A stretch of DNA of 35,960 bases from an uncultured Gammaproteobacteria bacterium (GTDB lineage Bacteria; Patescibacteriota; Microgenomatia; PFEM01; CAZTHI01). Made by a program: the position numbers and the translations under genes. Below, in pieces: positions 1-35,960 of the stretch. How positions within the stretch are numbered: position 1 is the first letter of the stretch; the number at the start of each line of letters is the position of its first letter. The stretch covers positions 1 to 35,960 of the forward strand of contig CAZTHI010000003.1 in assembly GCA_964613135.1 (NCBI GenBank), in the 5' to 3' direction. The notes beneath the pieces were generated by a model, which had not been told where the DNA came from, made no database searches, and saw only the letters and a program-made list of their open reading frames with translations.

Positions 1-46
1 GTTCGGTATCTTGCTTGTACTTTTCGATCCTATCTTGCCAGCTCAT
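1..46 (-). CDS. hypothetical protein, 5' fragment running off the window edge (paralog of 761..1393)
   Basis: ATG at 46..44 follows an AGGAG. The first 15 codons (MSWQDRIEKYKQDTE) parallel MGWQERVEAYKEIKR of the 761..1393 gene. Confidence 0.4.
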   Translation of the reverse strand, partial: MSWQDRIEKYKQDTE

Positions 47-115
47 ATTTTCTCCTTTAAAAAACTGCCCGTTAGGGCATTGAGGAAGTTATAGCACTTC
101 TGTCAATTTTTTACT
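33..115 (-). repeat. promoter/leader repeat, copy A
   Basis: Near-identical to 1380..1464. It covers the start codon, AGGAG, a small GC hairpin (66-70/75-79) followed by a U6 run on the minus strand, and TGCTATAAC. Confidence 0.7.
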
Positions 116-148
116 GGCGGAAAAGTAAAAGAGCAGAAATCAAAATAG

Positions 149-370
149 TCAAAGATTTCTTAGGATTTCCTCAATTGAAGATTCAGCTTGATGAATTATT
201 GAGCTTAAAGTTCCTTTAGAAATTGGCCTATTGTGAACTGCAACAGTCGCTTTTCTTCCATCCGCATGGACCAAACGAAAATGACTTCCTCGCTTGCGCT
301 TAATCTCAAATCCCATTTTTCTTAATGCTTTGATAAGTTTCAGAGGCTGAATTTGCGGCAGTTTGGTCAT
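149..370 (-). CDS. hicA: HicA-family mRNA interferase toxin
   Basis: 73 aa. LIKALRKMGFEIKRKRGSHFRL is typical of HicA/YcfA. It overlaps the upstream partner by 4 bp. Confidence 0.8.
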   Translation of the reverse strand: MTKLPQIQPLKLIKALRKMGFEIKRKRGSHFRLVHADGRKATVAVHNRPISKGTLSSIIHQAESSIEEILRNL

Positions 371-642
371 GGGGTAAAGGATAATCCAAGAGGCAACTCT
401 ATTCTTGCCGTAGTGATTATCTCTTTATTTAATTCATCTACAGGAATTTTCTCTTTTTCTGCCGCCAAACATTCAAGATGAAATTTAATTAATTTCTGGA
501 TATTTACCAAGGCTTCCTCAAAAGAATCCCCATCGTCGGCAATTCCCAGCGTAGGACAAAATGCAGAAAAACAGGGCTTATCTGTTCCTGTTCTTTCATC
601 TGGTTTTACAATTATTCGGTAATTTAAAACTTTAGTTTGCAT
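367..642 (-). CDS. hicB: HicB-family antitoxin
   Basis: 91 aa, with a HicB-like N-terminal fold pattern (YRIIVKPDE..FSAFCPTLG..GDSFEEAL). Translationally coupled to hicA. Confidence 0.7.
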   Translation of the reverse strand: MQTKVLNYRIIVKPDERTGTDKPCFSAFCPTLGIADDGDSFEEALVNIQKLIKFHLECLAAEKEKIPVDELNKEIITTARIELPLGLSFTP

Positions 643-651
643 CTTGCTTTA

Positions 652-660
652 ATTTTACCA
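652..660 (-). promoter_or_regulatory. extended -10 (TGGTAAAAT) 9 nt upstream of the hicB ATG; implies a leaderless or near-leaderless mRNA
   Basis: Minus strand reads TGGTAAAAT-taaagcaag-ATG with no SD. The same architecture precedes the other two TA operons. Confidence 0.45.
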
Positions 661-760
661 CAACGTAAAGTTGCCCGCAACCACGTTGCTTTACGCAGCC
701 AGTCCAGAAATTGCCATTACAATATAGGGTAAAAGAGTGAAAGAATAGAAGAGTAAAAAT

Positions 761-1393
761 TTATCTGCTTCCGCGACGGGCCTTTTCGGCTTCGGCCAAT
801 TCCAAAAAATATTCAAATTCCACCGGAGGTTTAAGCCCCTCCTCAATAATTGCCTGAATTACTCGCTGCTCTGCCAACTCCTTCCGTCTATCATAAGGAG
901 GAGGGTCCGTCCATTCTTCCTCCGCTTGTTCCATTAGAATTTCTTTGATTACCAGCTCTTCCATTAAAAACCTCGCATTCGGATGGTTAGCTTTAAAAAA
1001 AGATGGTTCAACAGTCCTTCCGTCAATAAGGGCTATAAAAATGTCTTTGCTATTTTTATTAAAATCATCGTCATACCTAGTCACAATTGACAGTTTACGG
1101 TGCTTAATCTCTATCCCTCGAGGTACCCAAAAGGTGCCGAAGCTTACGCCTGTTTCGTAATAGGGCCATGTTGCTTCTAAACTAACCTCCGCCAGAATCG
1201 GGGTTTCTGCAGTCACCTTATCTAAGTTCGGCGAAACTAATACTTCTCCTAATCTCCAAATCTCATCCCTTATTTGTAAAAAAGTTTTTTGGCAACCAAA
1301 ACTTTCCAAGACAGAGAGAAGTGGGAGCACTTTTTCCAGAACATCCCTCCGTTTAATCTCTTTATAGGCTTCGACTCTTTCTTGCCAGCCCAT
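761..1393 (-). CDS. hypothetical protein (no recognisable domain)
   Basis: ORF 761..1429. The internal ATG at 1393 is preferred because AGGAGAAAAT precedes it and the paralog at the window start begins at the same residue. Confidence 0.6.
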   Translation of the reverse strand: MGWQERVEAYKEIKRRDVLEKVLPLLSVLESFGCQKTFLQIRDEIWRLGEVLVSPNLDKVTAETPILAEVSLEATWPYYETGVSFGTFWVPRGIEIKHRKLSIVTRYDDDFNKNSKDIFIALIDGRTVEPSFFKANHPNARFLMEELVIKEILMEQAEEEWTDPPPYDRRKELAEQRVIQAIIEEGLKPPVEFEYFLELAEAEKARRGSR

Positions 1394-1464
1394 ATTTTCT
1401 CCTTTAAAAAACTGCCCCTTGTGGGGCATTGAGGAAATTATAGCACTTCTGTCAATTTTTTGCT
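1380..1464 (-). repeat. promoter/leader repeat, copy B
   Basis: Matches 33..115. Contains the extended -10 TGCTATAAT (1437..1445, minus strand), a leader hairpin and an SD. Confidence 0.7.
1405..1428 (-). promoter_or_regulatory. terminator-like leader hairpin (UGCCCC-ACAA-GGGGCA followed by U6) between promoter and SD
   Basis: Stem 1413-1418/1423-1428, with an A6 run on the plus strand at 1405-1410. Copy A keeps the stem with different stem and loop sequence (TGCCC-TAAC-GGGCA). Confidence 0.35.
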
Positions 1465-1500
1465 ACATTTGGTTTCTATTTTGACGAAGAGGAAAAAGAT

Positions 1501-1908
1501 TTAACCTGAGCTGCCCATCTTTTTTCTCACGAAATCAAAAATCTCTTCGGCACATTTTTTAGCCTTCAGGGCATCATCTTCTTTTAACTCTCCTTCTAAA
1601 AGATGACCATTGGGATAGCGTGTCGCAATATAAAACTTATCAAGGAACCTAAGCTTTTCTCTAATTTGATTAATTTCTGGCGCTAACTCTTCTACCTCTT
1701 TGGCCAAACGCTCTAAAGAATGAATCTTTATTGGTTTTTTGCCAAAAAATAACCATAAGGCTTTTAGGGATTTCTCCGCTACTTGTTGACTCCAAAAAGA
1801 GACCGCCACATAAAGTTTTCCCTTTAAATCCCATTGAATATACTTAAGTTCGTTCTCTGCCGTCGCCAGAAAATCCTCAATGTCCTTTTGGTATTTAGGC
1901 GGCTTCAT
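1501..1908 (-). CDS. HEPN domain protein (toxin-like partner of the MNT)
   Basis: Contains AEKSLKAL...FYIATRYPNGH, giving the R-x4-H HEPN motif. Start taken at the internal ATG 1908; the ORF extends to 1941. Confidence 0.75.
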   Translation of the reverse strand: MKPPKYQKDIEDFLATAENELKYIQWDLKGKLYVAVSFWSQQVAEKSLKALWLFFGKKPIKIHSLERLAKEVEELAPEINQIREKLRFLDKFYIATRYPNGHLLEGELKEDDALKAKKCAEEIFDFVRKKMGSSG

Positions 1909-2215
1909 AAATAACTTTTCCTTTACCCAAGACCTCTTCAATAAACATTCTATTTTCCTTCTTCGCCCGAGAAAACTCCTGGGGAGTATAGACTACCGGG
2001 TCAACGGGTATCTCAAACTCCGCCACTAAATCCAATACTTCACCAATTCGATCCATAAAACGCTTCTTCGTTTTTTTAAGAATAAATAAGTCTAAATCAC
2101 TTTGGGCCCCAAATTTCCCTTCGGCAGCTGAGCCAAAGAGAATAATTTTTTCTGGTTGATACTCCTGAAGAGCAATAACAATATTTTTCAGGGTTGTTTT
2201 GAATAAGTCCGCCAT
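1895..2215 (-). CDS. minimal nucleotidyltransferase (MNT), pol-beta superfamily
   Basis: LFGSAAEGKFGAQSDLDLFIL gives the GS...DxD motif. ATG at 2215 lies 9 nt below TGGTAGAAT; the ORF track begins at a TTG at 2224. Confidence 0.75.
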   Translation of the reverse strand: MADLFKTTLKNIVIALQEYQPEKIILFGSAAEGKFGAQSDLDLFILKKTKKRFMDRIGEVLDLVAEFEIPVDPVVYTPQEFSRAKKENRMFIEEVLGKGKVIYEAA

Positions 2216-2224
2216 CTTGGCCAA

Positions 2225-2233
2225 ATTCTACCA
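2225..2233 (-). promoter_or_regulatory. extended -10 (TGGTAGAAT) 9 nt upstream of the MNT ATG
   Basis: Minus strand reads TGGTAGAAT-ttggccaag-ATG. The 15-mer GTCCAGAAATTGCCA (2240..2254) just upstream recurs at 702..716. Confidence 0.45.
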
Positions 2234-2300
2234 CATCCTGTCCAGAAATTGCCAGCACGATAGAGTAGAAGAGTAAAAGAGCGGGAGAGTAAAAATAATT

Positions 2301-2732
2301 TTAGGATTTCTTCGCAAGAAATTTGAGGATATAGCCGCAATATTGAGCGTATTGGCGGACGGCCTGAGCCACTGATTTGTAAATAATCTCTTCTTGGGTA
2401 TCGTTATACTCATGCACCAAACGGTTTCTCAACCCGGCGCTGGGGGCAATTTTCTGGACAAAATCCCGGGGGTAAATCCCCAAATCCGCTAAAACATAAA
2501 AGGTGTCTTCGTAACCCCTGATTTTCTCATCACCCTTACCCAGCTCGGCAATCAAATGTTGATTAATATCAATCGCCCGCATAATAATTTTTTCCAACAA
2601 CCGCTCCACCGCGCTCATTTTCGTAAAGTCGGCCGCCAACTCCTTAAATGAGATCTGGCTTAGTGCCTCTAGTCGGCCTAGGTCTTCCTGAATGAGTTTT
2701 ATTTTTCGGCGAACAAAGTTTTTATCAAGCAT
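2301..2732 (-). CDS. hepT: HepT-like (DUF86) HEPN toxin
   Basis: 143 aa. RNRLVHEY gives the R-x4-H motif in DUF86 context. Overlaps mntA by 8 bp. Confidence 0.8.
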   Translation of the reverse strand: MLDKNFVRRKIKLIQEDLGRLEALSQISFKELAADFTKMSAVERLLEKIIMRAIDINQHLIAELGKGDEKIRGYEDTFYVLADLGIYPRDFVQKIAPSAGLRNRLVHEYNDTQEEIIYKSVAQAVRQYAQYCGYILKFLAKKS

Positions 2733-3150
2733 ACTTTTGGTTCAGATAATTTTGATACTTATCGATCAAATGCTTTTCCAATTTAAATAAGTCTTTCGCA
2801 TCATAATAAATTCTGAAAGCGTAGGCCCGAAACTCGTTATAATCAGAAAGCGTGCCATAGAGCAATTGGCTGTCTTTGGCGACCTGATAACAAAAAAGCG
2901 GGTCGGCTTGATGAAGAGATTTAAGGTCCAGCTCCCGATTTTGATCATCGCCAAAAACCCCAGCCAAATCTCCATGAAGACTAAGCAGGATTTCAAACTT
3001 AATCGGTTTTTTGCCCAAAACGGCAATATCTAAATCACTGTTTTTGCCGGCGGTGTTTTTGGCATAAGAACCATGTAAAAGTATCAATTTTAGCTGACAT
3101 TTTCCCCCGATTTTTTTAATTTTCTGCTTCTGTTCTTTGGTTATTTTCAT
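2725..3150 (-). CDS. mntA: MntA-like nucleotidyltransferase antitoxin
   Basis: LLHGSYAKNTAGKNSDLDIAVL gives the GS...DxD motif. Sits upstream of and overlaps hepT. Confidence 0.8.
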   Translation of the reverse strand: MKITKEQKQKIKKIGGKCQLKLILLHGSYAKNTAGKNSDLDIAVLGKKPIKFEILLSLHGDLAGVFGDDQNRELDLKSLHQADPLFCYQVAKDSQLLYGTLSDYNEFRAYAFRIYYDAKDLFKLEKHLIDKYQNYLNQKYA

Positions 3151-3159
3151 CTTGGTTAA

Positions 3160-3168
3160 ATTTTACCA
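3160..3168 (-). promoter_or_regulatory. extended -10 (TGGTAAAAT) 9 nt upstream of the mntA ATG
   Basis: Minus strand reads TGGTAAAAT-ttaaccaag-ATG. Confidence 0.45.
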
Positions 3169-3295
3169 CACCCTATCTAAAAGTTTCCAGTCGGGTAATT
3201 TGCCCTATTTGGGTTGTAATCTGACCGCCTTTGAAGCAGTTGAAGTGGATTGGGAAGCAATTTAGAATAGAGGACAGGGGTTAGCCCTGCCCAAA

Positions 3296-4189
3296 ATGGA
3301 ACAACATCCGGTACCACAAAATATTGCCTCTTACGAATTCCGTTTGGTCGGCGACATGACCATCAAGCAGTTTGCTTATTTGGCCACCGGCTGTTTGGTG
3401 GGCTTGGTCCTCTATAGTTCTGCCTTGCCCGCCTTTATCAAATTGCCGCTAGCTTTTGGCGCGGGTTTTTTGGGGTTTGCTTTTGCTTTTTTGCCCATCG
3501 AAGAGCGGCCCTTAAGCCAATGGCTGATGGCTTTCAGCAAGGCGATTTTTGCGCCGACCCAATTTATCTGGAAAAAACAAATTAGAGAACCGGAGCTTTT
3601 TCGGCCTTCAACGCCAATCCCGGCCGCTGCGGCCAAGAACAGTCCCATTCCGCCCACCGACCGGAAACAACTGGAGGAGTATTTGAAAACATTACCCTAC
3701 CAGCCGGCGGCGACCAGTTTGGACCAAAAAGAAGCCGACTATTTGCAAAGATTACAGGCACTGGGTCAAGCCGCTCCCTCGGTGGCGCCAACCCCGATCA
3801 TTATGCCGATAAAAATCACGCCGGTGAGAAAAGCGCCGGTTTTTGAAGCCAAAACCAGCCTGCAACTACCCATTCCCACCCCGCCCGACCGGCCCAATAT
3901 TCTGGTGGGCATGGTTTTAGACGCCACCAACCAAATGATTGAAGGGGCCATTTTGGAAATCCGGCGCAGCGACGACATGCCGGTTCGGGCCTTAAAAACC
4001 AATAAACTGGGCCAATTCCAAATTGTCACGCCGCTGGCCAACGACACCTACGAAATCGAGATCGAAAAGGAAGGCTATCAATTTGATATAATTAAAATCG
4101 AAGTGAAAGGGGAAATTATCTCACCCTTAGAGATCCACGCGCGCGCTAGGGCGCAAATGGAGAATGTCGAATTGAGAATGATGAATTAA
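3296..4189 (+). CDS. PrgI/VirB3-like membrane protein with a C-terminal carboxypeptidase-regulatory-like beta domain
   Basis: N-terminus QNIASYEFRLVGDMTIKQFAYL plus two TM helices, as in PrgI-family proteins. C-terminal GMVLDATNQ..YEIEIEKEGYQF. The last ~10 codons lie in a heptamer array. Confidence 0.6.
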   Translation: MEQHPVPQNIASYEFRLVGDMTIKQFAYLATGCLVGLVLYSSALPAFIKLPLAFGAGFLGFAFAFLPIEERPLSQWLMAFSKAIFAPTQFIWKKQIREPELFRPSTPIPAAAAKNSPIPPTDRKQLEEYLKTLPYQPAATSLDQKEADYLQRLQALGQAAPSVAPTPIIMPIKITPVRKAPVFEAKTSLQLPIPTPPDRPNILVGMVLDATNQMIEGAILEIRRSDDMPVRALKTNKLGQFQIVTPLANDTYEIEIEKEGYQFDIIKIEVKGEIISPLEIHARARAQMENVELRMMN

Positions 4190-4194
4190 AAATG
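4160..4194 (+). repeat. heptamer-periodic array (gagaatg tcgaatt gagaatg atgaatt aaaaatg), left arm around the four-helix-bundle gene
   Basis: 7-bp periodicity read directly. It is an imperfect reverse complement of 4555..4589. It spans the stop of the upstream ORF and the ATG of the next gene. Confidence 0.7.
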
Positions 4195-4548
4195 GAGAAA
4201 AGAAAAGACATTCTCGAAAGAACTTTTAAATTTGGGGTGGCGATCATCAAGCTGGCAAATTTTTTACCGAAAACGCCATCGGGTTTTACCATCACCAATC
4301 AAATTGTTCGTTCCGGAACCAGCGTTGGTGCCAACATTGAAGAAGCCCAAGATGCGTCAACTAAAAAGGAATTTATTAAAAGCGTCAGTATCGCCCTAAG
4401 GGAAGCAAGGGAAACTAAATTTTGGTTAAGAACGGCGACGGAATCGGATAACTTAAAACCGGAAATAACAAAAAACATTTTGAACGAATCGGAAGAATTA
4501 ATCAAAATTTTAGTGGCAATTATTAAAAAATCAAAAATGAATTTATGA
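4192..4548 (+). CDS. four-helix-bundle protein (23S rRNA intervening-sequence protein family)
   Basis: RTFKFGVAIIKL...QIVRSGTSVGANIEEAQ...KEFI..L.IALREARETKFWL is the family signature. Confidence 0.85.
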   Translation: MEKRKDILERTFKFGVAIIKLANFLPKTPSGFTITNQIVRSGTSVGANIEEAQDASTKKEFIKSVSIALREARETKFWLRTATESDNLKPEITKNILNESEELIKILVAIIKKSKMNL

Positions 4549-4554
4549 TTCTTT

Positions 4555-4589
4555 CATTCTCAATTATCAATTCTCAATTCTTAATTTCA
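4555..4589 (+). repeat. heptamer-periodic array (cattctc aattatc aattctc aattctt aatttca), right arm
   Basis: Five 7-bp units, complementary in family to 4160..4194. Ends 4 nt before the next ATG. Confidence 0.7.
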
Positions 4590-4593
4590 TAAT

Positions 4594-5328
4594 ATGGTCG
4601 ATCCTGCCAAAGTCGCCATCCGCGCTTCCACTCAGCAATATTTAAATATTGAGGATATTCTCGATGACGTGGTGATTTTAAAAGACGGCGGCGCCTGTTT
4701 GGTCATCATGGCCACCGCTATCAACTTTGGCTTACTTTCGGAAAAAGAGCAGGACGCCACCATTTACGCCTACGCCAGCCTGCTTAATTCCTTAACCTTC
4801 CCCATCCAAATTGTCATCCGTTCCCAAAAAAAAGATATTTCCGCTTATATCAAGCTTTTGGGCGAGGCGGAGGCCAAGGAAACCCGGCCAAAAAATAAAG
4901 AACAAATCCGCCAATACCGGAATTTTGTCACCCAAACCGTGCAAAAAAATGACGTCCTGGACAAAAAATTTTATTTAACCATTCCCATGACCGCCCTGGA
5001 ATTGGGGATTACTCAAGGCTTAACCGCCGGCCTGGCGCCCAAAAAAGGGCTTTCCTTTGAAAAAAATTATGTTTTGGAGCGGGCCAAAATTAATCTTTAT
5101 CCCAAGCGCGACCATTTATTCCGTTTGCTGGCCCGGCTGGGTTTAAAAAGCCGGCAACTAAACACGACCGAATTAATCCAACTTTTCTTCACGATTTATA
5201 ATCCGGAATCTTCGGGCCAAGGCATTGTTAGCGCAGAACAATATGAGGCGCCGCTGGTCCAATCAAATAAACCACCAACCGAGGTTTACAAAAAGATTAA
5301 CGAACTGGTTTCGGAGGGTGCCAAATGA
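4594..5328 (+). CDS. T4SS-associated protein resembling a VirB4 N-terminal domain (no ATPase motifs)
   Basis: YLNIEDILDDVVILKDGG..INFGLLSEKEQDA..YASLLNSLTFPIQIVIRS resembles the N-domain of Gram-positive VirB4/TrsE. Its stop overlaps the next gene's start (ATGA). Confidence 0.4.
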   Translation: MVDPAKVAIRASTQQYLNIEDILDDVVILKDGGACLVIMATAINFGLLSEKEQDATIYAYASLLNSLTFPIQIVIRSQKKDISAYIKLLGEAEAKETRPKNKEQIRQYRNFVTQTVQKNDVLDKKFYLTIPMTALELGITQGLTAGLAPKKGLSFEKNYVLERAKINLYPKRDHLFRLLARLGLKSRQLNTTELIQLFFTIYNPESSGQGIVSAEQYEAPLVQSNKPPTEVYKKINELVSEGAK

Positions 5329-8300
5329 ATCTGCCTTTTACCTCCCCCAAACCTCTTCCCCCAACATCGCCCAATGCCCAGCTGGCCAAAGGGCTAGTGG
5401 ATATCCAGGACGTCATCGCGCCGCCGGCGATTGAAGTTGATTTCGATTTTTTACGCATCGGCAACAAATATTTCCGCACCCTTTTTGTCGCCGGCTATCC
5501 GCGCTTTGTGTCCGCTAATTGGCTGGCGCCCTTAATTAATTTTGACCACACTCTGGAAATCGCCATGTATATTTATCCTATCGAGGGCCGGGGAGTGTTG
5601 GATGACTTGCGCCGGAAAACCGCAGAGATGGAAGCCGAAATGCAGATTGACTTGGAAAGAGGCCGCATGGTTGATCCGGGCACCAAAGCCAAATTGGAAG
5701 ACGCTCAAAAACTCCAGGAGCAACTGATCAAAGGTGTGGAGCGCTTCTTTCAGTTTGGGTTGTACGTGACTATTCCGGCCGATTCCTTACAAGAGTTAAA
5801 CCAAATTTCCAAACAAGTGGCTGCCACCCTGGGCTCGCTGCTGATTGTTGCCAAACACGCTACCCTGCAAATGGAGGACGGCTTTAAAACCACTATTCCT
5901 ACCTGCACCGACAAATTGATGATCACCCGCAACATGGACACCACCTCCTTGGCCACCACCTTTCCTTTTACCTCTTCGGAATTGACCGCCAACGAAGGCA
6001 TTTTATACGGCATCAACGAGCACAATGATTCTTTAATTGTCTTTGACCGGTTCACTTTGGAAAACGCCAACTCGGTGATTTTCGGAAAAGCGGGCTCGGG
6101 AAAATCGATTTATCGCGATTGTCCCATCCTTTTTGATGATGGTCAAGGGCCAAGAATCGGCAAGATTGGACCGTTGGTTGAGGGTTTGATTGCCAAAAAT
6201 GGAGCGAGCAAAATTGAGGAGGGAATTGAGGGAGTGATTAATCCCGAACTGAAAGTTTTCACTTTTGACCAAAATCTTAAAGGAAAATGGGCCAGTGTCA
6301 CTGTGGCCGCCCGGAAAAGATTTTCTCCTCGAAATCGTCTTTATCAAATTACAACCCAAAGTGGCCGCGAAATCACCGTTACTGCTGACCATAATTTAGT
6401 TGTTCTCCGTCATGGCAAAATTCGGGTAATGCGTAGTGAAGCCGTCAAAACCGGGGAAAGAATTCCTTTATCGAGGGTTTTACCCGCACCAGAAACTTGG
6501 CCCGGCCAGATTAACCCCAAAGATCTTGTTGACCAGTGGCCTGATTTCTTACCCCAACAGATTCCCCTCAATAAGGAAATTCTTTCCCTTCTAGGTCTTA
6601 TTACCAGCGAAGGTTACCTCGGCCCTCAACAGCTTTCAGTCTACAACGAAGTTCCCCTGGTACACAAGGCAATCATCTCGGGGGCAAAAATTCTGGGAGC
6701 AAAAATCAAGCCAATCTTTAAAAATAGAGGTAAAAATATTAAGGGGTTTTATCTTCAGCCAGCCTGGTTTAAAAAATTGTTCATCGCTCTTGGGGCCGGA
6801 GGGAAATCGGGAGAAAAACGGGTGCCGCCGGTTATTTTTTCCCTCTCCAATAAACAGGTTGCTAATTATCTGCGAGCTTATTTTGAAGGGGATGGGGAAA
6901 CTGGTTCCAATGGTGAAGTCGGGGCGACCTCTAAATCCAAAGAGCTTGTTTCTGATTTGACCTATTTGCTTTTGCGGTTCGGCATTGTCGCCCGAATCAG
7001 AAAAAAATGGAAAAGAGCAACTAATACAAATCATCAGGGAGACTACTACTATCAACTGGTTATTTCCGGCCAAGACAACCTCTTGTCCTTTATTAAAAAT
7101 GTTGGCTTCTTAAATGCCCAGAAGAATAGAAGAGTAGAAAAATTTATAAAACGAGCGACCAACACCAACGTTGACACCATTCCTGCTCTTGAGCCGATCC
7201 TCAAAAAACTTTACCGGGCTCTTTTTTCTGCTTCAGAAATCAAGGCCCCGGCTTACTTTTGCGAACTGATGAGAGGCGAGAAAACACCCTCCAGGGAAAT
7301 TCTCAAACAGATTATTAAGGATTGCGAGGGGCGCATCCAGGGGCTTAAAGAAAATCGCCAAAAAATTATCTTTCTCAAGAGCTTGCCTGATCTGAAAGAA
7401 CTTTATCAAAGGACCACTTATCACCGAAAGCTCAACCGTTTAGCCTGGCAAAATTTAGGTCAGTCCTGGAGATTAATGAAAAATCAAGCGGTTTCTCCAG
7501 GATTAGTAAATGTTTTACGGCTCTACCAGACTGTCGACGGCCAAACCATCGCCGTTCCTGAAGTAAAAGAAACGATCTATCAATCCTTTGCCGTCTCTGG
7601 TCTTTCTTTGCGAAAATTTGATGACGGACTTTGGGATGCCGTCACTCAAAACAAAAACGGCGACACTCAATATCAAAAAGTTATTCTGGCTATTCAGTAT
7701 CTTAACCAAAAATATCGTTCAATTCAGCTCTCCCTCCGTCATGCTGAAGAAAAACTTTCTTGGTTAAAGCTTTTAGCCAATTCTGATCTCTTTTGGGACC
7801 CCATTGCCAAAATCGAGAGAATCAAGCATCAAGAAAAATACGTCTATGACCTAATGGTTAACAACGAGGTTTTTCTGGCTGGTTTGGGGGGAATGTTTGT
7901 TCACAATTCCTATCTGGTCAAACTGGAAATCTTGCGGTCTTTAATGTTCGGCACGGAAATTATCGTCATTGACCCAGAGGCGGAATATAAAACTTTATGC
8001 GAGGCCGTTAACGGCGAATACATTACTTTCGGATTCCGCAGTCCTGCCAAAATTAATCCCTTTGACTTATCGGCGATTTACGAAGAAGGGGAAAACGAGC
8101 TGAACTTAAAAATCCTGGGGCTTCATTCACTCTTTAAGGTCATCATGGGCCAGCTGAACCCGACTGAAGAAGCGGTTTTGGACCGGGCCTTGATTTTGAC
8201 TTACAAAATGAAAGGCATTACCCCCGAACCGGCCACGCAAAACCGGGAGCCGCCACTGATGGAGGATTTGTACAAAGCCTTGCGGGGTATGGAAGAACCA

Positions 8301-8909
8301 CAGGCTTCACAACTCGCCGACCGGATTGAGAAATTCGTCAAGGGCAGCTTTATGGGTATTTTTGATCAGCCCTCCAACGTCAATATTAAAAACCCCTTTA
8401 CCGTTTTTTCCATCCGCGATCTGGAAGAAACACTCCGGCCGATTGCCATGTTTATCATTTTGGATTATATTTGGACGAAAATCCGCCGCGAAATGAAAAA
8501 AAGAATTTTGCTCGTGGACGAAGCCTGGTACCTGATGAAATATCCGGACTCGGCCAGCTTTATGTATTCGATTGCCAAACGGGCGCGTAAATATTATTTG
8601 GGCCTCACTACCATCACCCAGGACGTGGAGGATTTTTTGGGCACCGATTACGGCAAAGCGATTGTCAGCAACTCGTCGTTACAAATTTTAATGAAGCAAT
8701 CTTCGGCTTCCATTGATAAAGTGGCGGAAACCTTCTATCTTTCCGAGGGCGAAAAACAGCTGTTGCTTTCCGCAGACGTGGGCGAGGGCTTATTTTTTGC
8801 CGGCCAAAATCATGTCGCTCTCCGCGTGGTCGCTTCGCCCGAAGAGCACCGCCTGGTGACCACTAAACCTTCGGAGATTTTAGCCCAAGCCCAAAACCGG
8901 CCAATCTAA
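5325..8909 (+). CDS. VirB4/PrgJ-like type IV secretion ATPase interrupted by an intein
   Basis: VirB4-like N-domain (FRTLFVAGYPRFV), Walker A GKAGSGK|S split by an insert, Walker B RILLVDEAWYL, and ITQDVEDF. 1194 aa; 593 aa after excision. Confidence 0.85.
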   Translation: MNLPFTSPKPLPPTSPNAQLAKGLVDIQDVIAPPAIEVDFDFLRIGNKYFRTLFVAGYPRFVSANWLAPLINFDHTLEIAMYIYPIEGRGVLDDLRRKTAEMEAEMQIDLERGRMVDPGTKAKLEDAQKLQEQLIKGVERFFQFGLYVTIPADSLQELNQISKQVAATLGSLLIVAKHATLQMEDGFKTTIPTCTDKLMITRNMDTTSLATTFPFTSSELTANEGILYGINEHNDSLIVFDRFTLENANSVIFGKAGSGKSIYRDCPILFDDGQGPRIGKIGPLVEGLIAKNGASKIEEGIEGVINPELKVFTFDQNLKGKWASVTVAARKRFSPRNRLYQITTQSGREITVTADHNLVVLRHGKIRVMRSEAVKTGERIPLSRVLPAPETWPGQINPKDLVDQWPDFLPQQIPLNKEILSLLGLITSEGYLGPQQLSVYNEVPLVHKAIISGAKILGAKIKPIFKNRGKNIKGFYLQPAWFKKLFIALGAGGKSGEKRVPPVIFSLSNKQVANYLRAYFEGDGETGSNGEVGATSKSKELVSDLTYLLLRFGIVARIRKKWKRATNTNHQGDYYYQLVISGQDNLLSFIKNVGFLNAQKNRRVEKFIKRATNTNVDTIPALEPILKKLYRALFSASEIKAPAYFCELMRGEKTPSREILKQIIKDCEGRIQGLKENRQKIIFLKSLPDLKELYQRTTYHRKLNRLAWQNLGQSWRLMKNQAVSPGLVNVLRLYQTVDGQTIAVPEVKETIYQSFAVSGLSLRKFDDGLWDAVTQNKNGDTQYQKVILAIQYLNQKYRSIQLSLRHAEEKLSWLKLLANSDLFWDPIAKIERIKHQEKYVYDLMVNNEVFLAGLGGMFVHNSYLVKLEILRSLMFGTEIIVIDPEAEYKTLCEAVNGEYITFGFRSPAKINPFDLSAIYEEGENELNLKILGLHSLFKVIMGQLNPTEEAVLDRALILTYKMKGITPEPATQNREPPLMEDLYKALRGMEEPQASQLADRIEKFVKGSFMGIFDQPSNVNIKNPFTVFSIRDLEETLRPIAMFIILDYIWTKIRREMKKRILLVDEAWYLMKYPDSASFMYSIAKRARKYYLGLTTITQDVEDFLGTDYGKAIVSNSSLQILMKQSSASIDKVAETFYLSEGEKQLLLSADVGEGLFFAGQNHVALRVVASPEEHRLVTTKPSEILAQAQNRPI
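6105..7907 (+). mobile_element. 601-aa intein with a LAGLIDADG homing endonuclease domain, in the VirB4 P-loop
   Basis: Starts SIYRDCPILFDDG (block A). Has TADH (block B), LLGLITSEGY and YLRAYFEGDG (two LAGLIDADG motifs), and ends FVHN|S. Excision restores GKAGSGKSYLVK. Confidence 0.8.
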
Positions 8910-8910
8910 A

Positions 8911-10206
8911 ATGAATATCAGCTTAACCATTAAGAAAACAATCAAGAGATTTATTGGTAAGGTTGTCTCCAGATTTACCAAGCCCAAAAAACCACTTGCC
9001 CCCGAACCAGAAATCCCTTCTCCCCCTGTAACCATTCCTCAATTCGAAGCTCCGGGAATTCCCCCTACCCCTCAGGCTGTTTCTCAACCGGAACCACCTC
9101 AATTTCAATCCCCGTCACCTCAATCATCACCATCCCTGCTGTCTCCTCAAAACCCAATTATTTCTTTTTTTACTAGGCTAGGGAAAAGGATTATTGGAAG
9201 AGTCGCTGAACCCGGAGCTGAAAAAATCGCCATTGGTAAGCTTATCTCTAGGTTAACAAAGCCAAAAAAAGTAATCGTTCCTCCACTTGAAACCCCGAAA
9301 ATCGCCCCTGCCCCTCAGGCTGTCTCTCAGCCAGAGTCGTCTCGACCCCAACCGTTGCCATCTCAACCACAGCCTGAAAACCCCGTGGTTTCTATGGTTA
9401 CTTCGCTGGGGAAAATGGCGATCAGGAAAACAATTGAAGCCGGAACCAAAAAAATCGCCGTGGGTAAATTCCTCGGCGGGATGGCTGGCCGCGTGGCCAG
9501 CTTTTTACCAAAAGCCGCTGGAACAATGGGGGGTTTTTTATCCGGGCTAACCGCCGTTTCTTTGCCCGCCGCCCTTCCTTTAGTGGCTGTCATTGGAGCT
9601 ATCGTGGTTGTGGTTTTAGTCACGGTTATTACCATCATGGCTGTCGGGGGCGCTTTTCAAAAAGGTCACGGTGGACAAATTTCTAATTTAGGCAATCCGA
9701 TTGTTGCCCGGGCGCCGTCTCCTACCAGCCAGCTTGGGGAAACGGCTATCTGGACACTTAATCAATGTGGGATTGCTGCTGTTAATAAAGGCACCTGGGC
9801 CAGAACCGAAGTTTGTCTCCGCTCCAGTTCCTTACCAAATAAAGAAACAATTATCTCTCAATTTCACTTTTCTGTTTTTGAAGTCGGACCGGGCCTACAA
9901 TGTGTTGGCTTTGTCCGGGGAGTAATGGCCGCCTTAGGAAAAGATCCCGGTGGCGGTCGCGATGCCAAAGGCTACCTAAACCCGCCACCACCGGTCGGCT
10001 ATCAGCCAATAAATACCAATATGCAAAACGTTCAAGTTGGCGATTTAGTTATAATGAGAGGAAGTAACGATGGACATATCGCTATCGTTATCGAAAAAAA
10101 TGCCGATTCAATTAGAGTTGCCCAAGCCTGGGGGACCAACGGCGGCGCGATTCAGATTACTGAGATTAATCCGGTTTATTTTGACGGGTTTTTAAGACCA
10201 CAGTGA
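8911..10206 (+). CDS. membrane-anchored cell-wall hydrolase with a C-terminal CHAP-like domain (PrgK/VirB1 analogue)
   Basis: Pro-rich N-terminal region duplicated internally, a TM segment (LPLVAVIGAIVVVVLVTVITIMAV), then LQCVGFVRG ... GDLVIMRGSNDGHIAIVIEK as the Cys/His pair of CHAP. Confidence 0.6.
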   Translation: MNISLTIKKTIKRFIGKVVSRFTKPKKPLAPEPEIPSPPVTIPQFEAPGIPPTPQAVSQPEPPQFQSPSPQSSPSLLSPQNPIISFFTRLGKRIIGRVAEPGAEKIAIGKLISRLTKPKKVIVPPLETPKIAPAPQAVSQPESSRPQPLPSQPQPENPVVSMVTSLGKMAIRKTIEAGTKKIAVGKFLGGMAGRVASFLPKAAGTMGGFLSGLTAVSLPAALPLVAVIGAIVVVVLVTVITIMAVGGAFQKGHGGQISNLGNPIVARAPSPTSQLGETAIWTLNQCGIAAVNKGTWARTEVCLRSSSLPNKETIISQFHFSVFEVGPGLQCVGFVRGVMAALGKDPGGGRDAKGYLNPPPPVGYQPINTNMQNVQVGDLVIMRGSNDGHIAIVIEKNADSIRVAQAWGTNGGAIQITEINPVYFDGFLRPQ

Positions 10207-10616
10207 GAAGAATAAACGGCTTATTTATTTTGATTTTGATTTTAGCCGCCACGGCGAGCGGGTTAGTTTTTTGGCGCTTATTTTTATACCAGCCGCCGGC
10301 TCCGGCGGAAATTTCTGGCCCAACCCCAACCCCTGTCCAATTTATCTTGCCTTCACCAGCGCCTTTTCAGGAAGGCAAAGGAGAGTCTCCGACAGACCTT
10401 TTTCGTTCTCTTAAAGAACGATTTCCCTTGGCTGCCTTTTTGCCATACCAAACCGAAGCCTTCTCGATTGATTACACCGCTCCTTTATCTTTAAAAGTAG
10501 AAATTAGAGAGGCGAGTCAAGCGGCTCAAATTAAAAAAGACGTTTTGGAATGGATAAGTTCTCACGGAGTCGACCCGGCGACGCACCAAATCAGGTATCT
10601 TATTCCTGCACCCTGA
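10203..10616 (+). CDS. small membrane-anchored protein (positionally PrgL/VirB8-like; function unknown)
   Basis: GTG start overlaps the upstream stop (GTGA). N-terminal TM LFILILILAATASGLVFW. No motif recognised. Confidence 0.45.
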   Translation: MRRINGLFILILILAATASGLVFWRLFLYQPPAPAEISGPTPTPVQFILPSPAPFQEGKGESPTDLFRSLKERFPLAAFLPYQTEAFSIDYTAPLSLKVEIREASQAAQIKKDVLEWISSHGVDPATHQIRYLIPAP

Positions 10617-11727
10617 CCGGCATAATCAAATGCAGGGCCTCTTTTTCTTCGGCATTGGTAAAAACACCCGGCGCCAGCGGTCCGGTCATCTCAAAATTAA
10701 TGAGCTGGGCTTCGTTGGAATTTAAGAAATCCAAAAGATAGCGGGCATTAAAAGCGATACTGCCACCTTCACCTTCGGTCTTGATTTCGACTTCAATCGC
10801 GTTTTCCCCAACTTGCGCCGCATTGGCGCTGACTTGCAACTTTGAGCTTTGAACTTTGAACTTAATAATATTGGCTGATTCACGGGCAAAAATGGCCGCC
10901 GTCCGCACCGCTCCCAGCAAGCTGACTCTATCCAAGGTGATTTTCGTGGTCGCCTTCCCCGGTAAGATTTTTTCGTAATCGGGGAATTTCCCTTCAATCA
11001 AGCGGGTGACAATTTCCGCTTCGGGCGTGGAAAAAATCGCCTGATTGGCTTGCGGCGTAATCGTTAAGCCCAAAGTTTTACCTTCTTCCGCCTCGCCGAT
11101 AATTCTACCAACCTCCGCCAGGGTTCGGGAAGGAATCAGCAAACCGGCCGCCAACTCTTTAATTTCTTTGCCTTTTAAAGTGGTTTTAATTTTTTGAAAG
11201 CTCAAACGATAGCCATCGGTGGCCACCAAAGTCAGATCATCTTCTTCCAAACGGACCAAAACGCCGTTGAGTTGAGGCCGGCCTTCATCTTGGGCCGCCG
11301 CAAAAGCCACTTGACCAATCGCTTTAGAAAAAGCGTGGCTTTCCAAAGAAATTTCCGGCTCGGACGTGATCGTCGGCACACTGGGAAATTCACCGGCCGG
11401 CAAACAGACAAAACTGGCCTGGTAATTGCCGCAGCCTAAAGACAGCAAATTTTCTTTCAGCTCCAAATCGATTTTCCCGGCCGGTAAAGAAGCGACGTAT
11501 TCGTTGAAAATTTTGGCGGGAATGGAAGTCGCGCCTTCTTTTTCAATCTTGGCGCCCACCCAAAAATTAATGCCGGTTTCCAAATTGGTGGCGGAAAGTT
11601 TCAGTCGGCCTTTATCGGTGGCCAGTAAAATATTGGCTAAAATCGGTAATTGAGCTTTAGTGGTCACGGAGCGACTAACAATGGTAAGACCACGAACAAG
11701 GTTTTCTTGGAAAACGGAAAGTTTCAT
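10600..11727 (-). CDS. dnaN: DNA polymerase III beta sliding clamp
   Basis: 375 aa. MKLSVFQENL...LPILANILL...ATDGYRL...ALHLIMPVR are classic DnaN blocks. Lies downstream of dnaA. Confidence 0.95.
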   Translation of the reverse strand: MKLSVFQENLVRGLTIVSRSVTTKAQLPILANILLATDKGRLKLSATNLETGINFWVGAKIEKEGATSIPAKIFNEYVASLPAGKIDLELKENLLSLGCGNYQASFVCLPAGEFPSVPTITSEPEISLESHAFSKAIGQVAFAAAQDEGRPQLNGVLVRLEEDDLTLVATDGYRLSFQKIKTTLKGKEIKELAAGLLIPSRTLAEVGRIIGEAEEGKTLGLTITPQANQAIFSTPEAEIVTRLIEGKFPDYEKILPGKATTKITLDRVSLLGAVRTAAIFARESANIIKFKVQSSKLQVSANAAQVGENAIEVEIKTEGEGGSIAFNARYLLDFLNSNEAQLINFEMTGPLAPGVFTNAEEKEALHLIMPVRVQE

Positions 11728-11913
11728 AGGTTGATTGTATCCTCTCGTCTTTCATTTGTAAAGAGAAAACTAGTAGTTGTAGTAGAGTTGTGGATAAGTG
11801 GACACGGCTTGCCTTTTGATATCGGGTTTCGGGCTTTGTTTTTGTTCACAAGCCGGTTAAAAGTTTCCCAACAATTGTGGATAAGTGCACCAATCTTTGT
11901 GGAATAGCCTAAA
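11728..11913. promoter_or_regulatory. dnaA-dnaN intergenic region with a DnaA-box cluster (candidate oriC element)
   Basis: Perfect TGTGGATAA at 11789..11797 and 11876..11884. Near-matches TTGTTCACA at 11842..11850 and TGTGGAATA at 11897..11905. Confidence 0.5.
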
Positions 11914-13302
11914 TTATGCATAAAGTCGTTTTTTTATCTCCGCGATATCCACCCGCATATCCTCAGAGCTTGGGAGCAGCTTGGTGATTTTATCCACACC
12001 GTGCATGACGGTGGTGTGATCCCGGTCCCCCAACAGCTGGCCGATCTCCATCAACGGCGTGTTAAATTCGGTCCGTAAAAGATACATCAGGATTTGCCGG
12101 GGCACGACAATGATTTTATTTCTCTTGGGTCCGGTAAGATCGCCGACCTTGAGATTAAAATAAAAAGCGACACTCTTCACCATTTCTTTGGGCTTGACTA
12201 ATTTTTTCGGCAAACTGGCTTGGCTGGCTTGGCCCAATAAAGCTTGGACCAGCTCCGGAGAGATAGGAATATTTTTCATTTGAATCTCGCTGCTAAGTCT
12301 GGTTAAGAAACCTTCCATGCGCCGGATGGAGGTGATGTTGCCGGCAATGAGCTGGGCCACATCCATGGGCATTTTAATACCTCGCTGCTGGGCTTTAATC
12401 AGCAAAATGGCCGTTCGTAATTCAAAATCCGGTGGCTGAATATCAATCGTCAGGCCGCCCTCAAACCGGGATCTAAGACGGTCTTCCAATTTGCTGATTT
12501 CTTCCGGCCGGCGGTCGGAGGTTAGCACGATTTGGCCGCCGACGCGCAAGATCGCGTTAAAAGTGTGGAAAAACTCTTCCTGAATCTTTTCTTTACCGGC
12601 GATAAACTGGATATCGTCCACCATTAAAATTTTGGCGGTGCGGTATTTCTGCTTAAAATCATCAGTGGTTTTCTTGCGGATAGCATCCACGATTTCGTTG
12701 GTAAATTCTTCGCCGGTGCAGGAAATAATTTTGGTTCGGGGGTGGCGGCTCAAAACCGCGTTGCCGATTGCTTGCATTAAATGTGTTTTACCAACACCAA
12801 CACCACCGTATAGAAACAAGGGGTTGTAGGCCTTTCCAGGGGACTGCGCGACCGCTTGCGCCGCGGCATGGGCCATTTGGTTGGTGGAGGAAACGGCGAA
12901 GGTCTCAAAATTGAAATCCGGCCGCAGACCGATGCTTGCCACCGCCTCCTTGACCTCCGGTCTTTCCTCTATTCCCTCAAACAAGGGCTGTTCTTTTTGG
13001 CTCGCTTGCCCCACCGTAGCCTTGGCGAAGGGGGGCCTGCTACTTTGTTTGACCGTAAAAACCACGTCGTTTTTCATTCCCGTCGCCTGGTCCAAGGCGG
13101 TTTTAATTAAACCGTAGTAGCGGTTTTCAATGGTGTTGCGGGCAAAAAGATTGGGACAACCGATTTCCGTGATTTGCCGGTTGGCCGCAATCTTTTTAAA
13201 ACCGGTCACAAAAGTTTGGGGAAACCAAGTGGCGAAATTAGCCGAGGACAGGTTCAATTTTAAATTTTCTAAGACAGTTTGCCAAACTTTTTCTTTATCC
13301 AT
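11914..13302 (-). CDS. dnaA: chromosomal replication initiator DnaA
   Basis: GGVGVGKTHL Walker A, MVDDIQF, the LRSRF sensor, and the C-terminal DNA-binding block HTTVMHG. ATG at 13302 preferred over the TTG at 13326. Confidence 0.95.
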   Translation of the reverse strand: MDKEKVWQTVLENLKLNLSSANFATWFPQTFVTGFKKIAANRQITEIGCPNLFARNTIENRYYGLIKTALDQATGMKNDVVFTVKQSSRPPFAKATVGQASQKEQPLFEGIEERPEVKEAVASIGLRPDFNFETFAVSSTNQMAHAAAQAVAQSPGKAYNPLFLYGGVGVGKTHLMQAIGNAVLSRHPRTKIISCTGEEFTNEIVDAIRKKTTDDFKQKYRTAKILMVDDIQFIAGKEKIQEEFFHTFNAILRVGGQIVLTSDRRPEEISKLEDRLRSRFEGGLTIDIQPPDFELRTAILLIKAQQRGIKMPMDVAQLIAGNITSIRRMEGFLTRLSSEIQMKNIPISPELVQALLGQASQASLPKKLVKPKEMVKSVAFYFNLKVGDLTGPKRNKIIVVPRQILMYLLRTEFNTPLMEIGQLLGDRDHTTVMHGVDKITKLLPSSEDMRVDIAEIKKRLYA

Positions 13303-13335
13303 TGAAGGCGGGCGAGGTAAATTCAATCTAACAAC

Positions 13336-13353
13336 TTATCCACAATTTGTCAA
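13336..13353. repeat. 18-bp direct repeat TTATCCACAATTTGTCAA, copy 1 (DnaA box plus dnaA -35)
   Basis: Identical to 15267..15284. Minus strand reads TTGACA-N17-TAGATT upstream of dnaA, with the DnaA box in the spacer. Confidence 0.8.
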
Positions 13354-13375
13354 CTGGTAAAAAATCTTGTCTAAT

Positions 13376-13962
13376 TCAATCATTCGCCGGGTTCTTATTA
13401 ATCTTTCTTACGACAAACAATTCTCTATTTTCCACTGAATCAAAGGGAACGATTGTAATAGAGTATCCGGTTTGTTGGTATACCTCAATAATTCTGTCTC
13501 TAATCCTTTGACATTTCTCGTACGAACCAAACATGGCTGGACGTTCATTGGCGTGTTGACTAAAGGTATTTTCGTCTAATAAATCAAACACAAAAACAGT
13601 GTTGCCATAACGATGGTCTTTAATAATATCAATTAAGTCTGCAGATACGGGAACATCAAGTAATTCATGCAAGACGACCAAATCAGGTAATCCACGATCA
13701 AAAAAGGAAATATCGTATAATCGAGCATCAGAGTAATCAACCATAAAAAGTCTCTGGCTTTGACTAAGGAAATCTCTTAAATCCGAAAAAATTACTTCTA
13801 AGGGTAAACTGTGTAGGGAGACATCTATTCCGCCGCGTCTCCTTAATTGATCTACTTGTTGTTTAATTACTCTTACAACTGGCTCTTCAAATGTTTTAAA
13901 TCTTTTCCCCAGTTCTCGAATTGTAGTCGTTTTACCAGAACGCGGGGCACCGGTAATCCCAT
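13376..13962 (-). pseudogene. small P-loop ATPase (AAA_28/NadR-type predicted ATPase family), frame broken right after its ATG
   Basis: The frame reads ITGAPRSGKTT..FFDRGLPD..RYGNTVFVF..VPFDSVENR, but the only upstream ATG (13962..13960) is out of frame by one nt at a G3 run. An in-frame TAG lies at 13969..13967. Confidence 0.6.
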
Positions 13963-14771
13963 ATTTCTATGAATATTTGCAATTTCTTCTTGTTTGTCCA
14001 TTGAGCAAATTGTGATAAAAGTTGGCCCGGCTGAAGAAATAAAAGTGCAGATCGGACCATGGTGCTGCAAAGAAAGCACTAGGCTTTTATATTGTTCGCT
14101 AATTCCGGGGAACATATTATTGTACCCCTGCATTATTACTTCATCCGAGTCAACCTTTTCTATTGCCCTTCCTACAGTTTTAATATCTCTTGTCTCCATT
14201 GCTTCCCGAATTTCCTGAAATCTTTGAGCAAAAAAAGGTTGCATGTACTGAGCAGAATCCAAGATGTGTTGAAAAACAGCTTCAGCTTCCCTTGCCATTG
14301 CCCCCCCCTAGAGTCTGGTTTAGGGAAGTTAGGGTTGTCTTCGATTTCTTCTCCATAGTTTTGTGCTAAAAATAAAGGAAGAGCCTCTGTTTTTATTGGT
14401 TCACCAGCTAGTTTATTGATAGCTAAAGCGATGGCGGTAGCTAATGCTGCCGAAGAACCAGATCCTGTATGAGAATAAGGAAAATCGTTACTCGCCTCAA
14501 CATGGACACCCCCCCGATAGTTAATGCTTTTTCTAACAATTTCAGCAAAATGTCGAACCAGGCCCGGGCGTCTCACGCTGCTGCCAACAATTAGTTCGTT
14601 TCCTTCAATGGAATCGGCTTCTGCATGAGTCATCAAATCTACCCCCAAAGATATTTCTCCATAGTTAAATTGCCCCGTAGTTTCTCGTTTTACTAGAGCA
14701 ATAGGGTCTTTTATCAAACAATTTAATCTGCCGGGGACGCTTACACAAATATGGCGAAATCTTTTACCCAT
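13873..14771 (-). pseudogene. GHMP-kinase-like gene split by a frameshift at a G8 (C8 on plus strand) homopolymer
   Basis: The N-terminal ORF has PYSHTGSGSSAALATAIALA (GHMP motif II). The C-terminal ORF has SSAGPTFITI (motif III). The frames switch at C8, 14301..14308. Confidence 0.6.
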
Positions 14772-14817
14772 TTCTTTAGCACATCACCTTGATTAGTCTG
14801 TGGTCGCTCCGAGTTGT

Positions 14818-15213
14818 TCATGCCTTTGGGTTTTTGATGTTCTTAATATCGGTTTTTATGGCCTCTAGTATAAATTCTCTTCTCAAATCAAGATGTTCAA
14901 TTTCTTCCCGACTAAACCAACCTAGGCCCATACATTCCTTTTCGTTTAGCTTTAAACTTCCACCAACAGCCCTTCCTTTATATACTTTTACTTCTGTATC
15001 TTTCTCATCAAACCTAAATGTTTTAAGAAGATTATTTGCTTCAACCTCCAAGCCAGTTTCTTCTTCTGCTTCCCGGATCGCACCTTCTTCCGGCGATTCA
15101 CTGCCTCCCACTCTTCCGGCTGAAATAGTCCACCCTATATCGTTAGGCTTATTCTCCTGGACCAATAAGTATTTATCATTATGACTGATTAGAATAGCGG
15201 AGATGGTAATCAT
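14818..15213 (-). CDS. NUDIX hydrolase
   Basis: Nudix box GRVGGSESPEEGAIREAEEETGLEV. TGCTATAAT lies upstream. Confidence 0.85.
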   Translation of the reverse strand: MITISAILISHNDKYLLVQENKPNDIGWTISAGRVGGSESPEEGAIREAEEETGLEVEANNLLKTFRFDEKDTEVKVYKGRAVGGSLKLNEKECMGLGWFSREEIEHLDLRREFILEAIKTDIKNIKNPKA

Positions 15214-15266
15214 AAAAACCTAAGTTAAAGTCAAAACATTATAGCATAAATTAGGGATTTTTCTTT

Positions 15267-15284
15267 TTATCCACAATTTGTCAA
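15267..15284. repeat. 18-bp direct repeat TTATCCACAATTTGTCAA, copy 2 (DnaA box plus rpmH -35)
   Basis: Identical to 13336..13353. Confidence 0.8.
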
Positions 15285-15306
15285 GGAGAGAAAAGTCTGG
15301 TATTAT
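15278..15306 (+). promoter_or_regulatory. rpmH promoter TTGTCA-N17-TATTAT, 6 nt before the ATG (leaderless)
   Basis: Spacing counted directly. There is no SD between the -10 and the ATG at 15313. Confidence 0.5.
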
Positions 15307-15312
15307 TATGAT

Positions 15313-15450
15313 ATGCCGAAAAGAACCTGGCAACCGAAAAAATTAAAAAGAGTCAAAAGGCATGGCTTTTTGCGGCGCATGGACACCGCTAACGGCAGGA
15401 TGGTCATTAAAAGACGCAGGGCCCGCGGCCGCAAGCGACTCACCGTCTAA
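15313..15450 (+). CDS. rpmH: 50S ribosomal protein L34
   Basis: Manual translation gives [45 protein letters not shown] (45 aa). Too short for the ORF track. Confidence 0.95.
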
Positions 15451-15462
15451 AAACTCGAAGCA

Positions 15463-15570
15463 CGAAATTCGAAATTCTAAACAATATCAAAACTCAAATA
15501 TCAAATGTTTAAAATTTTGGATTTTGATGATTGGGATTTGTTTAGGATTTAGAAATTAGAATTTAGAGTT
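15463..15570 (+). repeat. long imperfect hairpin built from two heptamer-periodic arrays (rpmH-rnpA spacer)
   Basis: 5' arm: cgaaatt cgaaatt ctaaaca atatcaa aactcaa atatcaa. 3' arm: ttttgga ttttgat gattggg atttgtt taggatt tagaaat tagaatt tagagtt. Several paired blocks, for example 15472-15480 with 15556-15564. Confidence 0.7.
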
Positions 15571-15580
15571 TATCTTTTTT

Positions 15581-15940
15581 ATGCTTCCCAAACAATATCG
15601 GCTTTCCTTAAAAACTGAGTTGGCCCGGATTAAAAAAGATAACCGAATTTTTCCCGGTAATTTTTTCGGTTTGCTGGTGGCGCCGCAATTGTCGAAAACC
15701 AAAGACAGTTTTCCCCGCATTGCCTTTATTGTTTCCAAAAAAATTCATTTGAAGGCCAACCGCCGCAATCGGGTCCGCCGGCTGATGCGGGAAGCAGCCA
15801 GGGCTTTGCTGCCACAATTCCGGCCGGGGTGGGATTTTGTTTTTTTGGCCAAACGGACCATTTTGGGCAAGACTCTGGCGGAAGTTAAGGCGGAGACAGA
15901 AAGAATTTTAAATGAAAAAATTTACCCTTCGACTAATTAG
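15581..15940 (+). CDS. rnpA: ribonuclease P protein component
   Basis: 119 aa and basic, with [29 protein letters not shown]. Canonical position after rpmH. Confidence 0.9.
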
Positions 15941-16148
15941 ACTTTACCAAAAATCATTCTTGGTTCGTTCCTCAATTCTGAAGGCTCTTTTTCTTTCTGA
16001 TGCTGCCTGTCGTTTCCGGCCCACTTGCTCGGAATATACCTATCAGGCCATCGAAAGGTATGGTATAATGCGAGGAAGTTGGTTGGGATTAAGGCGGATC
16101 TCGAAGTGTCACCCATGGAGTCGAGGGAGGTTTGATCCTTTGAAATAA
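15912..16148 (+). CDS. yidD: membrane protein insertion efficiency factor YidD
   Basis: [19 protein letters not shown]...[11 protein letters not shown] is the YidD signature. Confidence 0.9.
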
Positions 16149-16228
16149 ATCCAAATTACAAAGTTCAAATGGCAAATCATCCGCCAGCCAGCGGATTGGA
16201 CTTTGAACTTGAATTGGCATTTGGATTT
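16147..16228 (+). repeat. long imperfect hairpin from heptamer-periodic arrays (yidD-yidC spacer)
   Basis: 5' arm: aaatcca aattaca aagttca aatggca aatcatc. 16147-16156 pairs perfectly with 16219-16228, and the GC clamp 16079-16084-equivalent atccgc/gcggat closes the loop cagcca. Confidence 0.6.
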
Positions 16229-16258
16229 TGAAATTGAGATTTTAGTATTATTAGTTTT

Positions 16259-17098
16259 ATGACTGAACTCTGGAACGTTTTGCTATACCAACCGTTTGTT
16301 AATCTCCTGATGCTTTTATATCAGCTACTTTTCCATAATTTTGGCCTGGCGATTATCGTTTTGACGGTGGCCCTCCGTACCGTTTTAATTCCCTTGACTC
16401 TCCCCTCCATGAAGTCGGCCGAAAAAATGCGCCAATTGGCGCCGGAATTAGAACGGCTTAAGAAAAAATACGGTTCCGACAAGCAGGCATTTGCTAAAGC
16501 GCAAATGGATTTTTATCGCCAACAGGGTATCAACCCGGCTGCCGGCTGTTTGCCGCAAATTGTCCAACTGGTGATTTTAATTGCTCTCTATCAGGCCTTT
16601 ATCCAGGTGTTAAATCCCAACGCCCAGGAGGTAGTTAGAAAGCTAAACACTTTGCTTTATCAACCGTTAAAATTGGCGGAAGACACGGTCATCAACACCC
16701 AATTTCTCTGGCTGAATTTGGCCAAGCCGGACGTGATTAAAGTGGCCGGTTTGGGCTTTCCTTTGCCGGGGCTATTTTTAATCGCCGCGGCCTTAATTCA
16801 ACTGATCTCTTCCAAAATGATGATGCCGGTGCTAGCGGCCGTCCAAAAAGACGCGGCCCAAACTCCGGAAAAAACCGACGACATGGCGACCAGCATGCAG
16901 ACACAAATGACCTATCTTTTTCCGTTGATGACCATTCTAATCGGCTTTACTTTTCCTTCCGGTTTGGTTTTGTACTGGTTTATCTTTTCTTTGTTTACCG
17001 CCGTTCAGCAATATTTTGTGAGCGGCTGGGGAGGCTTGACACCATGGATAAATAAATTGAAAATTGAAAATGGAAAATTTAAAATTAAAGACCATTGA
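16259..17098 (+). CDS. yidC: membrane protein insertase YidC (short form)
   Basis: 279 aa with GLAIIVLTVALR..PL, GINPAAGCLPQIVQ, and GLVLYWFIFSLFT. The C-terminal tail is encoded by a heptamer array. Confidence 0.9.
   Translation: MTELWNVLLYQPFVNLLMLLYQLLFHNFGLAIIVLTVALRTVLIPLTLPSMKSAEKMRQLAPELERLKKKYGSDKQAFAKAQMDFYRQQGINPAAGCLPQIVQLVILIALYQAFIQVLNPNAQEVVRKLNTLLYQPLKLAEDTVINTQFLWLNLAKPDVIKVAGLGFPLPGLFLIAAALIQLISSKMMMPVLAAVQKDAAQTPEKTDDMATSMQTQMTYLFPLMTILIGFTFPSGLVLYWFIFSLFTAVQQYFVSGWGGLTPWINKLKIENGKFKIKDH
17054..17088 (+). repeat. heptamer array (aaattga aaattga aaatgga aaattta aaattaa) spanning the yidC 3' end and the jag 5' end
   Basis: Five 7-bp units. It encodes the YidC tail KLKIENGKFKIK and the Jag N-terminus MENLKLK in different frames. 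Confidence 0.7.
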
Positions 17099-17534
17099 GG
17101 AAATAACGCAAGATTTACTGAGCCGCTTGGGGGTGGAAGTAAAGATCTCTGTTGAAGAAAGCGAAGGGGTTTTTAATGTCCAGCTGGAAACTAAGGAGCC
17201 GGGGATTTTAATCGGCTATCACGGCGAAACCTTGGCGGCCATTCAGCTGATCGTGGGAATGATGGTTTGGCGGAAATCGGGAGCGTGGACCAAAATCCTG
17301 GTTAATGTTGGCGATTACCGGGAAAGACGCCAGGAATCTTTGGCAAGAATGGCTGTCTCAGTGGCTCAGGAAGCTAAACTCTCCGGCCAACCGCAAACCC
17401 TACCGCCGATGTCTGCTTTTGATCGCCGCCTAATTCACTTGGCTCTGGCGGCGGACCCGGCAGTGGAAACGCTTTCCGAGGGTGAAGGCAAAGACCGGCA
17501 TGTGGTCGTTAAGACTAAACAACCTTCATCGTAG
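17070..17534 (+). CDS. jag: Jag/KhpB-like KH + R3H RNA-binding protein
   Basis: GYHGETLAAIQLIV (KH-like) and FDRRLIHLALA (R3H). ATG at 17070; the ORF track begins at a TTG at 17064. Canonical position after yidC. Confidence 0.8.
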   Translation: MENLKLKTIEEITQDLLSRLGVEVKISVEESEGVFNVQLETKEPGILIGYHGETLAAIQLIVGMMVWRKSGAWTKILVNVGDYRERRQESLARMAVSVAQEAKLSGQPQTLPPMSAFDRRLIHLALAADPAVETLSEGEGKDRHVVVKTKQPSS

Positions 17535-18738
17535 TTTTTTTGGGGCACTTTGTTTGCTACTTCCTGTCCAGCTTGGCGCTCACTTTTGGCCTAATTTTGC
17601 TTATGTCATGGGCCTGCGGATCGATTATCTGGCGCCGACAATTTATTTAACCGATCTTTTGGTCGTAGTAATACTGGGATTATGGGGCTTGGACTGTTGG
17701 CGAATTCGCGAATTACGAATTACGAATTACGAATTACGGAAATATTGGTGGATATTAGCAGTTTTTGTTTTGTTGCTAGCCGGTTCGCTCCTGGCTCAAA
17801 ACCAAAGGGCAGCGCTGTATAAATTTGCCAAAATCGCGGAGTTTTCTTTACTTGGTCTTTATGTGGCCAAGAGCCGCGAGACGCGAGACGTCATACGAAA
17901 GACGCTCTCTATTGCTGTTCTCTACTCTTCTCTGATTGCGCTGGTTCAGTTTTTCAAACAATCTTCCCTGGGTGATCTTTTTTGGTGGTTGGGCGAGCGG
18001 ACTTTTACCGTGGCCACGCCGGGAATTGCCAAAGCAGTGGTCAACGGTGAACTTTTAATGCGGCCCTACGCCACCTTCTCCCACCCCAACGCTCTGGCCG
18101 GCTTTCTGCTGGTGGGTTTAATCTTAACCTTGCCATATTTTCTTCAAAGGCATAAGCTATTCACTATTCCCTATACCCTATTCCCTATTCTGGCCATCGC
18201 CCTCTCTTTCTCCCGCTCGGTTTGGCTGGTGGGCTTGCTCGTGGCATTTTTCTGTCTTTTCCGAAAAAAGAAATTCTTTCTAGTTATTAGTTATTTGTTA
18301 TTAGTTATTAGTTGTTTGTTATTAGTTACTAGTTATTCCGCCGACGAGGCGATTTCTCAGCGACTCCAATTGATTAAAGCGGCAGTTTTAATGATCCAAG
18401 GCAACCTTTTGGCGGGCGTCGGTTTGAATAATTTTTTGGTCCGCTTGCCGGAATTCTGGGGACCGATCGGCACTACCTTCTGGCTCCAACCGGTGCATAA
18501 TATTTATCTTTTGATCGCCGCCGAAACCGGCCTGACCGGCTTGCTGGTTTTTCTCTGGTTTTTGGTTTTAACCTTCAAGAAATTATCAATTCTCCATTCT
18601 CCATTGTCCATTGCGCTTGGTGCCATCCTGTTGCTGGGCCTGGCGGATCATTATTGGCTGACGCTGCAACAAAACCAACTTCTCTTCGCGCTTGTTTTGG
18701 GGCTGAGTTGGGAAGGACAAAGAGGGTTTAAAAGTTAA
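17482..18738 (+). CDS. O-antigen ligase/polymerase-like (Wzy_C) polytopic membrane protein
   Basis: Multiple TM helices, with RPYATFSHPNALAGFL and PVHNIYLLIAAETGLTGLL. Start uncertain (GTG 17482 or ATG 17500). Contains five short-period arrays. Confidence 0.7.
   Translation: MKAKTGMWSLRLNNLHRSFFGALCLLLPVQLGAHFWPNFAYVMGLRIDYLAPTIYLTDLLVVVILGLWGLDCWRIRELRITNYELRKYWWILAVFVLLLAGSLLAQNQRAALYKFAKIAEFSLLGLYVAKSRETRDVIRKTLSIAVLYSSLIALVQFFKQSSLGDLFWWLGERTFTVATPGIAKAVVNGELLMRPYATFSHPNALAGFLLVGLILTLPYFLQRHKLFTIPYTLFPILAIALSFSRSVWLVGLLVAFFCLFRKKKFFLVISYLLLVISCLLLVTSYSADEAISQRLQLIKAAVLMIQGNLLAGVGLNNFLVRLPEFWGPIGTTFWLQPVHNIYLLIAAETGLTGLLVFLWFLVLTFKKLSILHSPLSIALGAILLLGLADHYWLTLQQNQLLFALVLGLSWEGQRGFKS
17701..17738 (+). 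repeat. heptamer tandem repeat, (cgaatta)x4 perfect plus a degenerate unit, inside a CDS
   Basis: cgaattcg cgaatta cgaatta cgaatta cgaatta cgg. Encodes RIRELRITNYELRK. Confidence 0.85.
18157..18191 (+). repeat. heptamer array (ctattca ctattcc ctatacc ctattcc ctattct) inside a CDS
   Basis: Five units. Encodes LFTIPYTLFPIL. Confidence 0.8.
18281..18336 (+). repeat. heptamer array, 8 units (tagttat tagttat ttgttat tagttat tagttgt ttgttat tagttac tagttat), inside a CDS
   Basis: 56 bp. Encodes LVISYLLLVISCLLLVTSY. Confidence 0.85.
18581..18615 (+). repeat. heptamer array (aattatc aattctc cattctc cattgtc cattgcg) inside a CDS
   Basis: Same unit family as 4555..4589. Roughly complementary to 17054..17088. 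Confidence 0.75.
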
Positions 18739-18759
18739 AAAGTTTAAGGGTTTAAAAAG
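18724..18759 (+). repeat. octamer-periodic array (gggtttaa aagttaaa aagtttaa gggtttaa), left flank of the second four-helix-bundle gene
   Basis: 8-bp periodicity. It supplies the last codons and the stop of the ligase-like ORF. Confidence 0.7.
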
Positions 18760-18760
18760 A

Positions 18761-19225
18761 CTAAGAGGGTTTGAGTTTCTGGAGAGTGTCGGGGGCGTAT
18801 TTTCGCATAAATTCTTCCCAGCTTTCTTCTTTTTTGGCCGATTTATATTTTAAACCTTTATACCCTGAAACCTTTAAACTTTGAATTAGGTAGTAAATCA
18901 TGGCCGAAACCCGTTTGGCTAAAACCGAAGCTTGTTGGAAATCCTGGGGGCTAATGAATTTTTGATCCAAGGCAATATAAAGTTGGGTGCGGGCCTCGCC
19001 GCAGGATCCCTTGGCGATAAAAAGAAAATAAATCAGTTCTTCTCTGGTGCCGCGTTCAAACCCCTCGGCGATATTGGAAATCACGGAAACGGCCGCCCGC
19101 TGAATTTGGTCTTTTAAGGAAAAGTCGGAGAAAGTTTTTTGGCGGGTTAGCCCATAAATGAGGTTAACTAATCTTTTCCCCTCCTGCCAGCAAGTTAAGT
19201 CTTTGAATCTTTTAACCGACGTCAT
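18761..19225 (-). CDS. four-helix-bundle protein (23S rRNA intervening-sequence protein family)
   Basis: FKDLTCWQEGKRLV..IY..T..F..DFSLKDQIQRAAVSVISNIAEGFERGT..E.IYFL.IAKGSCGEARTQL is the family signature. Confidence 0.85.
   Translation of the reverse strand: MTSVKRFKDLTCWQEGKRLVNLIYGLTRQKTFSDFSLKDQIQRAAVSVISNIAEGFERGTREELIYFLFIAKGSCGEARTQLYIALDQKFISPQDFQQASVLAKRVSAMIYYLIQSLKVSGYKGLKYKSAKKEESWEEFMRKYAPDTLQKLKPS
18848..18886 (+). repeat. octamer-periodic array, complement of the flanking arrays, inside the 3' part of the four-helix-bundle CDS
   Basis: Reverse complement reads aagtttaa aggtttca gggtataa aggtttaa. Encodes the SLKVSGYKGLKYK tail. Confidence 0.65.
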
Positions 19226-19228
19226 ACT

Positions 19229-19257
19229 TTAAGGTTTAAAAGTTTAACGGTTTAAGG
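19229..19257 (+). repeat. octamer-periodic array (tttaaggt ttaaaagt ttaacggt ttaagg), right flank and leader of the second four-helix-bundle gene
   Basis: Direct repeat of the 18724..18759 family, inverted relative to 18848..18886. Confidence 0.7.
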
Positions 19258-19289
19258 CCCGCCTGGCGGCGAGGCGGGGTTTAACCAGA

Positions 19290-19310
19290 TTTTAGCACAC
19301 TGTGCTAAAA
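19290..19310. promoter_or_regulatory. 21-bp palindrome TTTTAGCACA-C-TGTGCTAAAA forming face-to-face extended -10 elements
   Basis: Plus strand: TGCTAAAAT (19303..19311), then 7 nt, then the ATG at 19319. The minus-strand mirror element points at the four-helix-bundle gene. Confidence 0.5.
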
Positions 19311-19318
19311 TAACGGCG

Positions 19319-20641
19319 ATGTCACTTTCGCAAAAAGTCGCCCTCAATACCATTGTCCAAGTTGCTGCAAAAATTATCACCGTTTTAACGACTTTAATCA
19401 CCACTATTCTTCTGACCGGCTACCTGGGCAAAGAGGGTTATGGCGATTATATATTTGTCATTACCCTGGCGATTCTTTTTGGTTCTTTGGCCGATTGGGG
19501 CACCGCCACCATTGGCGTCAGAGAAGTGTCCAAAAATAAAGACCAAAGTCCCCAATGGCTGGCCAATCTTTTTATTTTGCGGCTTGGTCTTTCCTTGGCC
19601 GCCGCGGTTTTGTTAATGCTGGTCTCCTGGGTGATGCCCTTGCCGACCAAGGATCCGCAGCCGTTGCGGCAAGTCATCCAGATGGCCGGCCTGATTGTTT
19701 TTTTGGTGGCCACCAAGGCTTCATTTTTAATTGTTTTTCAGGTTAAACTGCAGATGTATAAGGCTGCCCTGGTCGACATTTTCGGCAGTCTGCTCATTCT
19801 GCTTTTTTCTTGGTTAGCCATCCAAAAAGGCTTGGGCTTGGCGCCGTTGGTTTGGGCGGTGATTGGGGCCGGCTTTGTTTCGGCTTTGGCCGCCGCGGCA
19901 CTTGCTTTTAAAACCGTTAAATATATTTTTGTTTTTGACGCCGGGATGGTCCGGAAAATAATTTCCGAATCGTTGCCGATGGGGGCGATTTTAATGCTGT
20001 TTACCATCGACAATAAAATCGACACTGTCATGTTGGGCATGATGAAGGGCAGCGGGCCGGTCGGTATTTACGGTATTGCCTATCGGGTCTATGATGTTTT
20101 AATTTTAGGCGCCGCTTATTTAATGAACGCCCTGTTACCCGTGATTTCTCAGTACAGCGATTTAGGCAAATGGAGCGGCAAACTCCGCCAAATTTATCAG
20201 CAAAGTTTCGATATTTTGTTATTGGGCGGCGCGGTCATTCTGGTGGTGATTTGGGCCGCCGCGCCTTTAATTGTGCGGATTTTAACTCAACAAAAGTTTA
20301 ACGATTTTGGCGATGCCGTCCCCGTTTTGCGGATCTTAACCTTGGCGATGTTCATCAGTTATTTCAACCATCTAACCGGCTACACCATTGTCGCCCTGGG
20401 CAAACAGCGACCTTATTTTTGGGTGGCCGGCGGCGCCCTGGTTTTTAACGTGGCCTTAAACTTACTGGTGATCCCCCGGTTCTCTTATTTTGGCGCCGCC
20501 TGGGTGACGGTTTTGAGTGAGGGTCTGGTCTTAATGATCACCACCTTTTTCATTTTCCGGATTTTGAAAATCATTCCTTCGATTTTTGAATTTCCTAAAA
20601 CCGCCTTGCAAATTATCAAGGGAAAAGGTAAAATATTTTAA
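19319..20641 (+). CDS. polysaccharide flippase (MOP/Wzx family)
   Basis: 440 aa, about 12-14 TM helices, and a typical N-terminus (N..VQV..KIIT.L....L...LG.EGYG.Y). Confidence 0.8.
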   Translation: MSLSQKVALNTIVQVAAKIITVLTTLITTILLTGYLGKEGYGDYIFVITLAILFGSLADWGTATIGVREVSKNKDQSPQWLANLFILRLGLSLAAAVLLMLVSWVMPLPTKDPQPLRQVIQMAGLIVFLVATKASFLIVFQVKLQMYKAALVDIFGSLLILLFSWLAIQKGLGLAPLVWAVIGAGFVSALAAAALAFKTVKYIFVFDAGMVRKIISESLPMGAILMLFTIDNKIDTVMLGMMKGSGPVGIYGIAYRVYDVLILGAAYLMNALLPVISQYSDLGKWSGKLRQIYQQSFDILLLGGAVILVVIWAAAPLIVRILTQQKFNDFGDAVPVLRILTLAMFISYFNHLTGYTIVALGKQRPYFWVAGGALVFNVALNLLVIPRFSYFGAAWVTVLSEGLVLMITTFFIFRILKIIPSIFEFPKTALQIIKGKGKIF

Positions 20642-20653
20642 AGGAGAAAACCA

Positions 20654-20839
20654 ATGGATTTCACCAAAATTTATCAAAAATATAAAGGATTATGGATAGC
20701 TCTTTCTTCTGACGAAAGACGGGTTGTAGGAAAAGGTAAAACCGTCAATGTTGCCGTCCGCCTGGCCCAGAAAAGCGGAGTGAGAACCCCATTTCTGTTT
20801 AAGGTTCCGATGAAAATAATCCCCTGCGCAGGTCTTTGA
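20654..20839 (+). CDS. small DUF5678-like protein
   Basis: The pattern YKGLWIAL..DERRVVGKGKT...A...A...G...PFLFKVP is typical of this small family. AAGGAG SD upstream. Confidence 0.5.
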   Translation: MDFTKIYQKYKGLWIALSSDERRVVGKGKTVNVAVRLAQKSGVRTPFLFKVPMKIIPCAGL

Positions 20840-20840
20840 T

Positions 20841-21227
20841 ATGAAATCAATTGTTATTTGTGGCTCCCGCCGATTCAAAAAAGAAATCAGAGAATTTGCC
20901 GCTAAATTAAAGAAGGCCGGCATAGTTGTTTACGAACCGATTTTTAACACCGACCCCAAGATCAGAGATCTGCCCGAGCATTTTAGGCGATTTTCATTTC
21001 TCGGCCTGACCCACCATCAATTCACTTCTATTAGAAAAGCTGACGCGGTTTATTTTTATAACCAAAAGGGCTACTTAGGCAATAGCTCAACTTTAGAACT
21101 GGGCTTTACCGAGGCCTTGGGAAAACCGATTTACGCCCTAAACGAAGATAAAGACGAGCCATGTCGGAATGTTTTATTTGACGAGATTATAAAGACCCCT
21201 AGAGAACTAATTAAAAAATTGAAATGA
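20841..21227 (+). CDS. nucleoside 2-deoxyribosyltransferase-like Rossmann protein
   Basis: IVICGSRRF at the N-terminus and ADAVYFYNQKGYLGNSSTLELGFTEALGKPIYAL resemble the family's C-terminal motif. Confidence 0.45.
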   Translation: MKSIVICGSRRFKKEIREFAAKLKKAGIVVYEPIFNTDPKIRDLPEHFRRFSFLGLTHHQFTSIRKADAVYFYNQKGYLGNSSTLELGFTEALGKPIYALNEDKDEPCRNVLFDEIIKTPRELIKKLK

Positions 21228-21637
21228 AAATCGTCGTTGGTTCAACCGGTCAACATAAAACTGCGGCCGTGAGGCAAGCTTTCCGCAAATTGTTTCCCAA
21301 ATTTTCGACTGAGATTGTTGAGGCCAAAACTGCCTCTGATGTTGCCGAACAACCAGTTGGTAATCGGGAAATTCTCAAGGGCGCCCGCAATAGGGCGCGC
21401 CAATGTAAATATCTTTATAAAAAAGCCGATTGGTGCCTCGGGATCGAAAATGGGCTAATAAAAGCGGGCGGTAAATGGTTTGATGTTGCCTGGGTAGTGG
21501 TTATTAATAAAGACTGGCAAGAAGCAATCGCGCCTTCGGCGGGAGTCCCCTTTCAAAAAGAACATACAGTAAAGATTGTCAGAGAGGACCTGCTGGCAGA
21601 AGCAATGAAAATAGCCATCGCTCAACTTCTTGACTGA
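21224..21637 (+). CDS. inosine/xanthosine triphosphatase-like NTPase (YjjX/DUF84 family)
   Basis: KIVVGSTGQHKTAAV..AF...AEQPVGNREILKGARNRA...LGIENGL parallels YjjX. The start overlaps the upstream stop. Confidence 0.7.
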   Translation: MKIVVGSTGQHKTAAVRQAFRKLFPKFSTEIVEAKTASDVAEQPVGNREILKGARNRARQCKYLYKKADWCLGIENGLIKAGGKWFDVAWVVVINKDWQEAIAPSAGVPFQKEHTVKIVREDLLAEAMKIAIAQLLD

Positions 21638-22065
21638 TCCGGTTGCCAGGAATATTTTTTTAGATCCACCTTGCCGTCGATGAATTTGATGCCTTCCTTT
21701 TCTAATCTTTTTCGCTGTTCTTTTTCACCGCCGAAAACATAATGCGGCGCCAGCCCCCCGTCTTTAAAAACGACTCGATGGCAGGGAACTTTTAGATTTT
21801 TATTACCGTGAAGCGCCCAACCGACCAAGCGACTGTTTCTGGTTCCTAAAGCTTTGGCGACGGCGCCATAAGTGATCACTTTTCCCCTGGGAATTTGGGT
21901 TACTACCCGGTAAACCTGTCTAAAAAATTCATTTCGTTTAGAATGATAGCGTGGACACCCGGATTTATCAATTATATCTTGAGCTTTTGGCCAGACACGG
22001 GCCACCGGTAAAATTTTGGCCCCAATGGTGCGCCGGTAAAAAATCGGAAAGGGACCGAGGGACAA
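21622..22065 (-). CDS. MGMT-family methylated-DNA-protein-cysteine methyltransferase domain protein
   Basis: VYRVVTQIPRGKVITYGAVA and the PCHRVV active-site motif. Start uncertain (possible GTG at 22005). The N-terminal ~40 codons overlap the divergent gene. Confidence 0.7.
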   Translation of the reverse strand: MSLGPFPIFYRRTIGAKILPVARVWPKAQDIIDKSGCPRYHSKRNEFFRQVYRVVTQIPRGKVITYGAVAKALGTRNSRLVGWALHGNKNLKVPCHRVVFKDGGLAPHYVFGGEKEQRKRLEKEGIKFIDGKVDLKKYSWQPDQSRS

Positions 22066-22589
22066 TCGTTCTGGGGGCGATTCTGACCCAGCGTACTAAT
22101 TGGCACAACGCCGACTTGGCCCTGCGGAATTTGAAAAAAGAAAAATGGCTTTCTTTAAAAAAGATTGCTGCCTTAAATGATTTGGGAAAACTTGTCTCGT
22201 TGATAAAACCGGCTGGGTTTTATAACACTAAAAGCCGACGGATTTTCGACTTTTGCCTTTTTATCGCTGAGGAATATGGGGGATTGAAGAATTTCATGAA
22301 AACGGATTTGAAAACTGCTCGGCGCCAGTTGCTCTCCCTTTATGGCATTGGCCCGGAAACCGCGGACGTAATTTTGCTTTATGCTTTGGACAAACCAAGT
22401 TTTGTGGTTGATGAATACACCAGGCGCTTGGTTAGGAAAAATAATTTGGCGACCAATTTAAATTATGATTTTTTGAAAAACTTTTTTGAAAAAAATTTGC
22501 CGGCCGATGTCAGCATTTTTCAAAACTTTCATGCTTTTATTATTATTGAGCAAAAAGGAAAACCGGGCTCGTTGATGGCCAAAATTTAG
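21951..22589 (+). CDS. endonuclease III-like HhH-GPD DNA glycosylase family protein
   Basis: LGAILTQRTNW, LLSLYGIGPETADVILLYAL (HhH) and VVDEYTRR. GTG start. Confidence 0.75.
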   Translation: MDTRIYQLYLELLARHGPPVKFWPQWCAGKKSERDRGTIVLGAILTQRTNWHNADLALRNLKKEKWLSLKKIAALNDLGKLVSLIKPAGFYNTKSRRIFDFCLFIAEEYGGLKNFMKTDLKTARRQLLSLYGIGPETADVILLYALDKPSFVVDEYTRRLVRKNNLATNLNYDFLKNFFEKNLPADVSIFQNFHAFIIIEQKGKPGSLMAKI

Positions 22590-22697
22590 CGTCATTACTT
22601 TTTCATGTTGTCCATTCTGATATGGTTTAAATGAGAAAAAGCAGCGTGAGAAAAAATCTTTTTGACTTTGCCGGTAAAAATTTGTAGACTATTTTTA

Positions 22698-24452
22698 ATG
22701 CCCAGCAAATTTAAGCTCTTAATTTTTTTCTCCATTATTTTCTTAAATTTTTTTCCCAAAAATAATTTAATTTTTGCCCATACCATGTCGGATACAACTT
22801 GCACTTGTTCCGCCAATGATTTTTGTTCGGCCGGTACGACGACTCAGTCCCATTGTCACCCTTATGGTGACGACCGATGGTCTTGGGAAGGTTGTCATTT
22901 TGATGCCAACAGTTGTTATTGCCGACCGAATGGTTGTGGCGGGGCACCGGTGCCCACAGCGACGCCGACCAGAGCCCCAACCGCGATCCCTACCCCCACT
23001 TCTACCCCAATGCCATCTTGCGTTTTGAATGCTTCTCCCAATCCCTGCACGGTTAATCCCGCCGCCTCCACTTGCGGTAACGCTTCCTGTTGCACCACCA
23101 CAATTTCTTGGACCGCCAATAATAATATTGATATTTATGTTTCTTTGGATGGAAATTCGGGAACTCCTTTTGGCTCCAGCGGTCCGGGAACCAATTCTGC
23201 CACCGCCTCTTGGATACAATGCAATCATACTTATGATTTCCAGGGGAAAATGGGCGGCGTGGTTAAGTGCAGTCGGCGGGTAACCGCCACCTGTCCACTG
23301 GCAACGGCGACCCCCACTTCACCTCCCCAACCAACCGACACCCCGGTGCCAACCTTGCCGCCCGGATCTACCTGTCAAATAGCTGCTGTTGCTGCCAGCG
23401 ACGGGCAATATGCCGACCGCATTTATGTTTCTTGGACGGTTCTTAATGGCACCGAAGCGCAGAGAATTGATGTTTATCAGGGGACGACTTATTTAACCAG
23501 CCAGTCCGCTACCGACCCCGGCCAATGGCATTTTACTCATCAAAATTTAACCTGTCCGGTTACCAATATTTACAATATTTATTGTTGGAAAAACAATAAT
23601 CTTTACGGTCGGGGATCGGATATGGGGAGCACCCTTTGCCCGACGCCCACCGGGAATCCGCCAACCGGCGGACCGACGTCGATGCCGCGAATATCATCAA
23701 CGCCGACGCCAACCTCCCGCTGGCCATCGCCCACGCCGCCCGTGGCTTACGGGGCCTGGTTTCAGTCCCAAGACGGCGATGTTCACGCTCAGGAAGGGAT
23801 TAGTGATCCTCTGCCTCAGGTTCCTCCCAAAGTGTTTAGCTTGGATGGTGATGGTCAATTTCCCGGGGTGGTTTCTTACGGGACCAGCGCTTATTTTGGG
23901 GGACTGGACTCGGAAGTCTCGTCTTGGGGGTGGTTGGCCAGAACCAGGTTCGTTTTAAGAAATTTTCATTTTTATTATAGCTTTTTGGAGCAGTCTCTAA
24001 ATGCTAATTTTAACGGAGGAATGCCGAGCGGAGATGGGGTTTATTTTGCCGATGGTGACCAAACCATCGCCGGCGGTTGGGAATTGGCGGGCGGGAAAAG
24101 AATCATTATTCTGGTTGACGGCAATGTCGGAATAACGGGTAATATTCTTGTTCCCTATGGCAGCTCACTGGTTTTAATCGCCTCGGGGAATATTAATTTT
24201 GGGAATAATGTTTCTCAAGCCCAAGGCATCTTTTTGGCCGATAAAAAGATTACCACCGGCTCTGGCTCAGCCGCCTTTGCGGGCGAGGGGAGTTTTGTCG
24301 CCGGTCAAGAAATTGATCTGGGCCGTCGTTTTGGCGATATTCGGGACCGGCTTACTCCGGTAGAGAAGTTTCTTTTCCGGCCGGATATCATCATTAATAG
24401 TCTTCGGGATCTTTGGTCCACCAGCCATGTCTGGGAAGAACTCGCGCCGTAG
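22698..24452 (+). CDS. secreted multi-domain protein with a Cys-rich N-terminal region and Pro/Thr linkers
   Basis: Signal-like MPSKFKLLIFFSIIFLNFF. Three PT-rich linkers (PVPTATPTRAPTAIPTPTSTP; ATATPTSPPQPTDTPVPTLPP; CPTPTGNPPTGGPTS..TPTPTS). No enzyme motif recognised. Confidence 0.65.
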   Translation: MPSKFKLLIFFSIIFLNFFPKNNLIFAHTMSDTTCTCSANDFCSAGTTTQSHCHPYGDDRWSWEGCHFDANSCYCRPNGCGGAPVPTATPTRAPTAIPTPTSTPMPSCVLNASPNPCTVNPAASTCGNASCCTTTISWTANNNIDIYVSLDGNSGTPFGSSGPGTNSATASWIQCNHTYDFQGKMGGVVKCSRRVTATCPLATATPTSPPQPTDTPVPTLPPGSTCQIAAVAASDGQYADRIYVSWTVLNGTEAQRIDVYQGTTYLTSQSATDPGQWHFTHQNLTCPVTNIYNIYCWKNNNLYGRGSDMGSTLCPTPTGNPPTGGPTSMPRISSTPTPTSRWPSPTPPVAYGAWFQSQDGDVHAQEGISDPLPQVPPKVFSLDGDGQFPGVVSYGTSAYFGGLDSEVSSWGWLARTRFVLRNFHFYYSFLEQSLNANFNGGMPSGDGVYFADGDQTIAGGWELAGGKRIIILVDGNVGITGNILVPYGSSLVLIASGNINFGNNVSQAQGIFLADKKITTGSGSAAFAGEGSFVAGQEIDLGRRFGDIRDRLTPVEKFLFRPDIIINSLRDLWSTSHVWEELAP

Positions 24453-24462
24453 GAATATCACT

Positions 24463-25020
24463 ATGGAAATTGAGATACAGGGGCCACTTCAAAAAAGTAA
24501 AAAGTTAAAACCGCCAGTCGCCAAACCCCTTTTTCAAATATTGGTCTTTTTTAAAGAAAATGACCAGGATTTTCGCCTAAAATGGGATGGGGGAAAGTCT
24601 TATTTTTACTTTGTCTACAAGAGAAAACCGGGGGTTGAGCGAAGGGTAAGAGAGGAAGTTACGGTTAAAATTGCTAAAAGGGAACTTAAAAGTTTTTTGC
24701 TAATACTAAAATCTTTGGGTTTTAAGAAAGGCTTTGTTTCGCCGGTGGAGCGGATTGACGTTATCGATAATAAAGGCATAATCTGGTCGTTCAAGCTCGG
24801 GTCAGTTATCGGCGATTATTGGGAAGCCGAAGCCAGCGAAAAACTAATTCAGACCCTTAAAGACGAAAAACAGGTGATTGCCTTTTTGCTTAAATCTGCC
24901 CGCAGTCAGGGCTTGTCTGTTTGGAGCGATTTGGAATTTAAAAAAATCAAGGAGCTAAAATGGGCGGGAATTAAGCCGCAGTCTCTGGCTGGTATCTATA
25001 AAATTCTAAAGGCGTGCTAG
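24463..25020 (+). CDS. CYTH-like (triphosphate tunnel) domain protein, paralog A
   Basis: Starts MEIEIQ, an ExExK-like motif with K replaced by Q. Also has RVREEVTVKI, LKSLGFKKG and SFKLGSVIGDYWEAEA. ATG at 24463 preferred over 24427. Confidence 0.6.
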   Translation: MEIEIQGPLQKSKKLKPPVAKPLFQILVFFKENDQDFRLKWDGGKSYFYFVYKRKPGVERRVREEVTVKIAKRELKSFLLILKSLGFKKGFVSPVERIDVIDNKGIIWSFKLGSVIGDYWEAEASEKLIQTLKDEKQVIAFLLKSARSQGLSVWSDLEFKKIKELKWAGIKPQSLAGIYKILKAC

Positions 25021-25089
25021 TTTTTGACTAGGGGCCCATGAGCAAGCCGGTCACGGACCACAATGTATTATAGTCTGCAATTAAGATTA

Positions 25090-25689
25090 TCAAAATTTAA
25101 ATTCTCTCACTTCCACGTTCTTTAAGGTGAAATTAAAAAACTCATCAGCCGAAATACTGGGGTTAAAGTATTTATTGATCATCCTGATTACGAATGAGTG
25201 GCAAATAATCAAAATATTCTTGTCAGGGCAGTCCTTTTTTAACTCATCCATTACCGCGAAAACTCTTTCTTGCACCTCTTGAGAGCTTTCCCCGCCGGGG
25301 GGTGTTTTATGGTAAGCCATTTCGCTGGTATACCCTCTCTGATATTTTTCCTGAACCTCTTTTAAAGTAAGTCCTTCATAAACTCCGACATTCCTTTCTT
25401 TTAACCGTGGTTCTATTCTCACTGTTTTATGAATATAGCCGTTAACTATCTCTGTGGTTTGCTTCGTTCTGGTCATAGAGGAGGAGATTATCAGGTCGAT
25501 ATCAAAATCCTTCATCTTCTTACCCAGTTCGTGAGCCTGGTCAATTCCTGTTTCATTCAGTTCAACGTCTTTTTGACCCAGCAACATACCCACGCGATTT
25601 TTTTCAGTTTCTCCATGACGAGCTATATATAAAATTCCCATAGTCCGATTTTGCTGAGCAGGCCGGTCTATGATCATGGGGTGTGCCAT
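25090..25689 (-). CDS. histidine phosphatase (phosphoglycerate-mutase-like) family protein
   Basis: LYIARHGETEKN (RHG motif) and a C-terminal ILIICHSFVIR (His). An alternative start lies at 25641. Confidence 0.85.
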   Translation of the reverse strand: MAHPMIIDRPAQQNRTMGILYIARHGETEKNRVGMLLGQKDVELNETGIDQAHELGKKMKDFDIDLIISSSMTRTKQTTEIVNGYIHKTVRIEPRLKERNVGVYEGLTLKEVQEKYQRGYTSEMAYHKTPPGGESSQEVQERVFAVMDELKKDCPDKNILIICHSFVIRMINKYFNPSISADEFFNFTLKNVEVREFKF

Positions 25690-25693
25690 TAGA

Positions 25694-26269
25694 TTAAAAC
25701 ATTGTTTTTAACAATTTTTCAATTTCTTCTTTTTTATATAATTTATGGATATTTTGATTTTCCCATTCAATTGCCTTTTGATACTCTTCTTTAGCATAGG
25801 GAACTAAGTTTAATTTCTTGGCCAGCAAATTGGGGTCGGCTATCGAAGATTCTATCTCAAATGTATAGTAATCATCGGTATATTTTGAGAGTTTAATTTC
25901 ATAATCCCGGTAATCAAATTCCCAGCTTTCCCAGCCATAGACCATGCCCGATTTATAACCCATTACTTCAAATAAACTCAAGGCGTTTAGAAATTCGCCG
26001 GGAAGAAGTTTAACTTCGATTTCTTGCCTTTCTTTTTTATCATATGACCCAACTTTCATGGTAATTTTCTCTTTGTCATTGCTCTTTTTAATCCTTAAAT
26101 CAAACAAAGAAGAATAATCCCAACTTTTGGTTGCCTCGTTGAAGCCGGAAGAAATATCGACGGACAGTCGGTGATAATGGTCTTTTATTCTTCCGTTCTT
26201 TTCGAGAAAGGCAAAAAGTTCTTCAAAATTAACTTTTGATAATTTCCCCCTGATTTCAATCTCGGTCAT
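25694..26269 (-). CDS. CYTH-like domain protein, paralog B
   Basis: Starts MTEIEIRGKL (ExExR). Also has DLRIKK, ERQEIEVKL, LFEVMGYK and YYTFEIES. Confidence 0.6.
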   Translation of the reverse strand: MTEIEIRGKLSKVNFEELFAFLEKNGRIKDHYHRLSVDISSGFNEATKSWDYSSLFDLRIKKSNDKEKITMKVGSYDKKERQEIEVKLLPGEFLNALSLFEVMGYKSGMVYGWESWEFDYRDYEIKLSKYTDDYYTFEIESSIADPNLLAKKLNLVPYAKEEYQKAIEWENQNIHKLYKKEEIEKLLKTMF

Positions 26270-26320
26270 GATTGTATATTAGCATAATCATTTCGGCGGT
26301 TTTTGAATAAGACAAATGAA

Positions 26321-26396
26321 AATGGAATTCGATATATCAGTTTACTAACTGCTATAGCGAATGGAATTCGATATATCAGTTTACTAACTGCTATAG
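26321..26396. repeat. perfect 37-bp tandem duplication (AATGGAATTCGATATATCAGTTTACTAACTGCTATAG) separated by CG
   Basis: Copies at 26321..26357 and 26360..26396. The second copy contains the stop codon of the kinase gene. Confidence 0.9.
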
Positions 26397-27362
26397 ATAC
26401 TTTTCGAAGTAGATAAATTTCCTATATCTCCTGCATTGAGTAGCTCTGGTTATTCGTGAATCAGTCGGCAAATCTGCAAAAAAAGTGCAGGCGTCACTCA
26501 AACAGGAAAAGCAAATCCATTGGTATAAATTTTTATCAGGGGATATTTTTTGAGGGGCAGATTTATTGTAACCTTCCAAAAAAGACATAAATATCTCTTC
26601 CCAATGATGTTCTAAGCCGTCGGGAAGTGACCATTCGGCCAAAGCAATTCCTAAATCTTTAATAAGAGGTCCCTTACATGACCAATCAAAATCAACAACG
26701 GCCGAAACGGAAAACTTGTCAAATAATATATTACTAGGGATAAAATCATTATGGATAATACCCATGTCGCCTTGATATTGCCGAGCCCATTTCAAATATG
26801 ATTCAATTATAGTTAGAAACTCGGAACCCCCATCCAGTTTTACGATGGAATCTCTGCGCAAAAGCGCTCTTTCATATTCGGTAAAAATAGTGCGTCGTTT
26901 ATGATTTTCGTACGTAAAAGAAAGGCCCGCTACGTGTAATCGCGCTAATGCTTCCCCTGCGGCGCAAGCATATCGGATATCGGGCTTAGTATCATGTTCA
27001 ACCGCTATAGTTGTACCTGATATAAAACGAAAAGCTACTGTTGTGACCCCATTGATTACTACCCAGAGATTTCTCTTCGTCGTCATTAAAATTTCAGGCA
27101 CTGGAGCCCGGTGTTCAAATAGGAAATTTAAAAGCGTAGCTTCGAAGTCGACAGTTTCGGTGATGTTACGTTTACTGAGGCGCAAAACACCCTTGCTACC
27201 ATTAGCCATCGTAAACACATACATATCATTATCAACTCCCTCTTGGAGTAGTAAAAGAGGATAGGAGGGATCGAATCCATATAAAGGTAAAATCTTACGC
27301 GCGAACTTTTGGATATCCATAATCTCTAAATACATTGTAAGAGAACGAGGAAATTTGAGCAA
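26391..27362 (-). CDS. aminoglycoside/choline-kinase-type phosphotransferase (APH family)
   Basis: Catalytic loop IIHNDFIPSNILFD and metal-binding VVDFDWS. Start uncertain (TTG 27362; ATGs 27 and 42 nt downstream). Confidence 0.8.
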   Translation of the reverse strand: MLKFPRSLTMYLEIMDIQKFARKILPLYGFDPSYPLLLLQEGVDNDMYVFTMANGSKGVLRLSKRNITETVDFEATLLNFLFEHRAPVPEILMTTKRNLWVVINGVTTVAFRFISGTTIAVEHDTKPDIRYACAAGEALARLHVAGLSFTYENHKRRTIFTEYERALLRRDSIVKLDGGSEFLTIIESYLKWARQYQGDMGIIHNDFIPSNILFDKFSVSAVVDFDWSCKGPLIKDLGIALAEWSLPDGLEHHWEEIFMSFLEGYNKSAPQKISPDKNLYQWICFSCLSDACTFFADLPTDSRITRATQCRRYRKFIYFEKYL

Positions 27363-27388
27363 TAGAGAAATCGAAAGTCAGAAGAAGT

Positions 27389-27874
27389 TTATCTTGAGGG
27401 ATTTGGGTCGCAAAACTGGACAATTTTCCGTGAGAATTGTTTGATTTTACTTTCGGACTTACCCTCTATTTCCAATCTGTCGCCCAGCTCTTCTACATTC
27501 CATTCATCAAGAGTGATATCTAATCCGTCAATCTTAAAATAATGACGAATTTTCTGTTTACTGCCGTCAGATTTCATTCCAACTATAAGTAGGAAGTCAA
27601 TATATTGTTGAGTGTCTTCAGTTATGGGTATGGAAACCTCTTTTTTTTTATTAATTTCATTCTCACTCCTGAATCCACCCTTGGCCGTTAAGAACCTTCT
27701 CTCTCTATCGTTTTCTTTTATCTCTTCGATCCTAATATAGAAACTATCGTCATTTTTACGATCAAAGTAGATCATTTTGATTTCCGAAACCTTTTCATCA
27801 GCCCATCTTCTGAGGAAAGTCAGGAGACCCTTTTTATTGGTAACTTTGAAATTCATTTCGATTTCTTGAGTCAT
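27389..27874 (-). CDS. CYTH-like domain protein, paralog C
   Basis: Starts MTQEIEMNFKV. Also has FYIRIEE, LTAKG, KKEVSIPI and ITLDEWNVEELGDRLEIEG. TATAAT lies 6 nt upstream of the ATG at 27874. Confidence 0.6.
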   Translation of the reverse strand: MTQEIEMNFKVTNKKGLLTFLRRWADEKVSEIKMIYFDRKNDDSFYIRIEEIKENDRERRFLTAKGGFRSENEINKKKEVSIPITEDTQQYIDFLLIVGMKSDGSKQKIRHYFKIDGLDITLDEWNVEELGDRLEIEGKSESKIKQFSRKIVQFCDPNPSR

Positions 27875-28069
27875 GAGTGCATTATACAATAGAAAAAATA
27901 GAAGATATGATATAGAAGGAAACTCCTAGAAAAACTATCAGAGAATATCTGGCGCTATATTATTTCTCAATAAGTTTTTGGATTTGAGGCAAATCTGGTT
28001 GGTAGTGGCCGCGAGGGACACGTAACTCAAAATTTGGGGTCTTGAGTTCCACCCACAGACTTTCTCAGA

Positions 28070-28165
28070 TTAGATTCTTATTACCCGTCCTTGACCTTTA
28101 ATCGGTACAATCCCCAAGGTAGTATCGATATCAACAATTACTTCTTTATTTCCTCCAGTCATCAT
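28070..28165 (-). CDS. possible 31-aa small ORF downstream of the radical SAM gene (speculative)
   Basis: Manual translation gives MMTGGNKEVIVDIDTTLGIVPIKGQGRVIRI. No SD and no recognised family. Confidence 0.15.
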   Translation of the reverse strand: MMTGGNKEVIVDIDTTLGIVPIKGQGRVIRI

Positions 28166-28217
28166 TGATGGGTATTATAACATTTCTGCCTCAGGCAGTG
28201 TCTCTTATTATGCTAGG

Positions 28218-29486
28218 TTAACGAACCGGTTTTGAAATAGGTTTTTGTAATGCTGAAGGTATTTGATTAATAAGCCAGGCATAACCTTCAAGAAAACTAT
28301 TTTTAGACCAGGCTCCGGTTTGGTTTTCACCACGGGCGTATCGTGCCTGAAAAACCAGATGGCGAGTATCATAATAATCCCAGTTTGTCTCTTGAATCCT
28401 GCCCTGGTCTGTCAATAGCCTGGCAGTTTTTGTCCCAGGAAGGGGAGTTAAAATTGAAAGATAGACACCGTTTGGCTGGATGCCTTTAATAAAGCTCAAC
28501 ATTTGTGGAAAGATTTCTCTTGGTTCGAAATCAAAACCAACCATCAGAGCGACTAAGGTTTGGATATTAGGATATTCTTTGACTTTTTCAAATACTCTGA
28601 GTGGGTCTTTTCCTTTTATGCCTTTTTTAACTTCAGCCAAGCTCTCACGGAAAGGAGATTCTAAGCCTACAGCAAGCGTGGCATGACCGACAGAATTAGC
28701 TAATTCGAGAAATTTATCGTTATCGAGTGTGCTAATTCCAACTTGGGCAAACCAATCTAGATCCCGACCCTGAAGTTCTTGTCTAATTCTTTCTAAGAGT
28801 CTTAAGTCTGGGGATCCCAATCCAAAACTGTCGCAGGTAAAAAAAGAGTAGAGATCTTTTCTTCCTTCTAATAAATTTCGTCTTCGGAGCTCGGCAATAG
28901 TTTCGTTTAAGGGTCGGTGTCTAATTGTTTCGCCTGCGACCAAATGAACGGTACAATAATCGCAATTCATTGGACAACCACGGGCGTGCGAAAGTTGTTG
29001 CATATGGCTTTTCTGGGCGTATTCATAAATATCTCTAGAAGCCAAGGGAAGGTTTTGTAAGGAAACAATCGGCGTATAGTAAGTTTTTGATAAAGGACGG
29101 CCGTTTTTATAATCAGAAAGAACTTGCGTCCAGCTTCCACCTTCGACCTCACCGCTTAAAACAACCCCATAATTAGACATTTCTTGGGTGCATACCGTGG
29201 GGTGGATACCGCCAAAAACAACGCCATAAGCGCCAGCTTTTTGTGCTTCTTGAGCAATTTCTTTAGCTCTTTGGGCTGCTGAGGTCATGACTGTTATTCC
29301 AACCAAAGCCCCCTGCATCTGGCGATAGTCAATTTGTTCAAAAGCTTCATCAATAATGGCAACTTTTATGTCTGGAAAATGGTGGTTGGTTTCCGCCGCA
29401 ACGGCCAATAATCCCGAAGGTGTACCCCGATCGGCAAGATTTGACAGGTGAGGCTTGGGATTAACCAAAACAATCTCTTTTGTCAT
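28218..29486 (-). CDS. B12-binding-domain radical SAM enzyme
   Basis: N-terminal Rossmann-like cobalamin-binding region, then SHARGCPMNCDYCTV (CxxxCxxC). Confidence 0.85.
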   Translation of the reverse strand: MTKEIVLVNPKPHLSNLADRGTPSGLLAVAAETNHHFPDIKVAIIDEAFEQIDYRQMQGALVGITVMTSAAQRAKEIAQEAQKAGAYGVVFGGIHPTVCTQEMSNYGVVLSGEVEGGSWTQVLSDYKNGRPLSKTYYTPIVSLQNLPLASRDIYEYAQKSHMQQLSHARGCPMNCDYCTVHLVAGETIRHRPLNETIAELRRRNLLEGRKDLYSFFTCDSFGLGSPDLRLLERIRQELQGRDLDWFAQVGISTLDNDKFLELANSVGHATLAVGLESPFRESLAEVKKGIKGKDPLRVFEKVKEYPNIQTLVALMVGFDFEPREIFPQMLSFIKGIQPNGVYLSILTPLPGTKTARLLTDQGRIQETNWDYYDTRHLVFQARYARGENQTGAWSKNSFLEGYAWLINQIPSALQKPISKPVR

Positions 29487-29498
29487 GGCCGAGCAAAG

Positions 29499-29514
29499 TA
29501 TACCATATGGTATA
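29499..29514. promoter_or_regulatory. perfect 16-bp palindrome TATACCATATGGTATA in a 37-bp divergent intergenic region; overlapping face-to-face extended -10 elements
   Basis: Plus strand: TGGTATAAT (29508..29516), then 7 nt, then GTG at 29524. Minus strand: TGGTATACT (29505..29497), then 10 nt, then ATG at 29486. Confidence 0.55.
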
Positions 29515-29523
29515 ATATTATAG

Positions 29524-30315
29524 GTGGTTGGTAGAAATAATTATCTAAGTCTCGTTTCGACTGCCCGTGGAATTATTGGGCAGTTGTTAAAAGATAAGAA
29601 AACAATTGCTATCCTCATTAATGGTTCTGCAGTTTGGGGATCTGAGTCTCTTTTGAATAAAAGTTCCGACGTTGATCTGGATATTATTATTTCGGGAAAT
29701 TCCATCCCAAGTTTAAGAAATAGCAAAACTCCTGCTTTTGATTCTTTTAGAAAAAATTTTACCCGGTTATTCAGTAATTGTAAGTTAGATTATGCTAGCT
29801 GGAAGCTAATTACACCAAATGGATGCGCCGGTCTTCACTTCGTTCCAGTGGATATCTTTAAACTGGTATGTAACTATCCGTACGTAAAATCTACCCACAC
29901 GCTTTGTTTAAGGGAATATAGAATGTATCCTAAAGAAAAGCCCCCGGTTTATCTACAAAGAAATTTTGGAGGGCAACTTTATGAATATGTTTGTGGGGTC
30001 GATAAAATCAAAGAGGGTTATATAACACAAATACCGTTGGTAATAATAAAAAACGGACAATATTTCAATGGCCTTCTTGCTGATAAATATCTGACATATC
30101 CCGTTATTGTTGATCGTTATCAAAACGTAAAAATAAGATTATATTTAGCAAATCTAAAGAAAAACTTATTTTTAAGGCTTAAAAAGGAGCAGTCTCTGGG
30201 TCTTGTCGGCAAAACTGCGAATCTGGGAAACTTGCCTCATGCTAAAGATCGGATGCCTAGATATGAGTTAAGACATCTAAGATTAGAAACGAAAATGATG
30301 GAGTATTTTTATTAA
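29524..30315 (+). CDS. pol-beta-superfamily nucleotidyltransferase domain protein with a large uncharacterised C-terminal region
   Basis: ILINGSAVWGSESLLNKSSDVDLDIII gives GS...DxD. GTG start. Confidence 0.6.
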   Translation: MVGRNNYLSLVSTARGIIGQLLKDKKTIAILINGSAVWGSESLLNKSSDVDLDIIISGNSIPSLRNSKTPAFDSFRKNFTRLFSNCKLDYASWKLITPNGCAGLHFVPVDIFKLVCNYPYVKSTHTLCLREYRMYPKEKPPVYLQRNFGGQLYEYVCGVDKIKEGYITQIPLVIIKNGQYFNGLLADKYLTYPVIVDRYQNVKIRLYLANLKKNLFLRLKKEQSLGLVGKTANLGNLPHAKDRMPRYELRHLRLETKMMEYFY

Positions 30316-30316
30316 A

Positions 30317-30883
30317 ATGAAGGTTATTTGCCTTGCTGATACCCAGGCGTCATCCGATATTTTAAAACAGTACTTTTTAAGTTGTAGGTTTTATCTAGAC
30401 CAGGCAGACATGATTGTTCATTTGGGAGATGGTTATGAAGAGGCAAGGCCATACCTAAAAGCGTATAAAAATGTTACCTGCCTTAAGGGAAATCATGATT
30501 CAAAAAATCTTGGCTTACCGACTGAGTCTAGGCAAAACATCTATGGTTTGCGGATATTGTTTATCCACGGAGAAAGTCAAAACCGTCTCAAGGAGCAGTT
30601 GAATATTTGGGAAAACAAATTGCGCTGGTTTTTGGGAAGACCGCCCAATCTAACGGACTATTATGCAGAATTATATCGCCGTTATAAAAATAAGTATGAT
30701 ATCGTGGTCTACGGGCATATCCACATCCCTAGAATCGAGAGAATAGGCAAGACTTACTTCTTTTGTCCCGGCGGATTTCCACCCAAAAGACTACTTTTTG
30801 GCCATAAACCCTCTTTTGGAATGATAAAATTGATCGGGACGAAAAAGAGCGTTTTGCCGAGGTTTTATACGTTTAATGTCTAA
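30317..30883 (+). CDS. metallophosphoesterase (YfcE/MJ0936-like)
   Basis: CLADTQ, HLGDG, GNHD, IHGE and YGHIHIP are calcineurin-like phosphoesterase motifs. Starts 2 nt after the upstream stop. Confidence 0.8.
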   Translation: MKVICLADTQASSDILKQYFLSCRFYLDQADMIVHLGDGYEEARPYLKAYKNVTCLKGNHDSKNLGLPTESRQNIYGLRILFIHGESQNRLKEQLNIWENKLRWFLGRPPNLTDYYAELYRRYKNKYDIVVYGHIHIPRIERIGKTYFFCPGGFPPKRLLFGHKPSFGMIKLIGTKKSVLPRFYTFNV

Positions 30884-30905
30884 ACTTGCTGAATTTGAAA
30901 CACAA

Positions 30906-31514
30906 TTAAGCGAGCCGATTTATGAACCAAGTGTCCGGCGGGTTTTTGCTGCTTTTAAAGAATTTAGTCATTTTGTACTCGAAGTAAAATTCATCTCTGC
31001 AGGGTAAACCCCAAAAACCCAGTTCTTCTTTTCCATGTCTTTTGTTAGGAAGGCCAATGTCTACGCCCGCGAGTTTAAATCCATTTTTATGATAAAAAAC
31101 ATAGCTCGCTAGATCGTCATTGCTCATCGGTACGAAAATTTTTGGCAACTTTAATTCTTTTGCGATATTCTTGATTTTGTTTAATAGTTTGGTAGCTATT
31201 CCCTGCCTGAAATATTTTGGAACTGTCAATATAGCCAAGAGAAACAATCTATCCTTTTGTTTTTCCCACGTAGCACAACCGAGAAACTTGCTTCCATCCA
31301 CCGCAATTAGGTTTTTCATTTTTTGTACATCGTACCAAGTGTCTTTTTCAAGAAAATCAACCTCCCCATATGTGTCCATATAAAGTTTTGTTATTTGTGC
31401 CATTTCCCTTGGATCCCCAGCTTCTTTTATTACAACTGATCTTGAAGCCAGAGGTTTAGACGTATTTACATACCCAATGTAAAATCTTTTTTGCAGATTT
31501 TCCTTTAAACTCAT
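30906..31514 (-). CDS. GNAT family N-acetyltransferase
   Basis: FRQGIATKLLNKIKNIAKE (acetyl-CoA loop) and YHKNGFK. TATAAT lies 6 nt upstream of the ATG. Confidence 0.8.
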   Translation of the reverse strand: MSLKENLQKRFYIGYVNTSKPLASRSVVIKEAGDPREMAQITKLYMDTYGEVDFLEKDTWYDVQKMKNLIAVDGSKFLGCATWEKQKDRLFLLAILTVPKYFRQGIATKLLNKIKNIAKELKLPKIFVPMSNDDLASYVFYHKNGFKLAGVDIGLPNKRHGKEELGFWGLPCRDEFYFEYKMTKFFKSSKNPPDTWFINRLA

Positions 31515-31570
31515 GACCGGATTATAGTAAAATATCGGAAGAATTAGTGATTAACAAAACCTTTATTCAA

Positions 31571-32371
31571 TCAAACCTGAAGCTTGTATGTTTCTATCGC
31601 ATTTTTACTAAAAATTCTTTCCTGCTCTTCTTTATTTGTCTTTAAAGACCTTACTAAATCAATTTGCCTTTTTACACCGCACATCGGCCAGTCAGTGCCG
31701 AAAATGACCTGATTTGGCCTATCCCTCACGGTCTTTTCCAGTATTTCTCTCATTTTTTCGATCCCGCCGCTTTTCTCCAAGACGTTCGGGTCAGCCGTCC
31801 CCGCCAACTCAAAATAAATATTGGCAACGTCTTTAGTAATTTCGTAGCAATATTCAATCTTGGGCCAGAAATAGTGAGTAATAATAACCTTTAATTTTGG
31901 ATACCTTCCGGCCACCTCAATAATATATTTGGGGTCGTTGTATCTAGACACCTCAGGATCGTCTGAATTCTCTCCGGTATGAAAAACCACAGGAAGGCTC
32001 AGACCTTCACAAAGGGAGTAATATGGGAAGCATCTTTCGTCTGTCGGGTAATACGGGTCGTGGCCCGGGAAGAATTTTAGGCCTTTGATGACGCCTTCAT
32101 CTAACAATTTCCTATATTTCTGCGCCTCGCTGCTTCCCCTTTGAATTATTCGAGGGCTGCCCAGGAGAAAGAATTCTTTATGCCCTCTGATAAGTTTAAT
32201 TGCTTTTTCAAGATCGGCGATGTGCGGATCATCTTCAACATTATCCGGAATAACAATGGCGTAATCCACATGATTTCTCTTCATCTCTTGTCGCAGTAAA
32301 TCTCGGCTTTCCCCAAGGGATTTTGCCTTATTCCCGTAACGAGAAAGATGAACGTGCGCATCGATAATCAT
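31571..32371 (-). CDS. amidohydrolase-family metal-dependent hydrolase (TIM barrel)
   Basis: MIIDAHVHL (HxH), VVFHTG, IITHY and FGTDWP. The ATG at 32371 overlaps the NUDIX stop (ATGA). Confidence 0.8.
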   Translation of the reverse strand: MIIDAHVHLSRYGNKAKSLGESRDLLRQEMKRNHVDYAIVIPDNVEDDPHIADLEKAIKLIRGHKEFFLLGSPRIIQRGSSEAQKYRKLLDEGVIKGLKFFPGHDPYYPTDERCFPYYSLCEGLSLPVVFHTGENSDDPEVSRYNDPKYIIEVAGRYPKLKVIITHYFWPKIEYCYEITKDVANIYFELAGTADPNVLEKSGGIEKMREILEKTVRDRPNQVIFGTDWPMCGVKRQIDLVRSLKTNKEEQERIFSKNAIETYKLQV

Positions 32372-32859
32372 AGCTTTACCAACCCCAGTCTTTTTCCTAA
32401 AGTCCGGCGCCAAAAATAGGATGGCAATTTGTCTAAGGGAATGGGGAAACGGTGGCTAGTTCGCAGCTTAATTTGTTGGTTGGTAGCAAGAGCATCTTGG
32501 AATCTTTGGTAGAATCTCGGTAATAGGAATTTAGCCGCGTCTTGCTTTTTTACCCACCGGATCTGCAAAACTTCTCCCTTTTGCCTTTGGGGCTTACCCC
32601 CGATTTTTTCCGCCAGAAAAAAGAAATTAATGGTTTTTTTCAGAAAATGATCGTTAACATAAACGGCGACCAAGCGCACAATCTTAACTTTTAGACCGGT
32701 TTCTTCTTCAGCCTCGCGAATGGCGGCCCTTTCCGGTGATTCATTTTGGGCGATCATTCCACCCGGGAAAACCCAGGTTCGCAGATCATGTCTTTGGGTT
32801 AGTAAAATCTCACCTTTTTTATTTATCACCAAAGCCGAAGCGCCAACCGCAATCGCCAT
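32368..32859 (-). CDS. NUDIX hydrolase
   Basis: Nudix box GGMIAQNESPERAAIREAEEETGLKV. ATG at 32859 preferred over the TTG at 32877. Confidence 0.85.
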   Translation of the reverse strand: MAIAVGASALVINKKGEILLTQRHDLRTWVFPGGMIAQNESPERAAIREAEEETGLKVKIVRLVAVYVNDHFLKKTINFFFLAEKIGGKPQRQKGEVLQIRWVKKQDAAKFLLPRFYQRFQDALATNQQIKLRTSHRFPIPLDKLPSYFWRRTLGKRLGLVKL

Positions 32860-32913
32860 ATGATTATTGTAACCCAACGTGTCTAGGCAAAGAATAGCAG
32901 CGTTATTCTTAAT

Positions 32914-32952
32914 ATCCCAGAGTCTTTTTCGCCAGGATTTGACAGGAGTGAG
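32914..32952. repeat. intergenic direct repeat, copy 1 (ATCCCAGAGTCTTTTTCGCCAGG-ATTTGACAGG..)
   Basis: The same 23-mer recurs at 34358..34380 and, truncated, at 35947..35960. The ATTTGACAGG tail is shared with copy 2. Confidence 0.85.
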
Positions 32953-32981
32953 ATTGTATCAGTTGAGAGGAACTTGGGGCA

Positions 32982-33701
32982 TTAAATAAATCTTTCTGCT
33001 TCTCGTTTTAATGTCTCCCTAAAGTTTCTGATAATAGCCCAATGACTTTTGGGTAAAAATTGCTTTAATTCAACCTCAAAGTTAATACCCGCACCTTTGA
33101 GTGTTTTGAGAGTTCGAGGCAAGATGTCTTTTTTTTCTGCCGATAAAAGATTTGAGCGGAGAATAAAGTATAAGTCATAAAAATCTCGGGGCTTTTTTCT
33201 TGCAAGCAAGGCCTGGACTTTCTCATCAATCAACTGCTCTTGTGATAATATTATAATGATATAAGGGGGAACAAAATCGTTTGCAACAGTGACAACCTCA
33301 CCTTTTTTATCACCTTCCCGAAGCGAAATATGCAGGAGAATTAATATGGTTTGCTCAAAAGCCTGAAAGATAATCTTTGCCAAATACCCACCGCTTGTCT
33401 GTTTTGCCTCTTGTAAGTTAGCCTTGATGCCTTCTTTCTCAATTGCCTCTAATGTTTGCAGGATTGCTTGCTCAATTGGTTTAATATCCTCAAGGGTCGT
33501 TGAAAAATCCAAATCTTCTGAAAAACGAGGACTTTGGTAGACCATTCTTAATGCCGTTCCTCCCTTAAAATAAATAACATCAGCTTGAGGCTGTTGATAA
33601 AAATATGAGAGGAACAAATGCTGAAAATATTCACGCCTAGTATTTAGCTCTGTGGTTTGATATTTATTTGCAAGTATTTTAATTTGTTCTTTGGTAATCA
33701 T
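32982..33701 (-). CDS. abiEii: AbiEii/AbiGii-family nucleotidyltransferase toxin
   Basis: YFKGGTALRMVYQSPRFSEDLDFS is the family core motif. Overlaps the upstream partner by 4 bp. Confidence 0.85.
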   Translation of the reverse strand: MITKEQIKILANKYQTTELNTRREYFQHLFLSYFYQQPQADVIYFKGGTALRMVYQSPRFSEDLDFSTTLEDIKPIEQAILQTLEAIEKEGIKANLQEAKQTSGGYLAKIIFQAFEQTILILLHISLREGDKKGEVVTVANDFVPPYIIIILSQEQLIDEKVQALLARKKPRDFYDLYFILRSNLLSAEKKDILPRTLKTLKGAGINFEVELKQFLPKSHWAIIRNFRETLKREAERFI

Positions 33702-34294
33702 TGCAGTTTTTCTATCAGCTTAATGAGCTTATCTCTGCCATATAAAGAAGCGTACTCAAAAAGCTTTCCCTTTTTCAAAGATGAGGTATTTAGGCGGTCA
33801 TTATTTGCTTTCTTGCCTAAAACTACAAAATATAGGTAATCAACCAACGCTTTCTCCGGTTCGGCCATAAGAAATGATCTTCCCTCTCGCTTGATAAGGG
33901 CATACCCCGTATACGCCTCTTTCTTAATGGTGAAGTAAGAGAACACCTTATCCTCGATCGTAAATGTTCTCGTTGGTTTAGTAGTAGCAGAAGTTACTGA
34001 ATAAGTCATTTCAGGAAGGACGTTAAAGCCAGCCAAGGCATACTCAAATGAAATATAGGAAGGCTGATAGAGGCGGTTAGCAAGCTCTTCCTCGCTTGGC
34101 AAATCAGTTTTTAAGCCATACAATCCCTTTTTGAGCCGTAAAAATAACCCACCCTCGCTTTCTTTCTCCAAAAAATACTTAGCTTTGTACTTTGGCAGGT
34201 GAAAAGTCCGCTCGAAATCCCTAGATGTAAAAATAAGCAGCCTCTTTTTAAGCAACTCCTCTCTTATTGATAACGGTTTCAGTAAAGTATACAT
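33698..34294 (-). CDS. abiEi: AbiEi-family antitoxin/transcriptional regulator
   Basis: 198 aa with an AbiEi-like N-terminal region (..FTSRDF..LKKGLYGL..). Coupled to abiEii. TTGACA-N17-TATATT lies upstream (34343..34315). Confidence 0.7.
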   Translation of the reverse strand: MYTLLKPLSIREELLKKRLLIFTSRDFERTFHLPKYKAKYFLEKESEGGLFLRLKKGLYGLKTDLPSEEELANRLYQPSYISFEYALAGFNVLPEMTYSVTSATTKPTRTFTIEDKVFSYFTIKKEAYTGYALIKREGRSFLMAEPEKALVDYLYFVVLGKKANNDRLNTSSLKKGKLFEYASLYGRDKLIKLIEKLQ

Positions 34295-34357
34295 ATTTGC
34301 TCTTTTATGAAATAAATATAATCAATCTTGCTCTGTTTGTCAAGGGTTAAGAAGAGC

Positions 34358-34434
34358 ATCCCAGAGTCTTTTTCGCCAGGGCCTGCCTCACTCGCCTCGC
34401 TGCGAAGTGGGCCGATAAGGCGGGATTTGACAGG
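34358..34434. repeat. intergenic direct repeat, copy 2, carrying a 44-nt GC-rich insert
   Basis: The 23-mer is at 34358..34380 and ATTTGACAGG at 34425..34434. Between them, 34381..34424 is an insert absent from copy 1. Confidence 0.85.
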
Positions 34435-34543
34435 GGAGGGAAAATTTGGAATCACTTCTTGCCCCTTCTTGCCAGTTTGTGACCGGCGCCAAAAGAGCCG
34501 CTCTTTATGATCTTGAAAATGAGGCTAGTTGTTTAGAACTAAT

Positions 34544-35011
34544 TTAATGGAAGCTTAAACAATAAAATAGTTCCGCTCCGGTATCAGAAAATAAATCACC
34601 GAGCTCTGCAACAAATTTAAAACCATGTTTTTCATATAAACCCCTGGCGGCCTTGTTTTCCTTGTCTACAAAAAGGAAGATTCTTCTTGGTTTAATATCA
34701 ATTTTGGCAAAATAACTTTTGACTGATTGGATAGCCTGTTTTACTATCAAAGAACCAATGCCTTTTCCTCTATAATTTTCTAAAACAACTACTTCCTCAA
34801 ACTCAACCACTCCTGCATTCGGGTTTTCTTTTACAGACCACTGCAATATTCCGACAATCTTTTCTTTATCCTTGGCGATAACGGTAAAATTGTGAGAAAG
34901 ATAACAATCAACTCTATTTTGAGCAATGCCTTTGACTTTGTAATGTTTAAACCAGCCCAACAATTGTTCTTTGTCTTTTTTAGATGCCCGAATTACTTTT
35001 ATGTCTCTCAT
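34544..35011 (-). CDS. GNAT family N-acetyltransferase
   Basis: YRGKGIGSLIVKQAIQSVK (Q/RxxGxG/A) and YEKHGFK. Confidence 0.85.
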   Translation of the reverse strand: MRDIKVIRASKKDKEQLLGWFKHYKVKGIAQNRVDCYLSHNFTVIAKDKEKIVGILQWSVKENPNAGVVEFEEVVVLENYRGKGIGSLIVKQAIQSVKSYFAKIDIKPRRIFLFVDKENKAARGLYEKHGFKFVAELGDLFSDTGAELFYCLSFH

Positions 35012-35037
35012 TTTCTTATTTTATCAAAAAATAAAAC

Positions 35038-35934
35038 CTAAATGGTGAGCCTGAGGATTTTAGGGGAAGTTAAAATTTGAGGCCAGGTTTTGGGATAGCG
35101 ATTGAGAATTATTTTGCCGAAAACAAAAGCAAGATCATGGGGATTTCGGCTTGGTTCCAACACCGAATCCTCTCGCTCAAGATCTTTCTTCTTTTCGTCT
35201 TTAATTAGTTCCTTTAGTCGATATTTAATAAAGATATTCAGGTTTTGTTGGTGATTTGGCCAAAAAATGGAAGAGGCTTCATATTCGACGCAGAAGGCGT
35301 AAAGTTCATGGATTCCATAGGGTGTTGGAAACTTAAGCCTTAGGCGAGGAATTTTTTTGCCCTGGTAAAGCTTTAGCGCCGAGTTAAGATAATGGAGATT
35401 TTCCTTTTTATTTGAATACCACCACAGCTTATATTGGTCCCGGTATATATGTCCGAATTCATGGACAATGGTGGCTAAAAAACTTTCTCTAGTATTATAA
35501 GCATCAAGCGGATACGGACTTTCTTGATGTATTTTTATAAATGGGGCCAGCAAGCCGCCGCTAATTACTGGATTTACAAATTCACTTCCGGTGATAAAAA
35601 GTTTGGGAAGAAGTCGATAAAAGTCGTTTCTAAAAAGAGAGGCGCGCCAGCCAGTATAGTCGTCGTCAGTAAAAGAAAGCTGATGGGGGATTTTGGAGAA
35701 ATAATAGTTGGGAAGAGAAGCGGGTTCTCGCTTCAGTCCAGAAAATTTGTGCTTACTCCAAAGATAAATAAACTGAGAGTCAAAGCTGATGATTGAAGTG
35801 CGGTCAAAAACCTCTTTCTCTTTAAAGACAAAATCCAATTCTTTTCGCCAGACGGCGCTAATTCCTTCCTCAATCGCTTCAAGGTCTTTCTTAGTGGCCT
35901 TATAATTTTCAAACACATCCTTATTATACCCCAT
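35038..35934 (-). CDS. putative zinc metallopeptidase (HExxH) of unknown family
   Basis: ATIVHEFGHIY is the only recognisable motif. Confidence 0.45.
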   Translation of the reverse strand: MGYNKDVFENYKATKKDLEAIEEGISAVWRKELDFVFKEKEVFDRTSIISFDSQFIYLWSKHKFSGLKREPASLPNYYFSKIPHQLSFTDDDYTGWRASLFRNDFYRLLPKLFITGSEFVNPVISGGLLAPFIKIHQESPYPLDAYNTRESFLATIVHEFGHIYRDQYKLWWYSNKKENLHYLNSALKLYQGKKIPRLRLKFPTPYGIHELYAFCVEYEASSIFWPNHQQNLNIFIKYRLKELIKDEKKKDLEREDSVLEPSRNPHDLAFVFGKIILNRYPKTWPQILTSPKILRLTI

Positions 35935-35946
35935 CCCTAGTTATCT

Positions 35947-35960
35947 ATCCCAGAGTCTTT
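35947..35960. repeat. intergenic direct repeat, copy 3 (truncated by the window end)
   Basis: ATCCCAGAGTCTTT matches the first 14 nt of the 23-mer. Lies 12 nt upstream (minus sense) of the ATG at 35934. Confidence 0.6.

Follow-up and report, generated by a model that had tools for sequence, protein, structure and literature searches.

A probable intervening-sequence-type gene cassette, bounded by inverted heptamer arrays, in a protein-coding operon of a CPR bacterium

Intervening sequences (IVSs) that carry an ORF within rRNA genes have been known since the 1990s, and those in the 23S rRNA genes of Leptospira were reportedly described by Ralph and McClelland in 1993/1994. As this rRNA-borne form has long been known, the class of elements considered here is not wholly uncharacterised, contrary to the proposal of a first-pass annotation of the DNA analysed. 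Cyanobacterial STRRs are said to have been presented by Mazel et al. in 1990 as dispersed repeats and fingerprinting targets, without an association with a gene. In the searchable literature, we found no paper on an association between such arrays and PF05635 genes; subscription papers were outside the scope of this search, and an earlier description is possible.

The 23S IVS of Coxiella burnetii is 428 nt long and contains an S23p ORF. Three to four copies of the heptamer GACAGAT, the number varying between strains, lie directly upstream of the ATG, RNase III cleaves within a 28-bp stem, and the ORF is decaying while the stem is kept (PMC4990558). Members of PF05635 have been called Avd-like (PMC10053308).

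The window, meaning the whole 35,960-nt stretch of DNA that was analysed, contains a gene of this family that had been singled out for its likeness to an rRNA IVS, and the length, S23p ORF, heptamers and stem of the Coxiella IVS bear out that comparison (PMC4990558). The features of the locus are:

3296..4189, + strand: PrgI-like host gene, 297 aa (Pfam PrgI, E 3e-7, and CarboxypepD_reg)
4141..4154, + strand: small GC hairpin (GCGC-loop-GCGC) just before the left array, predicted by folding
4156..4194, + strand: left heptamer array (gagaatg/tcgaatt/gagaatg/atgaatt/aaaaatg), containing the host stop codon and the cargo ATG
4192..4548, + strand: cargo, four-helix-bundle protein gene, 118 aa, PF05635, Avd/S23p family
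4552..4589, + strand: right heptamer array (cattctc/aattatc/aattctc/aattctt/aatttca), reverse complement of the left array
4594..5328, + strand: TraC-like host gene, downstream of the cassette (precomputed PF26593)

A long imperfect stem thus encloses, in its loop, a promoterless-looking PF05635 gene. The arms are inverted arrays of about five 7-nt units, and the GC hairpin stands at the outer left edge. We consider it probable that the block at 4141..4592 is an intervening-sequence-type gene cassette that resides not in an rRNA gene but in an operon of protein-coding genes, is co-transcribed with it, is cut by RNase III and occasionally spreads.

The two bracketing 7-bp arrays were recovered by TRF, with a period of 14 (2x7) at 4156-4187 on the left (83 %) and a period of 7 with 4.4 copies at 4556-4586 on the right (87 %). 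A repeat search found the arms to be 81 % complementary over 26 nt (4156-4181 with 4554-4579) and 72 % over 36 nt. Seven strict period-7 arrays are present in the window, none with any other period from 5 to 12 and none in shuffled sequences, and the window therefore has the period-specific excess of tandem 7-nt units that is typical of STRRs. As noted in the first-pass annotation, the left array supplies the last ~10 codons of the upstream ORF (3296..4189), including its stop, and the final unit provides the cargo ATG (4192-4194). The right array stops 4 nt ahead of the TraC-like ATG. With a period not divisible by three, a stop or start codon carried by a unit reappears in each reading frame over the length of an array and is available to a neighbour whatever frame it enters in.

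The stem was expected to fold better than shuffled sequence, and this holds for the arms but not for the region as a whole. Joined by a GAAA linker, the arms alone folded at -34.9 versus -21.4 +/- 3.5 for shuffles (z -3.85; 2/200), whereas the whole of 4150-4600 (451 nt) was no better than its shuffles (-90.5 versus -88.5 +/- 5.5; z -0.37), which counts against the cassette. The arms-only fold was used for the stem because the 360-nt interior dominates the whole-region fold and makes it uninformative on this point; in the whole-region fold, the long-range stem is part of the MFE structure and of the centroid alike. The arms at 4156-4194 and 4552-4589 are thus complementary termini that form an enclosing stem, as in an IVS. 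Also counted against the cassette is the imperfection of the stems, which have many transversion mismatches. G-U mismatches in the stems were not in excess of A-C mismatches (28 versus 20, p 0.31), and the sense and antisense duplex energies of the arms did not differ (p 0.59). As the arms show no strand asymmetry, their complementarity could be kept at the DNA level, and strand asymmetry does not tell an RNA stem from a DNA-level repeat.

Assignment of the cargo to the 23S-IVS-protein family was confirmed. ORF 4192..4548 matches the PF05635 23S_rRNA_IVP profile (E 3.4e-23; 82.3 bits, cut-off 33.8), passing the sequence threshold for PF05635/TIGR02436 (23S rRNA IVS protein, S23p, Avd-like), and its product matches PDB 2RLD at the sequence level (E 9e-23). 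The AlphaFold2 model of the 118-aa protein, calculated for the monomer, has four helices (pLDDT 95), and together with Foldseek it identifies an up-down four-helix bundle, with TM scores of 0.84-0.92 to 2RLD and 0.79-0.87 to 2GSC, each of which contains five chains, and ~0.75-0.8 to Avd (4DWL, 8UB7). A dN/dS of 0.08-0.30 among orthologous cassette proteins shows that the cargo protein is functional and under purifying selection.

The reading of the block as an insertion is supported by the orthologous loci, from most of which the block is missing. In related Microgenomates, most PrgI|TraC-like junctions are empty, with the TraC-like gene abutting or overlapping the PrgI-like stop (stop abutting ATG in L007, L008, L014, L017, L018 and others). 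In most loci, the alignment of PrgI-like homologues ends at residue ~283-285 of the 297. One junction (L009) retains only the two arrays, with the unit family of the window cassette, and two others (L010 and L023) hold unrelated four-helix-bundle genes with other repeat units. Filled, array-only and empty loci are interspersed in the TraC+VirB4 flank tree, and the window cassette thus shares with IVSs a sporadic presence among related genomes. Between L022 (empty) and L023 (filled), ~420 nt stand in place of ~19 nt, and no target-site duplication was found at this boundary. The GC hairpin is composed of the last conserved PrgI codons and added bases; it is present in 7/7 filled loci and in the array-only L009, and is missing from empty sites. 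The hairpins were folded one sequence at a time (a MAFFT alignment misplaced the length-variable loops), and compensatory variants were seen, namely GCGC/GCGC, GCGCT/AGCGC, GGGCT/AGCCC and GAGCTC/GAGCTC. The comparison shows that the block was inserted where the PrgI-like stop meets the TraC-like start, and both host genes now have this end within the arms or right beside them.

At least 7 genomes have an orthologous cassette, with 68-80 % amino acid identity, at precisely this junction. This identity and the dN/dS range argue that the window copy is old and inherited. A recent insertion was rejected, as the closest homologues are at the same junction and have diverged about as much as the flanks. 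Several lineages have since lost the cassette or kept no more than its arms. Cassettes with 70-80 % identical proteins vary in the sequence and number (2 to >9) of their units, and the two arms evolve in concert by unit gain, loss and conversion. No terminator-like sites, and only weak promoter-like matches, were found between the PrgI-like, cargo and TraC-like genes, and close neighbours are co-oriented in 38/46 cases; co-transcription of the cargo with both host genes is plausible. An Rfam scan of the window gave no match and no rRNA, and a tRNA scan found none. The window cassette is not inserted in a 23S or 16S rRNA helix.

A link between such arrays and four-helix-bundle genes in general had been proposed as a check, and it proved to be strong; almost all of the relatives examined, from at least four phyla, are packaged in this way. 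We compared 39 family genes from CPR, Cyanobacteria, Bacteroidota, Gemmatimonadota and Nitrospirae with 222 other genes. An inverted-flank score of at least 28 was found for 27/39 family genes and 6/222 others (Mann-Whitney p 9e-13), and arrays were present on both sides of 22/39 and 5/222, respectively (Fisher p 5.5e-17). In 286 kb of related CPR DNA, there are 94 period-7 arrays, versus 0 in shuffles. Of these, 55/94, or 38/70 when merged (54-59 %), are no more than 90 nt from a family gene, a zone that makes up 6 % of the sequence, and arrays are thus ~10-fold enriched beside family genes. Duplex tests used 55-60-nt flanks, own-versus-other pairing and a local-alignment score compared with control genes; RNAduplex on 100-nt flanks versus dinucleotide shuffles was set aside as noisy, since coding flanks rich in GC form strong duplexes by chance. 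Arms pair better with their own partner than when re-paired (-25.4 versus -16.5 kcal/mol, permutation p 1e-4), and cross-compatibility of arms between sites grows with protein identity (Spearman rho -0.24). The arms thus probably travel with their gene as a unit. The possibility that these are chance intergenic repeats was rejected on the basis of array enrichment, own-arm pairing and the control-gene comparison.

Relatives with 55-57 % identity found upstream of tRNA-Asn have a related unit, AATTGAC/AATTGTC. Arrays of ~7-8-nt units with an inverted partner accompany 10/10 plasmid-borne examples, which come from Nostoc, Calothrix, Anabaena, Pseudanabaena, Geminocystis, Picosynechococcus, Riemerella and Gemmatirosa. 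These copies are often inside operons (cas6|cas4, cmr2|cmr3, between nrdB and nrdA), and in homologous Nostoc plasmid operons the gene is found at different junctions. Two observations count against the cassette, namely direct proximal arrays with the inverted partner further off (L070, L074 and L078) and a single IMG/VR match, on a viral contig, that lacks arrays. A tblastn search of phage genomes gave no match.

The first-pass annotation attributed the same architecture to a second family member, and listed cargo-less hairpins elsewhere in the window. The corresponding features are:

18726..18759, - strand: third array of cassette 2, downstream of the cargo stop (complementarity 78 % over 32 nt)
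18761..19225, - strand: cargo of cassette 2, PF05635 gene, 154 aa (E 2e-30, 105.6 bits)
18848..18885, - strand: inner array of cassette 2, inside the ORF, encoding the conserved SLKVSGYKGLKYK motif
19226..19258, - strand: upstream 8-mer array of cassette 2 (TRF 19234-19257), gtttaaaa family
15454..15578, + strand: cargo-less heptamer-array hairpin between rpmH and rnpA (fold z -2.59 on the + strand, -1.43 on the - strand)
16147..16242, + strand: cargo-less periodic hairpin upstream of yidC (fold z -4.09)

Family membership and the presence of arrays hold for the second member, which belongs to a PF05635 subfamily with a conserved C-terminal tail. However, its repeats have a period of 8, not 7, and there are three arrays, not two, the inner one lying within the ORF. 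The upstream array is 86 % complementary to 18864-18885, and the inner array is able to pair with either outer array. The third array also provides the stop of a convergent Wzy_C-like gene. The same triple-array layout is found in L079, L075, L070 and L074. Cassette 2 and L069 are antisense to both neighbours, and this was counted against the cassette.

Both cargo-less hairpins were recovered. On contig L048, a hairpin upstream of rpoD corresponds to the two ends, left and right, of the cassette on the downstream side of that gene. Judging from this case, cargo-less hairpins can be deletion derivatives of cassettes, and ORF loss may have left solo periodic hairpins such as 15454-15578 and 16147-16242. 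Not all arrays come from cassettes, because solitary arrays with no partner occur inside genes.

By homology with rRNA IVSs, the cassette would be co-transcribed with the operon, and pairing of the arms would bring the host flanks together. RNase III is predicted to cut the stem of the window cassette, which would separate the cargo mRNA from the host mRNAs, and the upstream mRNA may be shielded at its new 3' end by the GC hairpin. That no rnc gene was observed here counts against this step. The cassette is also presumed to be mobile, moving occasionally between sites and genomes together with its arms; no mobility enzyme was found, which counts against this view. A broader proposal is offered tentatively. 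PF05635 genes with inverted 7-8-nt arrays might constitute one pan-bacterial class of self-contained insertion cassettes, of which ORF-bearing rRNA IVSs would be a special case, and many STRR-type arrays and periodic hairpins of cyanobacteria and CPR might be arms or decayed remains. The pentameric protein would recognise its own units, and this interaction would maintain the arrays or drive persistence and spread.

The alternative that survives best, though we regard it as unlikely, is that the arrays are mainly binding sites for the four-helix-bundle protein, for which homology to Avd, Xcc0516 and BT_0352 suggests a basic pentameric ring. On this view, the protein would contact RNA or DNA with one binding register per 7-8-nt unit, the inverted orientation would be secondary, and binding would serve to autoregulate the cassette transcript, to shield it or to favour growth of the arrays. 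This would fit with a period of 7 (sometimes 8) that is kept across phyla when the unit sequence is not, with arrays that are often ~5 units long, with units that co-diverge with the protein, and with proximal arrays that are direct, not inverted (L070, L074, L078). Moreover, no component other than the protein is conserved, the protein is under purifying selection, and the DGR literature and PDB 8UB7 place Avd in an RNA-binding RNP. However, 70-80 % identical orthologous proteins already differ in their units, with copy numbers from 2 to >9, the strongly non-random pairing of arms with their own partner is not required by a binding model, and the Coxiella IVS retains its stem as its ORF decays (PMC4990558).

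It seems improbable that the block is a non-autonomous, MITE-like DNA transposon with a passenger gene and periodic terminal inverted repeats, mobilized by a putative transposase in trans. The inverted termini and presence/absence polymorphism, the solo arm-only copies in the same contig (L048) and the lack of strand asymmetry in the arms are all compatible with such an element. However, arm sequences are wholly different between cassettes of one genome and between lineages, so one transposase could not recognise them all. In addition, the L022/L023 boundary lacks a target-site duplication, no transposase domain was found among the window ORFs of at least 90 aa scanned, and most copies are old and syntenic. 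The block thus lacks the target duplication and the conserved termini that define TIR transposons and MITEs; the L048 cassette/solo pair is the only exception to the difference in arm units between cassettes.

A view that is already disfavoured, and that we hold to be very improbable, is that the cargo is an ordinary dedicated part of a PrgI-VirB4 conjugation-type operon, surrounded by generic intergenic simple-sequence repeats and not part of any cassette: in at least 7 genomes, the closest homologues (68-80 %) indeed occupy this very junction and are under purifying selection, and heptamer arrays occur elsewhere in the window without the gene, but the gene is missing from most orthologous operons at equal evolutionary distance, unrelated family members are found at the L010 and L023 junctions, the same family has the same packaging upstream of tRNA-Asn, inside cas and RNR operons and in rRNA, and the arrays are ~10-fold enriched beside family genes, with arms that match each other specifically.

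If the block is an intervening-sequence-type cassette, then rRNA intervening sequences, Avd-like proteins and bacterial heptamer repeats would be linked by a shared cassette architecture. This would explain why some rRNA IVSs carry a conserved ORF and what the family does outside rRNA, and also the scattered, often multicopy stand-alone Avd-like genes of cyanobacterial, Bacteroidota and CPR genomes, including those inside cas, ribonucleotide-reductase and conjugation operons. Cassette insertion may account for the statistical 'association' of the family with CRISPR loci, and would provide a source of bacterial heptamer repeats (STRR). If RNase III does cut the stems, they would offer a general way for a gene to reside inside an operon or rRNA gene and be excised at the RNA level. 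This would bear on the annotation of operons, in which adjacent ORFs take stops and starts from the arms, and would provide a compact, portable design for an insulated gene.

Among known systems, MITEs and REPINs resemble the cassettes in having short, intergenic, hairpin-forming inverted repeats and cargo-less copies related to a longer parent (L048). They differ in that the terminal sequence of the cassettes is not conserved across copies, no RAYT or transposase was found for them, they lack a target duplication (L022/L023 boundary), and their arms have an internal periodicity and change through the gain and loss of units. Avd of diversity-generating retroelements has the same fold and belongs to the same superfamily as the cargo protein, but the window does not contain the adjacent reverse transcriptase of such an element, with no RVT domain among the ORFs of at least 90 aa scanned. 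Cyanobacterial STRRs are likewise tandem heptanucleotide arrays, mostly intergenic and with locus-specific units, and STRR-like units of Nostoc, Calothrix and Anabaena (TAGGGAG, CTACACC, CAGGAGT and GTGACAG) flank PF05635 genes. In the CPR bacterium studied here, in contrast, the arrays are paired in inverted orientation about a single gene family.

Compared with rRNA IVSs, the window cassette lies between protein-coding genes and not in helix 45 of 23S rRNA, the neighbouring ORFs read into its arms, and both arms are fully periodic. Its protein is under purifying selection whereas that of Coxiella is decaying, and RNase III cleavage, shown in Coxiella, is predicted for the window cassette. 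The two nonetheless share a PF05635 protein in the loop, a similar size (428 nt in Coxiella and ~440 nt here), terminal inverted repeats that make an enclosing stem, tandem heptamers of variable copy number directly before the ATG, and a sporadic distribution with shorter, ORF-less forms.

The window is Microgenomates-group (CPR/Patescibacteria) chromosomal DNA with a G+C content of 43 %, and it includes the origin-region genes dnaA, dnaN, rpmH, rnpA, yidC and jag. The two cassettes found here each carry a cargo gene of the PF05635 family, and these genes and the neighbours of the first are as follows.

3296..4189, + strand, PrgI-like gene, 5' neighbour of the cassette 1 cargo gene
4192..4548, + strand, cassette 1 cargo gene, 118 aa, PF05635 '23S rRNA-intervening sequence protein'
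4594..5328, + strand, TraC-like gene, 3' neighbour of the cargo gene, followed by a VirB4/TraG-type ATPase gene
18761..19225, - strand, cassette 2 cargo gene, from a subfamily whose members have 150-157 aa and share a conserved C-terminal tail

The cassette 1 product matches PF05635 with 82 bits (cut-off 33.8, E 3.4e-23) and PDB entry 2RLD by sequence (E 9e-23). Its structure as predicted by AlphaFold2 has four helices (pLDDT 95), with Foldseek TM scores of 0.84-0.92 to 2RLD, 0.79-0.87 to 2GSC and about 0.75-0.8 to the DGR protein Avd. TRF placed the flanking arrays at 4156-4187 (units gagaatg/tcgaatt/gagaatg/atgaatt/aaaaatg) and 4556-4586 (cattctc/aattatc/aattctc/aattctt/aatttca), and these two arms are complementary at 81 % of positions across 26 nt. 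The bracketing of a PF05635 gene by inverted 7 bp arrays, described in the first-pass annotation, is thus confirmed, as is the statement that both reading frames extend into the left array, which supplies the final 10 codons (stop included) of the PrgI-like ORF and, as its last unit, the cargo ATG. Seven strict period-7 arrays were found in the window and none in shuffles; no strict arrays were found there at the other periods from 5 to 12, and the excess is confined to period 7.

Folding of the whole 451 nt region gave -90.5 kcal/mol compared with -88.5 +/- 5.5 kcal/mol in shuffles (z -0.37), which is not above chance, but this value is dominated by the 360 nt coding interior and is uninformative on the stem. 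Pairing of the distant arms was present in both the MFE and the centroid structures, and the arms joined by a tetraloop folded at -34.9 compared with -21.4 +/- 3.5 kcal/mol (z -3.85; 2/200 shuffles). A stem energy better than that of shuffles was seen for the arms alone and not for the region as a whole. Arm complementarity may serve RNA pairing or be kept at the level of DNA, and the cassette arms show no G-U asymmetry.

The association of arrays with four-helix-bundle genes extends across the family. Family genes were found with an HMM built from 126 sequences in a CPR set of 49 non-redundant loci (286 kb), and inverted flanks were scored by local alignment of the upstream flank with the reverse complement of the downstream flank. 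Family genes (n = 39; CPR, Cyanobacteria, Bacteroidota, Gemmatimonadota and Nitrospirae) had a median score of 35, compared with 18 for other genes (n = 222; Mann-Whitney p 9e-13), and scores >=28 were reached by 27/39 and 6/222, respectively. Two of these six controls (in L048 and L052) are cassette neighbours that share the cassette arrays. Periodic arrays were present on both sides of 22/39 family genes and 5/222 others (Fisher p 5.5e-17), four of the five again being genes that adjoin a cassette, and visual inspection of the loci agrees with the statistics. Period 7 was predominant, with 94 such arrays in the 286 kb and none in shuffles, and 55 of the 94 (38/70 after merging of overlaps) lie no more than 90 nt from a family gene, a zone that makes up 6 % of the sequence. 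Arm pairing is specific, at -25.4 kcal/mol with the cassette's own partner and -16.5 kcal/mol with the partners of other cassettes, and none of 10,000 re-pairings was as good. Cross-compatibility of arms increases with protein identity, even across different genomic sites (rho -0.24); the arms follow the gene. A second conserved site lies upstream of tRNA-Asn(GTT) in three metagenomic genomes (L043, L045 and L047), where relatives with 55-57 % identity and the unit AATTGAC/AATTGTC, related to the cassette 1 units, end ~50 nt before the tRNA gene.

Outside CPR, 7-8 nt arrays with an inverted partner flanked 10/10 plasmid-borne family genes inspected, the sources being Nostoc (four), Calothrix, Anabaena, Pseudanabaena, Geminocystis, Picosynechococcus, Riemerella and Gemmatirosa. 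Cyanobacterial plasmid copies lie within conserved operons, between cas6 and cas4 (L070, L071), between cmr2 and cmr3 (L073), and antisense between nrdB and nrdA of a ribonucleotide-reductase operon (L069). The upstream array of Anabaena sp. 90 is about 280 nt long, and the junction that holds the gene differs between two homologous Nostoc plasmid operons. A Nitrospirae member with mostly direct arrays is an exception, and no arrays were found at the one viral-contig member inspected.

The PrgI|TraC junction was compared in 24 orthologous loci from GTDB genomes, retrieved via the TraC-like protein. As anticipated for an insertion, the block was missing from most of them, the PrgI-like stop abutting or overlapping the TraC-like start and both the gene and the arrays being absent (e.g. 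L007, L008, L014, L017 and L018). L009 lacks the gene and retains left and right arrays of the cassette 1 unit family (gagaatt/gagaatg ... aattatc). L010 and L023 carry PF05635 genes unrelated to that of cassette 1, with other units (ctaat/attag and gttcat/atgaac, respectively); the L010 protein is 34-41 % identical to the cassette 1 protein, and the L023 protein has no detectable similarity to it and resembles that of cassette 2. In a TraC+VirB4 tree, filled, array-only and empty loci are intermixed, which implies that the cassette was lost and/or gained several times and that the junction was occupied independently on at least three occasions. In L023 (filled), about 420 nt take the place of about 19 nt in its close relative L022 (empty), and no target duplication was found at this boundary. 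The nearest homologues of the cassette 1 protein (68-80 % identity) are all at this junction, and their flanking genes have diverged about as much as the cassette protein. By these comparisons, cassette 1 was inserted at the junction long ago. Its orthologues are under purifying selection (dN/dS 0.08-0.30, including 0.17 at dS 0.11), and their arms evolve in concert: right arms have 4 to >9 units, unit sequences drift on both arms, and the same substitution in two adjacent units distinguishes L031 from its close relatives L040 and L041, pointing to unit-level conversion.

A small GC hairpin at 4141-4154 abuts the left array in the same arms fold. It is present in 7/7 filled loci and in L009, is absent at empty sites, and has compensatory stem variants (GCGC/GCGC, GCGCT/AGCGC, GGGCT/AGCCC and GAGCTC/GAGCTC). 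Its left half consists of conserved Arg-Ala codons of the host gene and its right half is added. Separately, the PrgI-like match is split in L017 (783-1298 and 3387-3668, about 2 kb apart) and L030 (2224-2685 and 3696-3962, about 1 kb apart), which suggests another internal insertion in these genes.

Cassette 2 had been described as having the same architecture, which is true in outline alone, as its repeats have period 8 (gtttaaaa family), there are three arrays, one of them inside the ORF, and the gene is antisense to both neighbours. The inner array (18848-18885) encodes the conserved motif SLKVSxYKGLKYK and can pair with the array before the ATG (19234-19257, 86 % over 22 nt) or, alternatively, with the post-stop array (18726-18757, 78 % over 32 nt). 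This layout recurs in L079, L075, L070 and L074. A GC-rich hairpin (19259-19281) adjoins the upstream array, and a near-perfect palindrome, ttagcacactgtgctaa, lies at 19283..19310 in the intergenic DNA from which cassette 2 and a polysaccharide-flippase-like gene diverge.

Two periodic hairpins of the window carry no cargo. One separates rpmH from rnpA and has a z of -2.6 on the sense strand and -1.4 on the opposite strand; the second precedes yidC (z -4.1). Their units are unrelated to those of the two cassettes. In L048, a hairpin upstream of rpoD (1275..1343) is base for base the left and right ends of a PF05635 cassette (2436..2932) that lies downstream of rpoD and is followed by tRNA-like sequence. 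Together with L009, this shows that solo hairpins can be cassette deletion derivatives or arm-only copies; such derivation holds for at least some of them, not necessarily for all. Among arrays away from family genes, 27/32 have no inverted partner and 15/32 are within coding sequence. Four or five heptamer arrays stand alone and in frame within the Wzy_C (O-antigen-ligase-like) membrane-protein gene at 17482..18738 (+).

17702-17744, 17866-17898, 18152-18193, 18274-18338 and 18577-18620, Wzy_C-gene arrays

Their units are CGAATTA x4, GCGAGAC, CTATTCC, TAGTTAT x8 and ATTCTCC, at least one array is inside the Pfam domain, and all lack an inverted partner. They are left unexplained by the cassette model. 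A solitary AAATTGA array (17050..17091) forms the yidC stop/jag start junction and an AACTTTG array (10831..10869) lies inside dnaN, both with no partner within 200 nt.

Several other features were recorded. Two adjacent nucleotidyltransferase and HEPN/HepT toxin-antitoxin pairs (1501..3150) lie directly upstream of the PrgI-like operon, and an AbiEii-type toxin gene is further on (32982..33701). The VirB4/TraG-type ATPase gene (5325..8909, +, 1194 aa) contains an intein with a LAGLIDADG homing endonuclease at roughly aa 296-861 (Intein_splicing E 3e-16, LAGLIDADG_3 E 4e-17); orthologues in related loci appear shorter (606-705 aa), these being partial calls that run off the fetched loci. A perfect 39 bp tandem duplication (26321..26396, 1.9 copies, 100 %) spans the 5' end and upstream region of an APH-type phosphotransferase gene (26391..27362, -).

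By analogy with rRNA intervening sequences (IVSs), the cassette would most likely be co-transcribed with its host operon, which is consistent with the lack of terminator-like sites between the PrgI-like, cargo and TraC-like genes and with the co-orientation of close neighbours in 38/46 cases. The arms would then pair in the transcript, and RNase III cleavage would free the cargo mRNA and part the host cistrons, the small GC hairpin plausibly protecting the 3' end. When the period is not divisible by three, a stop or start codon carried by a unit would turn up in all three frames, which would explain why neighbours readily end or begin in the arms. The main alternative, that the units are putative binding registers for a pentameric PF05635 protein, would explain the conserved period and the direct-array cases; we consider it unlikely, and it is compatible with a stem. 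The first-pass observation is confirmed, and its interpretation as an IVS-type cassette is supported on the testable points.

PF05635 has been recognized as Avd-like (PMC10053308) and scored as CRISPR-associated in a large screen (PMC10910872). As family genes are found inserted in cas operons, the latter association appears to have a trivial cause. No paper on an association of PF05635 genes with arrays outside rRNA was found in the searchable literature, and the link of Avd/S23p-like genes to inverted heptamer arrays across the family seems to be previously undescribed. The closest known repeat class is the cyanobacterial STRR heptamers. Through the gene-array link, it can be tested directly where rRNA IVS ORFs and bacterial heptamer repeats come from. 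The Coxiella burnetii 23S IVS is a 428 nt element in helix 45, with terminal inverted repeats that form a 28 bp stem and an S23p (PF05635) ORF in the loop (PMC4990558). Just 5' of the ATG are three tandem heptamers, GACAGAT, and a degenerate fourth; strains differ in having two or three copies, and RNase III cuts within the stem where the first repeat begins (PMC4990558). Cassette 1 matches this anatomy closely and is the same object in another host context, flanked by protein-coding operon genes. However, it lacks the defining feature of an rRNA IVS, residence in rRNA, and we therefore class it as an IVS-type cassette that lies in an mRNA operon, outside rRNA as first proposed.

Follow-up and report, generated by a model that had tools for sequence, protein, structure and literature searches.

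In this study, we asked why rpmH and rnpA, which are normally adjacent, stand 130 nt apart in an ultra-small bacterium, and what kind of sequence fills the gap between them. From a window of 35,960 nt, by which we mean the whole stretch of DNA that was analysed, we consider it highly likely that almost the entire spacer represents a lineage-specific insertion of a dispersed, non-coding hairpin element of the MITE/ERIC/Correia-like kind, which is presumably co-transcribed with its operon. The parts of the locus are as follows.

15313–15450, plus strand: rpmH, encoding ribosomal protein L34, the upstream cistron (from the ORF list; PF00468, E 2.8e-20)
15448–15450: stop codon of rpmH, abutting the base of the hairpin
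15451–15574, plus strand: non-coding hairpin insertion of ~124 nt and ~18 heptamers, delineated by folding, covariation, family copies and absence in relatives
15451–15512, plus strand: 5′ arm, A/C-rich (Tandem Repeats Finder rows, pair list; arm HMM 15452–15506, E 1.5e-11)
15513–15516, plus strand: apical loop AAAT of the MFE structure
15517–15571, plus strand: 3′ arm, T/G-rich and without C (Tandem Repeats Finder row; arm HMM 15516–15572, E 1.6e-11)
15572–15580, plus strand: short A/U-rich leader ATCTTTTTT, unpaired, which connects the base of the hairpin with the rnpA ATG
15581–15940, plus strand: rnpA, encoding the RNase P protein, the downstream cistron (PF00825)

Architecture, fold and origin of the rpmH–rnpA spacer

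Tandem Repeats Finder places period-7 arrays at 15463–15481, 15483–15506 and 15541–15572 and, together with the gene coordinates, bears out the original prediction of a 130-nt spacer made of two opposed period-7 arrays. A single 7-nt register can be followed across the whole insert, (AAAnnCG/AAATTCT)x5, (ATCAAAx)x3, loop, (ATTTTGA)x~4, (TTAGAAT)x5. The 5′ arm reads AAACTCG, AAGCACG, AAATTCG, AAATTCT and AAACAAT, then ATCAAAA, CTCAAAT and ATCAAAT, and the 3′ arm continues with ATTTTGN-type units followed by TTAGNAT units. The architecture can be written as (NAAATYC)n ... (GRATTTN)n, two degenerate heptamer arrays in opposite orientation, in arms of 25% G+C whose outer ends AAACTC...GAGTTT pair, the whole element being an imperfect palindrome. 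Bounds of 15463–15570 had been proposed for the hairpin; the fold reaches slightly further, with 15451–15456 pairing with 15566–15571 and the stem base connecting 15451 to 15571.

The only ORF across the element, of 65 aa, is an out-of-frame artefact without homologues. In a search of 5.8 billion proteins the hairpin-derived peptide had itself as its sole match, and called ORFs cannot lead to the hairpin family. More generally, low-complexity hairpins produce spurious ORF calls. At gathering thresholds Rfam gave 0 matches in the whole window, where no rRNA was found and a tRNA scan likewise returned nothing, and neither a transposase nor a RAYT/IS200-type gene was seen across the 36 kb. All 10 independent assemblies or contigs that encode an identical RnpA carry the identical 130-nt spacer, which is therefore not an assembly artefact.

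Folded as RNA, the plus strand reaches −28.3 kcal/mol (z −3.4; 0/200 shuffles as good), with 42 pairs in the MFE structure, 6 of them G:U. Among 130-nt windows over the 36 kb, the hairpin is the top GC-corrected plus-strand folding outlier, at −3.0 SD. For the minus strand the values are −18.8 kcal/mol and z −2.3, so that the plus strand is markedly more stable, as had been anticipated. The pairing of 15472–15480 with 15556–15564, singled out earlier, is perfectly complementary but constitutes an alternative register, the MFE structure pairing 15472–15484 with 15538–15550. The earlier base counts, 8 C and 3 G in the 5′ arm (15463–15514) and 14 G and 0 C in the 3′ arm (15517–15570), proved exact on recount, and in 5 of the 6 G:U pairs the 3′ arm supplies the G, which faces a plus-strand T of the 5′ arm. 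This asymmetry, which had been taken to point to selection at the RNA level, is real but a weak argument alone, amounting to 6 G:U against 0–1 C·A in one copy.

The insertion itself is evident from comparison. In six relatives, whose RnpA is 52–80% identical, the rnpA ATG follows the rpmH stop after only 1–4 nt, which confirms that the two genes are normally adjacent and marks the hairpin as a lineage-specific insertion; in the nearest relatives, the sequence available as a seed is no more than TTTT, AA or A. No contig joining rpmH directly to rnpA occurs in four groundwater/aquifer DNA runs, and apparent ‘skips’ of the spacer in these runs turned out to be other, shorter family copies. At the junctions of six copies, inspected by eye, the flanks are A/T-rich and neither a consistent target-site duplication nor a conserved target could be defined.

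Since the insert is missing from all six relatives, a conserved rpmH–rnpA regulator is rejected. The same absence weighs on a dedicated cis-regulatory RNA, be it an attenuator, an intrinsic terminator or a protein-binding leader, that would set the L34:RnpA ratio. rpmH is required in far larger amounts than rnpA, which counts for such a reading, as do the stable plus-strand hairpin with a T6 run behind it before the rnpA ATG and the G:U excess of the sense strand. However, a terminator scan gave no plus-strand intrinsic terminator in 15451–15580, the stem has an AU-rich base and ends 3 nt (ATC) before T6, and T runs do not follow the other copies of the element. In addition, Rfam has no match, and homologous copies are found at unrelated junctions, phage structural modules included. 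A dedicated regulator is consequently highly improbable.

A dispersed hairpin family in bacteria and phages

The hairpin belongs to a family with the ends AAAYYC...GRRTTT and the motifs GAAGCAC, CTAAACAA(T)AT and ATTTGTTTAGGATTT, of which the non-periodic signatures are GAAGCAC, CTAAACAA and TTGTTTAGG. Copies were identified by arm HMMs, with E-values of 1e-7 to 1e-13 in 3.9 Mb searched; a covariance model, built on a poor RNAalifold structure, was used as a sequence probe only. They are distributed over the following loci.

L015, 1081–1216: full copy in the yidD–yidC spacer of a related bacterium, another junction of the same operon
L270, L352, L330 and L236: further full copies
L138 and L100: additional copies
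L329, L296, L263 and L161: solo arms

The L015 copy aligns over the entire element, with 83–85% mean column identity according to the alignment tool and 76% pairwise identity, values that the low-complexity heptamer arms inflate, and it differs from the window copy, among other positions, by lacking one AAATTCG unit; the host genes of the two genomes are merely 58–66% identical at the nucleotide level. L016 was considered as an empty site for this copy and rejected, as its 184-nt deletion also removes coding ends and sits beside a divergent patch. The IMG/VR copies are located in gaps between phage structural genes, namely beside genes for the major head protein, the head decoration protein and the Neck1 protein. 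A 20-mer of the 5′ arm had no exact match in viral contigs. Searches with two conserved non-periodic cores returned mostly chance matches and a generic (GAATTTN)3 pattern was too unspecific, while BLAST of the hairpin against fetched loci gave true copies. Cargo is missing in every copy found with the signature motifs (at least 8).

The stem is conserved within this family. Five full copies retain the hairpin with compensatory changes, which fall at 7 of 40 pairs, and 89% of cells in the family stem are paired, compared with 18–58% in slid controls. The covariation score of 0.185, against 0.130 ± 0.019, was reached by 2 of 500 shuffles. No transposase is linked to the family, and judged from its distribution alone, it appears to be mobile.

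Contig depth in the four groundwater/aquifer DNA runs amounts to 80–14000 over 15442–15585, compared with 0–8 in the adjoining rpmH 3′ end and rnpA. The contigs behind this excess have loose ends that are unrelated, and in the metagenomes concerned arms of similar sequence exceed expectation by a factor of hundreds; the excess reflects the heptamer class as much as the exact hairpin family. Low-complexity hairpins also break short-read assemblies, as Logan contigs end within the hairpin.

The shared copies bear directly on whether the spacer could have grown locally, by heptamer slippage and subsequent inverted duplication, with no mobile element involved. The lineage does generate heptamer arrays in situ, as its yidC/jag junction contains a 28-nt (4 x 7) heptamer expansion relative to L014, seeded by native sequence, and in-frame heptamer arrays occur within a Wzy_C ORF; heptamer copy number also varies among family members. 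Part of the element's length may therefore be of local origin. Independent growth of the whole is nevertheless disfavoured, because the non-periodic motifs, and an alignment over full length, extend to copies that another bacterium and phages carry at unrelated sites, and the minimal seeds of the relatives speak against it as well. We regard purely local growth as very unlikely.

The copies also allow the strand asymmetry to be assessed beyond a single locus. Of 8 copies, 7 have more G:U on the canonical strand of the family, and in 6 this strand is the more stable RNA, the non-canonical strand being so in the other 2. In 10 of 12 cases the canonical strand runs in the same direction as the genes on either side, and it is usually the G:U-rich strand that is transcribed. 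The 7/8 and 10/12 counts offer some independent support for a strand-specific constraint. Orientation is not strictly constrained, since the hairpins of the orthologous phage loci L352 and L330 point in opposite directions and L100 is opposite too. Furthermore, sense and antisense stability show no bias across 90 stems flanking IVP genes (42 vs 47), the four-helix-bundle genes treated below, which makes the G:U asymmetry weak evidence and prevents the argument from being generalised to IVP elements.

C-to-T deamination of the non-template strand in a highly transcribed operon would be able to yield an identical G:U pattern, as a mutational by-product in what could then be a palindrome acting at the DNA level, for example a cruciform or protein-binding site tied to the nearby replication origin. 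The window is the origin region: it encodes dnaN and dnaA, and 11789–15275 contains five perfect DnaA boxes. One of these precedes the hairpin by 176 nt, but no box lies inside the hairpin itself. Folds with DNA energy parameters are weak, at −15.2 (z −2.3) and −11.1 (z −0.8). The T-opposite-G arrangement in 5 of the 6 G:U pairs is what coding-strand C-to-T change predicts, and the unbiased IVP stems would fit as well; yet the orientation bias towards transcription is unexpected for a symmetric DNA site, and copies reside in phage late-gene modules and other spacers unrelated to origins. Taken together, we assign a DNA-level site a very low probability.

Relation to IVP genes and other heptamer elements of the window

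The original prediction further regarded the hairpin as a cargo-less, empty version of the stems around the genes for the four-helix-bundle 23S rRNA intervening-sequence (IVS) protein, IVP (PF05635). That it is cargo-less is confirmed, as neither an ORF nor a remnant is present in the loop and the opposed period-7 arrays are real. As for its being an empty IVP stem, hairpin and IVP stems fall into the same structural class of inverted heptamer arrays, but the hairpin forms a family of its own, with arms that match only 1 of 92 IVP loci. The window contains three more elements that are informative in this respect.

16149–16245, plus strand: second cargo-less heptamer hairpin, of a different subfamily (CAAAnnn / nnnTTTG), in the yidD–yidC spacer of the same operon
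4156–4586, plus strand: cargo-bearing element with IVP gene 4192–4548 and inverted heptamer arrays at 4156–4194 and 4554–4586
18726–19257, minus strand: second cargo-bearing unit, with IVP gene 18761–19225 (PF05635, E 1.9e-30)

The second cargo-less hairpin folds as RNA with −28.4 kcal/mol (z −2.9; 0/200 shuffles) and is likewise an insertion, since yidD and yidC, separated by 110 nt in the window, overlap by ATGA in L011, L012 and L014. In the element at 4156–4586, which is inserted between co-directional T4SS-like genes, the IVP gene (PF05635, E 3.4e-23) lies between arms that are inverted repeats with duplex energies of −29.0/−27.2 kcal/mol. The unit at 18726–19257 comprises three arrays of 8-nt period (18726–18757, 18848–18885 and 19234–19257). 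The arm units of these IVP elements, GAGAATT and GTTTAAAA, are unlike those of the hairpin.

Flanking by inverted heptamer arrays recurs among IVP genes, a feature established here and not in the literature. The flanks of 90 loci from many phyla show an autocorrelation peak at lag 7 (0.41 vs ~0.28), and the duplex energy between upstream and downstream flanks is −39 compared with −27.5 for shuffles. Where arrays are present on both sides, the units are complementary in 25 of 32 loci, and arrays most often lie 350–500 nt away from their complementary partners, a spacing that fits an IVP cargo. The flanks often consist of AATT-core units, including the AATTTAG/AAATTCT of the hairpin itself, and the IVP loci of Nostoc and Prochloron carry (AATTCAA)n/(TTGAATT)n arrays. 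The single locus that matches the hairpin family arms is L160, whose IVP is flanked by (GAATTTA)n/(TTCTAAA)n arms and whose upstream flank hits the arm HMM with E 3e-6. Cargo-less heptamer hairpins are also found at the IVP loci L219, L213, L027, L026, L221, L204, L156 and L155, in L027, L026, L156 and L155 directly adjoining the IVP gene. A screen for them among clean heptamer arrays gave a small excess (18 vs 13 in the control within 150 nt), despite which the individual examples are convincing.

One could ask whether an internal deletion removed the ORF from a former IVP element and left the hairpin behind. Its architecture and heptamer unit type match the IVP-flanking stems, L160 provides an IVP inside similar arms, cargo-less hairpins sit beside IVP genes in the four loci named, and two IVP elements are present in the window. 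Such a deletion should be set against the loop devoid of any IVP remnant, the absence of cargo from all of the at least 8 signature-bearing copies, the match to L160 only and the different units of the window's own IVP arms, and we consider it unlikely. The link between hairpin and IVP holds only at the level of class and architecture.

A broader proposal, which as a joint claim is speculative and quite improbable, would treat heptamer-array hairpins with or without IVP as one widespread ‘IVS-type’ class that colonises highly transcribed RNAs, with rRNA, operon junctions and phage late mRNAs as hosts and with movement between ultra-small bacteria and phages. In this proposal, the stem would remove the element from the RNA by RNase III excision or looping-out, IVP, which is related to the DGR accessory protein Avd, would propagate or maintain the heptamer arms, and the rpmH–rnpA hairpin would be a non-autonomous member.

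Proposed mechanism, known systems and significance

Returning to the preferred reading of a dispersed, co-transcribed insertion, we propose a model in which the hairpin would be transcribed together with the operon and fold in the mRNA. The fold would loop out 124 nt and thereby bring the rpmH stop and the rnpA start to within ~10 nt of each other at the stem base, which may be why the insertion is tolerable. No Shine-Dalgarno-like sequence is present in the leader 15572–15580 before the rnpA ATG, and looping-out would preserve termination–reinitiation coupling for rnpA without one. In addition, RNase III could plausibly act on the ~42-bp imperfect duplex, or the duplex could hinder decay from the 3′ end, or both, and rpmH mRNA abundance would thereby be uncoupled from that of rnpA.

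In several respects the element resembles a MITE: it is small (124 nt, <~300 bp) and non-coding, has terminal inverted repeats and occurs as dispersed copies at unrelated sites. ERIC/IRU (~127 bp) and the Correia elements (CREE, ~100–155 bp) of Neisseria are, like it, multicopy non-coding imperfect palindromes of ~100–150 nt; they are inserted into transcribed spacers between genes of the same direction and are transcribed along with them, as is presumably the case here. RNase III binds the RNA hairpins of CREE and either cleaves or protects them, which alters expression of adjacent genes (PMC2649163; reviews PMC2229807, PMC10969869). In contrast to ERIC and CREE, the arms described here are degenerate tandem heptamers and not unique TIRs, no TA-type target-site duplication or IHF site can be discerned, copies reside in CPR-like bacteria of groundwater and in phages, and the RNase III site is putative.

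The 23S rRNA IVS is likewise an insert whose terminal inverted repeats form a stem joining the flanks, and it is excised by RNase III in Coxiella, Leptospira and Salmonella. ORF-less IVSs of ~100 nt exist, and the hairpin is in the same architectural class as these and as the heptamer stems that bracket IVP genes. By location it falls outside the IVS class, no rRNA being present in the window, while it shares the stem; it lies in an mRNA spacer between protein genes, not in helix 25 or 45. The inverted heptamer arrays are likewise shared with IVP elements, the IVP (PF05635) cargo is not, and the hairpin is without ORF. In the Coxiella IVS, an IVP ORF is combined with a terminal stem of 28 bp that RNase III cleaves, and tandem heptamers, which vary in copy number, lie beside the IVP start codon (PMC4990558).

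REPINs, doublets of REP sequences that RAYT transposases mobilise, are extragenic hairpins of ~70–110 nt composed of two inverted short repeats, non-autonomous and present in many copies per genome (PMC3116915). They resemble the hairpin as inverted-repeat extragenic elements, but are GC-rich, tied to RAYT and confined to one genome lineage, whereas the arms here are AT-rich heptamer arrays with copies common to phages. Hairpins at intercistronic sites of phage T7 lie in highly expressed operons, where RNase III cuts them and leaves stabilising 3′ stems. Several family copies similarly lie between phage head genes; the T7 sites, however, are unique, conserved and not mobile, and have no sequence similarity to the hairpin. 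For vMITEs, related small inverted-repeat elements were described in both cellular genomes and viral contigs (PMC11602168), in a survey that relied on detection of TIR and TSD, while the present family is without a clear TSD. Cyanobacterial STRR and the TAACTGA repeats of Beggiatoaceae are intergenic, transcribed tandem heptamers with proposed post-transcriptional roles (PMC4679880); they are mostly direct repeats of one unit, in contrast to the two opposed arrays that build one long hairpin here and the non-periodic signature motifs that mark a mobile family. In the literature, covered incompletely and thus leaving novelty unproven, we found no description of the hairpin family or of heptamer-flanked IVP genes outside rRNA.

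The hairpin family can be considered a genomic parasite of an ordinary kind in an unusual, heptamer-built form, common to groundwater ultra-small bacteria and phages. A very compact essential operon of such a bacterium can absorb junction insertions of 100–140 nt, provided that they fold back. Occurrence of family copies in phage structural modules could render them a possible marker of host–virus relations in candidate-phyla-radiation communities, where such relations are otherwise difficult to demonstrate. In Cyanobacteria, Planctomycetes, CPR and other phyla, IVP genes lie between inverted heptamer arrays, as in the Coxiella IVS, and our results suggest that the long unexplained ‘IVS protein’ family moves as a unit bounded by a hairpin, far outside rRNA genes as well.

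Structure of the rpmH-rnpA spacer

The source of the window is a small groundwater bacterium of low GC content, and the stretch represents its replication-origin region; the sequence is also present in contig PEZJ01000003.1 of GCA_002774075.1 and in nine other assemblies. The genes referred to here, including two for 23S rRNA intervening-sequence proteins (IVPs), are:

dnaN and dnaA, minus strand
15313-15450, plus strand, rpmH
15581-15940, plus strand, rnpA
15912-16148, plus strand, yidD
16259-17098, plus strand, yidC
17064-17534, plus strand, jag
4192-4548, IVP1 gene, between inverted heptamer arrays within a T4SS-like operon
18761-19225, minus strand, IVP2 gene, with three 8-nt-period arrays

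Five perfect DnaA boxes (TTATCCACA) lie at 11789-15275, around dnaN-dnaA and just upstream of rpmH, and oriC is therefore probably located in the window.

The 130-nt rpmH-rnpA spacer has the same sequence in 10 independent assemblies. Read in one 7-nt register it comprises ~18 heptamers, with five AAAnnCG/AAATTCT-type units and then three ATCAAAx units on the 5' side and, after a 4-nt loop, about four ATTTTGN units followed by five TTAGNAT units on the 3' side; Tandem Repeats Finder reported period-7 arrays at 15463-15481, 15483-15506 and 15541-15572. The MFE fold confirms the hairpin of the original prediction with a slightly wider span (15451 to 15571) and contains 42 pairs, 6 of them G:U (five with U in the 5' arm), and the single-base mismatches A.A, G.A and A.A, with no C.A. 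The pairing block first quoted is valid as an alternative register, and the base counts given earlier are exact (5' arm: 8 C, 3 G; 3' arm: 14 G, 0 C). Folded as RNA, the plus strand reached -28.3 kcal/mol vs -18.2 +/- 2.9 in dinucleotide shuffles (z -3.4; none of 200 equally stable), and the minus strand -18.8 kcal/mol (z -2.3), so that the expected strand difference was found; DNA parameters gave -15.2 (z -2.3) and -11.1 (z -0.8). No other 130-nt window of the 36-kb sequence is as strong a GC-corrected plus-strand outlier as the hairpin (-3.0 SD). It is beyond chance, and the initial observation is confirmed.

A 65-aa ORF (15362-15559), annotated as a gene in several public assemblies, runs out of frame over rpmH and then through the hairpin, and has no homologues except identical copies; we therefore regard it as a spurious call caused by the repeats.

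Gain at operon junctions and a dispersed family

An RnpA protein search returned 11 relatives, and the loci of five of them (six contigs, RnpA 52-80% identical) were fetched. In all six contigs only 1-4 nt separate the rpmH stop from the rnpA ATG (TTTT, TTTT, AA, A, CC, CT). Since the spacer is absent even from the most distant pair, L015 and L016, 124-126 nt were gained in the lineage of the window, and the hairpin is an insertion and not a conserved regulator. The same holds for yidD-yidC, where an ATGA overlap (4-nt) in L011, L012 and L014 stands against a 110-nt spacer in the window, holding a second cargo-less heptamer-type hairpin (16149-16245; -28.4 kcal/mol, z -2.9) that is likewise a gain. 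This insert supplies a new yidD stop codon. Measured against L014, the yidC/jag overlap (17054-17086) contains a 28-nt (4 x 7) expansion of AAATTGA heptamers, by which the C-terminus of YidC is replaced (KLKIENGKFKIKDH), the Jag N-terminus rewritten and the start of Jag moved. This expansion seems to have grown in situ out of native sequence.

A BLAST comparison of the hairpin with every locus fetched gave a match in the yidD-yidC spacer of L015 (RnpA 52%), whose 136 nt can be aligned end to end, with 83-85% mean column identity by the alignment tool and 76% by a pairwise measure, while host genes of the two genomes share only 58-66% nucleotide identity. One heptamer unit and an apical indel distinguish the two hairpins, which have the non-periodic motifs AAGCAC, CTAAACAATAT and ATTTGTTTAGGATTT in common. 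Scanning IMG/VR for two conserved cores, followed by hairpin BLAST, yielded further full-length copies (L270, L352, L330) as well as partial ones, and HMMs of the hairpin arms added:

L236, full copy with a 63-nt GC-rich apical insert
L138, family copy
L100, near-perfect palindrome (~-64 kcal/mol)
L329, L296 (two), L263 and L161, solo arms

According to PHROGs, genes beside the IMG/VR copies encode major head, head decoration and Neck1/tail-completion proteins, placing these copies between co-directional phage structural genes. When contigs of four groundwater/aquifer DNA runs were compared with the hairpin region, depth was 80-14000 over 15442-15585 vs 0-8 in the adjoining rpmH 3' part and rnpA. 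The excess stems from hundreds of contigs with 85-95% likeness and unrelated continuations, and some contig joints in these runs are shorter hairpins lacking the inner arrays. On this sequence evidence, the rpmH-rnpA hairpin is a member of a dispersed family.

Within the region L015 1035-1230, L016, whose RnpA is identical to that of L015, shows a 184-nt deletion. Lost are the family hairpin, the 3' end of yidD and the start of yidC, and a short patch of high divergence adjoins the deletion; instability linked to the hairpin, recombination and an assembly artefact are all possible causes. The orthologous phage loci L352 (5501-5640) and L330 (201-346) share the order head decoration gene, hairpin, 117-aa gene, with their hairpins facing opposite ways, which suggests either an inversion through the arms or separate insertions into this junction.

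Relation to IVP elements

The hairpin had been likened to an empty version of the stems around the four-helix-bundle (IVP) genes. We fetched 14 IVP1 relatives from reference genomes (Daviesbacteria, MAGs labelled Gammaproteobacteria, Nostoc, Prochloron, Dapis, Planctomycetes) and 80 from metagenomes, of which 90 loci had usable flanks. Their 100-nt flanks, A-rich upstream and T-rich downstream, show a base-identity peak at lag 7 on both sides (0.41 vs about 0.28), and the upstream-downstream duplex energy averages -39 vs -27.5 in shuffled or cross-locus controls. Arrays flank the gene on each side in 32 loci, and in 25 of these the units are complementary. About two thirds of flank units contain an AATT core, including AATTTAG and AAATTCT of the hairpin itself, and arrays most often lie 350-500 nt from their complementary partners, a spacing that corresponds to the length of an IVP gene. 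Cargo-less inverted-heptamer hairpins occur in eight IVP loci (L219, L213, L027, L026, L221, L204, L156, L155), several of them between co-directional genes or adjoining an IVP. The same combination of IVP ORF, terminal stem (28 bp, cut by RNase III) and tandem heptamers of strain-variable number is known from the Coxiella IVS (PMC4990558). From its sequence the hairpin is of the same architectural class as the IVP stems. However, L160 is the sole IVP locus matched by the family arm HMMs, and all family copies are without cargo; the empty element therefore stands as an analogy, not as a derivation.

Within the window, the IVP1 element sits between two co-directional genes of the T4SS-like cluster (3296-10206), which includes a PrgI-family protein, a CHAP-domain protein and a VirB4/TraG-type ATPase of 1194 aa that is split by an intein carrying a LAGLIDADG_3 domain. 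In the IVP2 region (18726-19257) the ORF runs through its own downstream array (18848-18885), becoming ~40 residues longer; the third array (18726-18757) pairs with the middle one, the Wzy ORF terminates inside it, and the three-array layout recurs in L027. The Wzy_C (O-antigen ligase-like) ORF itself contains heptamer arrays (17709-17738, 18157-18190, 18281-18337, 18589-18612) of frame-preserving length (e.g. 30, 57 nt), with peptides such as RIRELRITNYELR and LVISYLLLVISCLLLVTSY, and the array at 18581-18616 is similar to the 3' arm of the IVP1 element. In the IVP1 relatives L017, L019 and L020, a tRNA-like sequence (…TAGCTCAATGGTAGAGCG…) directly follows the downstream arm, placing these elements just upstream of a tRNA gene. 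Elsewhere, 1501-3150 holds two adjacent nucleotidyltransferase + HEPN/HepT pairs (MNT-HEPN type, toxin-antitoxin-like), and 26321-26396 a perfect 39-nt tandem duplication (1.9 copies, 100% identity) on the 3' side of the intergenic region preceding an APH-family kinase gene.

Possible constraint, classification and proposed function

Stem conservation was assessed on five full family copies (77% mean column identity), and the stem is kept with compensatory changes: the RNAalifold hairpin has standard pairs in 89% of cells, both-sided changes in 7 of 40 pairs and a covariation score of 0.185 vs 0.130 +/- 0.019, reached by 2 of 500 shuffles, while sliding the 3' partners by 1-3 columns lowers pairing to 18-58%. 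From five related sequences, such figures lend support but do not decide the matter, and Watson-Crick covariation alone cannot discriminate between DNA and RNA constraint.

The G:U asymmetry, from which selection on the transcript had been proposed, is suggestive in the window copy, one small sample (6 G:U pairs vs 0-1 C.A oppositions; binomial p about 0.02-0.06). The pattern would equally be expected from C-to-T deamination of the non-template strand in an operon with high transcription, and the 90 IVP-flanking stems show no bias (sense more stable in 42, antisense in 47; means -39.2 and -39.5). In the family, by contrast, the canonical strand, homologous to the plus strand of the window, has the higher G:U content in 7 of 8 copies and the more stable RNA fold in 6 of them, and it runs in the direction of the flanking genes in 10 of the 12 cases where this could be determined, the exceptions being L100 and the flipped L330. 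This bias is modest evidence for transcript-level constraint, not proof.

The element fits the definition of a MITE in its size, its terminal inverted repeats and its multiple copies at scattered sites, with no target-site duplication evident; its location sets it apart from IVSs and its content from IVP elements. It is neither a member of a known Rfam family nor an intrinsic terminator. ERIC/Correia-type MITE-like hairpins and ORF-less IVSs are closest in function and structure, and MITEs shared between host and virus are a known phenomenon (PMC11602168). An incomplete literature search found no prior description of a heptamer-arm family or of heptamer-flanked IVPs; hairpin arms made of heptamer arrays, the occurrence of the family in CPR-like bacteria and phages, and inverted heptamer arrays around IVP genes of many phyla appear to be new.

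Family copies are intercistronic and mostly co-directional, also in highly expressed phage late operons. With no promoter or terminator predicted inside it, the element would be co-transcribed with the operon and fold within the mRNA. Upstream, a promoter-like TTGTCA-17-TATTAT with TG extension (15278-15313) ends 7 nt before the rpmH ATG, a position which suggests a leaderless or near-leaderless rpmH mRNA. The ~42-bp imperfect duplex, with a 20-bp segment (15465-15484 with 15538-15557, two mismatches), is a plausible candidate for an RNase III substrate or 3' decay barrier, in which case rpmH mRNA would outlast rnpA mRNA, in analogy to Correia elements (PMC2649163), IVSs and T7 intercistronic sites. 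No Shine-Dalgarno-like sequence precedes rnpA in the window or its relatives, where rnpA evidently relies on coupling. As 15451 pairs with 15571 in the predicted fold, the rpmH stop (15448-15450) and the rnpA ATG (15581) would come to lie ~10 nt apart through space, and looping out of the insert would preserve termination-reinitiation at rnpA. Coupling preserved in this way would be the reason that these junctions accept no insertions other than self-complementary ones.

What the first reader, a model, noticed from the sequence alone, without database searches (positions are those of the whole stretch)
18724..19257. Second four-helix-bundle gene bracketed by 8-bp periodic arrays, with a complementary array inside its own 3' coding end
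Arrays of the RRGTTTAA family flank the gene as direct repeats at 18724..18759 and 19229..19257. A complementary array (18848..18886) lies inside the CDS and encodes its C-terminal tail. In the mRNA (minus strand) the leader array can pair with the internal array, enclosing most of the ORF, or the internal array can pair with the 3' flank. The left array also provides the last codons and stop of the convergent ligase-like gene. This is the same logic as locus 4160..4589 but with a different period and unit, which suggests a family of elements defined by architecture rather than by sequence.
Basis: seen in the sequence. Interest (0 to 1): 0.7.

Follow-up and report, generated by a model that had tools for sequence, protein, structure and literature searches.

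The report
Four-helix-bundle gene cassette with array ends

Summary
Three period-8 TTTAAA-type arrays lie at 18724-18759, 18848-18886 and 19229-19257, around and inside a PF05635/TIGR02436 four-helix-bundle gene (18761..19225, minus strand).

- **It is an insertion.** The whole block (~18723-19300) is missing from relatives that keep yidC-jag-wzy-wzx. There, wzy and wzx are only 5-15 nt apart.
- **The second locus is also an insertion.** 4156-4589 sits in a PrgI/TraC-like junction that is uninterrupted in three relatives.
- **The architecture is family-wide.**
  - In 141 PF05635 loci from many phyla, 87% have inverted arms.
  - The arms are tandem arrays of period 7-9 with about 4.5 copies, enriched about 18-fold next to the gene.
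  - Homology between copies in different contexts stops at the outer array edges.
- **This copy is atypical.** Its flanks are direct repeats. Their only complementary partner is the stretch encoding a conserved C-terminal motif, where synonymous sites are frozen (Leu TTA 17/17, Gly GGT 10/10).

The closest known relative is the ORF-bearing 23S rRNA intervening sequence of Coxiella, which has heptamer repeats and an RNase III-cut stem. The proposed RNA switch is not supported beyond moderate duplex energies. How the arrays work is inferred, not shown; the candidates are an RNA stem or binding sites for the pentameric protein. I found no paper describing the general architecture.

The parts
18723..18759 (.). 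Array downstream of the four-helix-bundle gene. It has four period-8 units, read as (Y)TTTAAAC-type in gene sense. It marks the left end of the inserted block and overlaps the last codons and stop of wzy (18736-18738).
   Evidence: TRF. The repeat finder D1 and I1. The empty-site comparison places the host/insert boundary near 18722. An array of this type follows the stop codon directly in all close relatives.
18761..19225 (-). Cargo gene of 154 aa, a PF05635/TIGR02436 four-helix-bundle protein ('23S rRNA intervening-sequence protein', Avd-like). The domain covers residues 8-118 and is followed by a C-terminal extension.
   Evidence: Pfam E 1.9e-30. TIGR02436 100.5 bits. PDB 2GSC XCC0516 at E 8.5e-12. 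Thousands of homologues.
18848..18886 (-). Internal array, reading AAAGGTTTAAA-type in gene sense. It encodes residues 114-126 (IQSLKVSGYKGLK) of the conserved tail motif and is complementary to both flanking arrays.
   Evidence: I1-I4. Motif conservation. Frozen synonymous sites: Leu TTA 17/17 against 45/121 elsewhere, and Gly GGT 10/10 against 21/63. Duplex energies.
19229..19257 (.). Array directly upstream of the start codon. It has the same type and orientation as the downstream array, so its polarity is reversed relative to the family norm.
   Evidence: TRF. D1. Polarity compared across relatives and across the family.
19252..19284 (.). G+C-rich hairpin (CCCGCC...GGCGGG) bracketed by GGTTTAA cores, lying inside the inserted block.
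   Evidence: I8. Sequence. Similar core-hairpin-core units occur in L084, L102 and L109.
19289..19311 (.). Right insertion junction. ATTTTAGCACA (19289-19299) is a perfect inverted copy of the host sequence TGTGCTAAAAT (19301-19311). That host sequence is present at the uninterrupted wzy-wzx junction of relatives.
   Evidence: I11. Junction alignment with L183 and L184.
18713..18772 (.). Left junction. A 17-nt direct repeat (18713-18729 AAGGACAAAGAGGGTTT and 18756-18772 AAAGACTAAGAGGGTTT) brackets the left array. One copy is the host wzy end. The other is the end of the cargo gene on the opposite strand.
   Evidence: D3..
4156..4187 (+). 5' arm of the second (canonical) cassette: GAGAATG/GAATTGA units of period 7/14. 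It adds 11 array-encoded residues to the PrgI-like gene.
   Evidence: TRF. I5 and I7. Empty sites in L180-L182.
4192..4548 (+). Cargo gene of the second cassette: a 118-aa TIGR02436 four-helix-bundle protein.
   Evidence: 100.6 bits..
4554..4586 (+). 3' arm of the second cassette (ATTCTCA x4.4). It is complementary to the 5' arm and ends 8 nt before the start codon of the TraC-like gene.
   Evidence: TRF. I5. Arm duplex -27.5 kcal/mol, z -3.8.

Best explanation
The locus is one copy of an insertable gene cassette. The cargo is a PF05635/TIGR02436 four-helix-bundle gene. The ends are short-period tandem arrays: a 6-nt core plus a 1-3-nt spacer, about 4-5 units and about 32 nt per arm. It is the same kind of element as the ORF-bearing intervening sequences of 23S rRNA, but here it sits at a junction between protein-coding genes.

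**Shown here**
- The block ~18723-19300 is an insertion, in antisense orientation, between wzy and wzx of a conserved yidC-jag-wzy-wzx operon.
- The insertion is old. It is shared by relatives with 64-79% identical cargo proteins.
- The other window locus is a separate insertion of the canonical form.
- Across phyla, array-gene-array is the unit that recurs in different contexts.

**Inferred**
- The arrays are the cassette's cis-acting ends.
- In the usual co-oriented insertions, the two inverted arms let the operon transcript close into a ~30-bp stem that sets the cassette apart. In the rRNA-borne relatives that stem is cut by RNase III.
- The repeated cores are probably read by the encoded homopentameric ring, one core per subunit.

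**This copy**
- The upstream arm has the reversed polarity.
- The conserved pairing is therefore a 3' hairpin between the tail-coding array and the downstream array.
- Pairing of the leader array with the same internal array is possible but optional.
For: **Identity of the cargo**
-.

**Both window cassettes are insertions**
- L183 and L184 keep yidC-jag-wzy-wzx with only 15 and 5 nt between wzy and wzx. The host sequence TGTGCTAAAATAA..ATG resumes at window position 19301.
- L180-L182 have the PrgI-like and TraC-like genes 1-2 nt apart, where the window carries cassette a.
- Cassette b is retained in the same place in L171, L173 and L174.

**Family-wide architecture**
- Arrays are about 18-fold enriched within 120 nt of the gene: 5.5 per kb against 0.31 per kb.
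- Upstream and downstream arms are inverted repeats beyond every shuffle in 87% of 141 loci.
- By TRF, 94 of 140 genes have arrays on both sides, 36 on one side and 10 on neither. Median copies are 4.4 upstream and 4.6 downstream. Periods are 7, 8 or 9.
- The upstream sense-strand core is GTTCAA-like in 78 loci, showing consistent polarity.
- 7 of 8 distant members on viral contigs show the same arrangement with other cores.

**The cassette is a discrete unit**
- Homology between copies ends within 15 nt of the outer array edge in 19 of 27 left ends and 14 of 34 right ends. On the left the other 8 ends run on for more than 300 nt. On the right 11 do so, 2 run 100-300 nt past the edge and 7 stop short of it.
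- L052 and L098 are 93% identical over array-gene-array only.
- L008 carries a cassette where the orthologous L014 site has only a solo array.

**The arrays are under constraint**
- In seven orthologous loci, all 28 upstream GTTCAA cores are intact while the spacers vary.
- Core positions match in 96% of cases. Spacers match their partner in 61%, against 40% for non-partners.
- Synonymous sites are frozen in the internal array.

**Transcript-level hints**
- About 87-90% of cassettes are co-oriented with both neighbouring genes.
- Arm duplexes are -22 to -27 kcal/mol, with z -3.7 to -5.8.

**Literature**
- The Coxiella IVS has a 28-bp terminal stem cut by RNase III. It also has 3-4 tandem heptamers (GACAGAT) before the S23p start codon.
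- The S23p homologue XCC0516 is a homopentameric toroid (PMC4990558). PDB entry 2GSC holds 5 chains.
Against: - No experiment bears on this cassette.
- Mismatches between arms show no G-U excess for the sense RNA (101 G.T against 113 A.C). Base pairing in the sense transcript is therefore not demonstrably what selection maintains.
- 39% of spacer positions are unpaired.
- This particular copy lacks the canonical inverted flanks (IR score 8.0, no better than shuffles).
- It is anti-oriented to the operon.
- Its full transcript folds no better than shuffles (z +0.88).
- The protein has no recognisable nuclease, recombinase or transposase domain, and no target-site duplication is evident. The means of insertion is unknown.
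- Long retention at one site (64-79% protein identity) shows that movement is rare.
- The locus sample comes from one sequence-pattern-defined part of PF05635, plus 8 distant members and cassette a. It is not the whole family.
- Protein-array binding rests only on copy number matching the pentamer.
Confidence: 0.6

Rival explanations
1. RNA switch. In the gene's mRNA, the internal array pairs either with the leader array or with the 3' flank. This toggle would control translation, stability or termination of the four-helix-bundle gene.
For: - Both duplexes are clearly stronger than shuffles: -21.8 kcal/mol (z -3.7) and -24.0 (z -5.8).
- The leader array abuts the start codon.
- Synonymous sites of the internal array are frozen.
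- The same three-array layout occurs in L002 and L171.
Against: - Only the internal x 3' pair forms in the minimum-energy fold, and the whole region gives z +0.88.
- Close relatives L173, L177 and L178 have the upstream array in the opposite polarity, where it cannot pair with the internal array. L175 has no upstream array at all. The leader-internal pairing is therefore not conserved.
- Family-wide, an internal core copy occurs in only 7 of 78 loci.
- Flanks are not complementary to the tail region in general.
- There is no wobble bias.
Confidence: 0.12
2. The arrays are double-stranded DNA operators (iterons). The encoded protein, or a host protein such as IHF/HU, binds them to regulate the gene or shape local DNA. 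They play no part in an RNA stem or in mobility.
For: - Cores are conserved while spacers drift.
- Mismatch types are strand-symmetric.
- Copy number is constrained to about 4-5.
- The Geobacter metallireducens genome paper read similar paired tandem-repeat sites as binding sites for global regulators such as IHF/HU (PMC2700814).
Against: - Periods of 7-9 bp do not match the helical repeat.
- Wrapping about 32 bp of duplex around a small ring is geometrically hard (own reasoning).
- Arrays travel with the gene as the exact limits of homology.
- Arrays often overlap neighbouring coding ends.
- The strong co-orientation with host operons is not explained by an operator role.
Confidence: 0.15
3. 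The arrays are scars of the insertion process, for example slippage, fold-back synthesis or microhomology-mediated template switching at the junctions. They have no function afterwards.
For: - Junction features of cassette b: an 11-nt inverted copy of host sequence at the right end and a 17-nt direct repeat around the left array.
- In cassette a, the target AATTAA resembles the array unit.
- Upstream polarity varies among close relatives.
- Solo arrays and gene-less pairs exist.
Against: - Cores stay intact in orthologous loci that have diverged to about 80% identity, while spacers change.
- Arm length and copy number are narrowly distributed across phyla.
- Polarity is consistent.
- Codons are frozen in the internal array.
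Confidence: 0.12
4. Chance low-complexity sequence in an A+T-rich genome, together with a Lys/Leu-rich protein tail.
For: TTTAAA is palindromic and A+T-rich. The tail motif is rich in Lys and Leu codons.
Against: - 16 arrays in the window against 0.8 in shuffles, and P = 1.7e-9 for the local clustering.
- The same architecture occurs with G+C-containing cores in many phyla.
Confidence: 0.01

Closest known systems
ORF-bearing intervening sequences (IVS) of 23S rRNA, e.g. Coxiella burnetii and Leptospira (S23p ORF)
   Same: - The cargo family is the same (PF05635/S23p).
- The ORF lies between terminal complementary sequences of about 28-32 nt.
- In Coxiella, 3-4 tandem heptamers precede the start codon, and their number varies between strains.
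- The IVS is regarded as a selfish or formerly mobile insertion that the host tolerates (PMC4990558).
   Different: - This element is not in rRNA. Rfam finds no rRNA or any other family in the window.
- It sits at junctions between protein-coding genes.
- The arms are whole tandem arrays.
- In this copy the flanks are direct repeats, not inverted ones, and the complementary partner lies inside the coding region.
- RNase III cleavage is untested here.
REPIN-RAYT systems (REP sequences and their associated tyrosine transposase genes)
   Same: - A gene is flanked by its own repeat type in inverted orientation.
- Different gene copies have different cognate repeats.
- Gene-less inverted repeat pairs lie nearby in intergenic DNA.

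What REPIN-RAYT systems look like is from my own knowledge.
   Different: - The cargo is a 120-155-aa four-helix bundle with no Y1 transposase (PF01797) or any catalytic domain.
- The repeats are tandem arrays of 7-9-nt units, not single REP palindromes.
Paired tandem-repeat 'global regulator binding sites' of Geobacter metallireducens (classes 1-3) and its 49 four-heptamer elements
   Same: - Pairs of sites lie on opposite strands, each with 3-5 tandem 7-9-nt repeats, at a variable distance.
- They occur between genes and also within them (PMC2700814).
   Different: - They were described without an enclosed four-helix-bundle gene.
- They were interpreted as IHF/HU sites.
- Many have IS110/IS481 elements inserted beside them.
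- Any relationship to PF05635 cassettes is untested.
Avd, the accessory protein of diversity-generating retroelements
   Same: It is a homologous four-helix-bundle pentamer that works on nucleic acid (PMC10053308). The cassette a protein gives a weak match to the NF033474 Avd model.
   Different: - The match scores 19.3 bits against a cut-off of 80, and the cassette b protein gives no match.
- The neighbours are wzy and wzx, with no adjacent reverse transcriptase gene.
- I did not search for template/variable repeats.
Genome-wide heptamer repeats (cyanobacterial STRR; TAACTGA repeats of Beggiatoaceae)
   Same: Short tandem heptamers, 2-6 copies, mostly just upstream of start codons and sometimes inside ORFs (PMC4679880).
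   Different: - Those use one shared unit throughout a genome and are direct repeats without a complementary partner.
- Here each cassette has its own unit and a complementary partner.

Membership tests
PF05635 / TIGR02436 four-helix-bundle protein ('23S rRNA intervening-sequence protein') | Profile match above the curated cut-offs | tested here: met
   PF05635 105.6 bits against 33.8. TIGR02436 100.5 bits against 24.
PF05635 / TIGR02436 four-helix-bundle protein ('23S rRNA intervening-sequence protein') | Conserved motif RxxxSxxxNxxE (part of GxxRxxxSxxxNxxE, PMC3936711) | tested here: met
   R43, S47, N51 and E54 lie in QIQRAAVSVISNIAEG. S47, N51 and E54 are invariant in the 39-sequence alignment. 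The leading G is S in this protein.
PF05635 / TIGR02436 four-helix-bundle protein ('23S rRNA intervening-sequence protein') | Homopentameric toroid of four-helix bundles | not tested
   Only a sequence relation to 2GSC (5 chains) at E 8.5e-12. The oligomeric state was not modelled.
ORF-bearing 23S rRNA intervening sequence | Located in a 23S (or 16S) rRNA helix | tested here: not met
   Rfam gathering search of the window gave 0 hits. The neighbours are wzy and wzx.
ORF-bearing 23S rRNA intervening sequence | Terminal inverted repeats forming a stem that encloses the ORF | tested here: not met
   For this copy the flanks are direct repeats: IR score 8.0 against shuffles up to 10.5, and leader x 3' flank is -8.7 kcal/mol, not significant. 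The feature is met by the other window cassette (13.5 against 9.0; -27.5 kcal/mol) and by 87% of family loci.
ORF-bearing 23S rRNA intervening sequence | Excision by RNase III | not testable with these tools
   Needs RNA end mapping in wild type and an rnc mutant.
ORF-bearing 23S rRNA intervening sequence | ORF of the S23p family | tested here: met
Diversity-generating retroelement (Avd component) | Match to the Avd equivalog model | tested here: not met
   NF033474 gives no hit for this protein and 19.3 bits against a cut-off of 80 for the cassette a protein.
Diversity-generating retroelement (Avd component) | Adjacent reverse transcriptase | tested here: not met
   The flanking genes are Wzy_C and Polysacc_synt. 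None of the 15 window proteins scanned against Pfam is a reverse transcriptase.
Diversity-generating retroelement (Avd component) | Template and variable repeats (TR/VR) | not tested
   No search for TR/VR repeat pairs was made.
REPIN-RAYT | Cargo is a Y1 (IS200/IS605-like) transposase | tested here: not met
   The only Pfam hit is PF05635.
REPIN-RAYT | Genome-wide population of gene-less repeat pairs of the same type as those flanking the gene | tested here: inconclusive
   About 40 gene-less inverted array pairs lie within the roughly 8-kb loci, some with the same core as the local cassette (L053, L014). No complete genomes were available for a census.
Insertion sequence / MITE | Transposase gene, or terminal inverted repeats with a target-site duplication | tested here: not met
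   There is no transposase. The junctions show microhomology and an inverted host copy, not a clean target duplication.
Known anti-phage defence systems (PADLOC) | Match to a defence-system protein model | tested here: not met
   0 families for both window proteins.

The most novel reading that the evidence does not exclude
PF05635 four-helix-bundle proteins may be the dedicated partners of a cross-phylum class of tandem-array repeat elements that I did not find described. The class would comprise array-gene-array cassettes, gene-less array hairpins, and solo arrays, including in-frame arrays inside genes.

This would be analogous to RAYT and its REPINs. The pentameric ring would read about five repeated cores, on single-stranded RNA or DNA as TRAP reads its triplets. 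It would mediate the spread or maintenance of these elements.

The ORF-bearing intervening sequences of rRNA would then be the special case that happened to land in rRNA helices.
Probability: 0.2. Interest if true: 0.85.

Novelty: new variant of a known kind. Interest (0 to 1): 0.7.

Why it matters
PF05635/TIGR02436 is one of the most abundant protein families with no known function. One search found 5,984 cluster representatives (at 90% identity), and many genomes carry several copies. The origin of ORF-bearing rRNA intervening sequences has been open since the 1990s.

If these genes nearly always travel as array-gene-array cassettes that insert at gene junctions, three things follow:
- The intervening sequences of rRNA become one landing site of a general element.
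- The arrays become concrete candidate ligands for the pentamer, testable by binding assays with cognate and scrambled arrays.
- Annotation can explain odd C-terminal extensions of neighbouring genes and the heptamer-encoded peptides seen in many genomes.

It also points to a class of insertion element that has no recognisable transposase.

Tried and rejected
- **Readthrough of a former 3' arm.** I tested whether the internal array is just that. Rejected: the motif is conserved as protein across phyla.
- **Flanks complementary to the tail region as a family rule.** Rejected: the mean score equals the control in 55 loci. An internal core copy occurs in only 7 of 78 loci.
- **Wobble-bias test for selection on the sense RNA.** Negative: 101 against 113.
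- **In-register against shifted arm identity**. This test is biased by how the register was chosen. I replaced it with the core/spacer partner test.
- **Array copy-number variation among 10 independent assemblies of the same organism.** None was found, only SNPs. There is thus no sign of phase-variation-like slippage.
- **Known RNA families.** Rfam gave 0 hits in the window and in 20 loci.
- **Defence systems.** PADLOC gave no hits.
- **Intrinsic terminators and sigma-70 promoters around the gene.** Nothing beyond the shuffle expectation.
- **DGR membership.** Rejected.
- **G against C content as a polarity measure.** Uninformative (60 against 41). Replaced by core hexamers.
- **Literature.**
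  - Six full-text searches found no paper linking this family to flanking arrays.
  - The Leptospira and early Coxiella IVS papers are not held in the library.
Full report
**1. What is in the sequence**

Three period-8 arrays built on TTTAAA plus two variable bases lie at 18726-18757, 18849-18879 and 19234-19255 (TRF).
- The two outer arrays are direct repeats of each other (86% over 28 nt).
- The middle array is their inverted complement (32 nt at 78%; 22 nt at 86%).
- Eight of the 21 RRGTTTAA matches in the 36-kb window fall within these 534 nt. The Poisson probability is 1.7e-9.
- The window carries 16 arrays of period 6-10, where dinucleotide-preserving shuffles give 0.8.

Between the outer arrays lies a 154-aa ORF on the minus strand (18761..19225).
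- It is a clear PF05635 / TIGR02436 four-helix-bundle protein.
- Its only solved relative by sequence is XCC0516 (2GSC, five chains).

The left array supplies the last four codons and the stop of the convergent Wzy_C (O-antigen-ligase-like) gene.

**2. The internal array encodes a conserved motif, and its DNA is also constrained**

The array covers codons 114-126 (IQSLKVSGYKGLK), directly after the family domain.
- Homologues of 45-79% identity all keep ESLKVSxFKGLKYK. G124 is invariant, and K118 and K128 are at least 90% conserved.
- The wider subfamily, from many phyla, keeps L[KR]xSxx[KR]GxK[FY].
- The stretch is therefore not a readthrough tail.

In the ten genes of the TTTAAA-type subgroup the synonymous sites are frozen.
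- The two motif leucines are TTA in 17 of 17 cases, against 45 of 121 elsewhere in the same genes.
- The motif glycine is GGT in 10 of 10, against 21 of 63.
- The nucleotide sequence is thus held as well, at protein identities where silent sites should be saturated. The ten genes are related to one another, so this is suggestive, not a clean probability.

**3. The block is an insertion**

Two relatives keep the same yidC-jag-wzy-wzx order, with flippases 63% and 58% identical to the window's.
- They have only 15 and 5 nt between the wzy stop and the wzx start, and no four-helix-bundle gene (L183 and L184).
- Aligning the junctions puts host sequence up to about 18722 (…GGACAAAGAG).
- Host sequence resumes at 19301 (TGTGCTAAAATAACGGCGATG). 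L184 has TGTGCTACAATAACTTCGATG at that point.
- About 578 bp were therefore inserted, antisense to the operon.

The junctions carry two notable features.
- At the right junction, 19289-19299 is a perfect 11-nt inverted copy of the adjacent host sequence.
- At the left junction, a 17-nt direct repeat brackets the left array.

The same insertion, in the same orientation, is present in three relatives. Their four-helix-bundle proteins are 64-79% identical to the window's (L171, L173, L174). It is therefore old and has been retained.

**4. The second window locus is an independent insertion of the canonical form**

- Cassette a comprises arms at 4156-4187 and 4554-4586 and a gene at 4192..4548. 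It sits between a PrgI-like gene and a TraC-like gene of a type IV secretion-like operon.
- In three relatives (78%, 59% and 56% identical PrgI-like protein) those two genes are 1-2 nt apart.
- The upstream host gene gained 11 array-encoded residues but kept its final AAT TAA.
- The cargo start codon took over the old stop/start overlap.
- The 3' arm ends 8 nt before the TraC-like start codon.
- Its two arms are inverted to each other: 26 nt at 81%, duplex -27.5 kcal/mol, z -3.8.

**5. The architecture is family-wide**

I fetched 160 loci encoding relatives from metagenomes and from species-representative genomes. They cover Acidobacteriota, delta-proteobacterial groups, Verrucomicrobia, Planctomycetes, Nitrospirae, Chloroflexi, Bacteroidetes and CPR.
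- Tandem arrays of period 7, 8 or 9 with at least 2.8 copies occur at 5.5 per kb within 120 nt of the gene ends. Further away the rate is 0.31 per kb.
- In 87% of 141 testable loci, the upstream and downstream flanks form an inverted repeat stronger than all 20 shuffles. The median score is 19.5 against 7.7.
- Arms are about 32 nt long. The upstream arm ends a median of 39 nt before the start codon. The downstream arm starts a median of 6 nt after the stop and often overlaps it.
- Copy number is 4.4 upstream and 4.6 downstream (median), with an interquartile range of 4.0-5.3.
- The upstream sense-strand core is GTTCAA, GTCCAA, GTTCCA, GTTTCA and similar, with the complement downstream. Polarity is therefore consistent.
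- Eight more distant members (32-50% identity) on viral contigs use other cores again, such as AGAGTGG/CACTCTC and TTAGCTT/AAGCTAA. Seven of the eight show the same layout.

The sample was drawn through two peptide patterns. It covers one large part of the family plus these outliers and cassette a, not the whole of PF05635.

**6. Array-gene-array is a discrete unit**

I compared copies that are at least 78% identical in DNA.
- The alignment ends within 15 nt of the outer edge of the upstream array in 19 of 27 cases. In the other 8 it runs on for more than 300 nt (syntenic orthologues), with nothing in between.
- On the right side, 14 of 34 alignments end at the outer edge of the downstream array. 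Eleven run on for more than 300 nt, two run 100-300 nt past the edge, and seven end earlier, inside the gene or its variable tail.
- L052 and L098 share 93% identity over array-gene-array only.
- L008 has a cassette between a stop codon and the ribosome-binding site of the next gene. The orthologous site in L014 has only a solo array (GTTCCAATC x4.3).
- Cassettes typically sit exactly between the upstream stop and the downstream ribosome-binding site.
- About 87-90% are co-oriented with both neighbours: 94 to 11 upstream and 91 to 17 downstream. The copy under study belongs to the antisense minority.

**7. What constrains the arrays**

- In seven orthologous loci about 80% identical in their flanks, all 28 upstream GTTCAA cores are intact while the 3-nt spacers vary.
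- Across 62 loci, core positions match between arms in 96% of cases, whichever unit is compared.
- Spacer positions match the pairing partner in 61% of cases and non-partner units in 40%.
- The arms are therefore true inverted copies to a degree, but imperfect ones.
- Mismatches show no excess of G.T over A.C (101 against 113). Nothing singles out base pairing in the sense RNA as the selected property.
- Of 167 inverted array pairs in these loci, 109 enclose a four-helix-bundle gene. About 40 are gene-less hairpins with 2-130 nt between the arms.

**8. How this copy differs**

In gene sense, both flanks are the C-type (YTTTAAAC). The only G-type partner is the tail-coding array.
- Flank-to-flank complementarity is no better than chance: IR score 8.0 and -8.7 kcal/mol.
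- Leader x internal gives -21.8 kcal/mol (z -3.7). Internal x 3' flank gives -24.0 (z -5.8). That internal window is also the best partner of the 3' flank along the whole ORF.
- The other strand gives similar values.

Among close relatives the two ends behave differently.
- The downstream C-type array directly after the stop is always present.
- The upstream array is C-type in the window, L171, L174 and L002.
- It is G-type (canonical) in L173, L177 and L178.
- It is absent in L175.
- The conserved feature of this subgroup is thus the 3' hairpin (tail-coding array with downstream array), not the leader pairing.

The full minus-strand transcript folds no better than shuffles (z +0.88), and its minimum-energy structure contains only that 3' hairpin.

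**9. Comparison with what is known**

The nearest described element is the ORF-bearing intervening sequence of 23S rRNA.
- In Coxiella burnetii the S23p ORF lies between terminal inverted repeats that form a 28-bp stem.
- RNase III cuts inside that stem.
- Three to four tandem heptamers (GACAGAT) precede the start codon, and their number differs between strains.
- Its authors call it a selfish genetic element and cite a hypothesis that it was once mobile (PMC4990558).
- CPR bacteria carry 23S_rRNA_IVP ORFs in both 16S and 23S rRNA gene insertions (bioRxiv 10.1101/2024.02.27.582315).

The window cassettes share that cargo and, for cassette a, that architecture. They are not in rRNA, so they are not members of that class in the strict sense.

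Other comparisons:
- The Geobacter metallireducens genome paper lists pairs of sites on opposite strands, each with 3-5 tandem 7-9-nt repeats, and guessed they were IHF/HU sites (PMC2700814). They look like gene-less versions, but I could not test the link.
- 23S_rRNA_IVP genes inserted inside cas operons have been noted (PMC3936711).
- DGR Avd membership fails.
- REPIN-RAYT is an architectural analogue only.
- Six full-text searches found no paper that connects this protein family with flanking tandem arrays in general. The early Leptospira and Coxiella papers could not be read, so prior partial descriptions cannot be excluded.

**10. Mechanism: what I commit to and how firmly**

- **Well supported (about 0.9).** This is an insertion cassette of a widespread class.
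- **Likely (about 0.75).** The arrays are functional cis elements of the cassette and not scars.
- **Inferred (about 0.4).** In co-oriented copies, the inverted arms close the host transcript into an RNase III-type stem, as in the rRNA-borne relatives.
- **Inferred (about 0.35).** The repeated cores are read by the encoded pentamer, one core per subunit. The grounds are 4-5 units of 7-9 nt, a conserved core with free spacers, and a ring of five subunits.
- **Unknown.** How insertion happens. The junction microhomologies and the inverted host copy hint at a template-switch-type event.

It is not conserved among its closest relatives.

Noticed in passing
window 17709-17738, 18157-18190, 18281-18337, 18589-18612 (inside wzy, 17482..18738): Four in-frame heptamer arrays lie inside the Wzy_C gene: CGAATTA x4.3, CTATTCC x4.9, TAGTTAT x8.1 and ATTCTCC x3.4.
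- The 53%-identical orthologue in L171 has arrays at three of the same protein positions, but with different units (CTCAAAT, TTTTACT, CCTATACT in gene sense). It also has a CGAATTA array at a position where the window has none.
- Protein length barely changes between the two.
- In the TAGTTAT array, every third unit reads TTG instead of TAG, which avoids an in-frame stop.

This is unexplained.
   Followed up: partly
window 17054-17086; 15463-15572; 10838-10863: Further solo heptamer arrays of about 3-5 copies.
- AAATTGA x4.7 spans the overlap of the yidC end and the jag start.
- CGAAATT, AATATCA and TTTAGAA lie just upstream of rnpA.
- AACTTTG lies inside the ORF 10600..11727.

None has a complementary partner within 1.5 kb.
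   Followed up: partly
L014 4825-4863; about 40 pairs in L001-L160 (e.g. L006 166-280, L053 2123-2234, L125 7493-7730): Solo arrays and gene-less inverted array pairs (2-130 nt between the arms) lie in intergenic DNA near the cassettes. Some share the core of the local cassette. They resemble non-autonomous derivatives and the Geobacter 'paired sites'.
   Followed up: partly
L098 3072-3214 and 3926-3977: A 143-nt array (TTGAACCGC x15.9) and the upstream arm of the four-helix-bundle cassette enclose a 126-aa ORF whose sequence looks RelE/ParE-like by eye. Other cargo may therefore sit between such arrays.
   Followed up: no
window 5325..8909: A VirB4/TraG-like ATPase carrying an intein with a LAGLIDADG endonuclease domain (Pfam). 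It lies in the same secretion-like operon that holds cassette a.
   Followed up: no
window 2301..3150 (minus strand): A HepT-like RNase gene and a nucleotidyltransferase (MNT/Pol-beta) gene overlap each other, which looks like a toxin-antitoxin pair.
   Followed up: no
window 11914..17534: The gene set dnaA, rnpA, yidC and jag (KhpB-like) indicates the chromosomal origin region. Named homologues of the PrgI-like and flippase proteins point to a Microgenomates / Shapirobacteria-like CPR bacterium.
   Followed up: partly
window 26321-26396: A perfect tandem duplication of a 39-nt unit (1.9 copies, TRF score 152). It was not examined.
   Followed up: no
L175, L177, L178: A second conserved position for closely related four-helix-bundle genes (62-63% identical to the window protein): directly after the methionyl-tRNA synthetase-like gene in L175 and L177, and three genes downstream of it in L178. 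The gene downstream is TatD in L177 and L178, and a glycosyltransferase in L175. In L175 the cargo start overlaps the upstream gene by 4 nt and there is no upstream array.
   Followed up: partly
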